A DNA stretch of 64,000 nt from Alphaproteobacteria bacterium (lineage in GTDB: Bacteria; Pseudomonadota; Alphaproteobacteria; UBA8366), in the NCBI GenBank assembly GCA_009377445.1, contig WHUA01000001.1:776759-840758 (forward strand), in the 5' to 3' direction. Below, piece by piece: positions 1 through 64,000 of this stretch. The number at the start of each line of letters is the position of its first letter. Positions within the stretch are counted from its first letter, which is position 1. The notes under the pieces were generated by a model, which saw nothing but the letters and a program-made list of their open reading frames with translations, had not been told where the DNA came from and ran no database searches. The position numbers were made by a program, and so were the translations under genes.

Positions 1-1
1 C

Positions 2-454
2 CTCGACCGTATCCGCCATGCCAAGGGCGGCACGCCGACCGCCGAGCTCAGGCTCGAGATGCAGCGCATCATGCAGAACAATTGCGCCGTGTTTCGCACC
101 GGCGAGGTGCTGCGGGAAGGCGTCGGCCTGCTTCAGCAGACCGTGCAGCGGCGCCAGGATCTGCACGTGTCCGACCGGTCGATGATATGGAACTCGGATC
201 TCGTCGAAACGCTCGAGCTCGACAATCTCCTGTCGCAGGCGGTCGTCACCATGACCTCCGCCGCGAACCGCGAGGAATCCCGCGGCGCGCATGCGCGCGA
301 AGACTTCCCCAACCGCGACGACGTGACCTGGATGAAGCACACGCTCGCCTGGTGCGACGGCGAGAGCAACGTGCGGATCGACTACCGCCCGGTGGTGATG
401 CAGACGCTGACCAACGAGGTCCAGTCATTTCCCCCGAAGGCGCGGGTATATTGA
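2..454 (+). CDS. sdhA: Succinate dehydrogenase flavoprotein subunit, C-terminal part (starts before window)
   Basis: Frame open from window start; [18 protein letters not shown]...WMKHTL C-terminal signature; directly upstream of sdhB. Confidence 0.97.
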
Positions 455-495
455 GACGCCGATAATTTCTACGAGCCTGCAAGAAAGACGACGAC

Positions 496-1272
496 ATGGC
501 CGAGTTCACGCTGCCCGCCAATTCCAAGGTCAAAGACGGCAAGAAGTGGCCGGCCGCAGCCGGGGCGAAGCGTGCGAAGGCATTCCGGATATATCGCTGG
601 AATCCGGACGACGGCGCGAATCCGCACGTCGATACCTATACCATCGATCTCGACGATTGCGGCCCGATGGTGCTGGACGCCCTGATCAAGCTCAAGAACG
701 AAGTGGACGCGACGCTCACCTTCCGCCGCTCCTGCCGCGAAGGCGTCTGCGGCTCGTGCGCCATGAACATCGACGGCACGAACACGCTTGCCTGCACCAA
801 ATACATCAGCGACATCGGCGGCGACGTGAAGATCTATCCGCTGCCGCACATGCCGGTGGTCAAGGACCTGGTGCCCGATCTCACCACGGCCTATGCGCAG
901 CTTTCCGCCATCGAGCCGTGGCTCAAGACGACGTCGCCCGCGCCCGACCGCGAGCGGCTGCAGGAGCCGGAAGAGCGGCGCAGGCTGGACGGGCTCTACG
1001 AATGCATCCTGTGCTTCTGCTGCACGACGAGTTGCCCCAGCTATTGGTGGAACGGCGACCGCTACCTCGGGCCGGCGATCCTGCTGCAAGCCTACCGCTG
1101 GATCGCCGACAGCCGCGACGAAGAGACCGGCGACCGTCTCGACCAGCTCGAAGACCCGTTCCGGCTCTATCGCTGCCACACGATCATGAACTGCACTAAA
1201 ACCTGCCCCAAAGGGCTGAATCCGGCGAAGGCGATCGCCGAGATCAAGAAGCTCATGGTGGCAAGGCAGTAG
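496..1272 (+). CDS. sdhB: Succinate dehydrogenase iron-sulfur subunit
   Basis: [22 protein letters not shown] and [12 protein letters not shown] Fe-S motifs. Confidence 0.98.
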
Positions 1273-1294
1273 CAACCGGGATCGAACACGGCCA

Positions 1295-1834
1295 TTGGCT
1301 GACGGCGGACCACGCTTCGACTACGTGATCGTCTTCGGCGCGGCCGTCCGCCCCGACGGCTCGCCGAGCGGCACGCTGCGCCGCCGCATCCGCACGGCCG
1401 TCGGAATGGCCGGAAATTCGCCAGCCGTGCGCTATCTTGTCACGGGCGGGCTCGTCCGCCACCCGCCTGCGGAAGCGGTGGTGATGCGCCGGCTTCTCCT
1501 GGAAATGGGGGCGAGGGACGATCAGATCCTGATCGAGGACCGGGCCCGCAATACGCGCCAGTCGGCAAATTTCTGCGCCGCGATGCTCAGGGGGCGCGGC
1601 GATGTCGCCCGGGTGCTGTTGTGCAGCAGCCGCTATCACCTTCCGAGGTGCCGCTTGCTGCTCCGCCTGAACGGCGTTCGCTGCCGGAACGGCGCCGCGT
1701 CGGACGACGCCCGTGCGGTGGGGCGGGGGCGCTATGCGTATTCGTGGCTGCGCGAATGCGTGGCGCTGCCGCTGGACGCACTTCTGGTAACGTCTCGGCG
1801 TGCGTGGAACGGCATGGCCCGGCGCGAGAGCTGA
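1295..1834 (+). CDS. YdcF/DUF218 family protein
   Basis: IVFGAAV..LRRRI..A, VTGG, AEAVVM, EDRARNT.QSA, SS.YHLPR motifs; TTG start uncertain. Confidence 0.85.
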   Translation: MADGGPRFDYVIVFGAAVRPDGSPSGTLRRRIRTAVGMAGNSPAVRYLVTGGLVRHPPAEAVVMRRLLLEMGARDDQILIEDRARNTRQSANFCAAMLRGRGDVARVLLCSSRYHLPRCRLLLRLNGVRCRNGAASDDARAVGRGRYAYSWLRECVALPLDALLVTSRRAWNGMARRES

Positions 1835-1940
1835 TGGCGAGGCAAAGGCCGTGGCCCCTGCCGCAGCCCGCGAATTGGCCCTGTTCCATGGCGCGGCGGA
1901 TCGCTAAATCACCGCCGCCTTCTCCAACCGGGAGCATGCC

Positions 1941-2576
1941 ATGTACCTGCCGCCTTATTTCGAGGAAACCGACCGCGAAACCCTCTACGGGGTGATCCGC
2001 GACAACAATTTCGGCCTGCTGATCACGACGGTCGACGGCGCGCCATTCGCCACGCATCTGCCGTTCCTGCTCGAGGGCGACCGGCTCGTGGCGCACATGG
2101 CGCGCGCCAATCTGCAATGGCGCGGTTTCGAGCAGGGCGGCGAGGCCTTGTGCGTCTTCCAAGGGCCGCACGGCTATGTGTCGCCGCGGTGGTATGCGGG
2201 GACGCGGCTGGTGCCGACCTGGAACTATGTCGCCGTGCACATCTACGGCAGGCCCCGCATCGTCGCCGACCCCGCCGCTGTCCGCGACCAGCAGGCGCGC
2301 CTCGTCGCGGCGCACGAGGCCGGGGCGGAGAAGCCCTGGACCATGGACGGCCTGCCGGAGAGCTACGTCTCGGGACAGCTCCGCGCGATCGTCACCTTTG
2401 AGATGCCGATCGAGCGCATTGAAGGAAAATTCAAGCTGAATCAAAACCGTACGGCGGAAGACCGGGCCGGCGTCGTGGCCGCTCTCCGGCGCAGCGCGCG
2501 GCCGGGGGACAACGAACTGGCGGAGCTGATGGCGGCCCGCGAAGAAGCGATACTCAAAAAGGACGGCCCCCAATGA
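1941..2576 (+). CDS. FMN-binding PaiB-like negative transcriptional regulator family protein
   Basis: MYLPPYF, ATHLPF, HMARAN, GYVSPRWY, VPTWNYVAVH, GKFKLNQN motifs. Confidence 0.9.
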   Translation: MYLPPYFEETDRETLYGVIRDNNFGLLITTVDGAPFATHLPFLLEGDRLVAHMARANLQWRGFEQGGEALCVFQGPHGYVSPRWYAGTRLVPTWNYVAVHIYGRPRIVADPAAVRDQQARLVAAHEAGAEKPWTMDGLPESYVSGQLRAIVTFEMPIERIEGKFKLNQNRTAEDRAGVVAALRRSARPGDNELAELMAAREEAILKKDGPQ

Positions 2577-2673
2577 CCTCGGCTCAATACGGGTTCCCCG
2601 ATGGACTCCTGGCGAATGCCGGCTGTTTACTGCGGCTGGACCGCAAGCCTGCAGGGGTTACAAGGACTCATCG

Positions 2674-3621
2674 GTGGAACTATCCGTCGTAATGCCCACC
2701 TACAATGCGGCGAAGCATCTCGGCGCGGCGATCGAAAGCGTGTTGGCGCAAACATTCCGCGATTTCGCCTTCGTCATCGTCGACGACGGCTCGACCGACG
2801 ATACGCTCGAAATCGTGCGGCGATATGCGGCCCGCGATTCGCGGATCGCCGTGCACGCCTGCGAGCACCGGGGAATCAGCGGAACGCTGAATTACGCCCT
2901 CGGCGCGGCGAGCACCGAATGGGTCGCCATCATGCATTCCGACGATACGATGCAGCCGAACCGCCTGGAGCGCCAATTGGCGTTCATCGCCGCGAATCCG
3001 GACATCGCCGTCGCGTCCAGCTTCGTCAACTACATCAGCGGCCAGGGCCGGAAGATCGGGCAGTTCCGCTCCGAGCTTACGACGCGCGCCGCCGTTGCCG
3101 CGACGCTCGGCCGGGGCCATTCGATCGGCTTCCATCATCCGGCGGTGATCATGCGGAAGTCCGTCGCCGCCGCGGTCGGCGGCTATCGCGACAAGTTGGA
3201 TGGGTGCGAAGACCTCGACCTGTGGACCCGGATCGCGCGGGAAGGCCATTGCGTCCTCGTGCAGCCGGAGTTCCTGCTCAATTACCGCATTCACGAAGGA
3301 TCGCTCTCCGTGCGCAAGCATCGGATGACGACGCTCCTGAACGAATACGTTCAGTTCAACCTCAGGCGCTACAAGGAAGGCGTCCCCGAAGTCTCGCTCG
3401 ACGAATTCTTCGACATCCTGGCGCGGATGCCGTTCTGGCAGCGCTGTATGCATGAGCGCTGCCTCTGGGGCGACCATTTCTTCAAGCGGTCCGCGGTGAA
3501 CTACGCGAACGGCCGGATCGCCGCATTCCTGGGATCCATGGCATGCGCGATCCTCCTTCGTCCCGGAATGACGCTTGCCAAGATCGCCGCCAAGTTCCAT
3601 TGGGCGGGTGCGATCTCCTGA
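2674..3621 (+). CDS. Glycosyltransferase family 2
   Basis: LSVVMPTYNAA, IVDDGSTD, HSDD, EDLDLW motifs; GTG start. Confidence 0.9.
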   Translation: MELSVVMPTYNAAKHLGAAIESVLAQTFRDFAFVIVDDGSTDDTLEIVRRYAARDSRIAVHACEHRGISGTLNYALGAASTEWVAIMHSDDTMQPNRLERQLAFIAANPDIAVASSFVNYISGQGRKIGQFRSELTTRAAVAATLGRGHSIGFHHPAVIMRKSVAAAVGGYRDKLDGCEDLDLWTRIAREGHCVLVQPEFLLNYRIHEGSLSVRKHRMTTLLNEYVQFNLRRYKEGVPEVSLDEFFDILARMPFWQRCMHERCLWGDHFFKRSAVNYANGRIAAFLGSMACAILLRPGMTLAKIAAKFHWAGAIS

Positions 3622-3712
3622 TCGCCGCGCGCCGAAAGGCTGTCCCGACGGCATTGCGGCAGTTACACTTCGACGGTGGAATGGGATTGCCCACCCGCTC
3701 GGAGTGCCGCCG

Positions 3713-5083
3713 ATGAATTTATTCAAGCTCCTGCAGCAGCGCGCGGAGACCGGCCGCCCCGTTCGCGTCGGATTGATCGGCGCGGGCAAGTTCGGCTCGA
3801 TGTTTCTCGCGCAGGCGATCCGCACGCCGGGACTCCATGTGCTCGGCATCGCGGACCTGGCGCCGGATCGTGCGAGGGCGGCCCTGGCCCGCGTCGGCTG
3901 GCCTGAGGAAAGCTACGCCGCGCCATCCTTTGACAGGGCGCTGGCGACCGGCGCCACCTTCATCACCGACGATGCGGAAAAGCTGGTCGCGGCCGACGGC
4001 CTCGATGCCGTGATCGACGCGACCGGCAGCCCCGCCGCCGGCATACGCCATGCGGCGCTGGCCTGCGAGCACGGCCGCCACATCGTGATGGTCAACGTCG
4101 AGGCGGACGTGCTGGCGGGTCCCCTGCTTGCCGAGCGCGCGCGGAAGGCGGGGCTCGTCTATTCCATGGCCTATGGCGACCAGCCGGCGCTGATCTGCGA
4201 GATGGTCGACTGGGCCCGCGCCGCCGGTTTCGACGTCGTCTGCGCCGGCAAGGGCACGAAGTATCTTCCCGAATACCATGCCTCCACGCCGGACACCGTC
4301 TGGGGCTATTACGGCTTGACCCCCGAGCAGGCCCGGGCCGGCGGCATGAACCCGCAGATGTTCAATTCCTTCCTCGACGGAACCAAGTCGGCGATCGAGA
4401 TGGCGACGGTCGCGAACGCGACCGGCTTGACGCCGCCGGACGACGGGCTCGCCTTCCCGCCCTGCGGCGTCGACGACCTGCCGGCCATGCTCAAGCCCCG
4501 CGCCGCCGGGGGCGTGCTGCAAGGCAAAGGCATGGTCGAGGTCGTGTCCAGCATCGCCCGCGACGGCGGGACGCTGGATCGCGACCTGCGCTGGGGCGTC
4601 TACGCCGTCTTCGAGGCGCCGAGCGATTACGTCGCGCGCTGCTTCTCGGAATACGGTCTCAAGACGGATGCGTCGGGCCGGTACGCGGCGATGTACAAGC
4701 CGTATCACCTGATCGGCCTCGAGCTCGGCATCTCGGTCGCCAGCGCGGTCCTCCGCGGCGAGCCGACCGGCGCCTCGGCCGATTGGCGCGGCGACGTCGC
4801 CGCCGTGGCGAAGCGCGATCTGGCGTCCGGCGAAGTGCTCGACGGCGAAGGCGGCCATATGGTGTGGGGCAAGCTGATGCCGGCGGCGCGCTCGCAGGCG
4901 CTGTCCGCCCTGCCGATCGGGCTCGCGCATGGTTGCCGGTTGACGCGGCCGGTGAAAGCGGGCGCCTGCGTCCGCACCGGCGACGTGCAGCTCGACCCCG
5001 CCGAGGAAATCGTTCGTGTCCGGCGCGAAATGGAAGCCCGGTTCGGATCGCCCGCCGGCGGCGCGGCGGCCGTCGCCGAATAG
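3713..5083 (+). CDS. NAD(P)-dependent oxidoreductase (homoserine dehydrogenase-like) with C-terminal SAF domain
   Basis: VGLIGAGKFG Rossmann motif, MVNVEAD, GDQP, LDGEGG SAF segment; ATG at 3713 chosen instead of the ORF-track start. Confidence 0.8.
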   Translation: MNLFKLLQQRAETGRPVRVGLIGAGKFGSMFLAQAIRTPGLHVLGIADLAPDRARAALARVGWPEESYAAPSFDRALATGATFITDDAEKLVAADGLDAVIDATGSPAAGIRHAALACEHGRHIVMVNVEADVLAGPLLAERARKAGLVYSMAYGDQPALICEMVDWARAAGFDVVCAGKGTKYLPEYHASTPDTVWGYYGLTPEQARAGGMNPQMFNSFLDGTKSAIEMATVANATGLTPPDDGLAFPPCGVDDLPAMLKPRAAGGVLQGKGMVEVVSSIARDGGTLDRDLRWGVYAVFEAPSDYVARCFSEYGLKTDASGRYAAMYKPYHLIGLELGISVASAVLRGEPTGASADWRGDVAAVAKRDLASGEVLDGEGGHMVWGKLMPAARSQALSALPIGLAHGCRLTRPVKAGACVRTGDVQLDPAEEIVRVRREMEARFGSPAGGAAAVAE

Positions 5084-5192
5084 AGCCGCTGTTTCACGCT
5101 CCGGCGCGGGCGATGCTTGCAATTCGCATTCGCTTCGACGCACACTGCCGCCGCCCGAGGGGTACGAAAAAACAATTAAGTGGGGGCTCCGC

Positions 5193-5864
5193 ATGCCGTG
5201 TCCGTGGCGAATCGCCGTACTCCTTTTCGCATTGATGTTCGTGACGCCCGCCTGGGCGGATGACCGCGCCGGATTCTACGCCGGGCTGCGTCTCATCGGC
5301 GCGGTCACGGACCTGGAGAATGTCGAGGCGACCGGATTCAACGGCTCCTATGCGGAGCGGCATGGAACCGATTACGTCGGCGGCGGCGGCGGCGTCATCG
5401 GGTACCGTTGGAGCAGGCTGCCGTTCCGGACCGAGCTCGAAATGGTGCATCGCGTGCGGTTCGATTGGGATTTCCGCGACGATGGGACGCCGGCCGTCGG
5501 CTACAACAACAATCTCGAGAGCACCAACCTGCTGGTCAACATCCTGTTCGAATACCGCAACAAGAGCAGTTTTACGCCGTTCCTCGGCGGCACGGTCGGC
5601 TGGGCCCGCAACCACAGCAACGTCGAGCGCACGAACATCGGAACGTCGGTCACGACCGAGCAGAGCAACACCGAAAACAACATCGCCTGGGGCGTCATGC
5701 TGGGCGTCGACTGGGCTTTTGCACAAAAATGGAGCACCGAGTTCGCCTATCGCTACATCAACCTGGGCGAAGCGAGCACCGGCGACTTCCCGACGGGGGA
5801 GAGCGTCGCGGCGGACGACTATGTGTCGCATGACCTGCTGCTCTCCGTGATGTACAAATGGTAG
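5193..5864 (+). CDS. Outer-membrane beta-barrel protein (OmpA-like/opacity type)
   Basis: Signal peptide ending AWA, alternating beta-strand pattern, FTPFLGGTVG, AYRYINLG, C-terminal aromatic YKW. Confidence 0.82.
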   Translation: MPCPWRIAVLLFALMFVTPAWADDRAGFYAGLRLIGAVTDLENVEATGFNGSYAERHGTDYVGGGGGVIGYRWSRLPFRTELEMVHRVRFDWDFRDDGTPAVGYNNNLESTNLLVNILFEYRNKSSFTPFLGGTVGWARNHSNVERTNIGTSVTTEQSNTENNIAWGVMLGVDWAFAQKWSTEFAYRYINLGEASTGDFPTGESVAADDYVSHDLLLSVMYKW

Positions 5865-5918
5865 CTCCGGGGCCTGTTTGGCCTGCCTGATTTCTTAAAC
5901 TCCTGCATTGCCGTTATC

Positions 5919-7082
5919 GTGTCGGACAGCGGAGCAACCGATCCGAAGCCTATGGTCGACGGTCCTTTGTTTGCCTATCGCGCGCTGCGCCGGGCGGGCG
6001 ATCTTCAGCCCGACCCGATGCAGGAGCTTGCGGCCGAGAAGCTGCAGAGCCTGCACAAGGCGCTGAGCGGCTATGAGCCGTCCAAGGGGCCGCAGGGCTG
6101 GGCGGCGCGGCTCGGATTCGTCCGCCGCGCAGAGGAGCCGCCGCAGGGCCTCTATATCTACGGGCCTGTCGGGCGCGGCAAGTCGATGCTCATGGATATC
6201 TTCTTCGAGCATGCGCAGGTCGCGAAAAAGCGGCGCGTGCATTTCCATCAATTCATGATCGAGGTGCACGACGCGGTGCATGCCTGGCGGCAGGACGCGG
6301 AGCGAAAAAGCGACCGCGACCCGCTGCCGCAGATCGCCGAGAAGATCGCCGCGGATACCTGGCTCCTCTGCTTCGACGAATTCCACGTCACCAACATCGC
6401 GGATGCGATGATCCTGGGCCGCCTCTTCACGGCGCTGTTCCAGAACGGGGTGGTCGTGGTGACGACGTCGAATTTTGCGCCGGACGATCTCTACAGGAAC
6501 GGCCTGCAGCGGGTGCGCTTCCTTCCCTTCATCGACCTGCTCAAACAGCGGCTGGATTGCCTCGAGCTCGCCTCGCCGACGGACTATCGCCTGGCGCGGC
6601 TGAAGGCGATGCGGGTATACCATGCGCCGCTCGGCCCGGCGGCGGCGCAGACGATGCAGCGCGTCTTCGATGACCTGACGGCGGGCTCCGAAGCGGGCGG
6701 CGACGAAATCACCGTAAAGGGGCGCATCGTTCCGGTCCCGCGCACGGCGCGCGGCGTCGCATGGTTCTCCTTCGGCGCGCTGTGCGGCCAGCCGCTCGGC
6801 GCGGAGGATTACATCGCGATCTCGCGCCGCTATCATACCGTCATGCTGGAGGGCGTGCCCCGGCTCACCGAGGACAGGCGCAACGAGGCGAAGCGGTTCA
6901 TGACCCTGATCGACACGCTCTACGAGCACAAGGTCAAGCTGGTGATGTCCGCGGCGACGGCGCCGCACGATCTCTACGTGGGCAAAACCCATTCCTTTGA
7001 GTTCGAGCGCACGATCAGCCGGTTGATGGCGATGCAGTCGAACGACTATCTCGCATCCGAACACTGCGAAGCCGCGGAATGA
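5919..7082 (+). CDS. zapE: Cell division ATPase ZapE (AFG1 family)
   Basis: GLYIYGPVGRGKS Walker A, LLCFDEFHV Walker B, TSNFAPDDLY, RFMTLIDTLYE. Confidence 0.95.
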   Translation: MSDSGATDPKPMVDGPLFAYRALRRAGDLQPDPMQELAAEKLQSLHKALSGYEPSKGPQGWAARLGFVRRAEEPPQGLYIYGPVGRGKSMLMDIFFEHAQVAKKRRVHFHQFMIEVHDAVHAWRQDAERKSDRDPLPQIAEKIAADTWLLCFDEFHVTNIADAMILGRLFTALFQNGVVVVTTSNFAPDDLYRNGLQRVRFLPFIDLLKQRLDCLELASPTDYRLARLKAMRVYHAPLGPAAAQTMQRVFDDLTAGSEAGGDEITVKGRIVPVPRTARGVAWFSFGALCGQPLGAEDYIAISRRYHTVMLEGVPRLTEDRRNEAKRFMTLIDTLYEHKVKLVMSAATAPHDLYVGKTHSFEFERTISRLMAMQSNDYLASEHCEAAE

Positions 7083-7537
7083 GCCTGTTCCGCCGAAGCG
7101 TCGACGATTCGGACACGATCCGGCCTTCTCTCTTGCAGGACGGCTTTCTCGCGCTCGGCTGCCTGATCCTGGGCATCGGCCTGCTGCGCATGGACGCGGA
7201 GGATTTCGAGGGCGCGATGCTTGTAGCTGCGTTCGTCCTGGTCGGCGCCGTCGTCATCATGGCGGCGCATCTGCCGGGATGCACCGGCATTTGGCTCGAT
7301 GGCGAAGGCTTCCTCGTGCGCGAGATGTACAGGAGCGAGCGTTACCGGTGGTCCGAGGTCGGCCCCTTCATGGTCCGCCGTCGCATGCTCGGCTTGGGCG
7401 TCGATTTTTCCTACATGCCGACGGGAGAGACTGTGCCGGTGATGCGCAGCCTGCCGCGCGGGCTCGGCGACTCGGGATGGAAGATCGCCCTTCGGATGAA
7501 CGGGAGGCGCGAGCGCGCGGTCGGGACGGGAAACTGA
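7079..7537 (+). CDS. Hypothetical membrane protein (two TM segments plus PH-like soluble domain)
   Basis: Overlaps zapE stop (ATGA); two hydrophobic segments followed by LDGEGF..YRWSEV. Confidence 0.6.
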   Translation: MSLFRRSVDDSDTIRPSLLQDGFLALGCLILGIGLLRMDAEDFEGAMLVAAFVLVGAVVIMAAHLPGCTGIWLDGEGFLVREMYRSERYRWSEVGPFMVRRRMLGLGVDFSYMPTGETVPVMRSLPRGLGDSGWKIALRMNGRRERAVGTGN

Positions 7538-8626
<1,089 letters not shown>

Positions 8627-8821
8627 GGTATTTGGTAACAAATAGATAATGGTTTTCTGCTAGCTCTGGCCCTGCGGCGGCGGTTGCATGGGACTCGCAT
8701 GACCCTAATTACCACACCAAACCGTGTCTGCGGTTTGGATAAAGACATATTCTTTGACGCGGAGATCGGGCATTCTCGCGAAGTAACAACTTCATGAGAT
8801 TGTTGTCGAAAGCGGGCATCC

Positions 8822-10017
8822 ATGAACATTCATGAGTACCAGGCCAAGAGCCTGCTGAAGGAATTCGGCGTTGCCGTGCCGCGCGGCGGCGTGGCCTTTT
8901 CCGCCAAGGAGGCGGACGGCGTCGCCAAGGAGCTGGGCGGGCCGGTCTGGGTGGTCAAGTCGCAGATTCACGCCGGCGGCCGCGGCGCGGGGCGCTTCAA
9001 GGACGACCCCAAGGGCAAGGGCGGCGTCCGGCTCGCGAAATCGCCGGGCGAGGTCAAGGAACATGTCGCCGCCATGCTGGGCCATGTGCTGGTGACGAAG
9101 CAGACCGGGCCCGCCGGCAAGGAAGTCCGCCGCCTCTATGTCGAAGAGGGTTGCGACATCGCGCGCGAGCTCTATGTCGCGATGCTGCTGGACCGCGCGA
9201 CGAGCCGGATCACGATCGTCGCCTCGACGGAAGGCGGCATGGAGATCGAGGAAGTCGCCGCGCACACGCCGGAGAAGATCGTCCGGGTCGCGATCGATCC
9301 CATCACCGGCATATCGGGATTTCATGCGCGTAAGGTCGCCTTCGGCCTCGGGCTGAAGGGCAAGCAGGTCTCGTCCGTGGTCAAGATGCTGACGGGCATC
9401 TATCGCGCCCTCACCGAGTTGGACGCCAGTCTCGTCGAGGTCAATCCGCTGGTCGTGACGGGCGCCGGCGACGTCATCGCGCTCGACGCGAAGATGAACT
9501 TCGACGACAACGCGCTGTTCCGTCATCCGCAGCTCGCCGAGATGCGCGACGAGACCGAGGAGGACCCGGCCGAGCTCGAGGCCTCGGCGCACGAGCTGAA
9601 CTACGTCAAGCTCGACGGCAATATCGGCTGCATGGTGAACGGCGCCGGCCTTGCCATGGCGACGATGGACATCATCAAGCTCTACGGCAGCGCGCCTGCC
9701 AACTTCCTCGATGTCGGCGGCAACGCGAACAAGGAGCGCGTCACGGCGGCGTTCAAGATCATCCTGTCCGATCCCAACGTCAGGGGCATCCTGGTCAACA
9801 TCTTCGGCGGCATCATGCGATGCGACATCATCGCCGAGGGCGTCGTGGCCGCGGCGAAGGAGCTGCGCCTCTCGGTGCCCCTGGTGGTGCGCCTCGAAGG
9901 CACCAACGTCGAGCTCGGCAAGAAGATCATGGCGCAGTCCGGCTTGCCGATCATTTCCGCGGACAACCTGGCGGACGCCGCCGAAAAGATCGTCAAAGCG
10001 GTAAAGGAGGCAGGCTG

Positions 10018-10018
<1 letters not shown>
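8822..10018 (+). CDS. sucC: Succinyl-CoA synthetase beta subunit
   Basis: [38 protein letters not shown]. Confidence 0.98.
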
Positions 10019-10893
<875 letters not shown>

Positions 10894-10930
10894 CTCGGGC
10901 CGGGAGGCGAAATACCGGGCGAGGACAGCA

Positions 10931-13885
10931 ATGACAAGCTACAGCGGCGAAAGTTCCTTCTTCTACGGCGTCAACGAGACCTATCTGGCGGAGCTCTACG
11001 CCCGCTATCTCGAAGATCCCAGGTCGGTCGATCCGAGCTGGGCCGAGATCTTCGCGACGCTCGGCGACGACCAGAAGGCGATGTTCGGCGAGTTGCGCGG
11101 CGCAAGCTGGGCGCCCCGGCAGACCGCCGTGATCGGCACCAACGGCCATCATCCGACGATGTCCGACGCGACCGCGGGCATGAAGGCCCCGCCGGTCCCT
11201 GCGGCGTATCCGGGCGTGCGCGGCACGTCGGCGGAGGACGTGCGCGCCGCCACGCTCGACTCGATCCGCGCCGTGATGCTGATTCGCGCCTATCGGATCC
11301 GCGGCCATCTCGAGGCCGACCTCGACCCGTTGCGGCTGCACAAGCCCGAGCCGCATCCCGAGCTCGATCCCAAGAGCTACGGGTTTTCGGAGCGCGACTG
11401 GGATCGCCCGATTTTCATAAATTATGTGCTGGGGCTGGAATCCGCGACGCTGCGCGAAATCGTCTCGCTCCTCCGCGCCACCTATTGCGGCACGATCAGC
11501 GTCGAATACATGCACAAGCAGGAGCCGGACGAGAAAACCTGGATCCAGGAGCGCATCGAGAGCATCCGCAATCGCACCGAATTCACCGAGATCGGCATGA
11601 AGGCCATTCTCGAGCGGCTGACGCATTCGGAAGTGTTCGAGCAGTACATGGACCGGAAGTATACCGGGACCAAGCGTTTCGGCCTCGACGGCGGCGAGTC
11701 CACGATCCCGGCGCTCGAGCAGATCCTCAAGCGCGGCGCGCAGCTCGGCATCGACGAGGTGGTGATCGGCATGCCGCACCGCGGGCGGCTCAACATCCTC
11801 GCCAACATCCTGCTCAAGCCGTACCGCGCGATCTTCTCGGAATTTCAGGGGAATCCCGCCAATCCCGAGGACGTGCAAGGATCGGGCGACGTCAAATACC
11901 ATCTCGGGACCTCGGCCGACCGCGAGTTCGACGGCAACATCGTCCACCTGTCGCTCAGCCCGAATCCGAGCCATCTCGAAGCGGTGAACACGGTGGTGCT
12001 GGGCCGCGTGCGCGCCAAGCAGCGCCAGCGCGGCGATACCGAGCGCGAGAAGGTGATGGGCCTGCTGCTGCACGGCGACGCGGCCTTCGCCGGACAGGGG
12101 ATCGTGCCGGAGACGCTCGACCTCTCCCAGCTCCGCGGCTACCGCACCGGCGGCACCATCCATCTCATCGTGAACAACCAGATCGGCTTCACGACGATGC
12201 CCTCCTATTCGCGCTCTTCGCCCTATTGCTCCGACGTGGCGAAGATGGTCGGCGCGCCGATCCTGCACGTGAACGGCGACGACCCGGAGGCCTGCGTGCA
12301 TGCCGCGCGGATCGCGATGGAATATCGCCAGAAGTTCAAGAAGGACGTGGTCATCGACCTGATGTGCTACCGCCGGCACGGCCATAACGAAGGCGACGAG
12401 CCGGCGTTCACCCAGCCGCTGATGTACAACAAGATCCGCGAGCAACCGACGACCCGCACGATTTATGCGAAGCGGCTGGAAGAGCAGGGCGTGATCGAGC
12501 GTGGCGAAGGCGACCGGATGGTCGAGGAGTTCCGCCGTCATCTCGACCAGGAATTCGAATCCGCCGCATCCTATAAGCCGAACAAGGCCGACTGGCTCGA
12601 AGGCAAGTGGGCGGGCCTGCAGGTCGCGTCCGGCGACGACCGGCGCGGCCACACGCATGTCGAGTTCGACCTGCTGAAGGAAGTGGGTTACGCGATATCG
12701 GAGGTGCCGCCCAATTTCAATGCGCACCCGCGGTTGATTCGCCTGCTGAAGGCGAAGCGCAAGATGATCGAGACGGGCGAGGATATCGACTGGGCGACGG
12801 CGGAGGCGCTGGCGCTCGGCACACTGCTGTGCGAAGCGACGCCGGTGCGTTTCTCCGGCGAGGATACGATCCGCGGCACCTTCAGCCAGCGCCACGCGGC
12901 GCTGATCGACCAGAAGACCGAGGAGCGCTATTCGCCGCTCGCGCATATCCGCTACGGCCAGGCGCCGTTCGAGATCATCGACAGCCCGCTGTCCGAGTTC
13001 GGCGTGCTGGGCTTCGAGTACGGCTACAGCCTCGCCGAGCCGCACGCCCTCGTCGTCTGGGAGGCGCAGTTCGGCGATTTCGCAAACGGCGCGCAGGTGA
13101 TCATCGACCAGTTCATATCCTCGGGCGAATCGAAATGGCTGCGCATGAGCGGCCTCGTCATGCTGCTGCCGCACGGCTATGAAGGCCAGGGCCCGGAGCA
13201 CAGCTCGGCGCGGCTGGAGCGCTACCTGCAGCTCTGCGCCGAGGACAACATGCAGGTCGTGAACTGCACGCGCCCGTCCAATTATTTCCATGTGCTGCGC
13301 CGCCAGATCCGGCGCAATTTCCGCAAGCCCCTCATCATCATGACGCCGAAGTCGCTGCTGCGGCACAAGCGCTGCGTCTCGCGGCTCGACGAGATGGGGC
13401 CCGGCACGACCTTCCATCGCGTGCTGCCGGACGATGCCGAGGGAACGCCGGCGCTCGTCGGCGACGGCGACATCAAGCGGGTCGTGCTCTGCTCGGGCAA
13501 GGTTTACTACGACCTGCTCGAAATGCGCGAGAAGCTCGGCATCAACGACGTCTACCTCATGCGCCAGGAACAGCTCTATCCCTTCCCGCCGAATACGCTC
13601 GGCGAACAGCTCAAGCGCTTCCAGCAGGCGGAGCTGGTGTGGTGCCAGGAAGAGCCGAAGAACATGGGCGCCTGGAGCTTCGTCAGTCCGCGCCTCGAGG
13701 AAGTCATGGAAACGGTGGGAATGCGCGCGGGACGCCCCATTTATGTCGGGCGGCGGGAAGCCGCGTCGCCGGCGACCGGGCTCGCGCGCAATCACCTGCG
13801 CGAGCAGGAAGCCCTCGTCACCGAGGCGCTCACGGTCGCGTCCGCGGCGGTTCGGGCGCGCCCGGAAAGCCGCAAGGCAAGCTGA
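10931..13885 (+). CDS. sucA: 2-oxoglutarate dehydrogenase E1
   Basis: KRFGLDGGE, GMPHRGRLN, HGDAAF TPP motif, RRHGHNE, GQGPEHSSAR. Confidence 0.98.
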   Translation: MTSYSGESSFFYGVNETYLAELYARYLEDPRSVDPSWAEIFATLGDDQKAMFGELRGASWAPRQTAVIGTNGHHPTMSDATAGMKAPPVPAAYPGVRGTSAEDVRAATLDSIRAVMLIRAYRIRGHLEADLDPLRLHKPEPHPELDPKSYGFSERDWDRPIFINYVLGLESATLREIVSLLRATYCGTISVEYMHKQEPDEKTWIQERIESIRNRTEFTEIGMKAILERLTHSEVFEQYMDRKYTGTKRFGLDGGESTIPALEQILKRGAQLGIDEVVIGMPHRGRLNILANILLKPYRAIFSEFQGNPANPEDVQGSGDVKYHLGTSADREFDGNIVHLSLSPNPSHLEAVNTVVLGRVRAKQRQRGDTEREKVMGLLLHGDAAFAGQGIVPETLDLSQLRGYRTGGTIHLIVNNQIGFTTMPSYSRSSPYCSDVAKMVGAPILHVNGDDPEACVHAARIAMEYRQKFKKDVVIDLMCYRRHGHNEGDEPAFTQPLMYNKIREQPTTRTIYAKRLEEQGVIERGEGDRMVEEFRRHLDQEFESAASYKPNKADWLEGKWAGLQVASGDDRRGHTHVEFDLLKEVGYAISEVPPNFNAHPRLIRLLKAKRKMIETGEDIDWATAEALALGTLLCEATPVRFSGEDTIRGTFSQRHAALIDQKTEERYSPLAHIRYGQAPFEIIDSPLSEFGVLGFEYGYSLAEPHALVVWEAQFGDFANGAQVIIDQFISSGESKWLRMSGLVMLLPHGYEGQGPEHSSARLERYLQLCAEDNMQVVNCTRPSNYFHVLRRQIRRNFRKPLIIMTPKSLLRHKRCVSRLDEMGPGTTFHRVLPDDAEGTPALVGDGDIKRVVLCSGKVYYDLLEMREKLGINDVYLMRQEQLYPFPPNTLGEQLKRFQQAELVWCQEEPKNMGAWSFVSPRLEEVMETVGMRAGRPIYVGRREAASPATGLARNHLREQEALVTEALTVASAAVRARPESRKAS

Positions 13886-13930
13886 CCAATTGGAACCGGC
13901 GGCGTCGCCGTTCACGGAGGCAAGCAGAAT

Positions 13931-15520
13931 ATGACGGTGCAAATTACGGTCCCCGCGCTCGGCGAATCCGTCACCGAGGCGACCGTCGCCAAATGGCTCA
14001 AGAAGGTCGGCGATGCCGTCGAGGTCGACGAGCCGGTCGTCGAGCTGGAAACGGACAAGGTTTCGCTGGAAGTGCCGTCGCCGTCCGCCGGTGTGCTGAG
14101 CGAGATTCTGGTCGAGGACGGCACGGATGTCGCCGTTGGCGCGGTGCTTGGCCGCGTCGACGAGGCCGGCGCCGCGAAGCCCGCCAAGGCGAAGGCGAAG
14201 ACCGAGTCGAAGAAGGCCGAAGAGAAGAAGTCGGCGCCGGCGGAGCCGCGTCCTGCGCCCGCCAACGGCTCGGGCGGCGCGATCGAGGTCGTGGTGCCGG
14301 CGGTCGGCGAATCGATCACCGAAGGAACCATCGCCAAGTGGCTGAAGCAGGTCGGCGACGCGGTCGCCGTCGACGAGCCGCTCGTCGAGCTGGAGACGGA
14401 CAAGGCGACGGTCGAGATTCCCTCGACGGTGGCGGGGACGCTGTCGGAGATCCGGGTCGAGGCGGGCGCCGACGTGGAAGTCGGGGCCGTCATCGCGGTG
14501 ATCAGCGCCGGAACGGGCGCGCCTGCCAAGCCCTCCGCCGCGAAACCCGCCGTCGCGATGAAGGCGCCCGAGACGAAGGCGGGCGACTCCGGGAGCGAGC
14601 CGCTGTCGCCGGCCGTGCGCAAGCTGGTCGACGACAACAAGCTCGATCCGTCGCGGATTCCGGCGACCGGCCCGAAGGGGCAGCTCACCAAGGGCGACGT
14701 GCTGGATCATCTGGAGAAGGGCGCCAAGACCGCCGCGAAGGCGCCGGCCGCGACGCCGCGCCCGAGCGCGGCGCCCGCGCTCGTTCCCGCGGGCGAGCTG
14801 CCGCCCCGGCCGCAGGATCCGCGCGGCGAAGAGCGCGTGCGCATGTCGCGCCTGCGCCAGCGCATCGCCCAGCGCCTGAAGGAAGCGCAGAACGCCGCGG
14901 CCATGCTCACGACCTACAACGAAGTCCGCATGGACGCGCTGATGAAGCTGCGCGCCGACTACCGCGAGATGTTCGAGAAGAAGTACGGCGTCCGGCTGGG
15001 CTTCCTCTCCTTCTTCATCAAGGCGGCGATCGTCGCGCTGAAGGAAATCCCTGCGGTGAACGGCGAGATCTACGGCGACGAGATCGTCTACAAGAATTTC
15101 TACGACATCGGCGTTGCGGTCGGCACGCCGCAGGGGCTCGTCGTGCCGGTGGTGCGCGATGCGGATAAGCTCAATTTCGCCGAGATCGAGACCGTGATCG
15201 CCGATTTCGGCCGCCGCGCGCGCGACGGTAAGCTGACCGTGCAGGAAATGACGGGCGGCACCTTCACCATCTCGAACGGCGGCGTCTACGGCTCGCTCAA
15301 TTCCATGCCGATCCTCAACCCGCCGCAGTCCGGCATCCTCGGCATGCACAAGATCCAGAAGCGGCCGATCGTCGACGGCGACGAGATCGTCGTCGCCAAC
15401 ATGATGAACGTCGCGCTCACCTACGACCACCGCATCGTCGATGGCCGCGAGGCGGTGACGTTCCTCGTCCGCATGAAGGAAATGCTGGAAGAGCCGAACC
15501 GGCTGTTGATCGACGTGTAA
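13931..15520 (+). CDS. sucB: 2-oxoglutarate dehydrogenase E2 with two lipoyl domains
   Basis: Two ELETDK lipoyl domains, E3-binding PLSPAVRK segment, YDHRIVDG catalytic motif. Confidence 0.97.
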   Translation: MTVQITVPALGESVTEATVAKWLKKVGDAVEVDEPVVELETDKVSLEVPSPSAGVLSEILVEDGTDVAVGAVLGRVDEAGAAKPAKAKAKTESKKAEEKKSAPAEPRPAPANGSGGAIEVVVPAVGESITEGTIAKWLKQVGDAVAVDEPLVELETDKATVEIPSTVAGTLSEIRVEAGADVEVGAVIAVISAGTGAPAKPSAAKPAVAMKAPETKAGDSGSEPLSPAVRKLVDDNKLDPSRIPATGPKGQLTKGDVLDHLEKGAKTAAKAPAATPRPSAAPALVPAGELPPRPQDPRGEERVRMSRLRQRIAQRLKEAQNAAAMLTTYNEVRMDALMKLRADYREMFEKKYGVRLGFLSFFIKAAIVALKEIPAVNGEIYGDEIVYKNFYDIGVAVGTPQGLVVPVVRDADKLNFAEIETVIADFGRRARDGKLTVQEMTGGTFTISNGGVYGSLNSMPILNPPQSGILGMHKIQKRPIVDGDEIVVANMMNVALTYDHRIVDGREAVTFLVRMKEMLEEPNRLLIDV

Positions 15521-15587
15521 GCGGCGGGGTGTCGTCCCGGGCCTGGGCGCGAAATACCTGCCAACAAGCAAGTCAGGAAGTTCTTCA

Positions 15588-16994
15588 ATGAGCGACGGAT
15601 ACGATCTCGTGGTCATCGGCGGCGGTCCCGGCGGGTATGTGGCGGCGATCCGCGCGGCCCAGCTCGGCCTGCGCACCGCCTGCGTCGAGAAGCGCGGCGC
15701 GCTCGGCGGCACCTGCCTGAACGTCGGCTGCATCCCCTCCAAGGCGATGCTGCAGAGCTCGGAGAAATATGCGGAAACGGTCCACGATCTGAAGGCGCAT
15801 GGCGTCGACGTCGGGTCGGTGGCGCTGAACCTCGCGACGATGCTGGCGCGCAAGGACAAGGTCGTGACGGACCTCACCAAGGGCGTCGAGTTCCTGTTCA
15901 AGAAGAACAAGGTGGAATACGTGAAGGGCGCGGGCCGGATCGCCAAGGCGGGCGCGGTGACGGTCGCGCTGGCGGACGGCGGCGAGCGGACGCTCGAGAC
16001 GAAGAACATCCTGATCGCCACGGGCTCGGAAAGCATGCCCTTGGCAGGCGTGGAGGTCGACGAGAAGCAGATCGTCACCTCGACCGGCGCGCTCGAGATC
16101 GCAAAGGTGCCGGGTCACTTCGTCGTTATCGGCGGCGGCTATATCGGCCTCGAGATGGGCTCGGTCTGGCGCCGCCTCGGCGCGAAGGTCACCGTGATCG
16201 AGTTTCTCGACCGCATCACGCCGGGAATGGACGGCGAGGTCTCCAAGCAATTCCAGCGCATTCTCGGGAAGCAGGGCTTCGAGTTCCGGCTCAAGACCAA
16301 GGTAACCGGGGCGAAGGCGTCGAAGAAAGGCGTCACGCTCACCGTGGCCGCGGCCGACGGCGGCGCCTCGGAAGAGATCGAATGCGACGTGGTGCTGGTG
16401 TCCGTGGGGCGGCGTCCCTACACGGAAGGGCTCGGCCTTGCGGCCGTGGGCGTGAAGACCGACAACCGCGGCTTCATCGAGATCGGTGACGACTTCGCCA
16501 CGTCGGTGCCCGGCATCTACGCGATCGGCGACTGCGTGCGCGGCCCGATGCTGGCGCACAAGGCGGAGGACGAGGGCTCCGTCTGCGCCGAGATCCTCGC
16601 CGGGCAATCCGGGCACATCAACTACGATGCGATTCCCGGCATCGTCTATACTTGGCCCGAGGTTGCGTCCGTCGGCAAGACGGAAGAGCAGCTCAAGCAG
16701 GCGGGCGTCGAATACCGCGTCGGCAAGTTTCCCTTTACCGCGAACAGCCGCGCACGCTGCAACGCCACGACGGAGGGATTCGTCAAGATCCTGGCGGACG
16801 CGAAGACCGACCGGGTGCTGGGCGCGCATATCGTCGGCGCGGACGCCGGCACGCTGATCCATGAGATCGTCTCCGTCATCGAGTTCGGCGGCTCGGCCGA
16901 GGACGTGGCCCGCACCTGCCACGGCCATCCGACCCTGAACGAGGCGGTCAAGGAAGCGGCGCTGGCCGTGGACGGACGAGCCGTGCACATCTGA
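15588..16994 (+). CDS. lpdA: Dihydrolipoamide dehydrogenase
   Basis: IGGGPGGY, GGTCLNVGCIPSK redox disulfide, HPTLNE. Confidence 0.98.
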   Translation: MSDGYDLVVIGGGPGGYVAAIRAAQLGLRTACVEKRGALGGTCLNVGCIPSKAMLQSSEKYAETVHDLKAHGVDVGSVALNLATMLARKDKVVTDLTKGVEFLFKKNKVEYVKGAGRIAKAGAVTVALADGGERTLETKNILIATGSESMPLAGVEVDEKQIVTSTGALEIAKVPGHFVVIGGGYIGLEMGSVWRRLGAKVTVIEFLDRITPGMDGEVSKQFQRILGKQGFEFRLKTKVTGAKASKKGVTLTVAAADGGASEEIECDVVLVSVGRRPYTEGLGLAAVGVKTDNRGFIEIGDDFATSVPGIYAIGDCVRGPMLAHKAEDEGSVCAEILAGQSGHINYDAIPGIVYTWPEVASVGKTEEQLKQAGVEYRVGKFPFTANSRARCNATTEGFVKILADAKTDRVLGAHIVGADAGTLIHEIVSVIEFGGSAEDVARTCHGHPTLNEAVKEAALAVDGRAVHI

Positions 16995-17005
16995 CGCAAG
17001 CGCCC

Positions 17006-17317
17006 TTGGATAACCTGCCCGCCAAGCTGCCCGACAAGGAGACGCTCCCCGCCCGCCGCCGCCCGCGCTGGAAGCGGTGGTTGATTATTGCCGCCGGGTG
17101 GGTTTTTATTTTCCTCGGCATACTCGGCCTTGTCCTGCCGATACTGCAGGGCGTGCTTTTCCTTGCCATCGGCTCCTACATGCTGTCCCTCGAATCGCCC
17201 TGGGTACGAAAGAAGATGCTGACGCTGCAACGGCGCTATCCGAAGCTGAGCGCGACGCTGGATGAAGCGCGGGTACGCGCGGCGCGCTACGCGCGCAAGA
17301 TCCTCGGCAGGAAGTAA
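17006..17317 (+). CDS. Small membrane protein (DUF454/PGPGW-like)
   Basis: GWVFIFLGILGLVLPILQG hydrophobic hairpin; start codon uncertain. Confidence 0.65.
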   Translation: MDNLPAKLPDKETLPARRRPRWKRWLIIAAGWVFIFLGILGLVLPILQGVLFLAIGSYMLSLESPWVRKKMLTLQRRYPKLSATLDEARVRAARYARKILGRK

Positions 17318-18528
17318 TGATCCGCATCGGCCCCGCGGGGCTGATCGCCGCGATGTTCGCCGCCCAGGTGCTCGGCATGGCGAGCTTCGTCACTTTTCCC
17401 GGACTGCTGCCGCTGTTCCAGCGCGAATGGGCGTTGTCGAATGCCGAAGCCGGCTGGATCAGCGGCGTGTTCTTCGCGGGCTTCGTCGGCGCCGGACCGC
17501 TGCTGACCGTGGCGACCGACCGCGTCGACCCGCGGCGCATTTTTCTCGCCGGGGTCGCGATGAGCGCGCTCGCCAATATCGGTTTCGCCGCGCTCGCCGA
17601 CGGTTTCTGGAGCGGCAGCCTGTGGCGCTGCCTGCAAGGCATCGGCTTCGCCGGCACCTACATGCCGGGCCTTCGGGCGGTGAGCGACGCGGTGCCCGAA
17701 CGGATGCGCGACCGGAGCGTCGCCTTCTTCATGGCCACTTTCACGGTGGGCGCGAGCTTCTCCTTTCTCGTGTCGGGTATCGCTGCCGCCTCGCTTTCCT
17801 GGCGTGGCGTGTTCTATGCCCTGGCGGCGGGGCCGGTGGCGGGACTCGTCATCGGCTGGCTGATCCTGCCGCCGCGAAAAATTGCGCCCGAGACCGGCAG
17901 CCGCCTGAAAGGGCTCGCCGCACAGATACGGAAGCCCTCGCTGCTGCGGTATTTCGCCGGCTACTTCCTGCATAACGCCGAGTCTTCGACGATGCGGGCC
18001 TTCATCATCGCCTTTCTTGCCTTCGCCGCGGCGCAGCAGCCGGCGGGCGCGTCCGGGTCCGGGCTTTCGCCGACCGTGATCGCCGCCGTCGTGAATCTTC
18101 TCGGGCTGCCCGGCATCGTGCTTGCCGGCGAGGCGACGCGCTTTCTGCGCCGCGATGTGCTGGTAGGGACGATCATGCTGCTGTCGTCGGGCACGGGCAT
18201 CCTGCTCGGCGTCTTCGCCGGCGCGCCTTTCTGGATCGTCGTCTCGCTGCTACTGCTTTACGGCTTTCTCGTGCCCGCGGATGCGGGCGCGATTACCGCG
18301 GGCGTCGTCGAAGGCGCCGACCTCGGCCACCGGGGCGCGGCGCTCGCGCTCCATTCGGTCTTCGGGTTCACCGGCGCGTTCCTGGGGCCGGTGATATTCG
18401 GGGCGGCGCTGGACTGGTCGGGCGGCGAGACCGACGCGCGGGCATGGATCGCGGCATTCGCGGCCTTGGCGGCGATGATCATCATCTGGCCGATCGCAAC
18501 AGGCTTTCATAAATTTCGAAAATCATGA
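17317..18528 (+). CDS. MFS transporter
   Basis: About 12 hydrophobic segments, ATDRVDPRR motif A, GTYMPG. Confidence 0.88.
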   Translation: MIRIGPAGLIAAMFAAQVLGMASFVTFPGLLPLFQREWALSNAEAGWISGVFFAGFVGAGPLLTVATDRVDPRRIFLAGVAMSALANIGFAALADGFWSGSLWRCLQGIGFAGTYMPGLRAVSDAVPERMRDRSVAFFMATFTVGASFSFLVSGIAAASLSWRGVFYALAAGPVAGLVIGWLILPPRKIAPETGSRLKGLAAQIRKPSLLRYFAGYFLHNAESSTMRAFIIAFLAFAAAQQPAGASGSGLSPTVIAAVVNLLGLPGIVLAGEATRFLRRDVLVGTIMLLSSGTGILLGVFAGAPFWIVVSLLLLYGFLVPADAGAITAGVVEGADLGHRGAALALHSVFGFTGAFLGPVIFGAALDWSGGETDARAWIAAFAALAAMIIIWPIATGFHKFRKS

Positions 18529-18578
18529 GAATATGCGAGCGCCCCGTGCGCTCGCCATCAACCAGCCGGCCGACCGTC

Positions 18579-19814
18579 ATGCCCGATCCGTCGCCACGCC
18601 TCCTGCTCGTGGCCGTTTGCGCCGCCGAGATCCTGGGGATGGCGGCTTTCGCCACCTTTCCCGCATTGGTTCCGGTCTTCCAGCCGGAATGGGCGCTCAG
18701 CAACACCGAGGTAGGCTGGATCAGCGGCGTCTATTACGCGGGCTACGTTGTCGCCGTTCCCGTGCTGGTCAGCCTCACCGACCGGATGGATGCGCGGCGC
18801 ATCTACCTGTTCTCCATGGCGGTGAGCGGGATCTCTGCGATCGGCTTCGCCTTCCTGGCGGATGGCTTGTGGACGGGCAGCGTCTGGCGCTTCCTGCAAG
18901 GGGTCGGCCTTGCCGGCACCTACATGCCGGGCCTCAAGGCGCTGACCGACCGTCTTCCCGCCTCCGCGCAGAGCCGAGGCGTCGCCTTCTACACCTCCAG
19001 CTTCGGTATCGGCGGCAGCCTGTCCTTTCTGTTCGCGGGCGAGATCGCGGCGGCGCTCGACTGGCGCTGGGCTTTCCTTCTGTCCGCGATCGGTCCCGCC
19101 CTTGCCCTTCTGCTTGCGGCGAAGGCTCTGAAGCCACGGCCGGCCGCCGGCGCGAAGCCCGCGACGGGCCTGCTCGACTTCCGCCCGGTGTTCCGCAACA
19201 GGAAGGTGATGGCCTACACGCTGGCCTACTGTGTGCACAATGCCGAGCTGTTCATGCTGCGGTCCTGGGTCGTTGCCTATCTCGTCTTCTCGATGTCGCT
19301 GCAGCCGCCCGGCGCCACGGGAACGGGCGTGCGCGCGACGATCGTCGCCACGATAGCCGGCTTGCTCGGCATGCCGGGGAGCGTTCTCGGCAACGAGGTG
19401 GCGCGCAAGCTCGGCCGGCCGCCGGTGCTGCTGGCGGCGATGTCGTTATCGGCGGTCGTCGCGGTGGTCATCGGCTTCGGCGCGGCGCTGCCCTATGCGG
19501 TCGTGATCGCCTTGGTGCTGCTTTACGGCTTTCTCGTCGTCGCCGACTCCGCGACCATTACCGCCGGCGTCGTCGAAGCCGCCGATCCGGCGCTGCGGGG
19601 CATGACGATGGCGGTGCATGCGATGATCGGCTTCGTGGGATCCATGCTGGGGCCGATCCTGTTCGGCGTCGTGCTCGACCTCGCCGGCGGCGGCCAAAGC
19701 CAAGTTGCCTGGGGGATGTCCTTCAGCGTCATCGCCGCCCTGCTGATGCTGGGGCCGCTGTTCATTTATACGATGGGCCGCGACCGGCCGTCCGCTTCGG
19801 ATACGCCCGGCTAA
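18579..19814 (+). CDS. MFS transporter (paralogue of upstream gene)
   Basis: LSNTEVGWISGV, LTDRMDARR, GTYMPG; about 12 TM segments. Confidence 0.88.
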   Translation: MPDPSPRLLLVAVCAAEILGMAAFATFPALVPVFQPEWALSNTEVGWISGVYYAGYVVAVPVLVSLTDRMDARRIYLFSMAVSGISAIGFAFLADGLWTGSVWRFLQGVGLAGTYMPGLKALTDRLPASAQSRGVAFYTSSFGIGGSLSFLFAGEIAAALDWRWAFLLSAIGPALALLLAAKALKPRPAAGAKPATGLLDFRPVFRNRKVMAYTLAYCVHNAELFMLRSWVVAYLVFSMSLQPPGATGTGVRATIVATIAGLLGMPGSVLGNEVARKLGRPPVLLAAMSLSAVVAVVIGFGAALPYAVVIALVLLYGFLVVADSATITAGVVEAADPALRGMTMAVHAMIGFVGSMLGPILFGVVLDLAGGGQSQVAWGMSFSVIAALLMLGPLFIYTMGRDRPSASDTPG

Positions 19815-20773
19815 CGGGCGCGGGGATGGGTCGCGCGGTACTCGTCGAGCAGGCGGCCTGCGTCGACTTCCGTGTATCGCTGCGTCGTCGACAGCGAGAC
19901 ATGGCCCAGCAGCTCCTGGATCGAGCGCAGATCGCCGCCCATCGCCAGCAGGTGCGTGGCGAAGCTGTGGCGCAGCGCATGCGGCGTCGCCGTCTCGGGC
20001 AGGCCGAGCAGCGCGCGCAGGGCCTGCATCTGGCGCTGGACGATGCGGGCGCGCAGCGGCCCGCCCCGCGCGCCGACGAACAGCGGATCGCCGGGCTCCA
20101 TGCGCCACGGACAGGCGTTGAGATAGGTATCGATCGCATCACGCACCACGGGCAGGATCGGCACCATGCGCTGCTTATTGCCCTTGCCGGTGACGGTGAT
20201 GACGTCGCCGGCCGGCGCTTCGGCGCGCGTCAGCGACAGCGCCTCCGCGATGCGCAGCCCGCAGCCGTACAGCAGCGTCAGGATCGCAATGTCGCGGAGC
20301 CCGATCCAGTCGTCCGCCGCCATCGTGCCCGCCATGTCGATCGTCTCGGCGGCCTCGCCGACCGTCAGCGCCTTCGGCACCGAGTGCGGAATCTTCGGCG
20401 TGCGCAGCGCGCGGATCGCGTGGTTGGCGGCGAGGCCGTTGCGCTCGAGCCAGGCGAAGAAGCCGCGCACGACCGACAGCGCGCGTGCGGTCGACGTGCG
20501 CTTGCGGCCGCTTCCGGCAAGCCGGGCGAGCCAGGCCCGGAAGTCCGCCGGCTTGAGCGTCTCGAGATCGCCGAGGCGCGCCGCTCCGCCGAGATGGCCG
20601 GAGAGAAAGCGCAGGAAGCCGTCAAGATCGCGGGCGTAGGCGTCGCAGGTGTGCGGCGAGCAGCGCCGCTCGTCCGACAGCCATCGCTGCCAATTCCCGA
20701 CCGCCTTCGCGAGGCTCGAATCGAGCAGGTCGGCGAGCGGGACCTCGCGGCTCAGTCGGGCAGGTGCAGCCAT
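19811..20773 (-). CDS. xerC: Tyrosine recombinase XerC
   Basis: LLYGCGLRIAE, GKGNKQR, HALRHSFATH, LGHVSLSTTQRY; DUF484-xerC linkage; ATG at 20773 inside the longer ORF-track frame. Confidence 0.93.
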   Translation of the reverse strand: MAAPARLSREVPLADLLDSSLAKAVGNWQRWLSDERRCSPHTCDAYARDLDGFLRFLSGHLGGAARLGDLETLKPADFRAWLARLAGSGRKRTSTARALSVVRGFFAWLERNGLAANHAIRALRTPKIPHSVPKALTVGEAAETIDMAGTMAADDWIGLRDIAILTLLYGCGLRIAEALSLTRAEAPAGDVITVTGKGNKQRMVPILPVVRDAIDTYLNACPWRMEPGDPLFVGARGGPLRARIVQRQMQALRALLGLPETATPHALRHSFATHLLAMGGDLRSIQELLGHVSLSTTQRYTEVDAGRLLDEYRATHPRAR

Positions 20774-21468
20774 ATGCGGATGACGTGCTCCAGGACGCTT
20801 CCCAGGAAGTCGATCAGCTCGGTCGCCTGGCCGGTGTCGAAGCGATGCGGATCGCGCGAACCGAACGCGAGCAGCACCGGCGGCGTCGCCGGCGAGATCG
20901 AGAGCCGGACCAGCGCGTCGGAGCGGACCAGCGTGGACCCGCCCGCGAACAGCTCGGGGTCGCCGGCGATGTCGCCGCGCAACGCAAGACGGCGGTCGGC
21001 GCCGAGAATGGCGTCGATCATGCCGGGCGCGAGCATCATCAGGCCGCGGGTTCGGATCGGCAGCGCCGCGCTGCTTTCCGCCTCGATGCACAGCGTGACG
21101 ATGTCGAGGTCGAGAATGACCGCGAAGTCGGTCGTCACCGTCTGGATGAGCTGTTCGAAAGACGTCGCGCCGAGCAGGCCGAGGACGCAGGCGTGGATAC
21201 GCGATTGCGTCTGCATGTTCGCGCGCGTCGCCGACAGCAGGTCGTGCTGATCGCCGTTGACCTTTTCGATCTCGCCGCGCAGGCGGTCGATCATCGCCTG
21301 CTGCAGGTCGGAAACGCCTTCGCCGAGCTCGCGTGCGGGAGCCTGAATCGACTTCAGCGTATCCGGATGCTTGACGAAGAAATCGGGATTCTGGCGCAAA
21401 AACTCGATCACCCGATCCGCGGAAAGCGCCCCCGGATCGGACTTCGCGCCTCTGAGTTTTTGCGTCAT
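20752..21468 (-). CDS. DUF484 family protein
   Basis: VIEFLRQNPDFF, DLQQAMIDRLR, F...QATELIDFL; upstream of xerC. Confidence 0.88.
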   Translation of the reverse strand: MTQKLRGAKSDPGALSADRVIEFLRQNPDFFVKHPDTLKSIQAPARELGEGVSDLQQAMIDRLRGEIEKVNGDQHDLLSATRANMQTQSRIHACVLGLLGATSFEQLIQTVTTDFAVILDLDIVTLCIEAESSAALPIRTRGLMMLAPGMIDAILGADRRLALRGDIAGDPELFAGGSTLVRSDALVRLSISPATPPVLLAFGSRDPHRFDTGQATELIDFLGSVLEHVIRIWLHLPD

Positions 21469-21477
21469 TCCGGCGGC

Positions 21478-22134
21478 CTAGAGGATCGACTGTCCGGTTT
21501 TTTGCCAATCGGCAACGAACGCGGCCAGACCCTTCTCGGTCAGCGGATGGTTGACCATCTGGCGCAGCACGGATGGCGGCACCGTCGCGACATGGGCGCC
21601 GATCCTGGCGGCCTCCAGCACGTGCAGTGGGCTGCGCACCGATGCAACGAGCACCTCTGTCGTGAAGTTCGGATAGTTGTCGTAAATAGTGCAGATGTCG
21701 GCGATGAGCTGCATGCCTTCGACGGCGATGTCGTCGAGGCGTCCGATGAAGGGGGAAACGAAGGTCGCGCCGGCCTTCGCCGCCAGGATCGCCTGATTGG
21801 CGGAGAAGCAAAGCGTGACGTTCACCATCGTGCCCGCCTGGGTGAGCGCGCGGCAGGCCTTCAGGCCGTCATGCGTCAGCGGAACCTTGACGGCGACATT
21901 GTTCGCGATCTTCGCCAGCTTCTTGCCTTCGGCAAGCATCGTATCGAAATCGGTCGCCGCGACTTCCGCGCTCACGGGCCCGTCGACGATGTCGCAGATC
22001 TGGGCGATCACTTCGAAGAAGTTGCGCCCCGACTTGTGGATCAGAGAGGGGTTCGTGGTCACGCCGTCGACCAGGCCGGTGGCGGCGAGGTCCCTGATGT
22101 CGTCGATCTCGGCAGTGTCCACGAAGAATTTCAT
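21478..22134 (-). CDS. tal: Transaldolase / fructose-6-phosphate aldolase family
   Basis: [37 protein letters not shown]. Confidence 0.93.
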
Positions 22135-22208
22135 TGGTCGCTGCGGCTCCTCTAATCGGTCTACGCTTCAATATGGCGCGCCGACCGCGTTTGGCTACAC
22201 TCTAGCCG

Positions 22209-24416
22209 ATGCCGGTCCCGCATACCACAAATGGCGCTGCGATCAATGGGGAACTGCGCCGCGTGCAGGTACTTCTGCCGCTGCCGTTGCCGGGCGTATT
22301 CGATTACCGCGTTCCGCCGGAGCTCGAAATCCAGCCGGGGGCCTTCGTTTCCGTGCCTTTCGGCCGGCGCGAGGCGATCGGGGTGGTGTGGTCCGAAAGC
22401 AACGCCGGAGAGGTTCCGGACAGCCGGCTGAAGGCGGTCACCGACAGGCTCGAGGTGTCGGCCCTGCCCGAATCGACTCGCCGATTCGTCGATTGGGTCG
22501 CCCGCTACACCATGGCGCCGCCCGGCTCGGTGCTGCGCATGGCGATGAGCGTGACCGACGCGCTCTTCCCGGCCAAGCCGCGCATGGCGTACCGTCTCGC
22601 CGGAAACGTGCCGGACATCCGCATGACGCCGGCCCGAAAGCGCGTGATTGCGGCCGCTGCGGACGGGTTCCCGCGGCCGACCGTCGAGCTTGCGCGCGAG
22701 GCGGGCGTCGGCGTCGGCGTGGTGACGGGGCTGGCGCAGGCGGGCGTGCTCGAACAGGTGGAAATGGCGGCGCCGCGCCCGCTGAAGCCCGATCCGTCGG
22801 CGCCGTCGCTCGCGCTGACGGGCGAGCAGCGCGACGCCGCCAACAGGCTCGTGCGGTCGGCCGCCGATCGCGGCTTCGCCGTCACCGTGCTCGACGGCGT
22901 GACCGGCGCCGGCAAGACCGAGGTCTATTTCGAAGCGATCGCAGAGACGCTGCGCCAGGGGCGGCAGGTGCTGGTGCTGCTGCCGGAAATCGCACTCACG
23001 GCGTATTGGCTCGAGCGCTTCACCGACCGGTTCCAGGCGCCGCCGCAGCAATGGCATTCCGAGCTGACGCAGACGCAGCGCCGGCGCACCTGGCGGGCGG
23101 TGACGGACGGCACGGCAGCGGTGGTGGTCGGCGCGCGGTCGGCGCTGTTCCTGCCCTACCGCGACCTGGGGCTCATCATCGTCGACGAGGAGCATGACGG
23201 CTCGTTCAAGCAGGAAGACGGCATCGCCTATCATGCCCGCGACATGGCGGTGGCCCGCGGCAGCATCGAAAAGATACCCGTCGTCCTGGTATCGGCGACG
23301 CCGTCGCTGGAAACCGTCGTGAACGTGGAGGAGGGGCGCTATCGCCTGATCCACCTGCCATCGCGGCACGGCGCCGCCGGGCTGCCGGAGGTGACGGTCG
23401 TCGATCTTCGCCGCGATGCGCCGCCGCGCCAGCGCTGGCTGTCGCCGCCGCTTCAGGACGCGCTGCGGAACACGATGGAGGCGGGCGAACAGGCGTTGCT
23501 GTTCCTGAACCGGCGCGGTTACGCGCCGCTCACCCTCTGCCGCGCTTGCGGGCACCGTATGGAGTGCCCGAACTGCACCGCCTGGCTGGTCGAGCACCGT
23601 CTCGCGCGGCGCCTGGAATGCCATCACTGCGGCTATTCGGCCGGCTATCCGGAGCATTGCTCCGAATGCGGCGCGGAGGACAGCCTCGTTGCCTGCGGCC
23701 CGGGGGTCGAGCGCCTGGCGGAAGAAGTCCATGCCCTTTTTCCGGCAGCGCGCATGGCGAGCCTGACTAGCGACACCGTGCGGGGGCCGGCCGCGGTCGA
23801 GGAGATGATCTGCCGCATGCGGCGGCACGAGATCGACATCCTCATCGGCACGCAGATCGTGGCCAAGGGCCACCATTTTCCCATGCTGACCCTGGTCGGC
23901 GTGATCGACGCCGACCTCGGCCTGACGGGAGGCGACTTGCGGGCGGCCGAGCGCACCTATCAGCTTCTGCACCAGGTGGCCGGGCGTGCGGGGCGCGAGG
24001 CGAAGCCGGGCCGCGTGCTGCTGCAGACATATAATCCCGGCCATCCCGTCATAACGGCGCTTGCGGAGGGCGCCCGCGACCGCTTCATCGAGGAAGAGGC
24101 CGAGCAGCGCCGGGCCGGCGGCTGGCCGCCCTTCGGGCGCCTGGCGGCGCTGATCGTGAGCGGGCCCGACGAGGCGGCGGTCGACGCGGCCGCCCAGCGT
24201 CTGGCGCGGGCCGCGCCCCGTTTCGCCGAGGTTCGCGTGCTCGGTCCGGCCCCGGCGCCGCTCGCCCGCCTCAGGGGGCGGCACCGCCGGCGTTTCCTGC
24301 TCAAGGCGCCGCGCAGCGTGAGTATCCAGCGGCTGTTGTCGGAGTGGCTGACGAAGGTCCGCGCCCCTTCCTCCGTACGCATCCAGATCGATATCGATCC
24401 TTACAGCTTTCTCTAA
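22209..24416 (+). CDS. priA: Primosomal protein N'
   Basis: [20 protein letters not shown], four CxxC Zn motifs, [11 protein letters not shown]. Confidence 0.97.
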
Positions 24417-24451
24417 TTTCTTCCGTGGCTTACTTGTCCGGCCCACGTGGC

Positions 24452-24480
24452 TTGCGCCCTATATATCCATGTGCTAAACA
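24452..24480 (+). promoter_or_regulatory. Putative sigma70 promoter of the atp operon
   Basis: TTGCGC-N17-TAAACA (GCTAAAC) about 100 bp upstream of atpH. Confidence 0.45.
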
Positions 24481-24583
24481 CCGCTCGCTTTCGGAATCGA
24501 CGAATGTATTCCGAGGCGCAGGGGAGTATTGAGGGGGCCGCGCCTCGCGGCGTATCCGGAGAGAGTTCTGGAGTAATCCCAGA

Positions 24584-25140
24584 TTGGCATCTAAGGCAGG
24601 CGATACGGGAGTTGCCGCTCGCTACGCGTTGGCTTTGTTCGAGCTGGCGGACGAGCAACGAAAGCTGGACCAGGTCGCGGCCGATCTGAAGTCCGTCGAC
24701 GCATTGCTGCGCGAGAGCGCGGACTTGCGGCGGCTCATTGCCAACCCGGTCGTCAGCCGCGCCGACTCCGCCCGCGCGATGGCGGCGTTGCTCGAAAAAA
24801 TCGGCGTCGATGCGCTCACGCAGAAATTCGTTGGCCTGGTTGCCGCCAACCGGCGCCTCTTCGTGCTTTCGGCCATCATCAAGGCCTATCTGGCGAAGCT
24901 GGCCCAGCGGCGCGGCGAAGTCACGGCCGAGGTCGTTTCCGCCCGCAAGCTGAGCGAGAGCCAGAGCATGGCGCTGGAGACGGCGCTGCGCACGGCGATC
25001 GGCGGCAAGGTCGCGCTGTCGCTCGCGGTGGATCCCGGATTGATCGGCGGCCTGGTCGTCAAGGTCGGCAGCCGGATGATCGATTCTTCCCTCAAGACAC
25101 AACTTCAGAAGATGAAACTCGCGATGAAAGGGGCCGCCTG

Positions 25141-25141
<1 letters not shown>
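24584..25141 (+). CDS. atpH: ATP synthase delta subunit
   Basis: [32 protein letters not shown]; TTG start. Confidence 0.96.
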
Positions 25142-26670
<1,529 letters not shown>

Positions 26671-26697
26671 ACGCGGGAAAGCACGGGCCGCTGATCG

Positions 26698-27585
26698 ATG
26701 CCTAGCCTGAAAGACCTTCGGAGCCGGATCGCGAGCGTCAAGTCGACGCGGCGAATCACCTCCGCGATGAAGATGGTCGCGGCCGCGAAGCTGCGGCGCG
26801 CTCAGGACTTGGCGCTGGCGGCGCGGCCGTATTCGGAGCGGATGGAGCGCATGCTGTCCTCGCTCGCAGGGGCATCGGGCGGCCTGGGCTCCTTGCCGCT
26901 GCTCGCCGGAACCGGCAAGGACGACACCCACCTGCTCGTGTTCGTTTCGACGGACCGCGGGCTCTGCGGCGGCTTCAATATAAACCTGATGCGGCAGGTG
27001 CGCCGGCGCTTCCGCGACCTGCAGGGCCAGGGCAAGCAGGTGAAGATCTTCTGCATCGGCCGCAAGGGGGCCGCCCTGGTGCGGCGCGAATATCCGTCTG
27101 CGCTCGTTGCCCAGGTCGAGGACATTGCGCGCCCGGTGCCGAGTTACGACAAGGCGGTCGAGATTTCCCAACGCATTACGGCGATGTTCGAGGCGGGCGA
27201 GTTCGACGTCTGCACCGTCATCTACAACAGGTTCGTCTCGGCCCTGACACAGACCGTGACGCCGCAGCAGCTCATCCCGTTCGCACCGCCCGCCAACAGC
27301 GGCACAGCGGCGAACGGCGATGCGGGCGGGGCGGCCTACGAATACGAGCCTTCGGAAGAGGACATCCTCAGCGAGCTGCTGCCGCGCAACCTCGCGGTCC
27401 AGCTCTACCGGGCATTCCTGGAGTCGTTCGCGTCCGAGCAGGGCTCGCGGATGACGGCCATGGACAACGCGACGCGCAATGCCGGCGACATGATCAGCCG
27501 GCTTACGATGAACTACAACCGAACCCGTCAGGCCTTCATCACGAAGGAACTGATCGAGATCATTTCGGGCGCGGAAGCGCTCTGA
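26698..27585 (+). CDS. atpG: ATP synthase gamma subunit
   Basis: [37 protein letters not shown]. Confidence 0.98.
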
Positions 27586-29034
<1,449 letters not shown>

Positions 29035-29051
29035 GCGCAAGGGAGCGTGCG

Positions 29052-29468
29052 GTGGCCGACAAAGTCAACTTCGAGCTGGTTTCGCCGCAGCGCCTGCTGC
29101 TTTCCGAGGCCGTCGACATGGTCGTCGTGCCCGGGACCGAAGGCGACTTCGGCGTGCTCGCGGAGCATGCGCCGCTGATCTCCACCGTGCGGCCGGGCAC
29201 GATAACCGTCTACCAGGGCAACGCGGTGACCGACCGGATTTTCGTGGCCGGCGGCTTCGCCGAAGTCACGGCGGAGCGCTGCACCGTGCTGGCGGAAGAG
29301 GCGGAGCGGCTGGAGGAGATCGACCGGGCGGCGGTGGAAGCCCAGATCCGCGAGCTGCGCGAGGACCTCGGCTCAGCCTCGTCGGACGAGGAAAGGCAGT
29401 TCTTGGAAAGCCGGATCGCGGTCGCCGAAGCCAAGATCGAGGCCGTTGAAAGCGCAGTCTACCAGTAG
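29052..29468 (+). CDS. atpC: ATP synthase epsilon subunit
   Basis: FELVSPQR, PGTEGDFGVLAEHAP, GGFAEV. Confidence 0.97.
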   Translation: MADKVNFELVSPQRLLLSEAVDMVVVPGTEGDFGVLAEHAPLISTVRPGTITVYQGNAVTDRIFVAGGFAEVTAERCTVLAEEAERLEEIDRAAVEAQIRELREDLGSASSDEERQFLESRIAVAEAKIEAVESAVYQ

Positions 29469-29539
29469 CCGAAGGCGGTAGGGATGCGCCGCGGCACGGG
29501 TCCGGGAATCCCTGATTGCGTCATTGCAGACCCGTCGAT

Positions 29540-29624
29540 GGATGCCACGGCCAAGCCGTGGCATGACGGTTAAATATATGAATATAAATAAAAATCGTCA
29601 CTCCCCGGCTTGTCCGGGGAGTCC
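29540..29624. repeat. Tail-to-tail doublet of CGTC-tagged REP-like palindromes
   Basis: ATGCCACGGC-CAA-GCCGTGGCAT-GACG (29542-29568), 27-bp AT-rich spacer, then CGTC-ACTCCCCGG-CTTGT-CCGGGGAGT (29596-29622); lies between convergent genes. Confidence 0.7.
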
Positions 29625-29671
29625 GCGCGCGCCAACCTAAACCTTCGCCGGCTTTAATATTCCTCGCTGGA

Positions 29672-30388
29672 TCAAGCGAGAAGATTGTGGCGGGCGCCTC
29701 GGGCCGCCTTGTCGATCGTTCTGTCGCTCGTTCTGTCGCTCGTTCCCGGCGCGCCCCCGGCTCCGGCGGCCTTCTCGCGTTCCTCCGCTTCCATCTCCCG
29801 TTTCTCCAGGCGCGCCTTCTGAATCTTCGCGTCGGCTTCTGCGGCGACCTGACGATCCGCGGACGATGGGTTCGACGGCGCCAGCGCCGCCCGCTTTATC
29901 TGTTCCATTTTGCGGATCGTGGCGTCGGGATTGTTCGGGACCGCGCTGGTGTCGATCTTCACCTCGCCGCTGATCGCATAGGAACGTCCGTCCGGTCCCC
30001 GGACCGTCTTGAAGGTCGGACTGCCGGCGTGGGGCCCGCCGGCTGCCTTGTGCGCCTGCTCATGCGCGCGAACCTCGCGGTCGCGGCTCTGCAGTTCCTG
30101 GACCTTCTTCTTTTCCTCCTCGGTGAGCGCCTCCGCGCCGGCCGATGGGGCCGCCGCGCGCGGCTCGGCCGAAGGAGCGCCTGCCTGCTGCGAAGCCAGC
30201 CGGGTCTCGCCGCTGAGCAAGGGGGCCGGAAGCGCCGCGTTGCTCTCCGTTTTTGACGGCGATCGAGGTGGGCCATCCGGCGATCGCCGCTCGGGGGGAT
30301 GAACGGATTCCGGCCGGACGCGCGGCGCGCCCGGGATGGGCTGTCCCGAGAATTGGACGAGACTGGAGATTGTCGCCGAATCGGTCAT
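29672..30388 (-). CDS. SprA-related family protein
   Basis: [46 protein letters not shown]. Confidence 0.85.
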
Positions 30389-30461
30389 GCGCCGGTCTGC
30401 CGCGCGGCCGTGTCTGGTCGGGATTGCGGGCCGCTACCGCACATGAATTACGGAAAGAAGG

Positions 30462-30980
30462 TTAACAATTGGTAGCTTTCGCCGCCGCGCCTCGGTCCGG
30501 CGACGCGAAGGGAGCGAACTCGGCGGCGATCTGGCTGTAGACGGATCGCTTGAAGGGGATAGCCATGTCGCACAGCTCGGAGATATCGGCCCAGCGCCAG
30601 GCGTCGAACTCGGCCTTGTGGGCGTCAAGGTCGATATCGCCGTCGTCGCCGGTGAAGCGGAAGGCGAACCAGCGCTGCGTCTGACCGCGATAGCGGCCCT
30701 GCCATACCCGCCGCGACAGATCCTCCGGCAGGTCGTAGCTCAGCCAGCCGGCGCTGACGGCAAGCAGCTCCGCCTTTCCGGTCCCGACTTCCTCCCGCAG
30801 CTCGCGCCAGGCGGCCTGGTCGGCGGTCTCGCCGTCGTCGATGCCGCCTTGCGGCATTTGCCAGTGCTCGCCCGCGACATCGATGCGATTGCCGACGAAT
30901 ATCTTGCCGGCCGCATTGAAAAGCATGATCCCGACGCACGGCCGATAGGGGCGCGGATCGCCGGAAGCCACCGCCGTCAT
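30462..30980 (-). CDS. rppH: RNA pyrophosphohydrolase
   Basis: YRPCVGIML, WQMPQGGIDDGE...AWRELREEVG Nudix box, GQTQRWF. Confidence 0.95.
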   Translation of the reverse strand: MTAVASGDPRPYRPCVGIMLFNAAGKIFVGNRIDVAGEHWQMPQGGIDDGETADQAAWRELREEVGTGKAELLAVSAGWLSYDLPEDLSRRVWQGRYRGQTQRWFAFRFTGDDGDIDLDAHKAEFDAWRWADISELCDMAIPFKRSVYSQIAAEFAPFASPDRGAAAKATNC

Positions 30981-32089
30981 TGCGTCCGTTGCGGGGCCGG
31001 AAGCGCGGAAACGGGAGCGAGCGCGATACCTTTGCCCTCGAGCGAAGCGGTCCATTCCTTCAGCCGGTTTACCGTGACCGGATAGGGCCGGGCAAGCGCC
31101 ACGGCGGAGCCCTCCCGGCGCGCGCGCTTCTCCATCTCGGCCAACTGCAAATCGATCTTTTCGGCAGCGAGGTCCTGGTCGATCAACGCGTCGCCGACCG
31201 CCACGGCGAGGTTCATTTCCTTCGCCATGTCCGAGGTCGCCCCGATCGGGTTTTCCTTCGTGTCGACCAGCATCAGCCCGCGCGATTTTATCTCCGCCAG
31301 GATCGGGCTGAGCACGCGCGGCTTTATGACGAGGCCGGAGCCCATGTAGATCGACACGCCGACATAGCCGGTCGCGCGGCTGAGAATCCACCCGAGCCGG
31401 CGCAGGTTCTGGTCGATCGGCACGGTCGTCAGCAACGTATGCGGCCCCGGATCGCTGCGCGGGTAATCCATCGGTTCCATCGGCAGATCGATCAGGACCT
31501 CATGCCCGGCGTCGCGGCTCTTGTCGATCCACTCCGGAAGGTTCTTCGTGAACGACGCGAAGGAGAGCGTCACCGCGCCGGGCAGCGCCTCGATGACGCT
31601 TCTGGTCGCCTGTTCGGATACGCCGAGGCCGGTGACGACCACGGCGATGCGCGGGCGGCTGTCGATGCTGCTGAAAGGACGGGCATAGACGCGCCAGGGC
31701 GCGCGCCCGTCCGTGCCGATGATCGGCAGCGGGCCGAGATCGCTCTTCTCGATGAGCAGAGGGTCGGGATGCGGGTGCAGGCCCGCCGCCGCGACCTTCG
31801 TGCCGCCTTGGCCGGCCGGACCCGCCGGGCGGTTTTTCGTCGACGCGTCGCCGTCTGTGACCGGCGGCTCGGCATCCACCGCGGCGTTTTCCTTTCCGAC
31901 CGGATCGGAATTGTGGAAGCTGTTGAGGGACATTGTGACCTGCGGCCCACTTCCTTTCTGGATCGCGGCGTGGCCGTTCGTCAGGTACAGCCATGCGCCG
32001 CCGCCGGCAAGGGAGGTCAAGGTGAGGACCCAAGCCGCGAACAACAGCGTCGACAGAAGACCGCGGCCGCCATCGGATTGTGGCAGCAT
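30977..32089 (-). CDS. Divergent polysaccharide deacetylase family protein
   Basis: RIAVVVTGLG, GHEVLIDLPMEP, P.GPHTLL, YMGS; N-terminal TM anchor; typical position after ctpA. Confidence 0.9.
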   Translation of the reverse strand: MLPQSDGGRGLLSTLLFAAWVLTLTSLAGGGAWLYLTNGHAAIQKGSGPQVTMSLNSFHNSDPVGKENAAVDAEPPVTDGDASTKNRPAGPAGQGGTKVAAAGLHPHPDPLLIEKSDLGPLPIIGTDGRAPWRVYARPFSSIDSRPRIAVVVTGLGVSEQATRSVIEALPGAVTLSFASFTKNLPEWIDKSRDAGHEVLIDLPMEPMDYPRSDPGPHTLLTTVPIDQNLRRLGWILSRATGYVGVSIYMGSGLVIKPRVLSPILAEIKSRGLMLVDTKENPIGATSDMAKEMNLAVAVGDALIDQDLAAEKIDLQLAEMEKRARREGSAVALARPYPVTVNRLKEWTASLEGKGIALAPVSALPAPQRTQ

Positions 32090-32161
32090 GTCCGGGTGAT
32101 CCCCCGGCGCGGCGTCGTCGCCGCGCGACTTGAACAGCGAGAGCTTCAGGTCATCTAACCC

Positions 32162-33589
32162 CTAATTTACCATGCGGCCTTTGTAGAGAGCGATGCCCCG
32201 CAGCAGGTCGATCGCGCGGGCGAGCTGATAATCCTCGGCCTGCGGATCTTTCTTCGCGGTTTCATCCGTCTCCGGCGTGGCGTCGTCCTTGCCGTCCTTC
32301 TTGACGCCCGCGCCCGGCTGATCCGGCTTTTTCTGGGTTCCGTCCTTCTTTTGCTCGTCCGGCTTTTTCTGCTCGCCTTCCTTGTCCGGCGTGACGGCGC
32401 TCGGATCCGCGTCTTCCTCGTTCCGCAACGAGCCGCGAAGATCGCGTTCGGAGCGTCGCGGCTGCACGGAATCGAGCGCTTCGACCTTTGCCTGCTGCAC
32501 CATGATGTCGGGGTCGATGCCCTTGGCCTGGATCGAATGGCCGCTCGGCGTGTAATAGCGCTGCGTCGTCAGCTTGATCGCGCCGCTTCGCCCGAGTGGG
32601 ATGATCGTCTGGACGGAGCCCTTCCCGAAGGACTTGGTGCCGAGCAGGATGGCGCGGCGGTGATCCTGCAGCGCGCCGGCGACGATCTCGGAGGCGGAGG
32701 CGGACCCGCCGTTTATCATGACCACCAGCGGCTTGCCGTCGATCAGGTCGCCCGCGGTGGCGTAGAACCGCTGCCCACTGTCTTCCTTGCGGCCGCGGGT
32801 CGAGACGATCTCGCCCTGTTCGAGGAAGCTGTCGGACACGGTCACCGCCTGGTCAAGCAACCCGCCGGGATTGTTCCGCAGGTCGAGGATGTAGCCGGCA
32901 ATATCGTCGCCCATTTCCTTCTTCAGCCGCTCGATCGCCCGCTTCAAGCCTTTGTCCGTCTGCTCGCTGAAGCTGGTGATGCGGAGGTAGCCGATCTTTC
33001 CCTCGGCCCGCGAACGGACCGACTGGATGCGGATCTTGTCGCGTGTGATCGTCACGTCGAAGGCGGCCTGGTGACCGCGGCGGATCGTCAGGACGATGTC
33101 GGTCTTCACCGGCCCGCGCATCTTCTCGACCGCCTCGCTCAGGGACATCCCCTGGACCGGCTCCGTATTGAGATGCGTAATCAGGTCGCCCGCCTGGATG
33201 CCGGCGCGGGCGGCCGGCGTCTCGTCGATCGGCGAGACCACCTTCACGTAGCCCTTCTCCATCGTTACTTCGATGCCGAGACCGCCGAACTCGCCCTTCG
33301 TCTGGACCTGCATGTCGCGGAACTTGGCCTTGTTGAGGAAGGTCGAATGCGGATCGAGATGCGTCAGCATGCCCTCGACGGCGGCTTCGATGAGCTCTTC
33401 GTCGGAAACGTTTTCGACATAGTCGCTGCGGACCCGCTCAAAAACATCGCCGAACAGCTCGAGCATCCGGTAGGTGTCGGACTTGCTATTTTCGGCGGCA
33501 AAAACCGTCGGTACGACGGCGCCGGCGATGAATCCCAGAACGACTCCACCGGCGACTGCGGTTACGACACCCGGCATCAGGCGCTTCAT
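32162..33589 (-). CDS. ctpA: Carboxyl-terminal processing protease, S41 family
   Basis: LDPHS, GLGIEV PDZ, DLRNNPGGLL, SASASEIVAGALQD, GKGSVQT. Confidence 0.95.
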   Translation of the reverse strand: MKRLMPGVVTAVAGGVVLGFIAGAVVPTVFAAENSKSDTYRMLELFGDVFERVRSDYVENVSDEELIEAAVEGMLTHLDPHSTFLNKAKFRDMQVQTKGEFGGLGIEVTMEKGYVKVVSPIDETPAARAGIQAGDLITHLNTEPVQGMSLSEAVEKMRGPVKTDIVLTIRRGHQAAFDVTITRDKIRIQSVRSRAEGKIGYLRITSFSEQTDKGLKRAIERLKKEMGDDIAGYILDLRNNPGGLLDQAVTVSDSFLEQGEIVSTRGRKEDSGQRFYATAGDLIDGKPLVVMINGGSASASEIVAGALQDHRRAILLGTKSFGKGSVQTIIPLGRSGAIKLTTQRYYTPSGHSIQAKGIDPDIMVQQAKVEALDSVQPRRSERDLRGSLRNEEDADPSAVTPDKEGEQKKPDEQKKDGTQKKPDQPGAGVKKDGKDDATPETDETAKKDPQAEDYQLARAIDLLRGIALYKGRMVN

Positions 33590-33653
33590 GCCTCTTGAAT
33601 CCTTTCCAATTGACCTGCGTAGTACTCAGCTCCGTTTTCGCACGACACGCTCG

Positions 33654-34916
33654 TCATCCCCGCTCCCTGCCCCGATATTCGGCGAACCAAGGTAACGGGT
33701 TGATCGGCTGTCCTTCTCGACGGAGCTCGAAATATAATCGCGGATTTGCACCGCCCGGTTTGGCCATTACGCCAACTGGCTCGCCGGCAAGCAGCCACTG
33801 GCCGACGCTGGTGTCGACGCGCTCCATGCCGGAAAGCAACGTATGATATCCGCCGCCGTGCTCAATTATCAAGATTTGACCGTAACCGCGGAACGGGCCG
33901 GCGAAGACGACCTTACCATCATAGGGCGCGACAACCCGGGCCGCCGCCCGCGTCTCGATGGTGATGCCTTTGGCCGTGTTACCGTAAGGCGTGTTCTCGC
34001 CGTATTGGCGGCTGAGCTCGCCGCGAACCGGCAGGGTAATCGGCCCTTGGACCGGAAACTGCCGAAGAGCGTTCGGCCGGGGCGCGGTGAGCGACGCGGT
34101 CTGCTCCTCCTTGGGCGCGGGAAGCGCTTCGGCGTGCCCGCTCTCCGCCGGCGCGGCCGGCGGCGGCGCCGGACGTTCGGCTTCGAGCCGGGCGAACAGA
34201 TCCTTCAGCGTCTCCGCTTCGCGCGTCAGCCGCTTCAGCCGCTGCGCGGTGCGCTTCCGCTCGGTCTCGGTGTCCTGAAGCAGGTCGGCCTTGCGATCGA
34301 TCAGGCCGTCGAGCATGCCCCGCTGGTCGGTGTAGAGGTCCGAAGCGCCCTTGAGCTCCTCGAGCTGACGGTCGATGTCGTCGCGCGTCGCCGCAAGCTC
34401 GGCGACGCCCTCGCGAAGCGTTTCCGCGCGATCCTGTATGATCGGCAACGATGTCCGCAGCAACATCGCCTGGCGCACGACGTCCATCGGCTTGTTTGGC
34501 GACAGGAGCAGGGCGCGGGGCGGGTTGCGCGACAGCCTTTCGAGGGCGATCAGGGTCCCGCCGATCTGCTGGCGGCGCTGGGCGAGCGCTTCCTCCTGCT
34601 GGCGCAAGTCGTCCTGCGTCTCCCGCAGCTTGCGTTCGAGGCGCGTCAGCAGGGACTCGCTGTCCTGGGTCGCCCGGGCGGCGCCGATCGCCCGCTGCCG
34701 CAGCTCGGCGAGCTCGGCGGCCAGCGTCTGGGATTTTCGCGTGAGCTCGGCTTCGCGGCTGCGCTGGGTCTTGATCTCGCCCTCGAGCCGATTGAGGTCG
34801 CCGCGGTCTTGCGCAAACGCCGCGACGGGGCAGAGCATGACAAGCGCTACCCCGGCAAGGGCCAGCCAGGCTGCTGGAAAGGGTCGGTCAACCCGCCTCA
34901 CGCTGCTCCCCGGCAT
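33654..34916 (-). CDS. envC: Murein hydrolase activator EnvC (M23 domain)
   Basis: Signal peptide, long coiled coil, C-terminal M23 fold (APYDGKVVFAG, LYFELR) lacking metal ligands. Confidence 0.88.
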   Translation of the reverse strand: MPGSSVRRVDRPFPAAWLALAGVALVMLCPVAAFAQDRGDLNRLEGEIKTQRSREAELTRKSQTLAAELAELRQRAIGAARATQDSESLLTRLERKLRETQDDLRQQEEALAQRRQQIGGTLIALERLSRNPPRALLLSPNKPMDVVRQAMLLRTSLPIIQDRAETLREGVAELAATRDDIDRQLEELKGASDLYTDQRGMLDGLIDRKADLLQDTETERKRTAQRLKRLTREAETLKDLFARLEAERPAPPPAAPAESGHAEALPAPKEEQTASLTAPRPNALRQFPVQGPITLPVRGELSRQYGENTPYGNTAKGITIETRAAARVVAPYDGKVVFAGPFRGYGQILIIEHGGGYHTLLSGMERVDTSVGQWLLAGEPVGVMAKPGGANPRLYFELRREGQPINPLPWFAEYRGRERG

Positions 34917-36444
34917 GTACGATCAAGGACCTTCCTGTCATCTCGGCGGGCTGCTCGATCGCGAGCAGGTCCAGCACGGTCGGCGCGATATCGGCGAGCT
35001 TGCCGTTCGCCAGCCGCGCGACGCCGCTACGGCCGCCCGCAAGCACGAGCGGCACGAGGTTGGTGGTGTGCGCCGTGTGCGGCTGCCCCGTGCTCTTGTC
35101 CGTCATCTGTTCGGCATTTCCATGATCCGCCGTGATCAGCATGACGCCGCCGGCGGCACGGAGCGCCTTGTCGAGACGGCCGAGGCACGCGTCCACTGCC
35201 TCGACCGCCTTGATCGCCGCGTCCAGGTCGCCGGTATGGCCGACCATGTCGGTATTTGCGAAATTGACCAGGATGAAATCGAACCTTCCGCTGCCGATGG
35301 CCTCGACGAGCCGGTCGGTAACCTCGGCCGCGGACATCTCGGGCTTCAGATCGTAGGTCGCCACCTTCGGCGACGGGATGAGTATCCGCTCTTCCCCCGG
35401 GAAGACGGCTTCGGCGCCGCCGTTGAAGAAGAAAGTGACATGCGCGTATTTCTCGGTTTCGGCGATGCGGAGCTGGGTGCGCCCGGCGTCGGCGAGCACC
35501 TGGCCCAGCACGTTGTCGAGCCGCTGCGCCGGAAACAGCGCCTTCATGAACCGATTGAGCGCCTCGGAGTATTCCACCATGCCGAGCGCGGCGGCGAACG
35601 CCACCGGGCGGCCGCGATCGAAACCGTCGAAGGCCGGATCGAGCAGGGCTGTCAGTATCTCGCGCGCGCGGTCGGCCCGGAAATTCGCCATCAGGAGGCC
35701 ATCGCCGTCCCGCATGCCGCGGTAGCCGCCGATCACGGCCGGGAGCATAAATTCGTCCGTAACCCTTGCCGCATACGAGGCTTCGATCGCCTGCAGCGGA
35801 TCCGTGGCGGCCGCGCCGTCGGCGAACACCAGCGCCCGGTAAGCCTTCTCGACCCGATTCCAGCGCTTGTCCCGATCCATCGCAAAGTAACGGCCGGTGA
35901 CGGTGGCGACCCGCGCGCCCGGCGCGTCTCGGAGGAAGGTGCGCATGTATTCCACGGCGCTGGACGGCGGCGTGTCGCGCCCGTCGAGCAGCGCGTGGAC
36001 GACGCAGGGTATCCCCGCCTCGGCTAGGAGCCGCGCCAGCCCGGCGATATGCGCCTGGTGCGAATGCACGCCGCCGGGCGACAGAAGTCCCAGAAGGTGC
36101 GCGGTGCCGCCGCTCTTGCGGAGCGCCGCGGCGAATTCTGCGAATGCGGGCAGGGCCGGTATCGACCCTTGGGCGAAAGCGTCGTCGATCCGCGGCAGAT
36201 CCTGCATCACCACCCGGCCGGCGCCCAGATTCATGTGGCCGACCTCGGAATTGCCCATCTGGCCGGCCGGCAGCCCGACATGGCCTTCGGACGCGTCGAG
36301 CCGCGCGCGCGGGCAGGCCGCGCTCAGCCGGTCCCACACGGGCGTATCGGCCAGCACGATGGCGTTGTCTTCGGGTTCCTTGCGCTCGCCCCACCCATCC
36401 AAAACGCACAACAGGACGGGACGCGGTTTAGCCGATTTTTCCAT
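34888..36444 (-). CDS. gpmI: 2,3-bisphosphoglycerate-independent phosphoglycerate mutase
   Basis: LDGWG, GQMGNSEVGH, AETEKYAHVTFF, DMVGHTG, ADHGNAE. Confidence 0.98.
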   Translation of the reverse strand: MEKSAKPRPVLLCVLDGWGERKEPEDNAIVLADTPVWDRLSAACPRARLDASEGHVGLPAGQMGNSEVGHMNLGAGRVVMQDLPRIDDAFAQGSIPALPAFAEFAAALRKSGGTAHLLGLLSPGGVHSHQAHIAGLARLLAEAGIPCVVHALLDGRDTPPSSAVEYMRTFLRDAPGARVATVTGRYFAMDRDKRWNRVEKAYRALVFADGAAATDPLQAIEASYAARVTDEFMLPAVIGGYRGMRDGDGLLMANFRADRAREILTALLDPAFDGFDRGRPVAFAAALGMVEYSEALNRFMKALFPAQRLDNVLGQVLADAGRTQLRIAETEKYAHVTFFFNGGAEAVFPGEERILIPSPKVATYDLKPEMSAAEVTDRLVEAIGSGRFDFILVNFANTDMVGHTGDLDAAIKAVEAVDACLGRLDKALRAAGGVMLITADHGNAEQMTDKSTGQPHTAHTTNLVPLVLAGGRSGVARLANGKLADIAPTVLDLLAIEQPAEMTGRSLIVHAGEQREAG

Positions 36445-36522
36445 GCCGACCGGTCGATACTCCTGGGTCTAAATGTGGGGCGGAGAATAACCGGATTCCA
36501 GCGCCAAGAAAACGTTATGTGG

Positions 36523-36981
36523 CTAGCCCTTGTGGTAAGGGTGGCCAGCCAGGATCTGCTGCGCCCTGTAAAGCTGCTCCATCAACATGCCGCGGACGAG
36601 AAGATGTGGCCAAGTCATTGTTCCCAATGAAACTTTAAGGTTTATTTCGGCCAAGAACGCGGCATCGAGCCCGTCCGCGCCGCCGATTACGAACGCGAGA
36701 TCGCGCCGTCCGCCCTCCTGCCACGCGCCGATGCGGTCAGCGAATTGCCTGCTGTCCATCTGGATCCCGTGCTCGTCGAGCGCGACCCGGGCCGCCGCAT
36801 CGGGCACGGCGGCGCGCAAAAGCTCCGCCTCGCGGCGTTGCCGCTCGGCGGCGGCAAGTGGACGCCGCTCCTCCACCTCGCGGATCGATACGGGCCAATG
36901 CATGCGGCGGCGGTAGGTTTCGACGAGGTCGAATTCGGGACCGCGGCGAAGGCGACCCACGGCTGCGATGACGATGCGCAT
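36523..36981 (-). CDS. rlmH: 23S rRNA pseudouridine1915 N3-methyltransferase
   Basis: VALDEHG, FVIGGADGL, TWPHLLVR, EQLYRA..IL.GHPYHK. Confidence 0.96.
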   Translation of the reverse strand: MRIVIAAVGRLRRGPEFDLVETYRRRMHWPVSIREVEERRPLAAAERQRREAELLRAAVPDAAARVALDEHGIQMDSRQFADRIGAWQEGGRRDLAFVIGGADGLDAAFLAEINLKVSLGTMTWPHLLVRGMLMEQLYRAQQILAGHPYHKG

Positions 36982-37001
36982 GCGCCCGGGCCCGCCCCTG
37001 G

Positions 37002-37364
37002 CTATATCGCCGCCTGGCTGATCCGATCCCGATGCGGCGCCGCCGCGTCGCCCCAAAGCTTCTCGAGCTTGTAGAAATCGCGGACCTCCGGTCGGAACAG
37101 ATGGACCACGACGTCGCCCGCGTCGACGAGCACCCAATCGCAATGCTTCTGGCCCTCGACCGAGACGCCTTTCACACCGCTTTTCCGCAAGCGATCGAGG
37201 AGGTGATCGGCCATCGCGCCCACGTGGCGGCTCGAACGCCCCGATGCGACGACCATGCTGTCCGCGATGGCGGTCTTACCCTCCAGGTCTATCGAGACGA
37301 CGTCGATAGCCTGATTGTCGTCAAGGATTTCTTCGATCAGGGACAGCATTGACCGGCTGTCCAT
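37002..37364 (-). CDS. rsfS: Ribosome silencing factor
   Basis: IADSMVVASGRSSRHV, DWVLVDAGDVVVHLF, RDFYKLEKLW; start may be 37349. Confidence 0.96.
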   Translation of the reverse strand: MDSRSMLSLIEEILDDNQAIDVVSIDLEGKTAIADSMVVASGRSSRHVGAMADHLLDRLRKSGVKGVSVEGQKHCDWVLVDAGDVVVHLFRPEVRDFYKLEKLWGDAAAPHRDRISQAAI

Positions 37365-37420
37365 CGGTGTCGAACTATTGGCAGATATGGCTCATTTCCT
37401 CGTTGTTCGATCTCCGCGGC

Positions 37421-38104
37421 TCAAACGCCGCGCGCGGCGGCCGCGCCAGCCCGTCCTGGCTTCTTCCTGCTGCGCCGTGCCGCGGCCCTGATTTCGGTTG
37501 CAGACGCGGAATGCAGCCTGATACGCAGAAAAACCCAAGCTGGTGGCTCTTGCTCTGCGAGACGCCGGGCCTGCCGCTCCGGCAGGCGGCTTCGCGCAAA
37601 CCGGTAGGCTGCCTGTCCCGCCAAAGCTCTGAGAGAATAGGATGGCCGCGCGAAAACCGCAACGGCAACGGCGCCGAACAGCGCCTGCCAGGACTTCCAC
37701 GCCGGCATCTGGATCAGGTTGTCCGCGCCGATGAGCCATACGAATGCGAAGCCTGGATGGCGGCGTTTCAGCGCCCGCACCGTGTCCACCGTATAGCGCG
37801 TCGAGAGACGGCGCTCGATGTCGGTCACCCGGATGCGCGGGTGGTTGGCGGCAATTCGTGCGGACGCCATGCGCTGCGCGAGAGCGGCCATGCCCTTTGC
37901 CGGCTTGAGCGGATTTTGCGGGGAGACCAGCCACCATACCTCATCGAGCGCGAGGCGCCGGAGGGCGATCAGGCTGATGTGGCGGTGGCCCGCATGGGCG
38001 GGATTGAAGGAACCGCCGAGCAGCCCGATCCGGCGCCGCGGCGCCGGACGCTCCAAACGGTCCGTGTCGGCGCGCGGAACGCAAATGGGTACACAACGTT
38101 GCAT
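37421..38104 (-). CDS. nadD: Nicotinate-nucleotide adenylyltransferase
   Basis: GGSFNPAHAGH, WLVSPQNPLK, WLIGADNL, SATEIR; start uncertain. Confidence 0.93.
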   Translation of the reverse strand: MQRCVPICVPRADTDRLERPAPRRRIGLLGGSFNPAHAGHRHISLIALRRLALDEVWWLVSPQNPLKPAKGMAALAQRMASARIAANHPRIRVTDIERRLSTRYTVDTVRALKRRHPGFAFVWLIGADNLIQMPAWKSWQALFGAVAVAVFARPSYSLRALAGQAAYRFARSRLPERQARRLAEQEPPAWVFLRIRLHSASATEIRAAARRSRKKPGRAGAAAARGV

Positions 38105-38224
38105 CTGATGGTCGATGGCGAACCGAGGAAGAACCGAAGCCGGCGTTCGATCAACCGTACAAGCAGGAGCATGCTCCGCCAAGTGGCTTACGTCCCGCCC
38201 GGCAGCGGAACGCCGCCGCGGGCG

Positions 38225-39853
38225 CTACTCGCCGCCGATAGAGTCGGCCGTATTCTCTACCGCCCGATGGTCCACACGGCGGCCGGCCAAGTGCGGCTTC
38301 TCGTCGCCCGGCGTCAGCTCCTGGCTTAACGAGAAGAATCCCACGACGTGCCCATGTTCGTCTTTGTGCGGAATGAAATTGATATGGACCGTACGCTTGC
38401 CGACGCTGGGGAAAACGACGGATAGCGTATGGCGTACGTGCTCACCGGCGAGAACGCGATCGATATAGGGCTTGAGAAGCCGGAACCGGTCGAGATCCAC
38501 GAACTCGGTCATATGGCGGCCGATCATGTCCTCGCGGCGTACGCCGTACCATTCGTGGTACTGCCGGTTGACGTACTGATAGCGCAGGTTCCGGTCGCGA
38601 TAGGAGATCAGCGCAGGAACGGAATCGATGATGACGTGCAGCTGCTGCTCGCGCTGGCGCAGCATGCGCTCGATGTCCTTGAGATCGGTGATGTCCTGAA
38701 CGAGGGAGAAATAACCCTCCACCTCGCCGGCCGCGTTGCGCTGCGGGATCAGCGTGGTGCGAAGATCGCACAGGCCGCGACCGGGGAATTCGCATTGCGT
38801 GGTGTAGTGAACGGTGTTGCCGGCCAGCACCCCCGCGCGCCGCGACTTCATCAATTGATAGTGCGCCTCGTTCCGCACGGCGCAGACATGGTGTCCGACG
38901 ATTTGATCCCGCGGCAGCCCCACCCAGTCCGCATAAGTCTTGTTCACATAGGAGTAGCGCAGGTCGCGCGTCTTATGGGCGAGAATCACCGGGACCGAAT
39001 CCATGAGCTCGCGCAGCAGCAGCGAGTCATCCGATTTCGGTCGCGATGCGCTTGCGGCCGCGGGGACGCTGCGGGCGCGCGAAGATGCCGCCGGTCGCGG
39101 CGCCGGGTGCCGGGCCGGTTTCTCGCGATCGATCGTAAGCATGACGGCGGGCCCGCCGCGCCAGTCGATGACATGACTGCGCATCACGAGCTGAAGCGGC
39201 AGTCCATCCGTGCGAAGCGCCTCGCAATGAACCGGCTGGGCGTGGCCCGGCGGCGGCTGCCCATCGGCGGAAGGCAAATTCATCAACGGGCTGATTTCGC
39301 GCAGCGCCTCGGCCATGGTCGAAAAGCCGAACAGTTCGACATAGGCATGGTTGGCAAAAAGCGGCTGCCCGTCGCGGTATATCAGTATGGCCTCGTTGAG
39401 ATTGTTCGCCAGGGACTGGAAACGCCCTTCGACGGCGTCGGAGCCCGCGTCGTCAACGGCATTGTCCGGATGGACGCGCTGGATCGCCACGACATGGCCG
39501 GACCCGCCGTTGTCGAACAGCGGATTTATGAACAACTCCGCCCGGAACCTGCTTCCGTCCTTGCGGGAATTCAGCAGCATGAAAGTCGCCTTTTCCCGCT
39601 GCTCGAACGCCACGCCGACCTGATCGATCACGCTCGGGTTGTTGTATTCGGCGCACAGGAATGTCGGCGGCATTCCCGTTGCGTCGCGCAGGGAATAGCC
39701 GGTGAGCCGCGAAAAGGCGTCGTTCACGAAACAGATACGGCTGCCCATCGGGCCGTTCGGATCCTGTTCGGTCACGAACAGCGCGTCGTTCGTACAATCG
39801 AGAACCGATTTCAGATAGGACAAATGCGCGGTGGGCGGGTCAGTTGGCGCCAT
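38225..39853 (-). CDS. Multi-PAS (four PAS/PAC) protein with no output domain
   Basis: Four PAS-like repeats (VNDAFSRLTGY..RKDG, ANHAYVELFGF, VNKTYADWVG, VNRQYHEWYG); ends about 25 aa after the last PAC. Confidence 0.85.
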   Translation of the reverse strand: MAPTDPPTAHLSYLKSVLDCTNDALFVTEQDPNGPMGSRICFVNDAFSRLTGYSLRDATGMPPTFLCAEYNNPSVIDQVGVAFEQREKATFMLLNSRKDGSRFRAELFINPLFDNGGSGHVVAIQRVHPDNAVDDAGSDAVEGRFQSLANNLNEAILIYRDGQPLFANHAYVELFGFSTMAEALREISPLMNLPSADGQPPPGHAQPVHCEALRTDGLPLQLVMRSHVIDWRGGPAVMLTIDREKPARHPAPRPAASSRARSVPAAASASRPKSDDSLLLRELMDSVPVILAHKTRDLRYSYVNKTYADWVGLPRDQIVGHHVCAVRNEAHYQLMKSRRAGVLAGNTVHYTTQCEFPGRGLCDLRTTLIPQRNAAGEVEGYFSLVQDITDLKDIERMLRQREQQLHVIIDSVPALISYRDRNLRYQYVNRQYHEWYGVRREDMIGRHMTEFVDLDRFRLLKPYIDRVLAGEHVRHTLSVVFPSVGKRTVHINFIPHKDEHGHVVGFFSLSQELTPGDEKPHLAGRRVDHRAVENTADSIGGE

Positions 39854-39890
39854 ATATCCCGTTCATCTGCAGGGGGCGTCAGTAGTTGCC

Positions 39891-39920
39891 ATTATGACGT
39901 AGGTGGGTGCCGAAGATCAA
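39891..39920 (-). promoter_or_regulatory. Putative promoter of the PAS gene
   Basis: TTGATC-N18-CATAAT on the minus strand in an AT-rich spacer 40-65 bp upstream of the ATG. Confidence 0.45.
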
Positions 39921-40004
39921 CAGTTGGTAGTATGCAGAAGTTCGAGTCGTATCTTACTATTCCGAGATAACAATCCACAGTTGCAGATATCCTAGAAAGG
40001 CGCT

Positions 40005-41280
40005 TTACGGTCGCGTCTGCCCGTCGCCGCGCACGACGTATTTGAAGCTCGTGAGCTGCTCGGCCCCGACCGGCCCGCGCGCATGGAGCTTGCCGGTGGA
40101 GATGCCGATCTCGGCGCCCATGCCGAACTCGGCCCCGTCCGCGAACTGCGTCGAGGCATTGTGCAGGACGATCGCGCTGTCGACTTCGGCAAGGAAACGC
40201 TCCGCCGCTTCCGCATCCTCGGTAATGATCGCGTCGGTATGATGCGACCCGTGGCGGTTCACGTGCTCGATGGCCGCCGGCAGGCCGTCCACGATCTTCA
40301 GCGAGATGACGGCGTCGAGGTATTCGGTGTCCCAGTCGGCATCGCTGGCGGGAACGATGCGGGCGTCAATCGACTGCGCCGCCGGGTCGCCCCGGATCTC
40401 GCAGCCCGCCCCGGCCAGGTCGTCGACGATCGCAGGCAGTTGCCGTGCGGCGATCGCGCGGTCGATCAGCAGCGATTCCGCGGCGCCGCAGACGCCTGTC
40501 CGGCGCATCTTCGCGTTCAGCGTGACGCGCCGCGCGATCTCCGGATCGGCCTTCTCATGGATATAGACGTGACAGTTTCCCTCGAGATGGGCGATGACCG
40601 GAATCCGGGACTCCTTCATGACGCGCTCGATGAGCGACTTGCCGCCGCGCGGCACGATGATGTCGATGAGATCGGACATGCGGAGCATGGCGCCGACCGC
40701 CTCGCGGTCGCGCGTCGGCACGAGCTGGATGGAGTCCGCCGGCAGGTTGCCCCGCCTGAGCCCGTCCCTGAGGCATTCGGCGATGGCGGTCGAGGAATGG
40801 AAACTCTCCGAGCCTCCGCGCAGGATCGCGGCGTTGCCCGACTTCAGGCAAAGCCCGCCGGCGTCGGCGGTCACGTTCGGCCGGGATTCGTAGATGATTC
40901 CGATCACGCCGAGCGGGACGCGGACCCGGGCGATGCGAAGGCCGTTCGGCCGCTCCCATTCCGCGATCGTCTGGCCGACCGGGTCGGGCAGGTCGGCGAC
41001 CGCCTCCAGCGCCTTGGCGATATCCTCGACCCGCCGGTCGTCGAGCAGCAGCCGGTCGCGCATCGCCGCGCTCAGCCCCTTCTGCCCGGCTAGGCGCAGA
41101 TCCTTGGCGTTTTCTTCCTTGATCCTGGCGGCGTTCGCGCGGATCGATGCGGCTGCGGCTCGCAGCGCCGCATCCTTGGCCGCCCGGCCGGCCTTGGCCA
41201 GCGCGGGAAGGGACTGGCGCGCGGCGGCGGCTATGCGGCGCACCTCCGCTTCGACGGACATTTGCCTGTCTTCGGTTGCC

Positions 41281-41288
<8 letters not shown>
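40005..41288 (-). CDS. proA: Gamma-glutamyl phosphate reductase
   Basis: [48 protein letters not shown]. Confidence 0.98.
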
Positions 41289-44020
<2,732 letters not shown>

Positions 44021-44130
44021 ATCCGGCCAGTCCTCGGGAGGGCATGAAAAGAGGGAGATGGTCTCCCATCTCCCTCCTTGAACCGGATCGATGTCGATGG
44101 GAGCCACCTGCGGTGGCTCACCCACCGCGG

Positions 44131-44400
44131 TTATTCGGCAGCCGGGACGACCATCGGTTCGACGTGGACGGTCGTGCGGGCGCGCGTCTTGTGAAACTGG
44201 ACCTTGCCTTCGGACAGCGCGAACAGCGTGTGGTCCCGGCCCATGCCGACGTTGCGCCCGGGGTGCACCTTGGTGCCCCGCTGACGCACGAGGATGTTGC
44301 CGGCGAGCACGCCCTCGCCGCCGAACTTCTTCACGCCGAGGCGCTGGCCCGCTGAGTCGCGGCCGTTGCGTGAGCTGCCGCCGGCTTTCTTGTGTGCCAT
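44131..44400 (-). CDS. rpmA: 50S ribosomal protein L27
   Basis: [16 protein letters not shown]. Confidence 0.99.
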
Positions 44401-44413
44401 GCTGCGTTACTCC

Positions 44414-44920
44414 TTATTCTTTGGACTTCTTCGCGGCGGGCTTGCGCGCCGCCGGCTTCTTGGCTGCGGGCTTCTTCGCAGCCGGCTTCTTGGCGGCGGC
44501 CTTCGGCTTATCGGCCTTCGGTTCCTTCGCCGCTGCGGGCTTCGCCTGGGTCTGAGCTTGGGGCTTGGCTTCAAGCTTGGCGGCCGCGCGCTTCTCCGGC
44601 TTCTTGCCGTCGGTCAGGATCTCCGTGATGCGCAGCACCGTGAGATGTTGCTTGTGCCCGCGCGTGCGCCGGTAATCCTTGCGGCGCTTCTTCTTGAAGA
44701 TGATGACCTTCTTGGCGCGCGCCTGCTTCACGACCTCGGCCGCGACCGTCGCGCCCGCGACGATCGGCGTTCCGGCGGTCTGCGCCGTCTCGTTGCCGAC
44801 CATCAGCACGTCCGTCAGCTCGACCACGGCGCCCGGCTCGGCATCCAGCTTTTCGACGGCGATGATGTCGTTGGCGGCGACCCGATACTGCTTGCCGCCG
44901 GTCTTGACCACTGCAAACAT
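44414..44920 (-). CDS. rplU: 50S ribosomal protein L21 with Lys/Ala/Pro-rich C-terminal extension
   Basis: [23 protein letters not shown]; tail with PAAKK repeats. Confidence 0.98.
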
Positions 44921-45030
44921 AATACTGTTTCTCGCTGTTTTCCGATCCCGGCCGCTGATCGCCCGGTGAATTTGGTTGTTCCAAATACCGGGAAATCCGG
45001 GACGCACGGGGCTCCTGGACTTGCGGCGCG

Positions 45031-45058
45031 ACTATACTCGGGCGATCCCCCAAGTCAA
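45031..45058 (-). promoter_or_regulatory. Putative sigma70 promoter of rplU-rpmA
   Basis: TTGACT-N16-TATAGT followed by a GC-rich discriminator; -35 box overlaps the upstream gene's stop. Confidence 0.65.
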
Positions 45059-46092
45059 CGGAGAAGTACCGTTTTCAGCGCCTCGGCGGGATTCGCCGCC
45101 GGCTCGCGGTGCGCCAGGACCTCGGTGGCGGCCCCGTCGACCTCCCAGCCCTGCACCAGAAGCGCGCCCGTCGCCGCGTTGGCGACCACCGAAAGGCGGG
45201 TATCGCGGTTCAGGATCGGCTCGACCATCCAGTCGAAGCCCTCGGCGGGGAGCCGGCTGAGCCCGTTCATCAGGCGGTGCCGCCGCCGGCTGTCGACGCC
45301 GCGCGGACGCCCGCGGAGGCTCTGCGTCAGCCAGTGATTGGCGATGGCGGCGGGCGCCGGGTGGACCCAGGCGCGGGTCTCGGTGCGCTCGATGACGCAG
45401 CCCTCCCTGGCGCCGGTGCCGGCGAGGGCGAAGAAGGCCGGCAGCGCGATCGGCGCGGTTTCCAGGGTCTCCTTGGCTTCCTCGTAGGTCCGGCAGGATT
45501 CCATCACCTGGCGCGCCAGATGGACGGGCGGCAGGTGGCGGCTGCGGAAGACCTGGACGCGGTTGACCGCCCAATCGGCGGCGAGCGGCAGGTATCCGCG
45601 CCTGACCAGCGGCGCCTGGTTGATGGCGAGCGCGAAGCGGCCGGGCGCCGCGGCGGTGACGACGCCGACGAAGCCGGGCCAGGTGACGTTGAGGAAGCTG
45701 CCTGCCGGGCCTTCCTGCCGGGCGACGAGCACGCGCCGGCCGACGCCGTGGAACGGCCAGTCGAGCGTGCGCAGCATGCGCATGCCGGGGGCGGAAGGAT
45801 CGGGCGCCACCCCGGTCGTGCAGCCCCACTCGAAGCAGAAGTTCATGAACCACGCCCCGGTGCCGATGCGCGCCGACAGCCGCGCGACCTCCTCGCGGTA
45901 GGGGTTGTTGGAGCGCACGGCCCAACGGCGGGACAGGGTGTCCAGCATCGGCAACAGCGGCCCCGGCAGCATCCGCCGGGCCGCGGCGACCAGTTCCGCC
46001 GCCCCGTCCGGATGCATGTCCGCCAGCGCCTCGGGCGACGAATTGCCCAAGTCGACGATGGGGATGACCGGTCGGGTCGTGGCCGCGGACAT
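45055..46092 (-). CDS. Ntn-hydrolase (acid ceramidase/choloylglycine hydrolase/C45-like)
   Basis: Internal GCTT (candidate Cys nucleophile), RTLDW, TWPGFVG, FALAIN, IANHW. Confidence 0.72.
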   Translation of the reverse strand: MSAATTRPVIPIVDLGNSSPEALADMHPDGAAELVAAARRMLPGPLLPMLDTLSRRWAVRSNNPYREEVARLSARIGTGAWFMNFCFEWGCTTGVAPDPSAPGMRMLRTLDWPFHGVGRRVLVARQEGPAGSFLNVTWPGFVGVVTAAAPGRFALAINQAPLVRRGYLPLAADWAVNRVQVFRSRHLPPVHLARQVMESCRTYEEAKETLETAPIALPAFFALAGTGAREGCVIERTETRAWVHPAPAAIANHWLTQSLRGRPRGVDSRRRHRLMNGLSRLPAEGFDWMVEPILNRDTRLSVVANAATGALLVQGWEVDGAATEVLAHREPAANPAEALKTVLLR

Positions 46093-46150
46093 GCCGCTAC
46101 TGTCCGCCTCCGCTAGGGCGAAAGCAATAATTCCAAAGGACGGCTAACGC

Positions 46151-46179
46151 TTGCGGCCCGGCTGGGCATCGGGTAGGTT
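46151..46179 (+). promoter_or_regulatory. Putative tRNA promoter
   Basis: TTGCGG-N17-TAGGTT followed by CCGCCGC discriminator, upstream of the tRNA. Confidence 0.55.
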
Positions 46180-46222
46180 CCGCCGCATTCAAATCGGGCC
46201 GGCGTCGCCGGTACCGCCCGAC

Positions 46223-46312
<90 letters not shown>

Positions 46313-46539
46313 GACCTTAAGTCATTAATACATAATAATATTATGTTTCTGCGACAAGTCGAAATTCGCGACTCTTTTCCGCCGGTTGGCGCCATGATCC
46401 GTGTCGTAGTCGGCACCTGAGACCGGTCGGATGCGGCGAACGGGGGGCCGATATCGCAAAGGTCTCTTACGCAGGTGTTGGTGGTACGGCAAAATGCGCG
46501 GCGGCGACGTACGCGCCGGACCAGCCGGCGTAATCAGGG

Positions 46540-46713
46540 ATGAACGGGGCGGCCGTGGCCGAAGGCAAAACAGGCGACATCGTCCAGATCCGAATAATCC
46601 TGCAGGAGATCGAGCCGTTCGACGCGGCGGACATGGAGACCGACAAGGTCGAAGCGATGCTGAGCCGGGTTAGCGGCGGCAGGCGCAAGGGCCGAGGAAG
46701 AGCAAGGCCTGAC
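46540..46713 (+). pseudogene. Possible internally deleted pRiA4b ORF-3-like gene
   Basis: IVQIRIILQEIEP (N-terminal-like) joined to FDAADMETDKVEAMLSRV..RRKG (C-terminal-like); family recalled by eye. Confidence 0.4.
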
Positions 46714-46739
46714 AATGGCCATGGGAATCCGACCGGCGA

Positions 46740-48479
46740 TCAATCGATCCCGAGCAGGGTGCGCTGTTCTTCCCAGGCGCCGGGGAGCCGAACTTCGTTC
46801 GCAAGGCGCTTGGCTGTCAACTCGACCGGATGCCGATCGCGCAGGACCGCCGTGACGATGTCGGGCGCGAGGAAACCCAGCCGGAGGATGCGGGAGAAGT
46901 AGGACCCGCCGACGCCGGCTTCGGCGGCGAGATCTGCCATCGTCCTCCCGCCGTTGTGCATCACCATGGCATGATACCGGTGGGCGTGGACGAGAACCCG
47001 GCATAGGCTGTGGTCGGGCTTACGGCGCGCGCCGCTGCCCACGCCGTCGATCAACAGCCTGGTTTCCATGCCGGTCCGCTTGAGCCGGGCCGGCACCATC
47101 AAGGTGACGCTGGGCGAATCGGCCTCGGCTGGTTGTGTGCGATGCCGCCACTCGTTCCCATCCCGGAGGACCGCGGGCAGCCGGCTTGGCAGAATGCGGA
47201 TTTCCAGCGTTTCGCGTAGGACGTCGATGCGCTCGACAAGGGTCGAGATGACAGCACGTCGGTCCCGCGGCGTGAGGCTGGGCCAGCGGTCCGCGAGGTC
47301 GGCGGCGCGGGCGAAAAGCTCCGTGCATTCATTCACGTCCGTTATCTGGGACTCTATCGCGCCGAATACCTCCGCCTCGCTCGCCAGGAACTGGCGCAGG
47401 CGATTCTCGACGAGGACTTCGAGATCGCCCGCGGGGACGCGGCGCCCGCGCGGCGCATCGGACCGCCGACCCCGGACGAGCCCGCGAGAGACATAGTACC
47501 GGTAGCGGGTGCCCTTCTTGTTGGCATGGCTCGGGATCATCCGGGCGCCGGCATCGTCGTGGATCAGTCCGGCGAGGAGGCTTGGCTGCGCCGCTCCGAC
47601 GCCGGTTGCCCGGTCGATCCGATTGTCCGTGAGCTTCCGCTGCACCTCGTCCCACAGGGTCTCGTCGATAATGGCGTCATGGTCGCCGGGGTAGCTGTTT
47701 TCCTTGTGCACGATCTTGCCGCGGTAAATGCGGTTCTGCAGCATCAGATAGAGCGCCCCGCGGGCCAGCGGCTTGCCGCCCGTCCTGCGACCGTATTTGT
47801 CGATGCGCAGTTTGCTCACGATACCGTCGCGGTCGAGTTCGTCCTTCAACGCCCAGACCGAGCCGAGCACGGCATAGCGCCGGTAGACGCGGCGGACCGT
47901 CTCGGCTTCGCGATGATTGACCACCAGCTTGCGGTCCCTCACGTCGTAGCCGAGCGGCGGCAGGCCCCCCATCCACATACCCTTCTTCTTGGAGGCGGCG
48001 ATCTTGTCGCGGATGCGCTCGCCCGTGACCTCGCGCTCGAATTGGGCGAAGCTGAGCAGCATGTTGAGGGTCAACCGGCCCATCGAGGTCGTGGTGTTGA
48101 ACTGCTGCGTGACCGAGACGAACGAGACGCCGTGGACGTCGAACACCTCGACGATCTTGGCGAAGTCGCCGAGCGAGCGGGTCAGGCGGTCGACCTTATA
48201 GACCACGACCGTGTCGATCCGGCCCGCCTCGATGTCGGCGAGGAGTCGCGTCAGAGCCGGTCGCTCCATGGTCGCGCCCGATATGCCGCCATCGTCGTAC
48301 ATCTCGGGCAGGCAGCTCCAACCTTCATGCTTCTGGCTGAGGATATAGGCCTCGCAGGCATCACGTTGAGCATCGAGCGAGTTGTAGTCTTGCTCGAGCC
48401 CCTCCTCATGAGACTTGCGGGTATAGATCGCACAACGGATCCGGGCGGATCGGGCTGCGGCCTTGGTGGCCTTACGCAT
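46740..48479 (-). CDS. Large serine recombinase (resolvase + recombinase domains)
   Basis: CAIYTRKS catalytic Ser, SLDAQR, YDDGGISG, VYKVDRLTRS, FAQFERE..GERIRDK. Confidence 0.93.
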   Translation of the reverse strand: MRKATKAAARSARIRCAIYTRKSHEEGLEQDYNSLDAQRDACEAYILSQKHEGWSCLPEMYDDGGISGATMERPALTRLLADIEAGRIDTVVVYKVDRLTRSLGDFAKIVEVFDVHGVSFVSVTQQFNTTTSMGRLTLNMLLSFAQFEREVTGERIRDKIAASKKKGMWMGGLPPLGYDVRDRKLVVNHREAETVRRVYRRYAVLGSVWALKDELDRDGIVSKLRIDKYGRRTGGKPLARGALYLMLQNRIYRGKIVHKENSYPGDHDAIIDETLWDEVQRKLTDNRIDRATGVGAAQPSLLAGLIHDDAGARMIPSHANKKGTRYRYYVSRGLVRGRRSDAPRGRRVPAGDLEVLVENRLRQFLASEAEVFGAIESQITDVNECTELFARAADLADRWPSLTPRDRRAVISTLVERIDVLRETLEIRILPSRLPAVLRDGNEWRHRTQPAEADSPSVTLMVPARLKRTGMETRLLIDGVGSGARRKPDHSLCRVLVHAHRYHAMVMHNGGRTMADLAAEAGVGGSYFSRILRLGFLAPDIVTAVLRDRHPVELTAKRLANEVRLPGAWEEQRTLLGID

Positions 48480-48981
48480 CGTCGGACTCCGCGTTCTCGG
48501 CGGGGCTCTTCGTTCTTTCCGTCATCCCAAAGAAGCGCGGGCCCGACCAATGAACGCCGGTGATCTCGCGGGCAATGACCGATAGCGAGCGCCAGAGCCT
48601 GCCCTTCCATTCGAAGCCGTCTTCGCGGACGACCACGATGTGGCTCTCGCTGCGCCATTCACGCACCAGCCGGGCGCCCGGCTTGAGCCGGGCGACCCGG
48701 TTCCGGGTCACGTCACCGTTCCGTTCCAGAGTCTTCGCCAGACCGGCGAGCCTATGCTTCGTGGCCACACTGTGGCCTCCATAAGCCTGCTCCTGGATCT
48801 TCCAGGCGACGCCGAGCTTGAGCAGCTCGCGCGCCACGCGCATCGGCGGCTGGGCGCGATAGAGCCGCCGCCACTCGCGGCGCAGGTCGGTGTAGTCCAT
48901 CTGCTCAAGGGCCTGGAGCCTGGCTGAAACGGTATCCGGCGTGCCGTCAATGGCGCCGCCGTTTGTGTCTGCTGTGGTCAT
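48472..48981 (-). CDS. DUF2924 family protein
   Basis: LRREWRRLY..PP, AWKIQEQAYGG, LKPGARLVREWR, SLSVIAREITG..WSGPRFFG; overlaps the recombinase start. Confidence 0.88.
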   Translation of the reverse strand: MTTADTNGGAIDGTPDTVSARLQALEQMDYTDLRREWRRLYRAQPPMRVARELLKLGVAWKIQEQAYGGHSVATKHRLAGLAKTLERNGDVTRNRVARLKPGARLVREWRSESHIVVVREDGFEWKGRLWRSLSVIAREITGVHWSGPRFFGMTERTKSPAENAESDDA

Positions 48982-49212
48982 CGGCCTTCCTTCGTTTCCG
49001 GCCGCGTCCGATACGCGGCCTCCCACCGCCCGAAGCCCCGGACGGCGCGCCGTCGGGGCCGGGCGAAGGGCGAAGGTCTTATTCTTGGCCCGGGATAGTA
49101 CCGCTCTGTTGCGCGCGGAAGTCCAGTGGAAAGACCACCGAAAAGGGGGGTCTCCCGACCAAGGCTGTGCTAAAAAACGCGTAAATCCAAGGACTTACAA
49201 GAGGCATACCGT

Positions 49213-49425
49213 GGGTTCGAATCCCGCGCGCTCCGCCACATATAAGTATATGATATATAAGGGTTTTTTGGAATTCGGGGTCTGGCCGAATAGGCCTGAC
49301 ATTTCCGCCCTTTAGGGGCCCGTGTAAGCCTGCAGTCGACCGGCAGAGACGGAATTGTCAGCGAATATCCTGCCGCGGTGCCCAAGTGTCTCTGCGTGGC
49401 AGTTTTTCAGTACCTCTTCGCGCGT
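49213..49425 (+). repeat. Junction 2: tRNA-3'-like att site plus about 190 bp conserved left-end sequence
   Basis: GGGTTCGAATCCC..CTCCGCCA then sequence aligning without gaps to 52314-52525 (TTTCCGCCCTTTAGGGGCC.GTGTAAGCC, GTCGACCGGCAGAGACGGA, GTTTTTCAGTACCTCTT). Confidence 0.9.
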
Positions 49426-50021
49426 GAATACCGGCCATTTTTCAGCACCTCTTCGAATGCGAGAAGCCTTACAGTGGTTGTGCTGCCATTGGCTCAGGCA
49501 CCATAGCGACGGGCGTAAGTCTCCCACGGCTAAACGCAGGCTAGTTCGAAAAATAGCTCTTGAACGGTCCGGGATCGAGCAAGCGCCAATACAGCGCGTA
49601 GGTCCGTAGCGTTATCTCATCTCGTCCCGCAGGCACCGGACTCTGTTCGGATCTGTTTGAAATCTCTTTTCGGCCGATCGATTTAATCCACTTCCGACGG
49701 GCGACCACCAAAAGAAATCATTGCCTCGAACAGCCAGCCCCAAGCCTCCTTCAAAGGCGGAAGCGATACTGGCCTGGCAAACTCACCGCAATAAACGTCA
49801 TCCGGGCGCTCATTTGGTATACCCAGCTCCCGGCAAACTCGGTTTTCATTCCGAAGCTGGCGCTGAGCTCACGCCCGTTGTCGGAGCGGATGCGGCAGGC
49901 CCGACCGTGATAGGCAACCCGATGGAAGGAACGTTGCCCGCGGCCCGTCCCGCGCCTAGACTGACCGTTACTAGGCGCAAGGACGGGAGCGAGGGTCAGC
50001 AGGGGAGACGGTGCGGCTCCG

Positions 50022-50618
50022 ATGCAGGAAATCCTCAGCGGCGTATACATATGGTCGCGGTCTTCCGAGCCGCATGGCTACGACTTCAATGGCTATCTCG
50101 TCGTCCAACCCGAGGGCAATCTCTGTGTCGATCCGGTGGCGCCCGATGCGGCGACGTTGGAGGATCTGGTGCGTCTGGGGGTCGCCCGCATCGTGCTTAC
50201 CAACCGCAACCACGGCCGCGCGGCAAATGAAATCCGCTCGCTGACTGGCGCCCCGGTCGCGATTCACCCGGACGACGCCGCCCACGCCCGCGATCAGGCA
50301 GTTAAGCTCGACGCCGCGCTCGACTTCGGCGACAGGATTGGTGCCTTTGAGGTCGTCGATGCGTCGGGCAAATCTCCGGGCGAGGTGGCGCTCTACTGGC
50401 CGGAACGGCGCATGCTGGTGGTCGGCGATGCCATAATTGGCACGCCGCCCGGTCGCTGCTCGCTCTTGCCGGATTCGAAGATGGACGACCCGGCGCGTCT
50501 TCGGGCGAGCGTTCGTCGCCTCCTGGTGCTCGATTTCGAGACACTGCTGGTCGGTGACGGCGTGCCGATTCTCAAGGATGCGAAGGCACGTATCGAGGCA
50601 CTCGTCGCAACTTTCTGA
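50022..50618 (+). CDS. MBL-fold hydrolase with degenerate metal-binding motif
   Basis: NGYLV, LCVDP, LTNRNHGR in place of THxHxDH, GKSPGE in place of GHTPG, VVGDAI. Confidence 0.8.
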   Translation: MQEILSGVYIWSRSSEPHGYDFNGYLVVQPEGNLCVDPVAPDAATLEDLVRLGVARIVLTNRNHGRAANEIRSLTGAPVAIHPDDAAHARDQAVKLDAALDFGDRIGAFEVVDASGKSPGEVALYWPERRMLVVGDAIIGTPPGRCSLLPDSKMDDPARLRASVRRLLVLDFETLLVGDGVPILKDAKARIEALVATF

Positions 50619-50814
50619 CCGCAATCGACCATGTAATCGAGATTGATCCGCGGTCCTACGATCTCCGAGCCGTCGCGCCGGGGTTCAGTCGATCCGGCGA
50701 CCGACAGGCGTGGCCGCGTTCGGAGCGCGGGGCACTAAATTTAGAACCATGTGGGCTTCGGCCGCCTCGCCCGAGGCATGGGCTTGACCACGGGTATCTG
50801 TTAGGATCGTGCAC

Positions 50815-51606
50815 ATGGCTGACGCCAGCCGGCCGCGCTCACCATTCGCGGGAAACATTGATTTTCCCGCTCATTCCCGTCTGCGATCGATTGCGCCCGA
50901 GAAGCTCGCGCAGGTTCTTGAGGATCATGAACTCTATGTGGAATCCGAGCAACGATCGGGCAGACGGGCGAATCTCGACTCGACCGATCTGGCAGGAAAC
51001 GGCTTCACGGGTAGGAAGCTTTGGCATATCCGACTGCAGCGGGCGAACCTGACGGGAGCCGACTTCACCGACGCCGATCTACGGCGCGCCATCTTGATCG
51101 GGGCGTCGATGCGGGCTGGGCGCCTCACCGCGGCCGACCTTACTCATGGACGGCTCAGCGGGATCAATTTGACCGATGCTGACGGCAGAGGTGCCTGCTT
51201 GGCGAAGGTTGACATTGAGTTTGGCATTTTGGCGAACGCGGATTTCCGCGACGCGGATTTCCACGATGCCGATATGAGCGGTGTCATTCTCGATGGCGCA
51301 GACCTGAGCGGCGCGGATCTGCGCCGTGCAAACCTGCGCGGTGCATCGTTCCAAGAAACCCGCCTATGTAGGGCGGACCTTCGGGACGCCCAAATGGGTG
51401 CCGCAATGTTTAAACGGGCGTCGCTCAAAGACGCCGATCTCCGAGGTGCATATTTGCGTGTCGCCACGTTCGACGACACCGATCTGTCAGGGGCCGATCT
51501 CCGCGGCGCGCGATGGCTGACCATGGAGCAGATCAGGTGCACAATCCGCAATGGCGACACGCGCTTGCCAGATTACCTCATTGCGGAGCCAGGTGATGGC
51601 CATTGA
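50815..51606 (+). CDS. Pentapeptide-repeat protein (long)
   Basis: More than 30 A(D/N)LxX pentapeptides; N-cap VLEDHELY..GRRANL, C-cap ARWLTMEQI..TRLPDYL. Confidence 0.92.
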   Translation: MADASRPRSPFAGNIDFPAHSRLRSIAPEKLAQVLEDHELYVESEQRSGRRANLDSTDLAGNGFTGRKLWHIRLQRANLTGADFTDADLRRAILIGASMRAGRLTAADLTHGRLSGINLTDADGRGACLAKVDIEFGILANADFRDADFHDADMSGVILDGADLSGADLRRANLRGASFQETRLCRADLRDAQMGAAMFKRASLKDADLRGAYLRVATFDDTDLSGADLRGARWLTMEQIRCTIRNGDTRLPDYLIAEPGDGH

Positions 51607-51976
51607 CGATCTGGTCGCGTTATTGAAGCAAGGGCCCCAGGCATGGAACCCTTGGCGGGCAAGGTCTCCGGAAGCGCCGGTCGACCTTTCGCACGGTGCG
51701 CTTCGTGGCCTTGCCCTCGAAGGCGTCGATCTTTCCGGCGCTGATCTCACGGGCGCCGACCTCCGCGGCGCCAATCTCAGGAACGCCAGCCTCGTGGGTG
51801 CCCGCCTCGGGCGTGCCAATCTTTTCAAGGCTGATCTTGCGGGCGCCGACCTTAATGGGGCTGATGCCCGCGGGGCACTGTTTCTTCAGTGCCCGCAACT
51901 CGAGTCGGCGCGCAATTGGCAATCAGCCTACCGCGACAATGACCTGGCATGCGGCGCGCCAATACCCGGCTGTTAG
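51596..51976 (+). CDS. Pentapeptide-repeat protein (short)
   Basis: LLKQGPQAWNPWR N-cap, ADLSG/ADLRG/ANLRN repeats; overlaps the upstream stop. Confidence 0.88.
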   Translation: MAIDDLVALLKQGPQAWNPWRARSPEAPVDLSHGALRGLALEGVDLSGADLTGADLRGANLRNASLVGARLGRANLFKADLAGADLNGADARGALFLQCPQLESARNWQSAYRDNDLACGAPIPGC

Positions 51977-52313
51977 GATTGTGCGGCATCAGTTGGAACG
52001 ACGTGAAGATGCGGCCAAGGTCCGCAGTCAGAGCGCCGGGGTATCCCCTGATTTTCGCGTGAGTCTGTTAGATGGCCCATCTGTCTCTCAAGCACCCGAG
52101 AACCGTTTTGACGTCATGGGCCACGATCCTGCGATGGCTCGTTCGCTTGGAATTGAAACTGTATCTCTGCGCCGATGAAATGAACGGTCTTGTCGGGTCC
52201 GGTCTCTTCGATGAACGCGCCCGGATAAAATTGTGAATACGAGATCATTGAGAACGCCGATTATACCAGAATTATCAATGCGTTAGAACTGTCTAGCATC
52301 GTTGGATACTGAT

Positions 52314-52525
52314 GGTTCGAATCCTGTTCGCTCCGCCACACACAAGTCTCTGATATTGAATGTATTTTCGTCGTCCGAGGTGCGCCCGAATAGCGCCGAC
52401 TTTTCCGCCCTTTAGGGGCCGGTGTAAGCCGGTAGTCGACCGGCAGAGACGGAGTTGTCAGGGGATATCTTGCCGCGGCGCCTGAATGTCTCTACGAGCG
52501 AGTTTTTCAGTACCTCTTTGCGCGC
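52314..52525 (+). repeat. Junction 3: tRNA-3'-like att site plus conserved left-end sequence
   Basis: GGTTCGAATCC..CTCCGCCA; downstream sequence is in exact register with junction 2. Confidence 0.9.
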
Positions 52526-52719
52526 GATGAAGCGTGGTGACGGCGTTTCCATCGAAAGCAAGGACCAGAATGCCGACCATAAAGGTTGTCCCATAAACAG
52601 ACTGTATCGGCCCCTCGCTGCCGGACCGTTAGCAACCCGCAGCCTGTGCTTGTGCCCCGCTGCAAAACCACCGCTCGGTCCTATGCGCGGGAAGGGAACA
52701 TTTGGGATTGCCAATGTCC

Positions 52720-53187
52720 CTAAGCTCGACTGTCAATGAGCGTGGAGAGGCGTTCGACGAACTCCAGCAGACCAGCGCCATCGATCGATGCCGACCAATT
52801 GTCGGGTGCCTTTTCATTTGGACGGTCCCAGAAGGTAACTTCGACTCCGGCGAGCGATCGATTGTCCGACGAGAAGCAGACGCGGCGATGCGAAAGGGCG
52901 TTGCGTAGGTGAGACAGATGTTTGTCTAGGGATTCAGATTCACCGACATGAAAGGCCCATGCAGGCCAACCGTCTTCGACCAGATCGTCCAGTGACAAGG
53001 TCTTGAAATCAAGAAACCCGACCCGCCTGAAGTGTCCGTAGGGGAAGACGATCAGGCCGAGCAGCGAACATGTGAGCTGGGTGACGATGTGGATGTCCTC
53101 GTCATTCTCACGGGCAACGATCATAAAATCGAGATTCTTGCGCACACGGCGCGCGAATCCCTCGATTGTGTTGCGGTCAATTTCCAT
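52720..53187 (-). CDS. HEPN-family nuclease candidate (pEK499_p136-like)
   Basis: VTQLTCSLLGLIVFP and HLRNALSH (RxxxxH); RBS GAAGG upstream of ATG. Confidence 0.72.
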   Translation of the reverse strand: MEIDRNTIEGFARRVRKNLDFMIVARENDEDIHIVTQLTCSLLGLIVFPYGHFRRVGFLDFKTLSLDDLVEDGWPAWAFHVGESESLDKHLSHLRNALSHRRVCFSSDNRSLAGVEVTFWDRPNEKAPDNWSASIDGAGLLEFVERLSTLIDSRA

Positions 53188-53326
53188 AGCACGCCCTTCA
53201 GCAGTTCTCGTGCTCCGCCAAATGCCTAACAGGAAAAGCGACAGACGGATTTGTCGCCCGGATGGCCGATGTCTTGGTTTCTGTGATCGTGACAAAGGTG
53301 CCCTTGCTGAAGAACTGCATCGGGCT

Positions 53327-53600
53327 CTAGGCCGGCTTCTTACGCGTTCGCAGCTGCGACAACTTGAGTCGCTTTCCCGTCTTCTTTCCTGCCGCTCGAT
53401 TTCCCGCCCGCTTCCAAGTGGTGCTGTCGATTAGGCGTGAGTGCCTGATGTCCAGATTGGCGCAGCCGGGTAGGTCGAGGAGTGTAGCGATTACGCTGTC
53501 GGCCACGGACATCGGAAGCCACGGGTTTATGTAGATGCGGTCGATCCACTCCACAGGGCAGTCGACCTCGTATGCACCCCGCTGGTCCTTCGAAGAAGGT
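53327..53600 (-). pseudogene. 3' remnant of an unknown gene (DUF2971-like C-terminus?)
   Basis: Start-less protein-like segment GAYEVDCPVEWIDRIYINPWLP..SRLID cut off just below the ParB operon. Confidence 0.3.
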
Positions 53601-53630
53601 AGGTCGGGTCCGGGTCCCCATCGGCGATTG

Positions 53631-54554
53631 TCATTCCGCCGCAGTCGTCACCGGCACGAGGCTCTCGATTTCCGCGACCGACTGGAACTCGGTCAGATAT
53701 TCTTGGCGATGCCGTGACAGCCAGCGCACGACCTGCGCATTGCCGAGGAGCTTGCGGATATAACCTTTGGCGACCGTCAGGTGCAGGTTATCGATACCGT
53801 AGGTCTCCTCGACTGATTTCACCTGCGATTGGAGGCTTGCGAGCTCCCGCTCCAAGCGTGCGATCTGTTCTGCGGTGACAGCTCGTTCTCCGCGCAGCTT
53901 CTTCTTCCGGGGATCGACAAGCTGCGCTTCGGGCGTCGCAGCCAGGATCGCCTTGGCGAACGTGGCGGTGTAATTGTTCTGCCCTCTCATCAGCTCGACC
54001 GCTTCCAGTTGGCGCATTGGCGCCATGCACCTGAGGACGTCGAGTGTAGCCGCTGGGCAGGGTGTATCCTTCAACGCCTCGGTCGCGTCGGGCCAGATAC
54101 CGTCGAGCATGCGTGTGCGTTTCCTGATCGTCTGCGCGTCAAGCCCCAAGGCCTCTGCGATCCTCTTTTCTGACACGCCGCGATCGATGGCGCGCAGAAT
54201 CATCCGATGTTCCTGGATGGGCGGGAGCCGGTTAATCCGTTTGTTATAAGTGTAAGTCTCGTCGTCGGTGGCAATGAGACATTCGACCTCGCTGATCCCG
54301 AGGTCCTTGAGCGCCTCGATCCTCAGATGACCATCGAGCAGGAAATATCGGCCCCGATGCTTGCGGTCGGGCGCCACAACCGGCGCTTCCACAAGTCCCA
54401 CGGCGCGCACCGAGGTAAGAATCTGTGCGTATTTCCCGCTCTCCTTGGTGCCGGGACGCATGATTTTGAGCGGCAGCAGCTGCGCAATGGGAACGATCAC
54501 GCTTTCGCGTTCGAAGCCGAATCTCACACCATGGCCCGTTTTATCTCCTATCAT
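53631..54554 (-). CDS. ParB/Srx-fold protein with HTH (RepB C-terminal-like)
   Basis: SVRAVGLVEAPVV, LLDGHLRIEAL (GxxRxxA), YTYNKRINRL, HTH IAEALGL. Confidence 0.85.
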   Translation of the reverse strand: MIGDKTGHGVRFGFERESVIVPIAQLLPLKIMRPGTKESGKYAQILTSVRAVGLVEAPVVAPDRKHRGRYFLLDGHLRIEALKDLGISEVECLIATDDETYTYNKRINRLPPIQEHRMILRAIDRGVSEKRIAEALGLDAQTIRKRTRMLDGIWPDATEALKDTPCPAATLDVLRCMAPMRQLEAVELMRGQNNYTATFAKAILAATPEAQLVDPRKKKLRGERAVTAEQIARLERELASLQSQVKSVEETYGIDNLHLTVAKGYIRKLLGNAQVVRWLSRHRQEYLTEFQSVAEIESLVPVTTAAE

Positions 54555-55450
54555 TTCCGGGCCTCCCCAGCGATGCGGTCAGCGAGTGCCTGCGGCATCG
54601 TGGCGAGCCCCTAGGCGCGGAGGAGGGTGGTGAAGCCCTCGGCAGCCAGGAGGTCCTTCATCGCCTCGACGATGAAGAGGAGCCGCGCCTGCGTAAAATC
54701 TGCCTTGCGTGCCAGCAGCCGCTGTCGGTCCGTCTCGCGCTTATAGACGCGCAAGAGGTCGTCCGCAGTAAGGCGCTTCGTATGCGAACGCCGGCCTAGT
54801 CCCTTGTCCGTGACTCCCTTCCTTGTTCTGAGGCGCAAGTCGAGAAGTCGGCGCACGGCGGCTAACTTCTTGCCCCGAATTTTGCCGCTTTCGTAGGCTT
54901 CCAACAGGATCGTCTGCGCCTCCTCACTCTCAGCCTGGGCAATCTCAGTCGCCATTGCGATCGGGATCAGACCCGCCTCGACGGCCGCGACCAGCCTATC
55001 CTCGCCGCGCTCGAGAAGCGTAACGACGTGGTTTACCCAGCTTCGCGAGCATCCGATTTTTGCGGCGATCTCGGCATCATTGTAGCCACGCTTGGCGAGA
55101 TTGCCGATCTCCGCCATGAGATCGATCGGTCGGTGCGGTCGCCGCGCAATGTTTTCGACGAGGCTCATCACCAGGCATTCCGGTTCCGCCAGCTCGATGA
55201 CGACGGCCGGGATTTCCGTCTCTCCCAACATGCGGAAAGCTTCGATCCGCCCTTCACCGCAGACGAGATCGTAGCGTACGGCACCCCCTGCCTTTCGGCG
55301 ACTTACGGTGATGGGACGCTTGAGGCCGACGGACGCGATGTTGTCCACGAGTTCGCGATGTCTCCGCCGATTACGGGCGCGTGGGTTGAGGGTATGAATC
55401 GCATCGACGTGGACCATCTCGATGGTCTGAGCGTGCGAGGGGATAGTCAT
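54551..55450 (-). pseudogene. ParB/RepB-like protein interrupted by in-frame TAG at 54611-54613, 20 codons before the likely natural stop
   Basis: NIASVGLKRPITV, LVCGEGRIEAF; frame continues GLATMPQALADRIAGEARK to TGA at 54551-54553, which forms an ATGA overlap with the next gene. Confidence 0.75.
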
Positions 55451-57024
55451 CAGGCAACCTCCCGGATGCAAACCGGCGCGGCGAGCTCGTAGAGAACGTC
55501 GAGCGTCTCGAAACGATAGGCGTCGAGCGAGAGCCCGTTCTCCTCGGCGAGCCGGATTTGGGCGCTCGCGACGTCGATCTTGGGAAAGACATAGAAGTCG
55601 AGCGGCCGCCGATTGCGAGCGTCCATCCGCACGGCGATCGTAATGTCGGGATAGAGGCCGGTATCGAAGCGCAGCCGCCAGCGCAGAGCGCCGGCCGGCG
55701 TCTCCTTGCAGCGAGCGATGACGACGGAAAGGGAGAACTCGCCGTTCACCTCGAGGAGGTCGGTTTCCTCCGCGCGCCCGTCGATGGCGCCGACCTGGCG
55801 CAGACCCGCCACGATTTCTTCGACTATCTCGGGATACAGACCTCGGAGCGCCCGGTTGATCTCGATATAGCGGTAATCGCGGCGCGGCGCGTATCCGACG
55901 AGACGGTAGGCACGTATGAGGCTGCCGAAGCGGTGCCGATAGGTGCTGCTCGACGGCAGGTCGTCGGTCTCGTCGATGATCAGACCCGAGAGGTAGCCTT
56001 GGGCCTCGAACAGGCGGCGCAGGCCGTCAAGCAGCTCGTCGTCACTTAGCCGTTTCGAGCGCTCGACGATGATGGCCTGGGCGGCATCGAACAGCTCTCG
56101 ATCGACAATCGGCTCGAATGCGGCGCCGGCTCGGATCCACATGTCCGGGTTGTTGCGGACGCGCTTCTTCTTAAGTTTGAACGAGACTCGGTTCCAGACG
56201 TTGTCGCCGGCATACTTCTCGTTGATCAGCACCTGGTGCACGGTGCCGCGCGTCCAGGGGCGGCCGAGGTCGGTGACGACGCCGCGCACGTTGAGGAGAT
56301 CTGCAATCTCGCGCTCCGGTTTGCCGTTCTCGACAAAGGCGCGATACATCCACCGAATGGTGCCCACCTCGGCGCGTGGTCCGGGGACGAGGACCACGCG
56401 GTCAGTCTGGATGCTCTTGTGCTCGCCCCGTGTGAGCTCGCCCTTGGGCGTGCCGCCCTGATCGATCAGACGACGGCGGAGGCCGTACCCGGCCGCGCCC
56501 CCTTGACGATAACCGTGCTCGATCAGCCGGCACTGACCGGCAAAGACCTTCGCCGAGAGCTCGCGGCTGTACTCGCCTGCCATCGCCCGTTTCACGCCCT
56601 TGACGATGGTCGAGACAGGGCTGCCGTCATTCTCGAACTGCTCGGCGCAGTACTGGACGGCAATGCCGGTGCGTTTGCAGATGTACTCGTAGTAGGCGCT
56701 TTCGTCGGCGTCCTGGAACCGGCCCCAGCGGCTCACGTCGTAAACAAGTATGACGGTGAAGTCCGCCGCGCCGCTCTGAACGTCCGCGATCAGTTGCTCG
56801 AGGGCGGCGCGGCCGTCGAGGCGCAACCCGCTGCGACCCTCGTCCGCGTACGTGCGGACGATCTCGATGCCACGCCGCTCTGCATATTGGCGGATGGCGT
56901 CGGCCTGGTTCGCAGTCGAATACTGCTGGTGCTCGGTGGACATCCGGACATACTGGGCGCCACGGACACGGGGTGCGTCCGTCTCGTTGCTTCCGCCGCC
57001 GCCAAGATCATCCCCTTCAGTCAA
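55450..57024 (-). CDS. Serine recombinase (recombinase family protein)
   Basis: QYVRMSTEHQQYS catalytic Ser, YADEGRSG, YDVSRWGRFQ, AGEYSRELS; TGATG overlap with first parB; TTG start uncertain. Confidence 0.92.
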   Translation of the reverse strand: MTEGDDLGGGGSNETDAPRVRGAQYVRMSTEHQQYSTANQADAIRQYAERRGIEIVRTYADEGRSGLRLDGRAALEQLIADVQSGAADFTVILVYDVSRWGRFQDADESAYYEYICKRTGIAVQYCAEQFENDGSPVSTIVKGVKRAMAGEYSRELSAKVFAGQCRLIEHGYRQGGAAGYGLRRRLIDQGGTPKGELTRGEHKSIQTDRVVLVPGPRAEVGTIRWMYRAFVENGKPEREIADLLNVRGVVTDLGRPWTRGTVHQVLINEKYAGDNVWNRVSFKLKKKRVRNNPDMWIRAGAAFEPIVDRELFDAAQAIIVERSKRLSDDELLDGLRRLFEAQGYLSGLIIDETDDLPSSSTYRHRFGSLIRAYRLVGYAPRRDYRYIEINRALRGLYPEIVEEIVAGLRQVGAIDGRAEETDLLEVNGEFSLSVVIARCKETPAGALRWRLRFDTGLYPDITIAVRMDARNRRPLDFYVFPKIDVASAQIRLAEENGLSLDAYRFETLDVLYELAAPVCIREVA

Positions 57025-57152
57025 TCATTCTGGTCCTTCCGCATCAGGGCCGAGGCCCTGCGGTCGTGCGTTCGACATGCGTGAGCGCTGAGGACGGATG
57101 CCGCCGCTCCTGGTCTCCGCGCCGTCAATTCTAGATGTGGAGGGTTGGAAAG

Positions 57153-57839
57153 ATGTTTCCGAAAAAGGGCAACTTTTTTCCAGGAGGAAATGACCGAGAA
57201 AGCGGTCGCATGAACTATGCGACGATGGTCGCGACGGCGCTGCGAAAGGAGCTAGGCGGCAGCCATCAGGCGACAAAGACTGTGATGCGTTGGACCGGCG
57301 CCAGCGAGCGCACTGTCAAGCACTGGCTCGCCGGCTATCATGGACCCGGCGGCGCATGTCTAATTGTTCTGATGCGTGAATCCGAGACCGTGTACGAAGC
57401 CGTTCTCGCGTCGGCTGGTCGCCGCGACGCCATGGTTACCGCTCGGGTATTGGCAGTGCACCGCATGATCGCCGAGGTCATGGCCCTGATCGATCGAGAG
57501 GAGGCCGGCCCTCCGGGGAACCGCCCCAAGGAAGCTGCTCGGGAGAAAGGACCGGCTGAGAAGGGTCTGGATGACCGTAAAAATGACCGAACAAATGTCC
57601 CAATAAATGACCATAATTGGGGGGCCTCTGAGCCGCCGCCCGAGGACGGGCTCAAACCGCGTCAGCGCTGGTATCTCGAGGCGCTTGCCGCAGGTAAGGA
57701 GGTCAGGGCCGATGACCTCCGGCGCTGCTGGGGCGTGTCGGAGAAGACAGCGCGGCGGGACGTGGCGGCGCTGAAGGAGCGCGGCTTGATTGAGTTCGTT
57801 GGGCCGCTCAGGACGGGTCGGTACCGGCTACGCTGTTGA
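57153..57839 (+). CDS. Double HTH protein (N-terminal XRE-like HTH, C-terminal DeoR-type winged HTH)
   Basis: TVMRWTGASERTVKHWLAG and LRRCWGVSEKTARRDVAALKERGLI; divergent from the recombinase. Confidence 0.75.
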   Translation: MFPKKGNFFPGGNDRESGRMNYATMVATALRKELGGSHQATKTVMRWTGASERTVKHWLAGYHGPGGACLIVLMRESETVYEAVLASAGRRDAMVTARVLAVHRMIAEVMALIDREEAGPPGNRPKEAAREKGPAEKGLDDRKNDRTNVPINDHNWGASEPPPEDGLKPRQRWYLEALAAGKEVRADDLRRCWGVSEKTARRDVAALKERGLIEFVGPLRTGRYRLRC

Positions 57840-57911
57840 TGCTTGCCCACCGTGCTGGCCGGGGCGTCGATCTGTAAAATCGTACGGCAGGCTCTCACAC
57901 CCACTCTTCCT

Positions 57912-58271
57912 TCACTCTGGTAGTGCATTTTCGATGCGATCAAGCGAGTTCATCCATCCAAAAGCGCCACCGTTGAAGGCCGCTTCATCATCCCGATTGG
58001 TGCGGCGTGCGTTGGCAATCTCGGAACGCCAGCGGGAAATGTAGGCCGGCAACCGTTCCGCCGCCTCGATTTTGCTGTCCGTTTCCAGCGATGCAACGAA
58101 GCGGATCTTCCTCTTGCCCCCACTCCGAAACCGTTGCTGCACGTCGCGTGGTACGGCCATGATCGCGTACCACAACCTTCCTCTTCGCTGCAGGTTTGGA
58201 TGATCGCAGTCATCATATTGACCGCCGATGCTCTTCTTCTTTTTGTTCGGATGTTGCCTGTATCTGGGCAT
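57912..58271 (-). CDS. Stand-alone or truncated integrase N-terminal domain (DUF6538-like)
   Basis: NLQRRGRLWYAIMAVPRDVQQRF..RKIRFVASLETDSKIEA; no catalytic domain follows. Confidence 0.62.
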   Translation of the reverse strand: MPRYRQHPNKKKKSIGGQYDDCDHPNLQRRGRLWYAIMAVPRDVQQRFRSGGKRKIRFVASLETDSKIEAAERLPAYISRWRSEIANARRTNRDDEAAFNGGAFGWMNSLDRIENALPE

Positions 58272-58576
58272 GAATTCCTCTTCCTGGCTCTGCCCAGAAT
58301 GGGCAAACGCGACCGGTCGAGCAACTTCAAAAAGGATTGTATTCCAGCGCCCTTTGGACTAATCCGAGAAAGGTTGGACGCACGCCATTCGATCGGCTCA
58401 ATGAGCGCCGGCCCAGTGTTCTTGACATTTCCCACCACCCACGAGACCCGGATAGCACGTTAGCAATGCTGTCGATGGGGCCCCGTTGGTTCTGCCTCGC
58501 ACCGAGCGGACTTTTTACGTCGAGTCAAACAGTTTCAAATATATGACTGCTGGAGCGCATTGTTTTCCTCGCACTG

Positions 58577-58600
58577 GCCCGCCTTCTTGGCGGGCTTTTT
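58577..58600 (+). terminator. Intrinsic terminator-like hairpin
   Basis: GCCCGCC-TTCTT-GGCGGGC-TTTTT. Confidence 0.7.
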
Positions 58601-58682
58601 CTGCTCTCCATCAGATAGTTCATGGGTGTGTTTACCGTTTGGTAACGATGTTTCCTGAAACTTAACTATAAGAGGAAACAAG

Positions 58683-58925
58683 ATGGAGGACGAAATGCAG
58701 AATAAGATCGAAGTTGGCGCGAAGCTGAAAAAAGCGGATGCGCCCGACTATATCCTCGAAGTCATGGAACTCAAGACGCCCGAAGGCGATCTACCGCATG
58801 CCCGAACCCGCGTCAGGGTCTCCCGCTTCGACCTCGGTGTGCGTCTCTATTCCATTTCGGCTCTCGAGGACCCGCGTCTATTCCTCCCGGCGACCGACGC
58901 TGCACGCCACCATGGTGCGCACTAG
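58683..58925 (+). CDS. Small hypothetical protein (76-80 aa)
   Basis: Two good RBS/ATG pairs (GAGGA..ATG 58683; GGAGG..ATG 58695), AT-rich upstream region. Confidence 0.65.
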   Translation: MEDEMQNKIEVGAKLKKADAPDYILEVMELKTPEGDLPHARTRVRVSRFDLGVRLYSISALEDPRLFLPATDAARHHGAH

Positions 58926-58952
58926 CGATCGGCAACACGCGGACTAAACGCC

Positions 58953-59120
58953 ATGACAATGAGACAAATCCGAGATCTGGTGGCTTTTAGCCTTCTCGTG
59001 GCAGGTACATTGAGTGCTTGCCATTTTGCGGGTCATCTGCCGCCGGGTCAGGTGAAGCAAATCGTCAATCCACCGCCAGGTCACGGCGGCGTTCCACCTG
59101 GTCAGCTGAAGAAATACTGA
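58953..59120 (+). CDS. 55-aa putative lipoprotein with PPGQ/PPGH repeats (below the ORF-track cutoff)
   Basis: Translates MTMRQIRDLVAFSLLVAGTLSAC-HFAGHLPPGQVKQIVNPPPGHGGVPPGQLKKY; lipobox LSAC. Confidence 0.7.
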   Translation: MTMRQIRDLVAFSLLVAGTLSACHFAGHLPPGQVKQIVNPPPGHGGVPPGQLKKY

Positions 59121-59224
59121 GGCTGAACGCGCCTGCCCTCGTCCAACGCGAGGTATCTGGGCCGATGGAGAACAGCTCGACAGGTTTCGGTCAACACGAG
59201 GGAACGCCCACGGAAGCAGCCCGG

Positions 59225-59351
59225 TGACCGTAAAAATGACCGAATACGCGACGCAATAAATGACCGTAATGGAGGACCCGCGGGGCTGCCGCTCGAGGAC
59301 GGGCTTAACCCGTGCCAGCGCTGGTACCTCGTAGCGCTTGCCGTGGGGAGG
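59225..59351 (+). repeat. Diverged second copy of the linker/wHTH segment at 57572-57698
   Basis: Ungapped alignment, 27 mismatches in 127 nt (about 79 percent, counted by hand). Confidence 0.8.
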
Positions 59352-59372
59352 CGCGCGGGCCGCGGGTGCCGA

Positions 59373-59678
59373 CCGGGGCAAGCCCTCGAGCGCCGCGATG
59401 TTCTCGACAATGCGGTGATAGGACTTGCATATCTCCGACGCACGATGTGGCGTCGACAAGATCTCGCGATACCGTCGGATCTGATCGACGACCTTCGGAC
59501 GCTCGCCAAATATTTCAGGATTCGAGAAATGCTTCGCCTCGTACATGACGAGCTCTACCCCGCGGCCGCCCGGGCGGAATGCGGCAATATCGATACGGCT
59601 GCCCTCGTCGCCGAAAGCGACTTCCGTGTCGATCACGTTGTCGTTGCTCCGGATGATGTCATGAACGCCCTTGGCTTC
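59373..59678 (-). pseudogene. Internal fragment of a PD-(D/E)XK nuclease-like gene
   Basis: EAKGVHDIIRSNDNVIDTEVAF..RIDIAAF..LVMYEAKHFSN..VVDQIRRY; truncated at both ends. Confidence 0.5.
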
Positions 59679-60643
59679 GATGCGATGGAACGGAACAGAG
59701 GCTCGCTCTTCGTTTCGATCCGCGGGAAGAGAGCGTCGAAATTATCCGGCGCAAAGGTGTGGATGGGTACGAGATACCGTGGATCGATCGCTTGGGCGAA
59801 GCGCGCGAGGTCTCGGGGGGAAGCATGCCCGGAGGTGTGGATGGTTTCCATCGTTATGCCTCGCTCCGTCAACCAGGCGAGGAGCGGCGTTTGGCGCGGA
59901 TCCCGCAGATACCCTTCCCACAAGGAATAGGCCAGCCGCGCTCGGTCGACGCACCCCGCCGCGTCGAGCTCTCGTCGAAGAGCGGGTCGAAAGAGTATCA
60001 CGGATTGTGCGGCCTCGGTGGCGAGGTTTTCAGGGAAGATGCGATTGCCTTTGTAACGGCGTACGAGATCAAAGAGGCGGTGCTCCTTGACGGTGCGTCT
60101 TTGGCCGTGGGTCAGAAAGACCCGGACGCCGTCCCACGTACCCTGGGGAATGTTCGGATTGCCGGTGGCCTGCAGGACCTCCGCCGTATAGAGATCAATG
60201 ATCAGCTGCCGTCCAGTTTGACGGCATGCTCGAACGATCGTGACAAGACGGTCAATGTTTTGGCTGGACGTCCAGACGAGCGCGAGCCCCTCGGTCTCGC
60301 GGAAATGGGTCACGAACCTTGCTTCCAGATCAGACTCGGTCGGGAATCCTTCTGCGGCCCCGCCGCGGCTCATCGTCGTTCCCTCCATCAGCAGGACATC
60401 GACCTCGTGTGGAGGCTCGCGGAGAAGTCTCTCGAAGAGGGATGCCTTGCGCCCATGCCCCCTGAAATCACCGCTGTATAGGAGGCGACGGCCATCGGCC
60501 TCGACCAGGAGAGCGTAGGCGTCGTAGGCGGAGTGGTCGACGAGATACGGCGTGATGGAGAAGGGGCCGAGCTGGATCGGGTTTCGGTCTCGGATTGGCA
60601 TGGTCTGATCGCGTACGAGACCAGCCAGCGCCGCGAGCGGCAT
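59633..60643 (-). pseudogene. 5'-truncated MBL/beta-CASP (RNase J-like) hydrolase
   Basis: VDHSAYDAY, LLYSGDFRGHG, LLMEGT, SQNIDRL, YSLWEGY, HTSGHA, PIHT; N-terminal HxHxDH region missing, replaced by an IS fragment. Confidence 0.75.
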
Positions 60644-60874
60644 AGCTCGGCGATGCTGTCGTCGCCGTGCAGGCCTTCCAGCACGATCCTGATCTTGTCT
60701 TCCGCCGAAAAATGCCGCCGGGTCGCACGCCGGATATCCTTCACTACCTGCTCCGCAGGCTTTTTGGCGCTCGAGGATTTGGGTCTCATCTTCGTTCCTT
60801 CGTCACTACGACGAGACCCAAATCCTTCTTAAATCACAACCTGAAATCTGGGCCATAGGTGCTGACGGGGAACA
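60637..60874 (-). mobile_element. IS3-family insertion sequence left end with first ~51 codons of orfA
   Basis: TG-starting end (TGTTCCCCG, 60874); MRPKSS..EQVVKDIRRATRRHFSAEDKIRIVLEGL.GDDSIAELCR; 14-bp inverted repeat over RBS/ATG. Confidence 0.8.
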
Positions 60875-61016
60875 CATCCCCGATAATCTGGCGATGCCTA
60901 TCAGTGATGTAGGAGCGTGACGGTTGCTCGCAGTTTCCGACCTTCTGCCAAGCCACGCCACATGACGCGCCGGCCGTACGCTGACTGTCGTCCTCATGTA
61001 AGGCAGTTTGCGTTGT

Positions 61017-61931
61017 TCAGACCGACTTCACCTCATAGCCCAGCCGAGGGAAGTGTACGTGAACTGCTCCGACGGCGGGGTCCGACCGTCTGATCGATAT
61101 CTGTTCGGCCGTAGCGCGGATTACCGATCCCCGGACGGGGTCCGTGCCAAAGTCCTCCGTGACCACCTCGACTTCTGCTCCGATCTCGATACTCGGGTCG
61201 CATTCCCCAGATGGGAGCGGCTGCGGTTCGGCGCTTCGGGCAACCTCGAGGGCGGTTTCAGGTGTTATCTCTGTCCGTTGACCATGCCCAGCGGCGGCGA
61301 TCCGACCCATCCAAGCTTTGATGTGAGGATACGGATCAAGCACATCTGCAGCTTTTCCGCCAAGAGCGCCGAGCCACCAAAGTCGCTGATACACGGCCAG
61401 GTCGCCGAGAACGGGGCGGTCGGTGATCAGGAACCCTCTTCCATCGGCAAGCAGGTTTTCGATCCAATCAAGCATCAAGCACAAGTGGTGCCGCTGGTGG
61501 CATAGCCCTGCATCAATTTCATCGGCGGTGGGAGCGGAGTGGCCCCGCATTGCAGCGCGATCGGCGAAGAACGACGCTGGCAGTGCATCGCGATTCGCGC
61601 CGGTAACGTATCGGGCCGTCGGCCACATCAGAACGCGCTCGGCCCATGTGCTGAGTATGCTGGAAAATCCGTGGCATGAGGCTTCGGTCACTCGCGGTTC
61701 GGGAAAGCGGCGGTCAAGCTCCGCTGTGATCTGAAGAGTGTCGCAGTAGACATCCGCCCCGATCTGTAAAACTGGTGTGCGTCGATAACCGCCGGTAAGC
61801 GGCATGAGCAATGGCTTCGGCAAGACCATTGGAACAATGACGGACTTCCACGAGCGATTCTTGAGACCGAAAATCAGCCGTATCTTCTCGGAGTACGGAG
61901 ATTGGTCGTAGTGATGAAGAATCATGTCCAT
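61017..61931 (-). CDS. Glutathione S-transferase family protein
   Basis: ILHHYDQSPYSEKIR, GGYRRTPVLQIGADVYCDT, C-terminal VHFPRLGY. Confidence 0.92.
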   Translation of the reverse strand: MDMILHHYDQSPYSEKIRLIFGLKNRSWKSVIVPMVLPKPLLMPLTGGYRRTPVLQIGADVYCDTLQITAELDRRFPEPRVTEASCHGFSSILSTWAERVLMWPTARYVTGANRDALPASFFADRAAMRGHSAPTADEIDAGLCHQRHHLCLMLDWIENLLADGRGFLITDRPVLGDLAVYQRLWWLGALGGKAADVLDPYPHIKAWMGRIAAAGHGQRTEITPETALEVARSAEPQPLPSGECDPSIEIGAEVEVVTEDFGTDPVRGSVIRATAEQISIRRSDPAVGAVHVHFPRLGYEVKSV

Positions 61932-61959
61932 ATATTTGACCCTGTTGAGAATGTGATCG

Positions 61960-62225
61960 CTAAGCAGCAACCTCAGTCATTACTCCCGCTGTGTCCGCCA
62001 GATCAGTGGGGGCGTGCACGCTGCGACCCGCGGCAAGCTGATTGGCTAAGCTGTGAAGTCGGCGCCTTGTCATCTTACTCAATCCGCCATGGGCTGCCTC
62101 TTGGATCTTCCAAGCGATGCCGCGGGTCAGCAAATCACCGCTTAGCCGTGGCGGCGGTTCGGTGCGATAGTATCTCTGCCACTCGGTGCGGAAGTCGCGG
62201 ATCTTCATATCGGTGATTGCAGCCC
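61960..62225 (-). pseudogene. Truncated DUF2924-like gene (N-terminal half)
   Basis: DFRTEWQRYYRTEPPPRLSGDLLTRGIAWKIQEAAHGGLS aligns by eye to 48472-48981; C-terminal half absent. Confidence 0.7.
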
Positions 62226-62694
62226 GGCGATGCCAGTTACGCCGCCCAGCATTGCGATGGCACCTATCGTATTCAGGCGGGGCGGGCCGGCCGCTGCGCC
62301 CTGACGTCGATCGGTATCCGGTACTGGGACCACCTGCCGCGAGTCTTTGCCTGGCCGGCCGATCGCGATCACGTACCATGTCCCTTTGGGGCCGGGTACC
62401 AGCTGGCGCGGAACGCACTTGCCGCTGCGGTGATGCTTGGCGGTAGCCTCGACCCGGCCAGCGGTCACGTGCTCGTCGTGTACGACGTCCGTAACCCTGC
62501 TTTCCAGGCCGGGGGCACGGCGGGCAGGCAATGGGAGGCCGCGGTTGCCGCATGCCCTTATCCCGGGATTGCTACGCCGCCTGAGCTGGCAGCGTTTGCT
62601 CGGGTATATCGCTGAGGCGGAGGATCTTGCGTGGCTCGTCGATTCCCTGGGGGAGAAATACGGCCTGGTGCCGGATCAACGACCGCGGAAATGA
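62217..62694 (+). pseudogene. Frameshifted 3' remnant of a restriction-endonuclease-like gene (PGN_0703-like?)
   Basis: HCDG..RC.L..IGIRYW..PCPFGAGYQLARNALAA..YDVRNPAF continues after a frameshift near 62567 as GLLRRLSWQRLL..LGEKYGL. Confidence 0.45.
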
Positions 62695-62738
62695 CCCATG
62701 CTGCCGTAAGCTGGGTCGTCGCAACTTCTTCACATCTT

Positions 62739-62909
62739 TACCCTGCTTATTGAGAAATTTTCCCTGCAAGGGCACGCTAGATTCCCTGTTCGGCATACAA
62801 GAGAAATTTCTTCTAAGTGCCTATGATTTGGGCTTTAATCCGGTAATTGCCCGCGTACGAAAGGCTGAATCTGGCAAAAATCCCTGTATTTTCCCTGTTT
62901 AGCAGGGAA
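62739..62909 (+). repeat. Subterminal CCCTG repeats
   Basis: CCCTG at 62741, 62762, 62784, 62882, 62893 plus inverted CAGGG at about 62903. Confidence 0.65.
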
Positions 62910-62923
62910 TCGGCCCGGAGACG

Positions 62924-63007
62924 GGTTCGCTGCAGACTGCCTGCACCGCCATGTATAACTATCTGATATATAATATTTTATTCTGATCTAAGGTATCCCC
63001 GAATAGG
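62924..63007 (+). repeat. Junction 4: att-like site
   Basis: GGTTCG..CCGCCA (62951) then TAACT, TGATA and CCGAATAG at the same offsets as junctions 2 and 3. Confidence 0.75.
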
Positions 63008-63192
63008 TCCATCGGCCAAGGCGTCCGAGACGAAGTCCGGGTTGGACAAGCGCGTCGGACGCGGGCCTGACTTGGCAAGGATTATCGGTGCCAGCGACAA
63101 ATCCACAGCGCCAGAGTGCCTGGCGAGAGCGCCAGGATCACAGCAGCAATCATCGCGATTCCGCCAGGCTCACGTCTGACATGAATGGCTGT

Positions 63193-63236
63193 TTGACATT
63201 CACGCCGTGAACAAAGTATATGTTCATGCGGTGAAC
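63193..63236 (+). promoter_or_regulatory. Sigma70 promoter overlapped by two palindromic operators
   Basis: TTGACA-N17-GTATAT; ATTCACGCCGTGAAC (63198-63212) and GTTCATGCGGTGAAC (63222-63236). Confidence 0.7.
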
Positions 63237-63290
63237 TTGACCTTGGGGACGGCGGCAACGGTCCGCCTTTTGGCGGGATCGCGAGGGAAA

Positions 63291-63950
63291 ATGGCCAGTT
63301 CCGATATCCCGGACGAGCGGCAGGCGGCGGCGCGCATTACGCTGGGCCTGCTCAATGCCGTCGATGGCGACCGCGCCATCACCCAGCGCCGCATCGCCGC
63401 CGATCTCGGCATCGCCGTCGGCCTGGTCAACGCCTATCTCAAGCGCTGCGTCAACAAGGGGCTGATCAAGGTCCAGCAGGTGCCGAAGCGGCGTTACGCC
63501 TATTACCTGACCCCCAAGGGCTTTGCCGAGAAGTCGCGCCTCACGGCCAGCTACCTGTTCTATTCCTTCGATTTCTTCCGCCAGGCGCGGGCCTCCTGCG
63601 AGGAGGCGCTGGGCGTGGCGGCGGCCAGGGGCTGGAAATCGCTGATCTTGATCGGGCGCAGCGACATGGCGGAGATCGCGCTGGTCTGCGCGCTGCACCA
63701 TCCATTGCGCATCGTGGCGCTGGTCGATGAGGGCGCCGATGGCGGGGAGGAGACCTTCGCGTCCCTGCCGCTGGTATCGAAAATCGGCGCGGTGGCCGAG
63801 CCCTTCGACGGCGCGCTGATCACCGACATCGCGGGTGCTCAGGCGGCCCATGACGCGGCGATGGCCGAGCTCGGCGCCGCGCGGGTGCTGGTGCCGAATA
63901 TTCTTGTCCAGGCCATTGCCGCGCCGAAAAAGAGCGGCGGTGAAACATGA
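63291..63950 (+). CDS. Winged-HTH (MarR-type, EPS-locus-associated) regulator with C-terminal Rossmann-like domain
   Basis: ITQRRIAADLGIAVGLVNAYLKRCVNKGLIK..YAYYLTPKGFAEKSRLT. Confidence 0.85.
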   Translation: MASSDIPDERQAAARITLGLLNAVDGDRAITQRRIAADLGIAVGLVNAYLKRCVNKGLIKVQQVPKRRYAYYLTPKGFAEKSRLTASYLFYSFDFFRQARASCEEALGVAAARGWKSLILIGRSDMAEIALVCALHHPLRIVALVDEGADGGEETFASLPLVSKIGAVAEPFDGALITDIAGAQAAHDAAMAELGAARVLVPNILVQAIAAPKKSGGET

Positions 63951-64000
63951 CGAGGGGCGACGAGGGGCGCGCCCTGATCGACCCGGAGGCCCTGGCCGTC
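63947..64000 (+). CDS. Start of next coupled gene (runs off window)
   Basis: ATGA overlap with the regulator stop; open to the window end. Confidence 0.45.
   Translation, partial: MTRGDEGRALIDPEALAV

Follow-up and report, generated by a model that had tools for sequence, protein, structure and literature searches.

The locus at approximately positions 53,631-57,839 of a 64,000-nt stretch of DNA (hereafter the window) from an Alphaproteobacteria bacterium (assembly GCA_009377445.1, contig WHUA01000001.1) is best read, with slightly less than even confidence, as a partly decayed copy of a five-part mobile cassette that constitutes a regulated site-specific recombination module. The five parts are a divergent HTH regulator, a large serine recombinase, the ParB-like proteins ParB1 and ParB2, and, in most copies, a structured RNA. 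The window copy is damaged by a nonsense codon in ParB1, a ruined RNA, and a truncated integrase alongside, and its recombination module is probably non-functional. A literature search retrieved no paper describing the cassette and no published mechanism, as the initial annotation had supposed for the recombinase-ParB-ParB triad, and the cassette is apparently a widespread, previously undescribed kind of mobile DNA.

Open reading frame calls revealed three collinear minus-strand genes in the order recombinase-ParB1-ParB2 and a divergent plus-strand gene; these calls and Pfam agree with the serine recombinase, two ParB-like genes, and divergent gene located by the initial annotation. The recombinase and ParB1 genes overlap by one base in a TGATG (TGA 55452-55450, ATG 55450-55448), exactly the translational coupling that had been described at 55450. 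Coupling of all three genes was only partly borne out, as the ATGA at 54551-54554 is present, but ParB1 (54611..55450, minus strand, 279 aa) stops earlier, at an in-frame TAG (54611-54613) that ends it 19 codons early and leaves 56 nt between the two genes. All of the approximately 85 ParB1 homologues have Glu at this position, which points to a recent GAG-to-TAG nonsense mutation. Read-through past the TAG yields 19 conserved codons (GLATMPQALADRIAGEARK; former 3' end of ParB1, 54551..54610, minus strand, now untranslated) up to a TGA overlapping the start codon of ParB2, so the ParB1-ParB2 coupling is ancestral and broken here. ParB1 comprises 299 aa in the closest relatives of the window copy, and its C-terminal tail, conserved in homologues as GLxTMPRAL, offers in the form EGLxTMPRAL a natural candidate interaction motif.

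The order regulator, divergent from recombinase-ParB1-ParB2, is a recurring unit across relatives. A co-occurrence survey found the full triad in 68 of the 75 related loci with room for it, and a homologue of the divergent regulator in 57 of 71; the gene arrangement is therefore not due to chance. The initial annotation had described the triad as recurring in proteobacterial islands, and we observed it in genomic islands and plasmids. Relatives of ParB2 form 2142 protein clusters at E<=1e-20 and are encoded in at least 563 species genomes. The distribution is patchy: of 91 genomes from the same order as the window, 4 carry the cassette, and the window genome has a single copy. Identical cassettes lie between differing flanks in Sphingobium, Agrobacterium, and Aminobacter plasmids, and the chromosomal islands that carry the cassette likewise have unrelated flanks. 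The guaA islands of Novosphingobium and Methylobacterium are 98-100% identical in nucleotide sequence across most of the interval between the guaA stop codon and the end of the RNA core, past which their cargo differs, and an Agrobacterium ScpB-TniQ slot is occupied either by the cassette or by chemotaxis genes. The cassette is carried as a module on islands, on plasmids, and in transposon cargo slots.

The recombinase gene (55450..57024, minus strand, 524 aa, TTG start) encodes Resolvase (PF00239, 6.7e-23) and Recombinase (PF07508, 4.3e-22) domains. Like PhiC31, Bxb1, TP901-1, TnpX, and CcrA/B, the protein has an N-terminal catalytic domain (R-x-S-T-x-x-Q) followed by a recombinase domain, and an alignment of 56 sequences contains the invariant motif Y25-R27-M28-S29-T30-Q33 and a single invariant Cys. 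Foldseek comparison of an AF2 model (pLDDT 78.7) gave serine-integrase complexes as best matches (E 8e-15) over the first ~330 columns only, limiting the integrase fold to residues ~20-330. Across residues ~325-524, a helical HNH_repeat-like segment is followed by a beta-rich C-terminal domain. Domain searches returned no Zn_ribbon_recom match, and the C-terminal model contains no coiled coil, matches no integrase, and has no significant counterpart in the PDB. The best, non-significant, fold matches of this domain were restriction-endonuclease folds (E 0.04, TM below 0.33). The protein is an atypical large serine recombinase that, in contrast to serine integrases, has neither zinc ribbon nor coiled coil and always precedes two ParB-like genes, and no att site was identified for it.

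ParB1 matched ParB_N (PF02195, 1.1e-11), HTH_ParB, and RepB (PF07506) in Pfam and Spo0J (1vz0, 2.7e-15) in a PDB sequence search, its nearest solved structures being Spo0J, Noc, and KorB. Like those clamps, it combines ParB_N and an HTH with a dimerisation-type C-terminal domain. Across 77 sequences, NPR, G-E-x-R, and E-N-x-x-R are conserved, and box II reads GEGR compared with the canonical GERR; judged by its motifs, ParB1 would be a canonical-type ParB save for the missing first arginine of box II. ParB2 (53631..54554, minus strand, 307 aa) is intact and consists of a divergent ParB/Srx-like N-terminal domain, an HTH, and RepB-C (Pfam RepB, 1.1e-45). The window ParB2 had no Pfam ParB_N match, and NCBIfam and PDB sequence searches detected only weak ParB-N similarity in its N-terminal part, the weak PDB matches being to Spo0J, Noc, and sulfiredoxin. 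The segment LLDGHLR is invariant within the ParB2 family alignment; against Spo0J, GHLR replaces GERR and YNKRINR replaces ENLQRE, and the ENxxR glutamate is absent. The arginine patch GxxRxxA that the initial annotation had ascribed to both proteins is thus present (GEGRIEA in ParB1, GHLRIEA in ParB2), but the canonical GERR is found in neither. ParB2 is degenerate and lacks the conserved nucleotide-binding motifs. Nucleotide binding is plausible for ParB1 only. The coupling of their genes suggests that ParB1 and ParB2 may form a heteromer, as in the NTP-gated clamp loading near an att site that the initial annotation had proposed.

The divergent gene (57135..57839, plus strand) encodes a conserved N-terminal domain and a C-terminal winged helix; the start codon of its homologues aligns with the ATG at 57153. 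It had been described as a double-HTH gene, and the C-terminal winged helix is clear (MarR_2/HTH_DeoR, residues 172-223, E 7e-6 to 8e-5, both matches at or below Pfam's own cut-offs), whereas the N-terminal HTH matches were sub-threshold only (HTH_23/HTH_29, E ~0.04). The region between the regulator and the recombinase (57025..57152) is a putative divergent promoter and 5'-UTR, and alignment of 57 such intergenic regions revealed a conserved block, CAACATcTTCCg...TAnAcT, that includes a -10-like box, with the recombinase starting at TTG or GTG. The conservation of this box and of the gene itself makes the suggested regulatory role plausible. Flanks diverge directly past the regulator stop codon, where we found no conserved terminal sequence.

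A structured RNA of ~135-230 nt ends approximately two thirds of the cassette copies, including the closest relatives of the window copy. The RNA model R1 reached 97-162 bits at 56 of the 86 related loci, with the closest relatives at 112-150 bits, compared to 15.7 bits in the window. The RNA alignment contains six helices with 98.3% of cells paired, compared to 32-46% in slid controls, and compensatory changes at 15 pairs; G-U pairs place the structure on the strand of the operon. In at least four of eight RNA libraries (X4, X6, X9, and X10) the RNA was the only part of the locus covered, reads in library X7 fell on it except for one stray 35-nt match, and in a sixth library it had the highest depth of the locus. 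Within these libraries, no other part of the locus seems to be as abundant as the RNA. The window remnant (53536..53623, minus strand) retains the 5' 19 nt (GAUGGGGACCCGGACCCGA) and helix P1, has acquired an 18-nt hairpin, and has lost helices P2-P6; its fold z-score is -0.01, and an Rfam 15 search of window positions 52300-58600, which include this decayed copy, gave no match at E<=1. Since about one third of copies have no RNA, it is not essential for gene retention, and the window copy likewise indicates that it is dispensable for keeping the genes.

We propose that in the regulated recombination module the regulator would repress the operon, which would be weakly translated from its TTG or GTG start, and the recombinase would carry out strand exchange. 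Both ParB-like proteins would bind DNA via their HTH, with RepB-C mediating dimerisation or heterodimerisation. The pair would supply site recognition, synapsis, or directionality control, the role of the zinc ribbon/coiled coil and the recombination directionality factors (RDFs) in phage integrases. ParB1 may serve as a nucleotide switch, and the RNA, which copies can lose, would be a cofactor or a cis-acting element. The carrier element would likely benefit through resolution, excision, or retention. Counting against this module are the failure of our searches to find a recombination site, excision product, inversion, or empty site, the tyrosine integrases that many carriers already encode (within 4 kb of the cassette in at least 12 of 75 loci), the lack of a conserved end past the regulator, and the copies without RNA. 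The nucleotide-switch step is further weakened by the box II substitution in ParB1 and the loss of the binding motifs in ParB2.

The XisF-XisH-XisI system of the Anabaena fdxN element likewise encodes together a large serine recombinase and two small accessory proteins on which it depends. In contrast to that system, the accessory proteins of the cassette belong to the ParB/RepB family, with no XisH or XisI match in Pfam, and their genes lie downstream in a single operon with that of the recombinase; the cassette adds a regulator and an RNA as well and spreads broadly on mobile elements. Genome engineering counts large serine recombinases among its important tools, and the CTP switches of ParB proteins have recently come to be recognised as a class of DNA clamp. 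The conserved operon joins a serine recombinase with a ParB pair and a structured RNA and is carried by plasmids as well as genomic islands. Should the ParB pair control the recombinase, this would be a new way to regulate or target site-specific recombination and might account for how islands and plasmids build or retain their variable cargo regions. Such a ParB-gated machine could not be revealed by the broken window copy but could be by its intact relatives, whose ParB2 proteins are 80-89% identical to that of the window.

An unlikely though by no means negligible alternative is a stability module of the carrier, with the ParB pair in KorB/ParB-like centromere binding or silencing and the recombinase as a multimer or cointegrate resolvase. 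Models for such an arrangement are Cre-lox plus ParAB in P1 and the resolvase-containing par region of RK2. Plasmid hosts are mostly large conjugative plasmids (114 of 158 records), the solved structures nearest to ParB1 and the shared partition-type C-terminal domain fit this role, and the Sphingobium cassette lies in a plasmid region that also contains ssb, an ArdC-like gene, and another ParB. The cassette ParBs differ from Spo0J, Noc, and KorB in ending in the RepB-type PF07506 domain and in having a recombinase, not a partition ATPase, as their operon partner. However, no ParA was detected beside the cassette in 80 loci (searched with one ParA seed), in the annotated Sphingobium, Agrobacterium, and Aminobacter plasmid contexts, or in the window unit, and Pfam showed no ParA or Rep gene among the window neighbours, as first noted. 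We identified no parS and found no iterated parS- or res-like repeats, a conserved 16-mer occurring once per locus. RefSeq annotates the ParBs after the PF07506 domain that they share with RepB of repABC systems, but neither RepA nor RepC adjoins the cassette, and the NCBIfam partition_RepB model (TIGR03454) scored 37.6 bits against a cut-off of 201.5, which places them outside the repABC RepB family. Cassette plasmids have their own ParAB or RepABC elsewhere, many copies are chromosomal, and the recombinase belongs with the large integrases rather than the small resolvases. These observations uphold the earlier judgement that plasmid partition is unlikely.

The genomic setting bears on a second, rather improbable alternative, that the recombinase is the integrase of a small element or island targeting tRNA-Ser and the ParBs are directionality or accessory factors. 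The cassette lies within a degraded island that belongs to a tRNA-Ser tandem array, with tRNA-Ser(cga) itself at 46223-46312. The 10.6-kb island unit that contains it extends from a tRNA-Ser 3'-end repeat (52304..52338, plus strand; repeat families D4 and D5) to a right junction at ~62943-63007, as located by junction alignment. Fragments resembling the tRNA-Ser 3' end also occur in six Novosphingobium/Erythrobacteraceae-type loci, ~60 nt past the regulator, and in locus L018, ~300 nt after ParB2. In contrast, the orientation of the cassette relative to the tRNA-Ser repeat differs among the window, L018, and the L031 group, and the regulator side has no conserved end. Other copies reside at guaA, where a P4-type tyrosine integrase adjoins them, on plasmids, or within a transposon cargo slot; the array units of the window are associated with DUF2924 and serine-recombinase genes of another family, and the genome holds only one cassette. 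Adjoining the regulator is the truncated tyrosine-integrase N-terminus (57912..58271, minus strand, 119 aa, DUF6538 only, 2.4e-9); the order integrase, regulator, recombinase recurs in L048-group guaA islands, where the integrase is intact and of a different, P4 type. A HEPN gene of the pEK499_p136 family (52720..53295, minus strand; PF18736, 3.9e-6) is absent from all related loci and is island cargo rather than part of the cassette.

We give low probability to a new serine-recombinase machine in which ParB1, as a possible CTP switch, and the degenerate ParB2 would replace the zinc ribbon/coiled coil and RDF, the RNA would act as cofactor or scaffold, and a nucleotide-gated clamp would license recombination. 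Still less probable is an immunity or exclusion system, whose ParBs would sense incoming DNA and whose recombinase, with a nuclease-like tail, would cut or scramble it. Defence neighbours are frequent, including HEPN in the window, McrBC and an AAA ATPase in Sphingobium, RES-Xre and a Dnd/Ssp-like cluster in Aminobacter, and BrxB in locus L101, but defence genes are common island cargo anyway. The restriction-endonuclease resemblance of the recombinase tail, which would suit this role, is not significant, and the catalytic serine motif indicates conservative recombination. PADLOC returned nothing for the recombinase or ParB1, only marginal, unrelated matches for ParB2, and generic wHTH matches for the regulator, assigning none to a known defence system. 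Finally, by analogy with IS110 bridge RNAs, the abundant, covarying RNA tied to the operon might programme or assemble the recombinase-ParB complex, but this is very improbable, since its core hardly varies among elements at different sites, the RNA matches its own flanks no better than those of other loci (mean longest exact match 11.4 nt in both), one third of cassettes have no RNA, and the recombinase is of another family than that of IS110. The window copy indicates that the cassette can decay piecemeal, the RNA first and ParB1 next.

A serine recombinase, two ParB-type DNA-binding proteins and a divergent regulator, usually joined by a structured RNA, make up a conserved co-transcribed unit carried on mobile DNA, hereafter the cassette. 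ORF reading of the window places three collinear genes on the minus strand, namely the recombinase (55450-57024, 524 aa, Resolvase and Recombinase domains in Pfam and NCBIfam), ParB1 (54611-55450, 279 aa, ParB_N, HTH_ParB, and RepB (PF07506) domains), and ParB2 (53631-54554, 307 aa, RepB at 1e-45 with weak ParB-N similarity), and the regulator gene on the plus strand (57135-57839). The initial annotation described the regulator as a double-HTH protein; a C-terminal MarR/DeoR-type winged helix was recovered, but HTH matches to the N-terminal domain were all below threshold. The claimed coupling of recombinase and ParB1 was confirmed, the TGA of the former and the ATG of the latter having one base in common. 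The ATGA proposed to couple ParB1 and ParB2 is present at 54551-54554, but the ParB1 frame ends before it, at a TAG codon (54611-54613).

Beyond this TAG, the ParB1 frame continues for 19 more codons, up to a TGA overlapping the ParB2 ATG. Because the TAG position is occupied by Glu in ~85 homologues (LLRAEGLxTMPRAL...), the post-TAG residues in the window are still conserved (GLATMPQALADRIAGE), and ParB1 of the nearest relatives (ParB2 80-84% identical) is 299 aa long with a 4-nt overlap, the TAG appears from these comparisons to be a recent GAG-to-TAG nonsense mutation. It would take off the conserved ParB1 C-terminal tail and break the coupling to ParB2. A search for reads of the window's own organism to support the TAG returned none, only sediment metagenomes with 5-6% of words in common.

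The recurrence of the cassette was assessed in plasmids and by a species-level pattern scan with one genome per species. ParB2 matched 158 plasmid records by tblastn, and the annotated contexts of Sphingobium, Agrobacterium, and Aminobacter plasmids revealed the same four genes in unrelated flanks. The scan yielded 563 or more relatives; 80 loci were retrieved for comparison. The full recombinase-ParB1-ParB2 order was found in 68 of the 75 loci with enough upstream DNA, the remaining seven being visibly truncated or interrupted, and a divergent regulator homologue in 57 of 71 loci. The earlier proposal that the triad recurs in proteobacterial islands thus holds, for plasmids as well as islands. 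The protein database contains 2142 ParB2 relatives at E<=1e-20, and the occurrence is patchy (4 of 91 genomes of the window's own order); the window's genome carries a single copy, with no second one there to define ends. Short ParB1/ParB2 fragments are scattered among RelE/ParE toxin-antitoxin pairs on pSymA of Sinorhizobium meliloti M162 (locus L095, 2455-6822). The S. meliloti megaplasmid fragments are cassette remnants without the recombinase, and the species was dropped as an RNA-seq model because its copies are fragments among toxin-antitoxin genes. On several plasmids of Agrobacterium, Rhizobium, Brucella, and Haematobacter (L066/L067/L068, H66-H70), ScpB is accompanied by the regulator alone or by the regulator plus a partial recombinase; both kinds are cassettes cut back from the ParB end.

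Downstream of ParB2, 61 of 89 regions (88 loci and the window) contain a 16-mer, GGGGACCCGGACCCGA, no more than ~20 nt past the stop codon (67 nt in a single locus); proteins encoded at these loci show just 45-73% identity to those of the window. The 16-mer opens a conserved element of ~135 nt, extended to ~230 nt by two more hairpins. The RNA core comprises six helices; across an alignment of 41 distinct sequences, pairing holds in 98.3% of cells and compensatory changes occur at 15 of 31 pairs, and pairing drops to 32-46% in a control with slid partners. G-U pairs assign the structure to the strand of the operon. A covariance model scored 97-162 bits in 56 of 86 loci, 73 bits in one more, and 26-31 bits in four with decayed or cut-off versions; about a quarter of the 86 loci gave no match at E<=0.01, several contigs being too short downstream to judge. 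A weak model match in the window (61068-61212, minus strand, 17.9 bits, rough E 0.008), inside a GST gene, is probably due to chance. Contigs of eight public RNA libraries were compared with a consensus-like locus: four libraries cover the RNA part only, a fifth adds to it just one stray match (35 nt of a large contig), and the depth in a sixth, larger library is highest at the RNA part. These contigs modestly favor the accumulation of a stable RNA from the cassette, contig depth being a poor measure of expression.

The RNA remnant of the window (53536-53623) scores 15.7 bits. Its first 19 nt and helix P1 survive; past an inserted 18-nt hairpin it is collinear and approximately half identical, and its fold is no more stable than that of shuffled sequence (z -0.01). 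Rfam gave no match at E<=1 in the cassette region of the window (52300-58600), which holds the decayed copy. Since the relatives with 80-84% identical ParB2 proteins possess the full RNA (112-150 bits), the RNA decayed in the window's lineage while the protein genes stayed open, and the window's copy is a decaying example of the cassette. Another decaying copy was observed in a close relative (L099, ParB2 84% identical), in which the recombinase reading frame is broken into ORFs of 110 and 402 aa (3295-4869); another, shorter gene of the Resolvase+Recombinase type is located 4 kb downstream, beyond genes for an AAA ATPase and an S8 peptidase.

Flanking regions were compared to follow how the cassette travels. 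In the guaA-island group, the gene order is guaA, P4-type tyrosine integrase, small ORF, regulator, recombinase, ParB1, ParB2, RNA, and variable cargo. A ~6.3-kb block of the P4-type integrase, cassette, and RNA at the guaA 3' end is common to locus L048 (1784-8131) and L039, L033, L038, L054, and L061. From the guaA stop codon to the RNA, Novosphingobium and Methylobacterium are mostly 98-100% identical (93-96% in a few 200-nt windows), against 58-86% for guaA itself; overall, the block shows 91% identity or more to its Aureimonas, Nitrospirillum, and Devosia copies. Such identity indicates a very recent transfer across orders. The stretch common to the other locus groups runs only from the regulator stop codon to the RNA end (~4.3 kb). 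Close relatives of the window have a tyrosine integrase and BREX genes after the RNA, and on plasmids of Agrobacterium an RNA-less cassette occupies a ScpB-TniQ slot. The same slot of pTiAg57 holds chemotaxis genes, so the idea that TniABQ adjoins ParB2 because the recombinase occupies a res site was rejected in favor of alternative cargo. A tyrosine integrase as a constant neighbor was not supported: a limited set of seeds detected one within 4 kb at just 12 of 75 loci. The survey proposed for defining conserved ends confirmed the co-occurrence (68 of 75 loci), but among the compared loci no conserved terminal sequence was found beyond the regulator gene. The 16-mer occurs once per locus, with no extra copies as candidate recombination sites, and an empty-site comparison of Sphingobium plasmids showed the slot taken by other genes, leaving neither a clean empty site nor terminal repeats. 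Given the shared cassette in varied flanks, these results show that it behaves as a portable module and not as a transposon with two defined ends.

In the window, island units are arranged in tandem (46223-63007), set off by a tRNA-Ser(cga) gene (46223-46312) and three degenerate copies of its 3' end (49204, 52304, and ~62943). Unit 1 has, at 46740-49026, an intact DUF2924 gene overlapping the gene of a serine recombinase (579 aa) that belongs to another family, and units 2 and 3 have a 222-nt left-end block in common (80% identity). The cassette resides in unit 3 (52338 to ~62975), where GC content is below that of the surroundings, together with HEPN, MBL-type, and GST genes, a 119-aa DUF6538 integrase fragment adjoining the regulator gene, and, at the right end, half of a DUF2924 gene (61960-62553) in the same position as that of unit 1. 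The intact pair in unit 1 and the likewise placed remnant in unit 3 suggest that the array was built by the DUF2924-recombinase pair and not by the cassette recombinase; the cassette is cargo of a degraded island. The same contig bears a second DUF2924-recombinase pair at a different place (L004). No support was obtained for a fifth att-like junction near 58400.

The cassette recombinase is catalytically equipped and domain-poor. Its catalytic motif is invariant among homologues, and its AF2 model (pLDDT 78.7) aligns to serine-integrase complexes through no more than the first ~330 columns. The last 199 residues, modelled alone (pLDDT 74.3), had no significant structural match in the PDB; the top matches, restriction-endonuclease folds, were not significant (E 0.04-1, TM below 0.33) and gave no firm support to a nuclease-fold tail. 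The protein has neither zinc ribbon nor coiled coil and a single invariant cysteine. ParB1 aligns with Spo0J (2.7e-15) and keeps the NPR, G-E-x-R, and E-N-x-x-R motifs, although its box II reads GEGR rather than the GERR of canonical ParB. ParB2 has an invariant LLDGHLR in a seven-sequence alignment and lacks the ENxxR glutamate. Nucleotide switching, judged from these motifs, is plausible at best, and for ParB1 only.

We tentatively favor, at somewhat less than even confidence, the view that the cassette is a regulated site-specific recombination module, in which the ParB pair would stand in for the site-discrimination and directionality apparatus missing from the recombinase. A search of the retrieved loci with one ParA seed returned no homologue. 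A stability or resolution module is an unlikely alternative account of this plasmid- and island-borne unit. Somewhat less likely again is an integrase of tRNA-Ser elements: tRNA-Ser-like fragments adjoin the cassette in several loci, in differing orientations. An exclusion system is improbable, the PADLOC search being negative. A recombinase guided by the RNA is very improbable, as bridge-RNA-like pairing of the RNA with its own flanks showed no complementarity above control. The components of the regulated recombination module that we favor belong to known families and their combination is undescribed; full-text literature searches found no description of the cassette, in line with the initial statement that no mechanism was known.

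The 5' UTR of the recombinase operon, compared in 57 loci (57025-57152 in the window), contains a hairpin-like block of the CTGCAGCGG...CCGCTGCAG type with apparent compensatory changes. In the intergenic regions of the 57 loci, the start codon of the recombinase is nearly always TTG or GTG.
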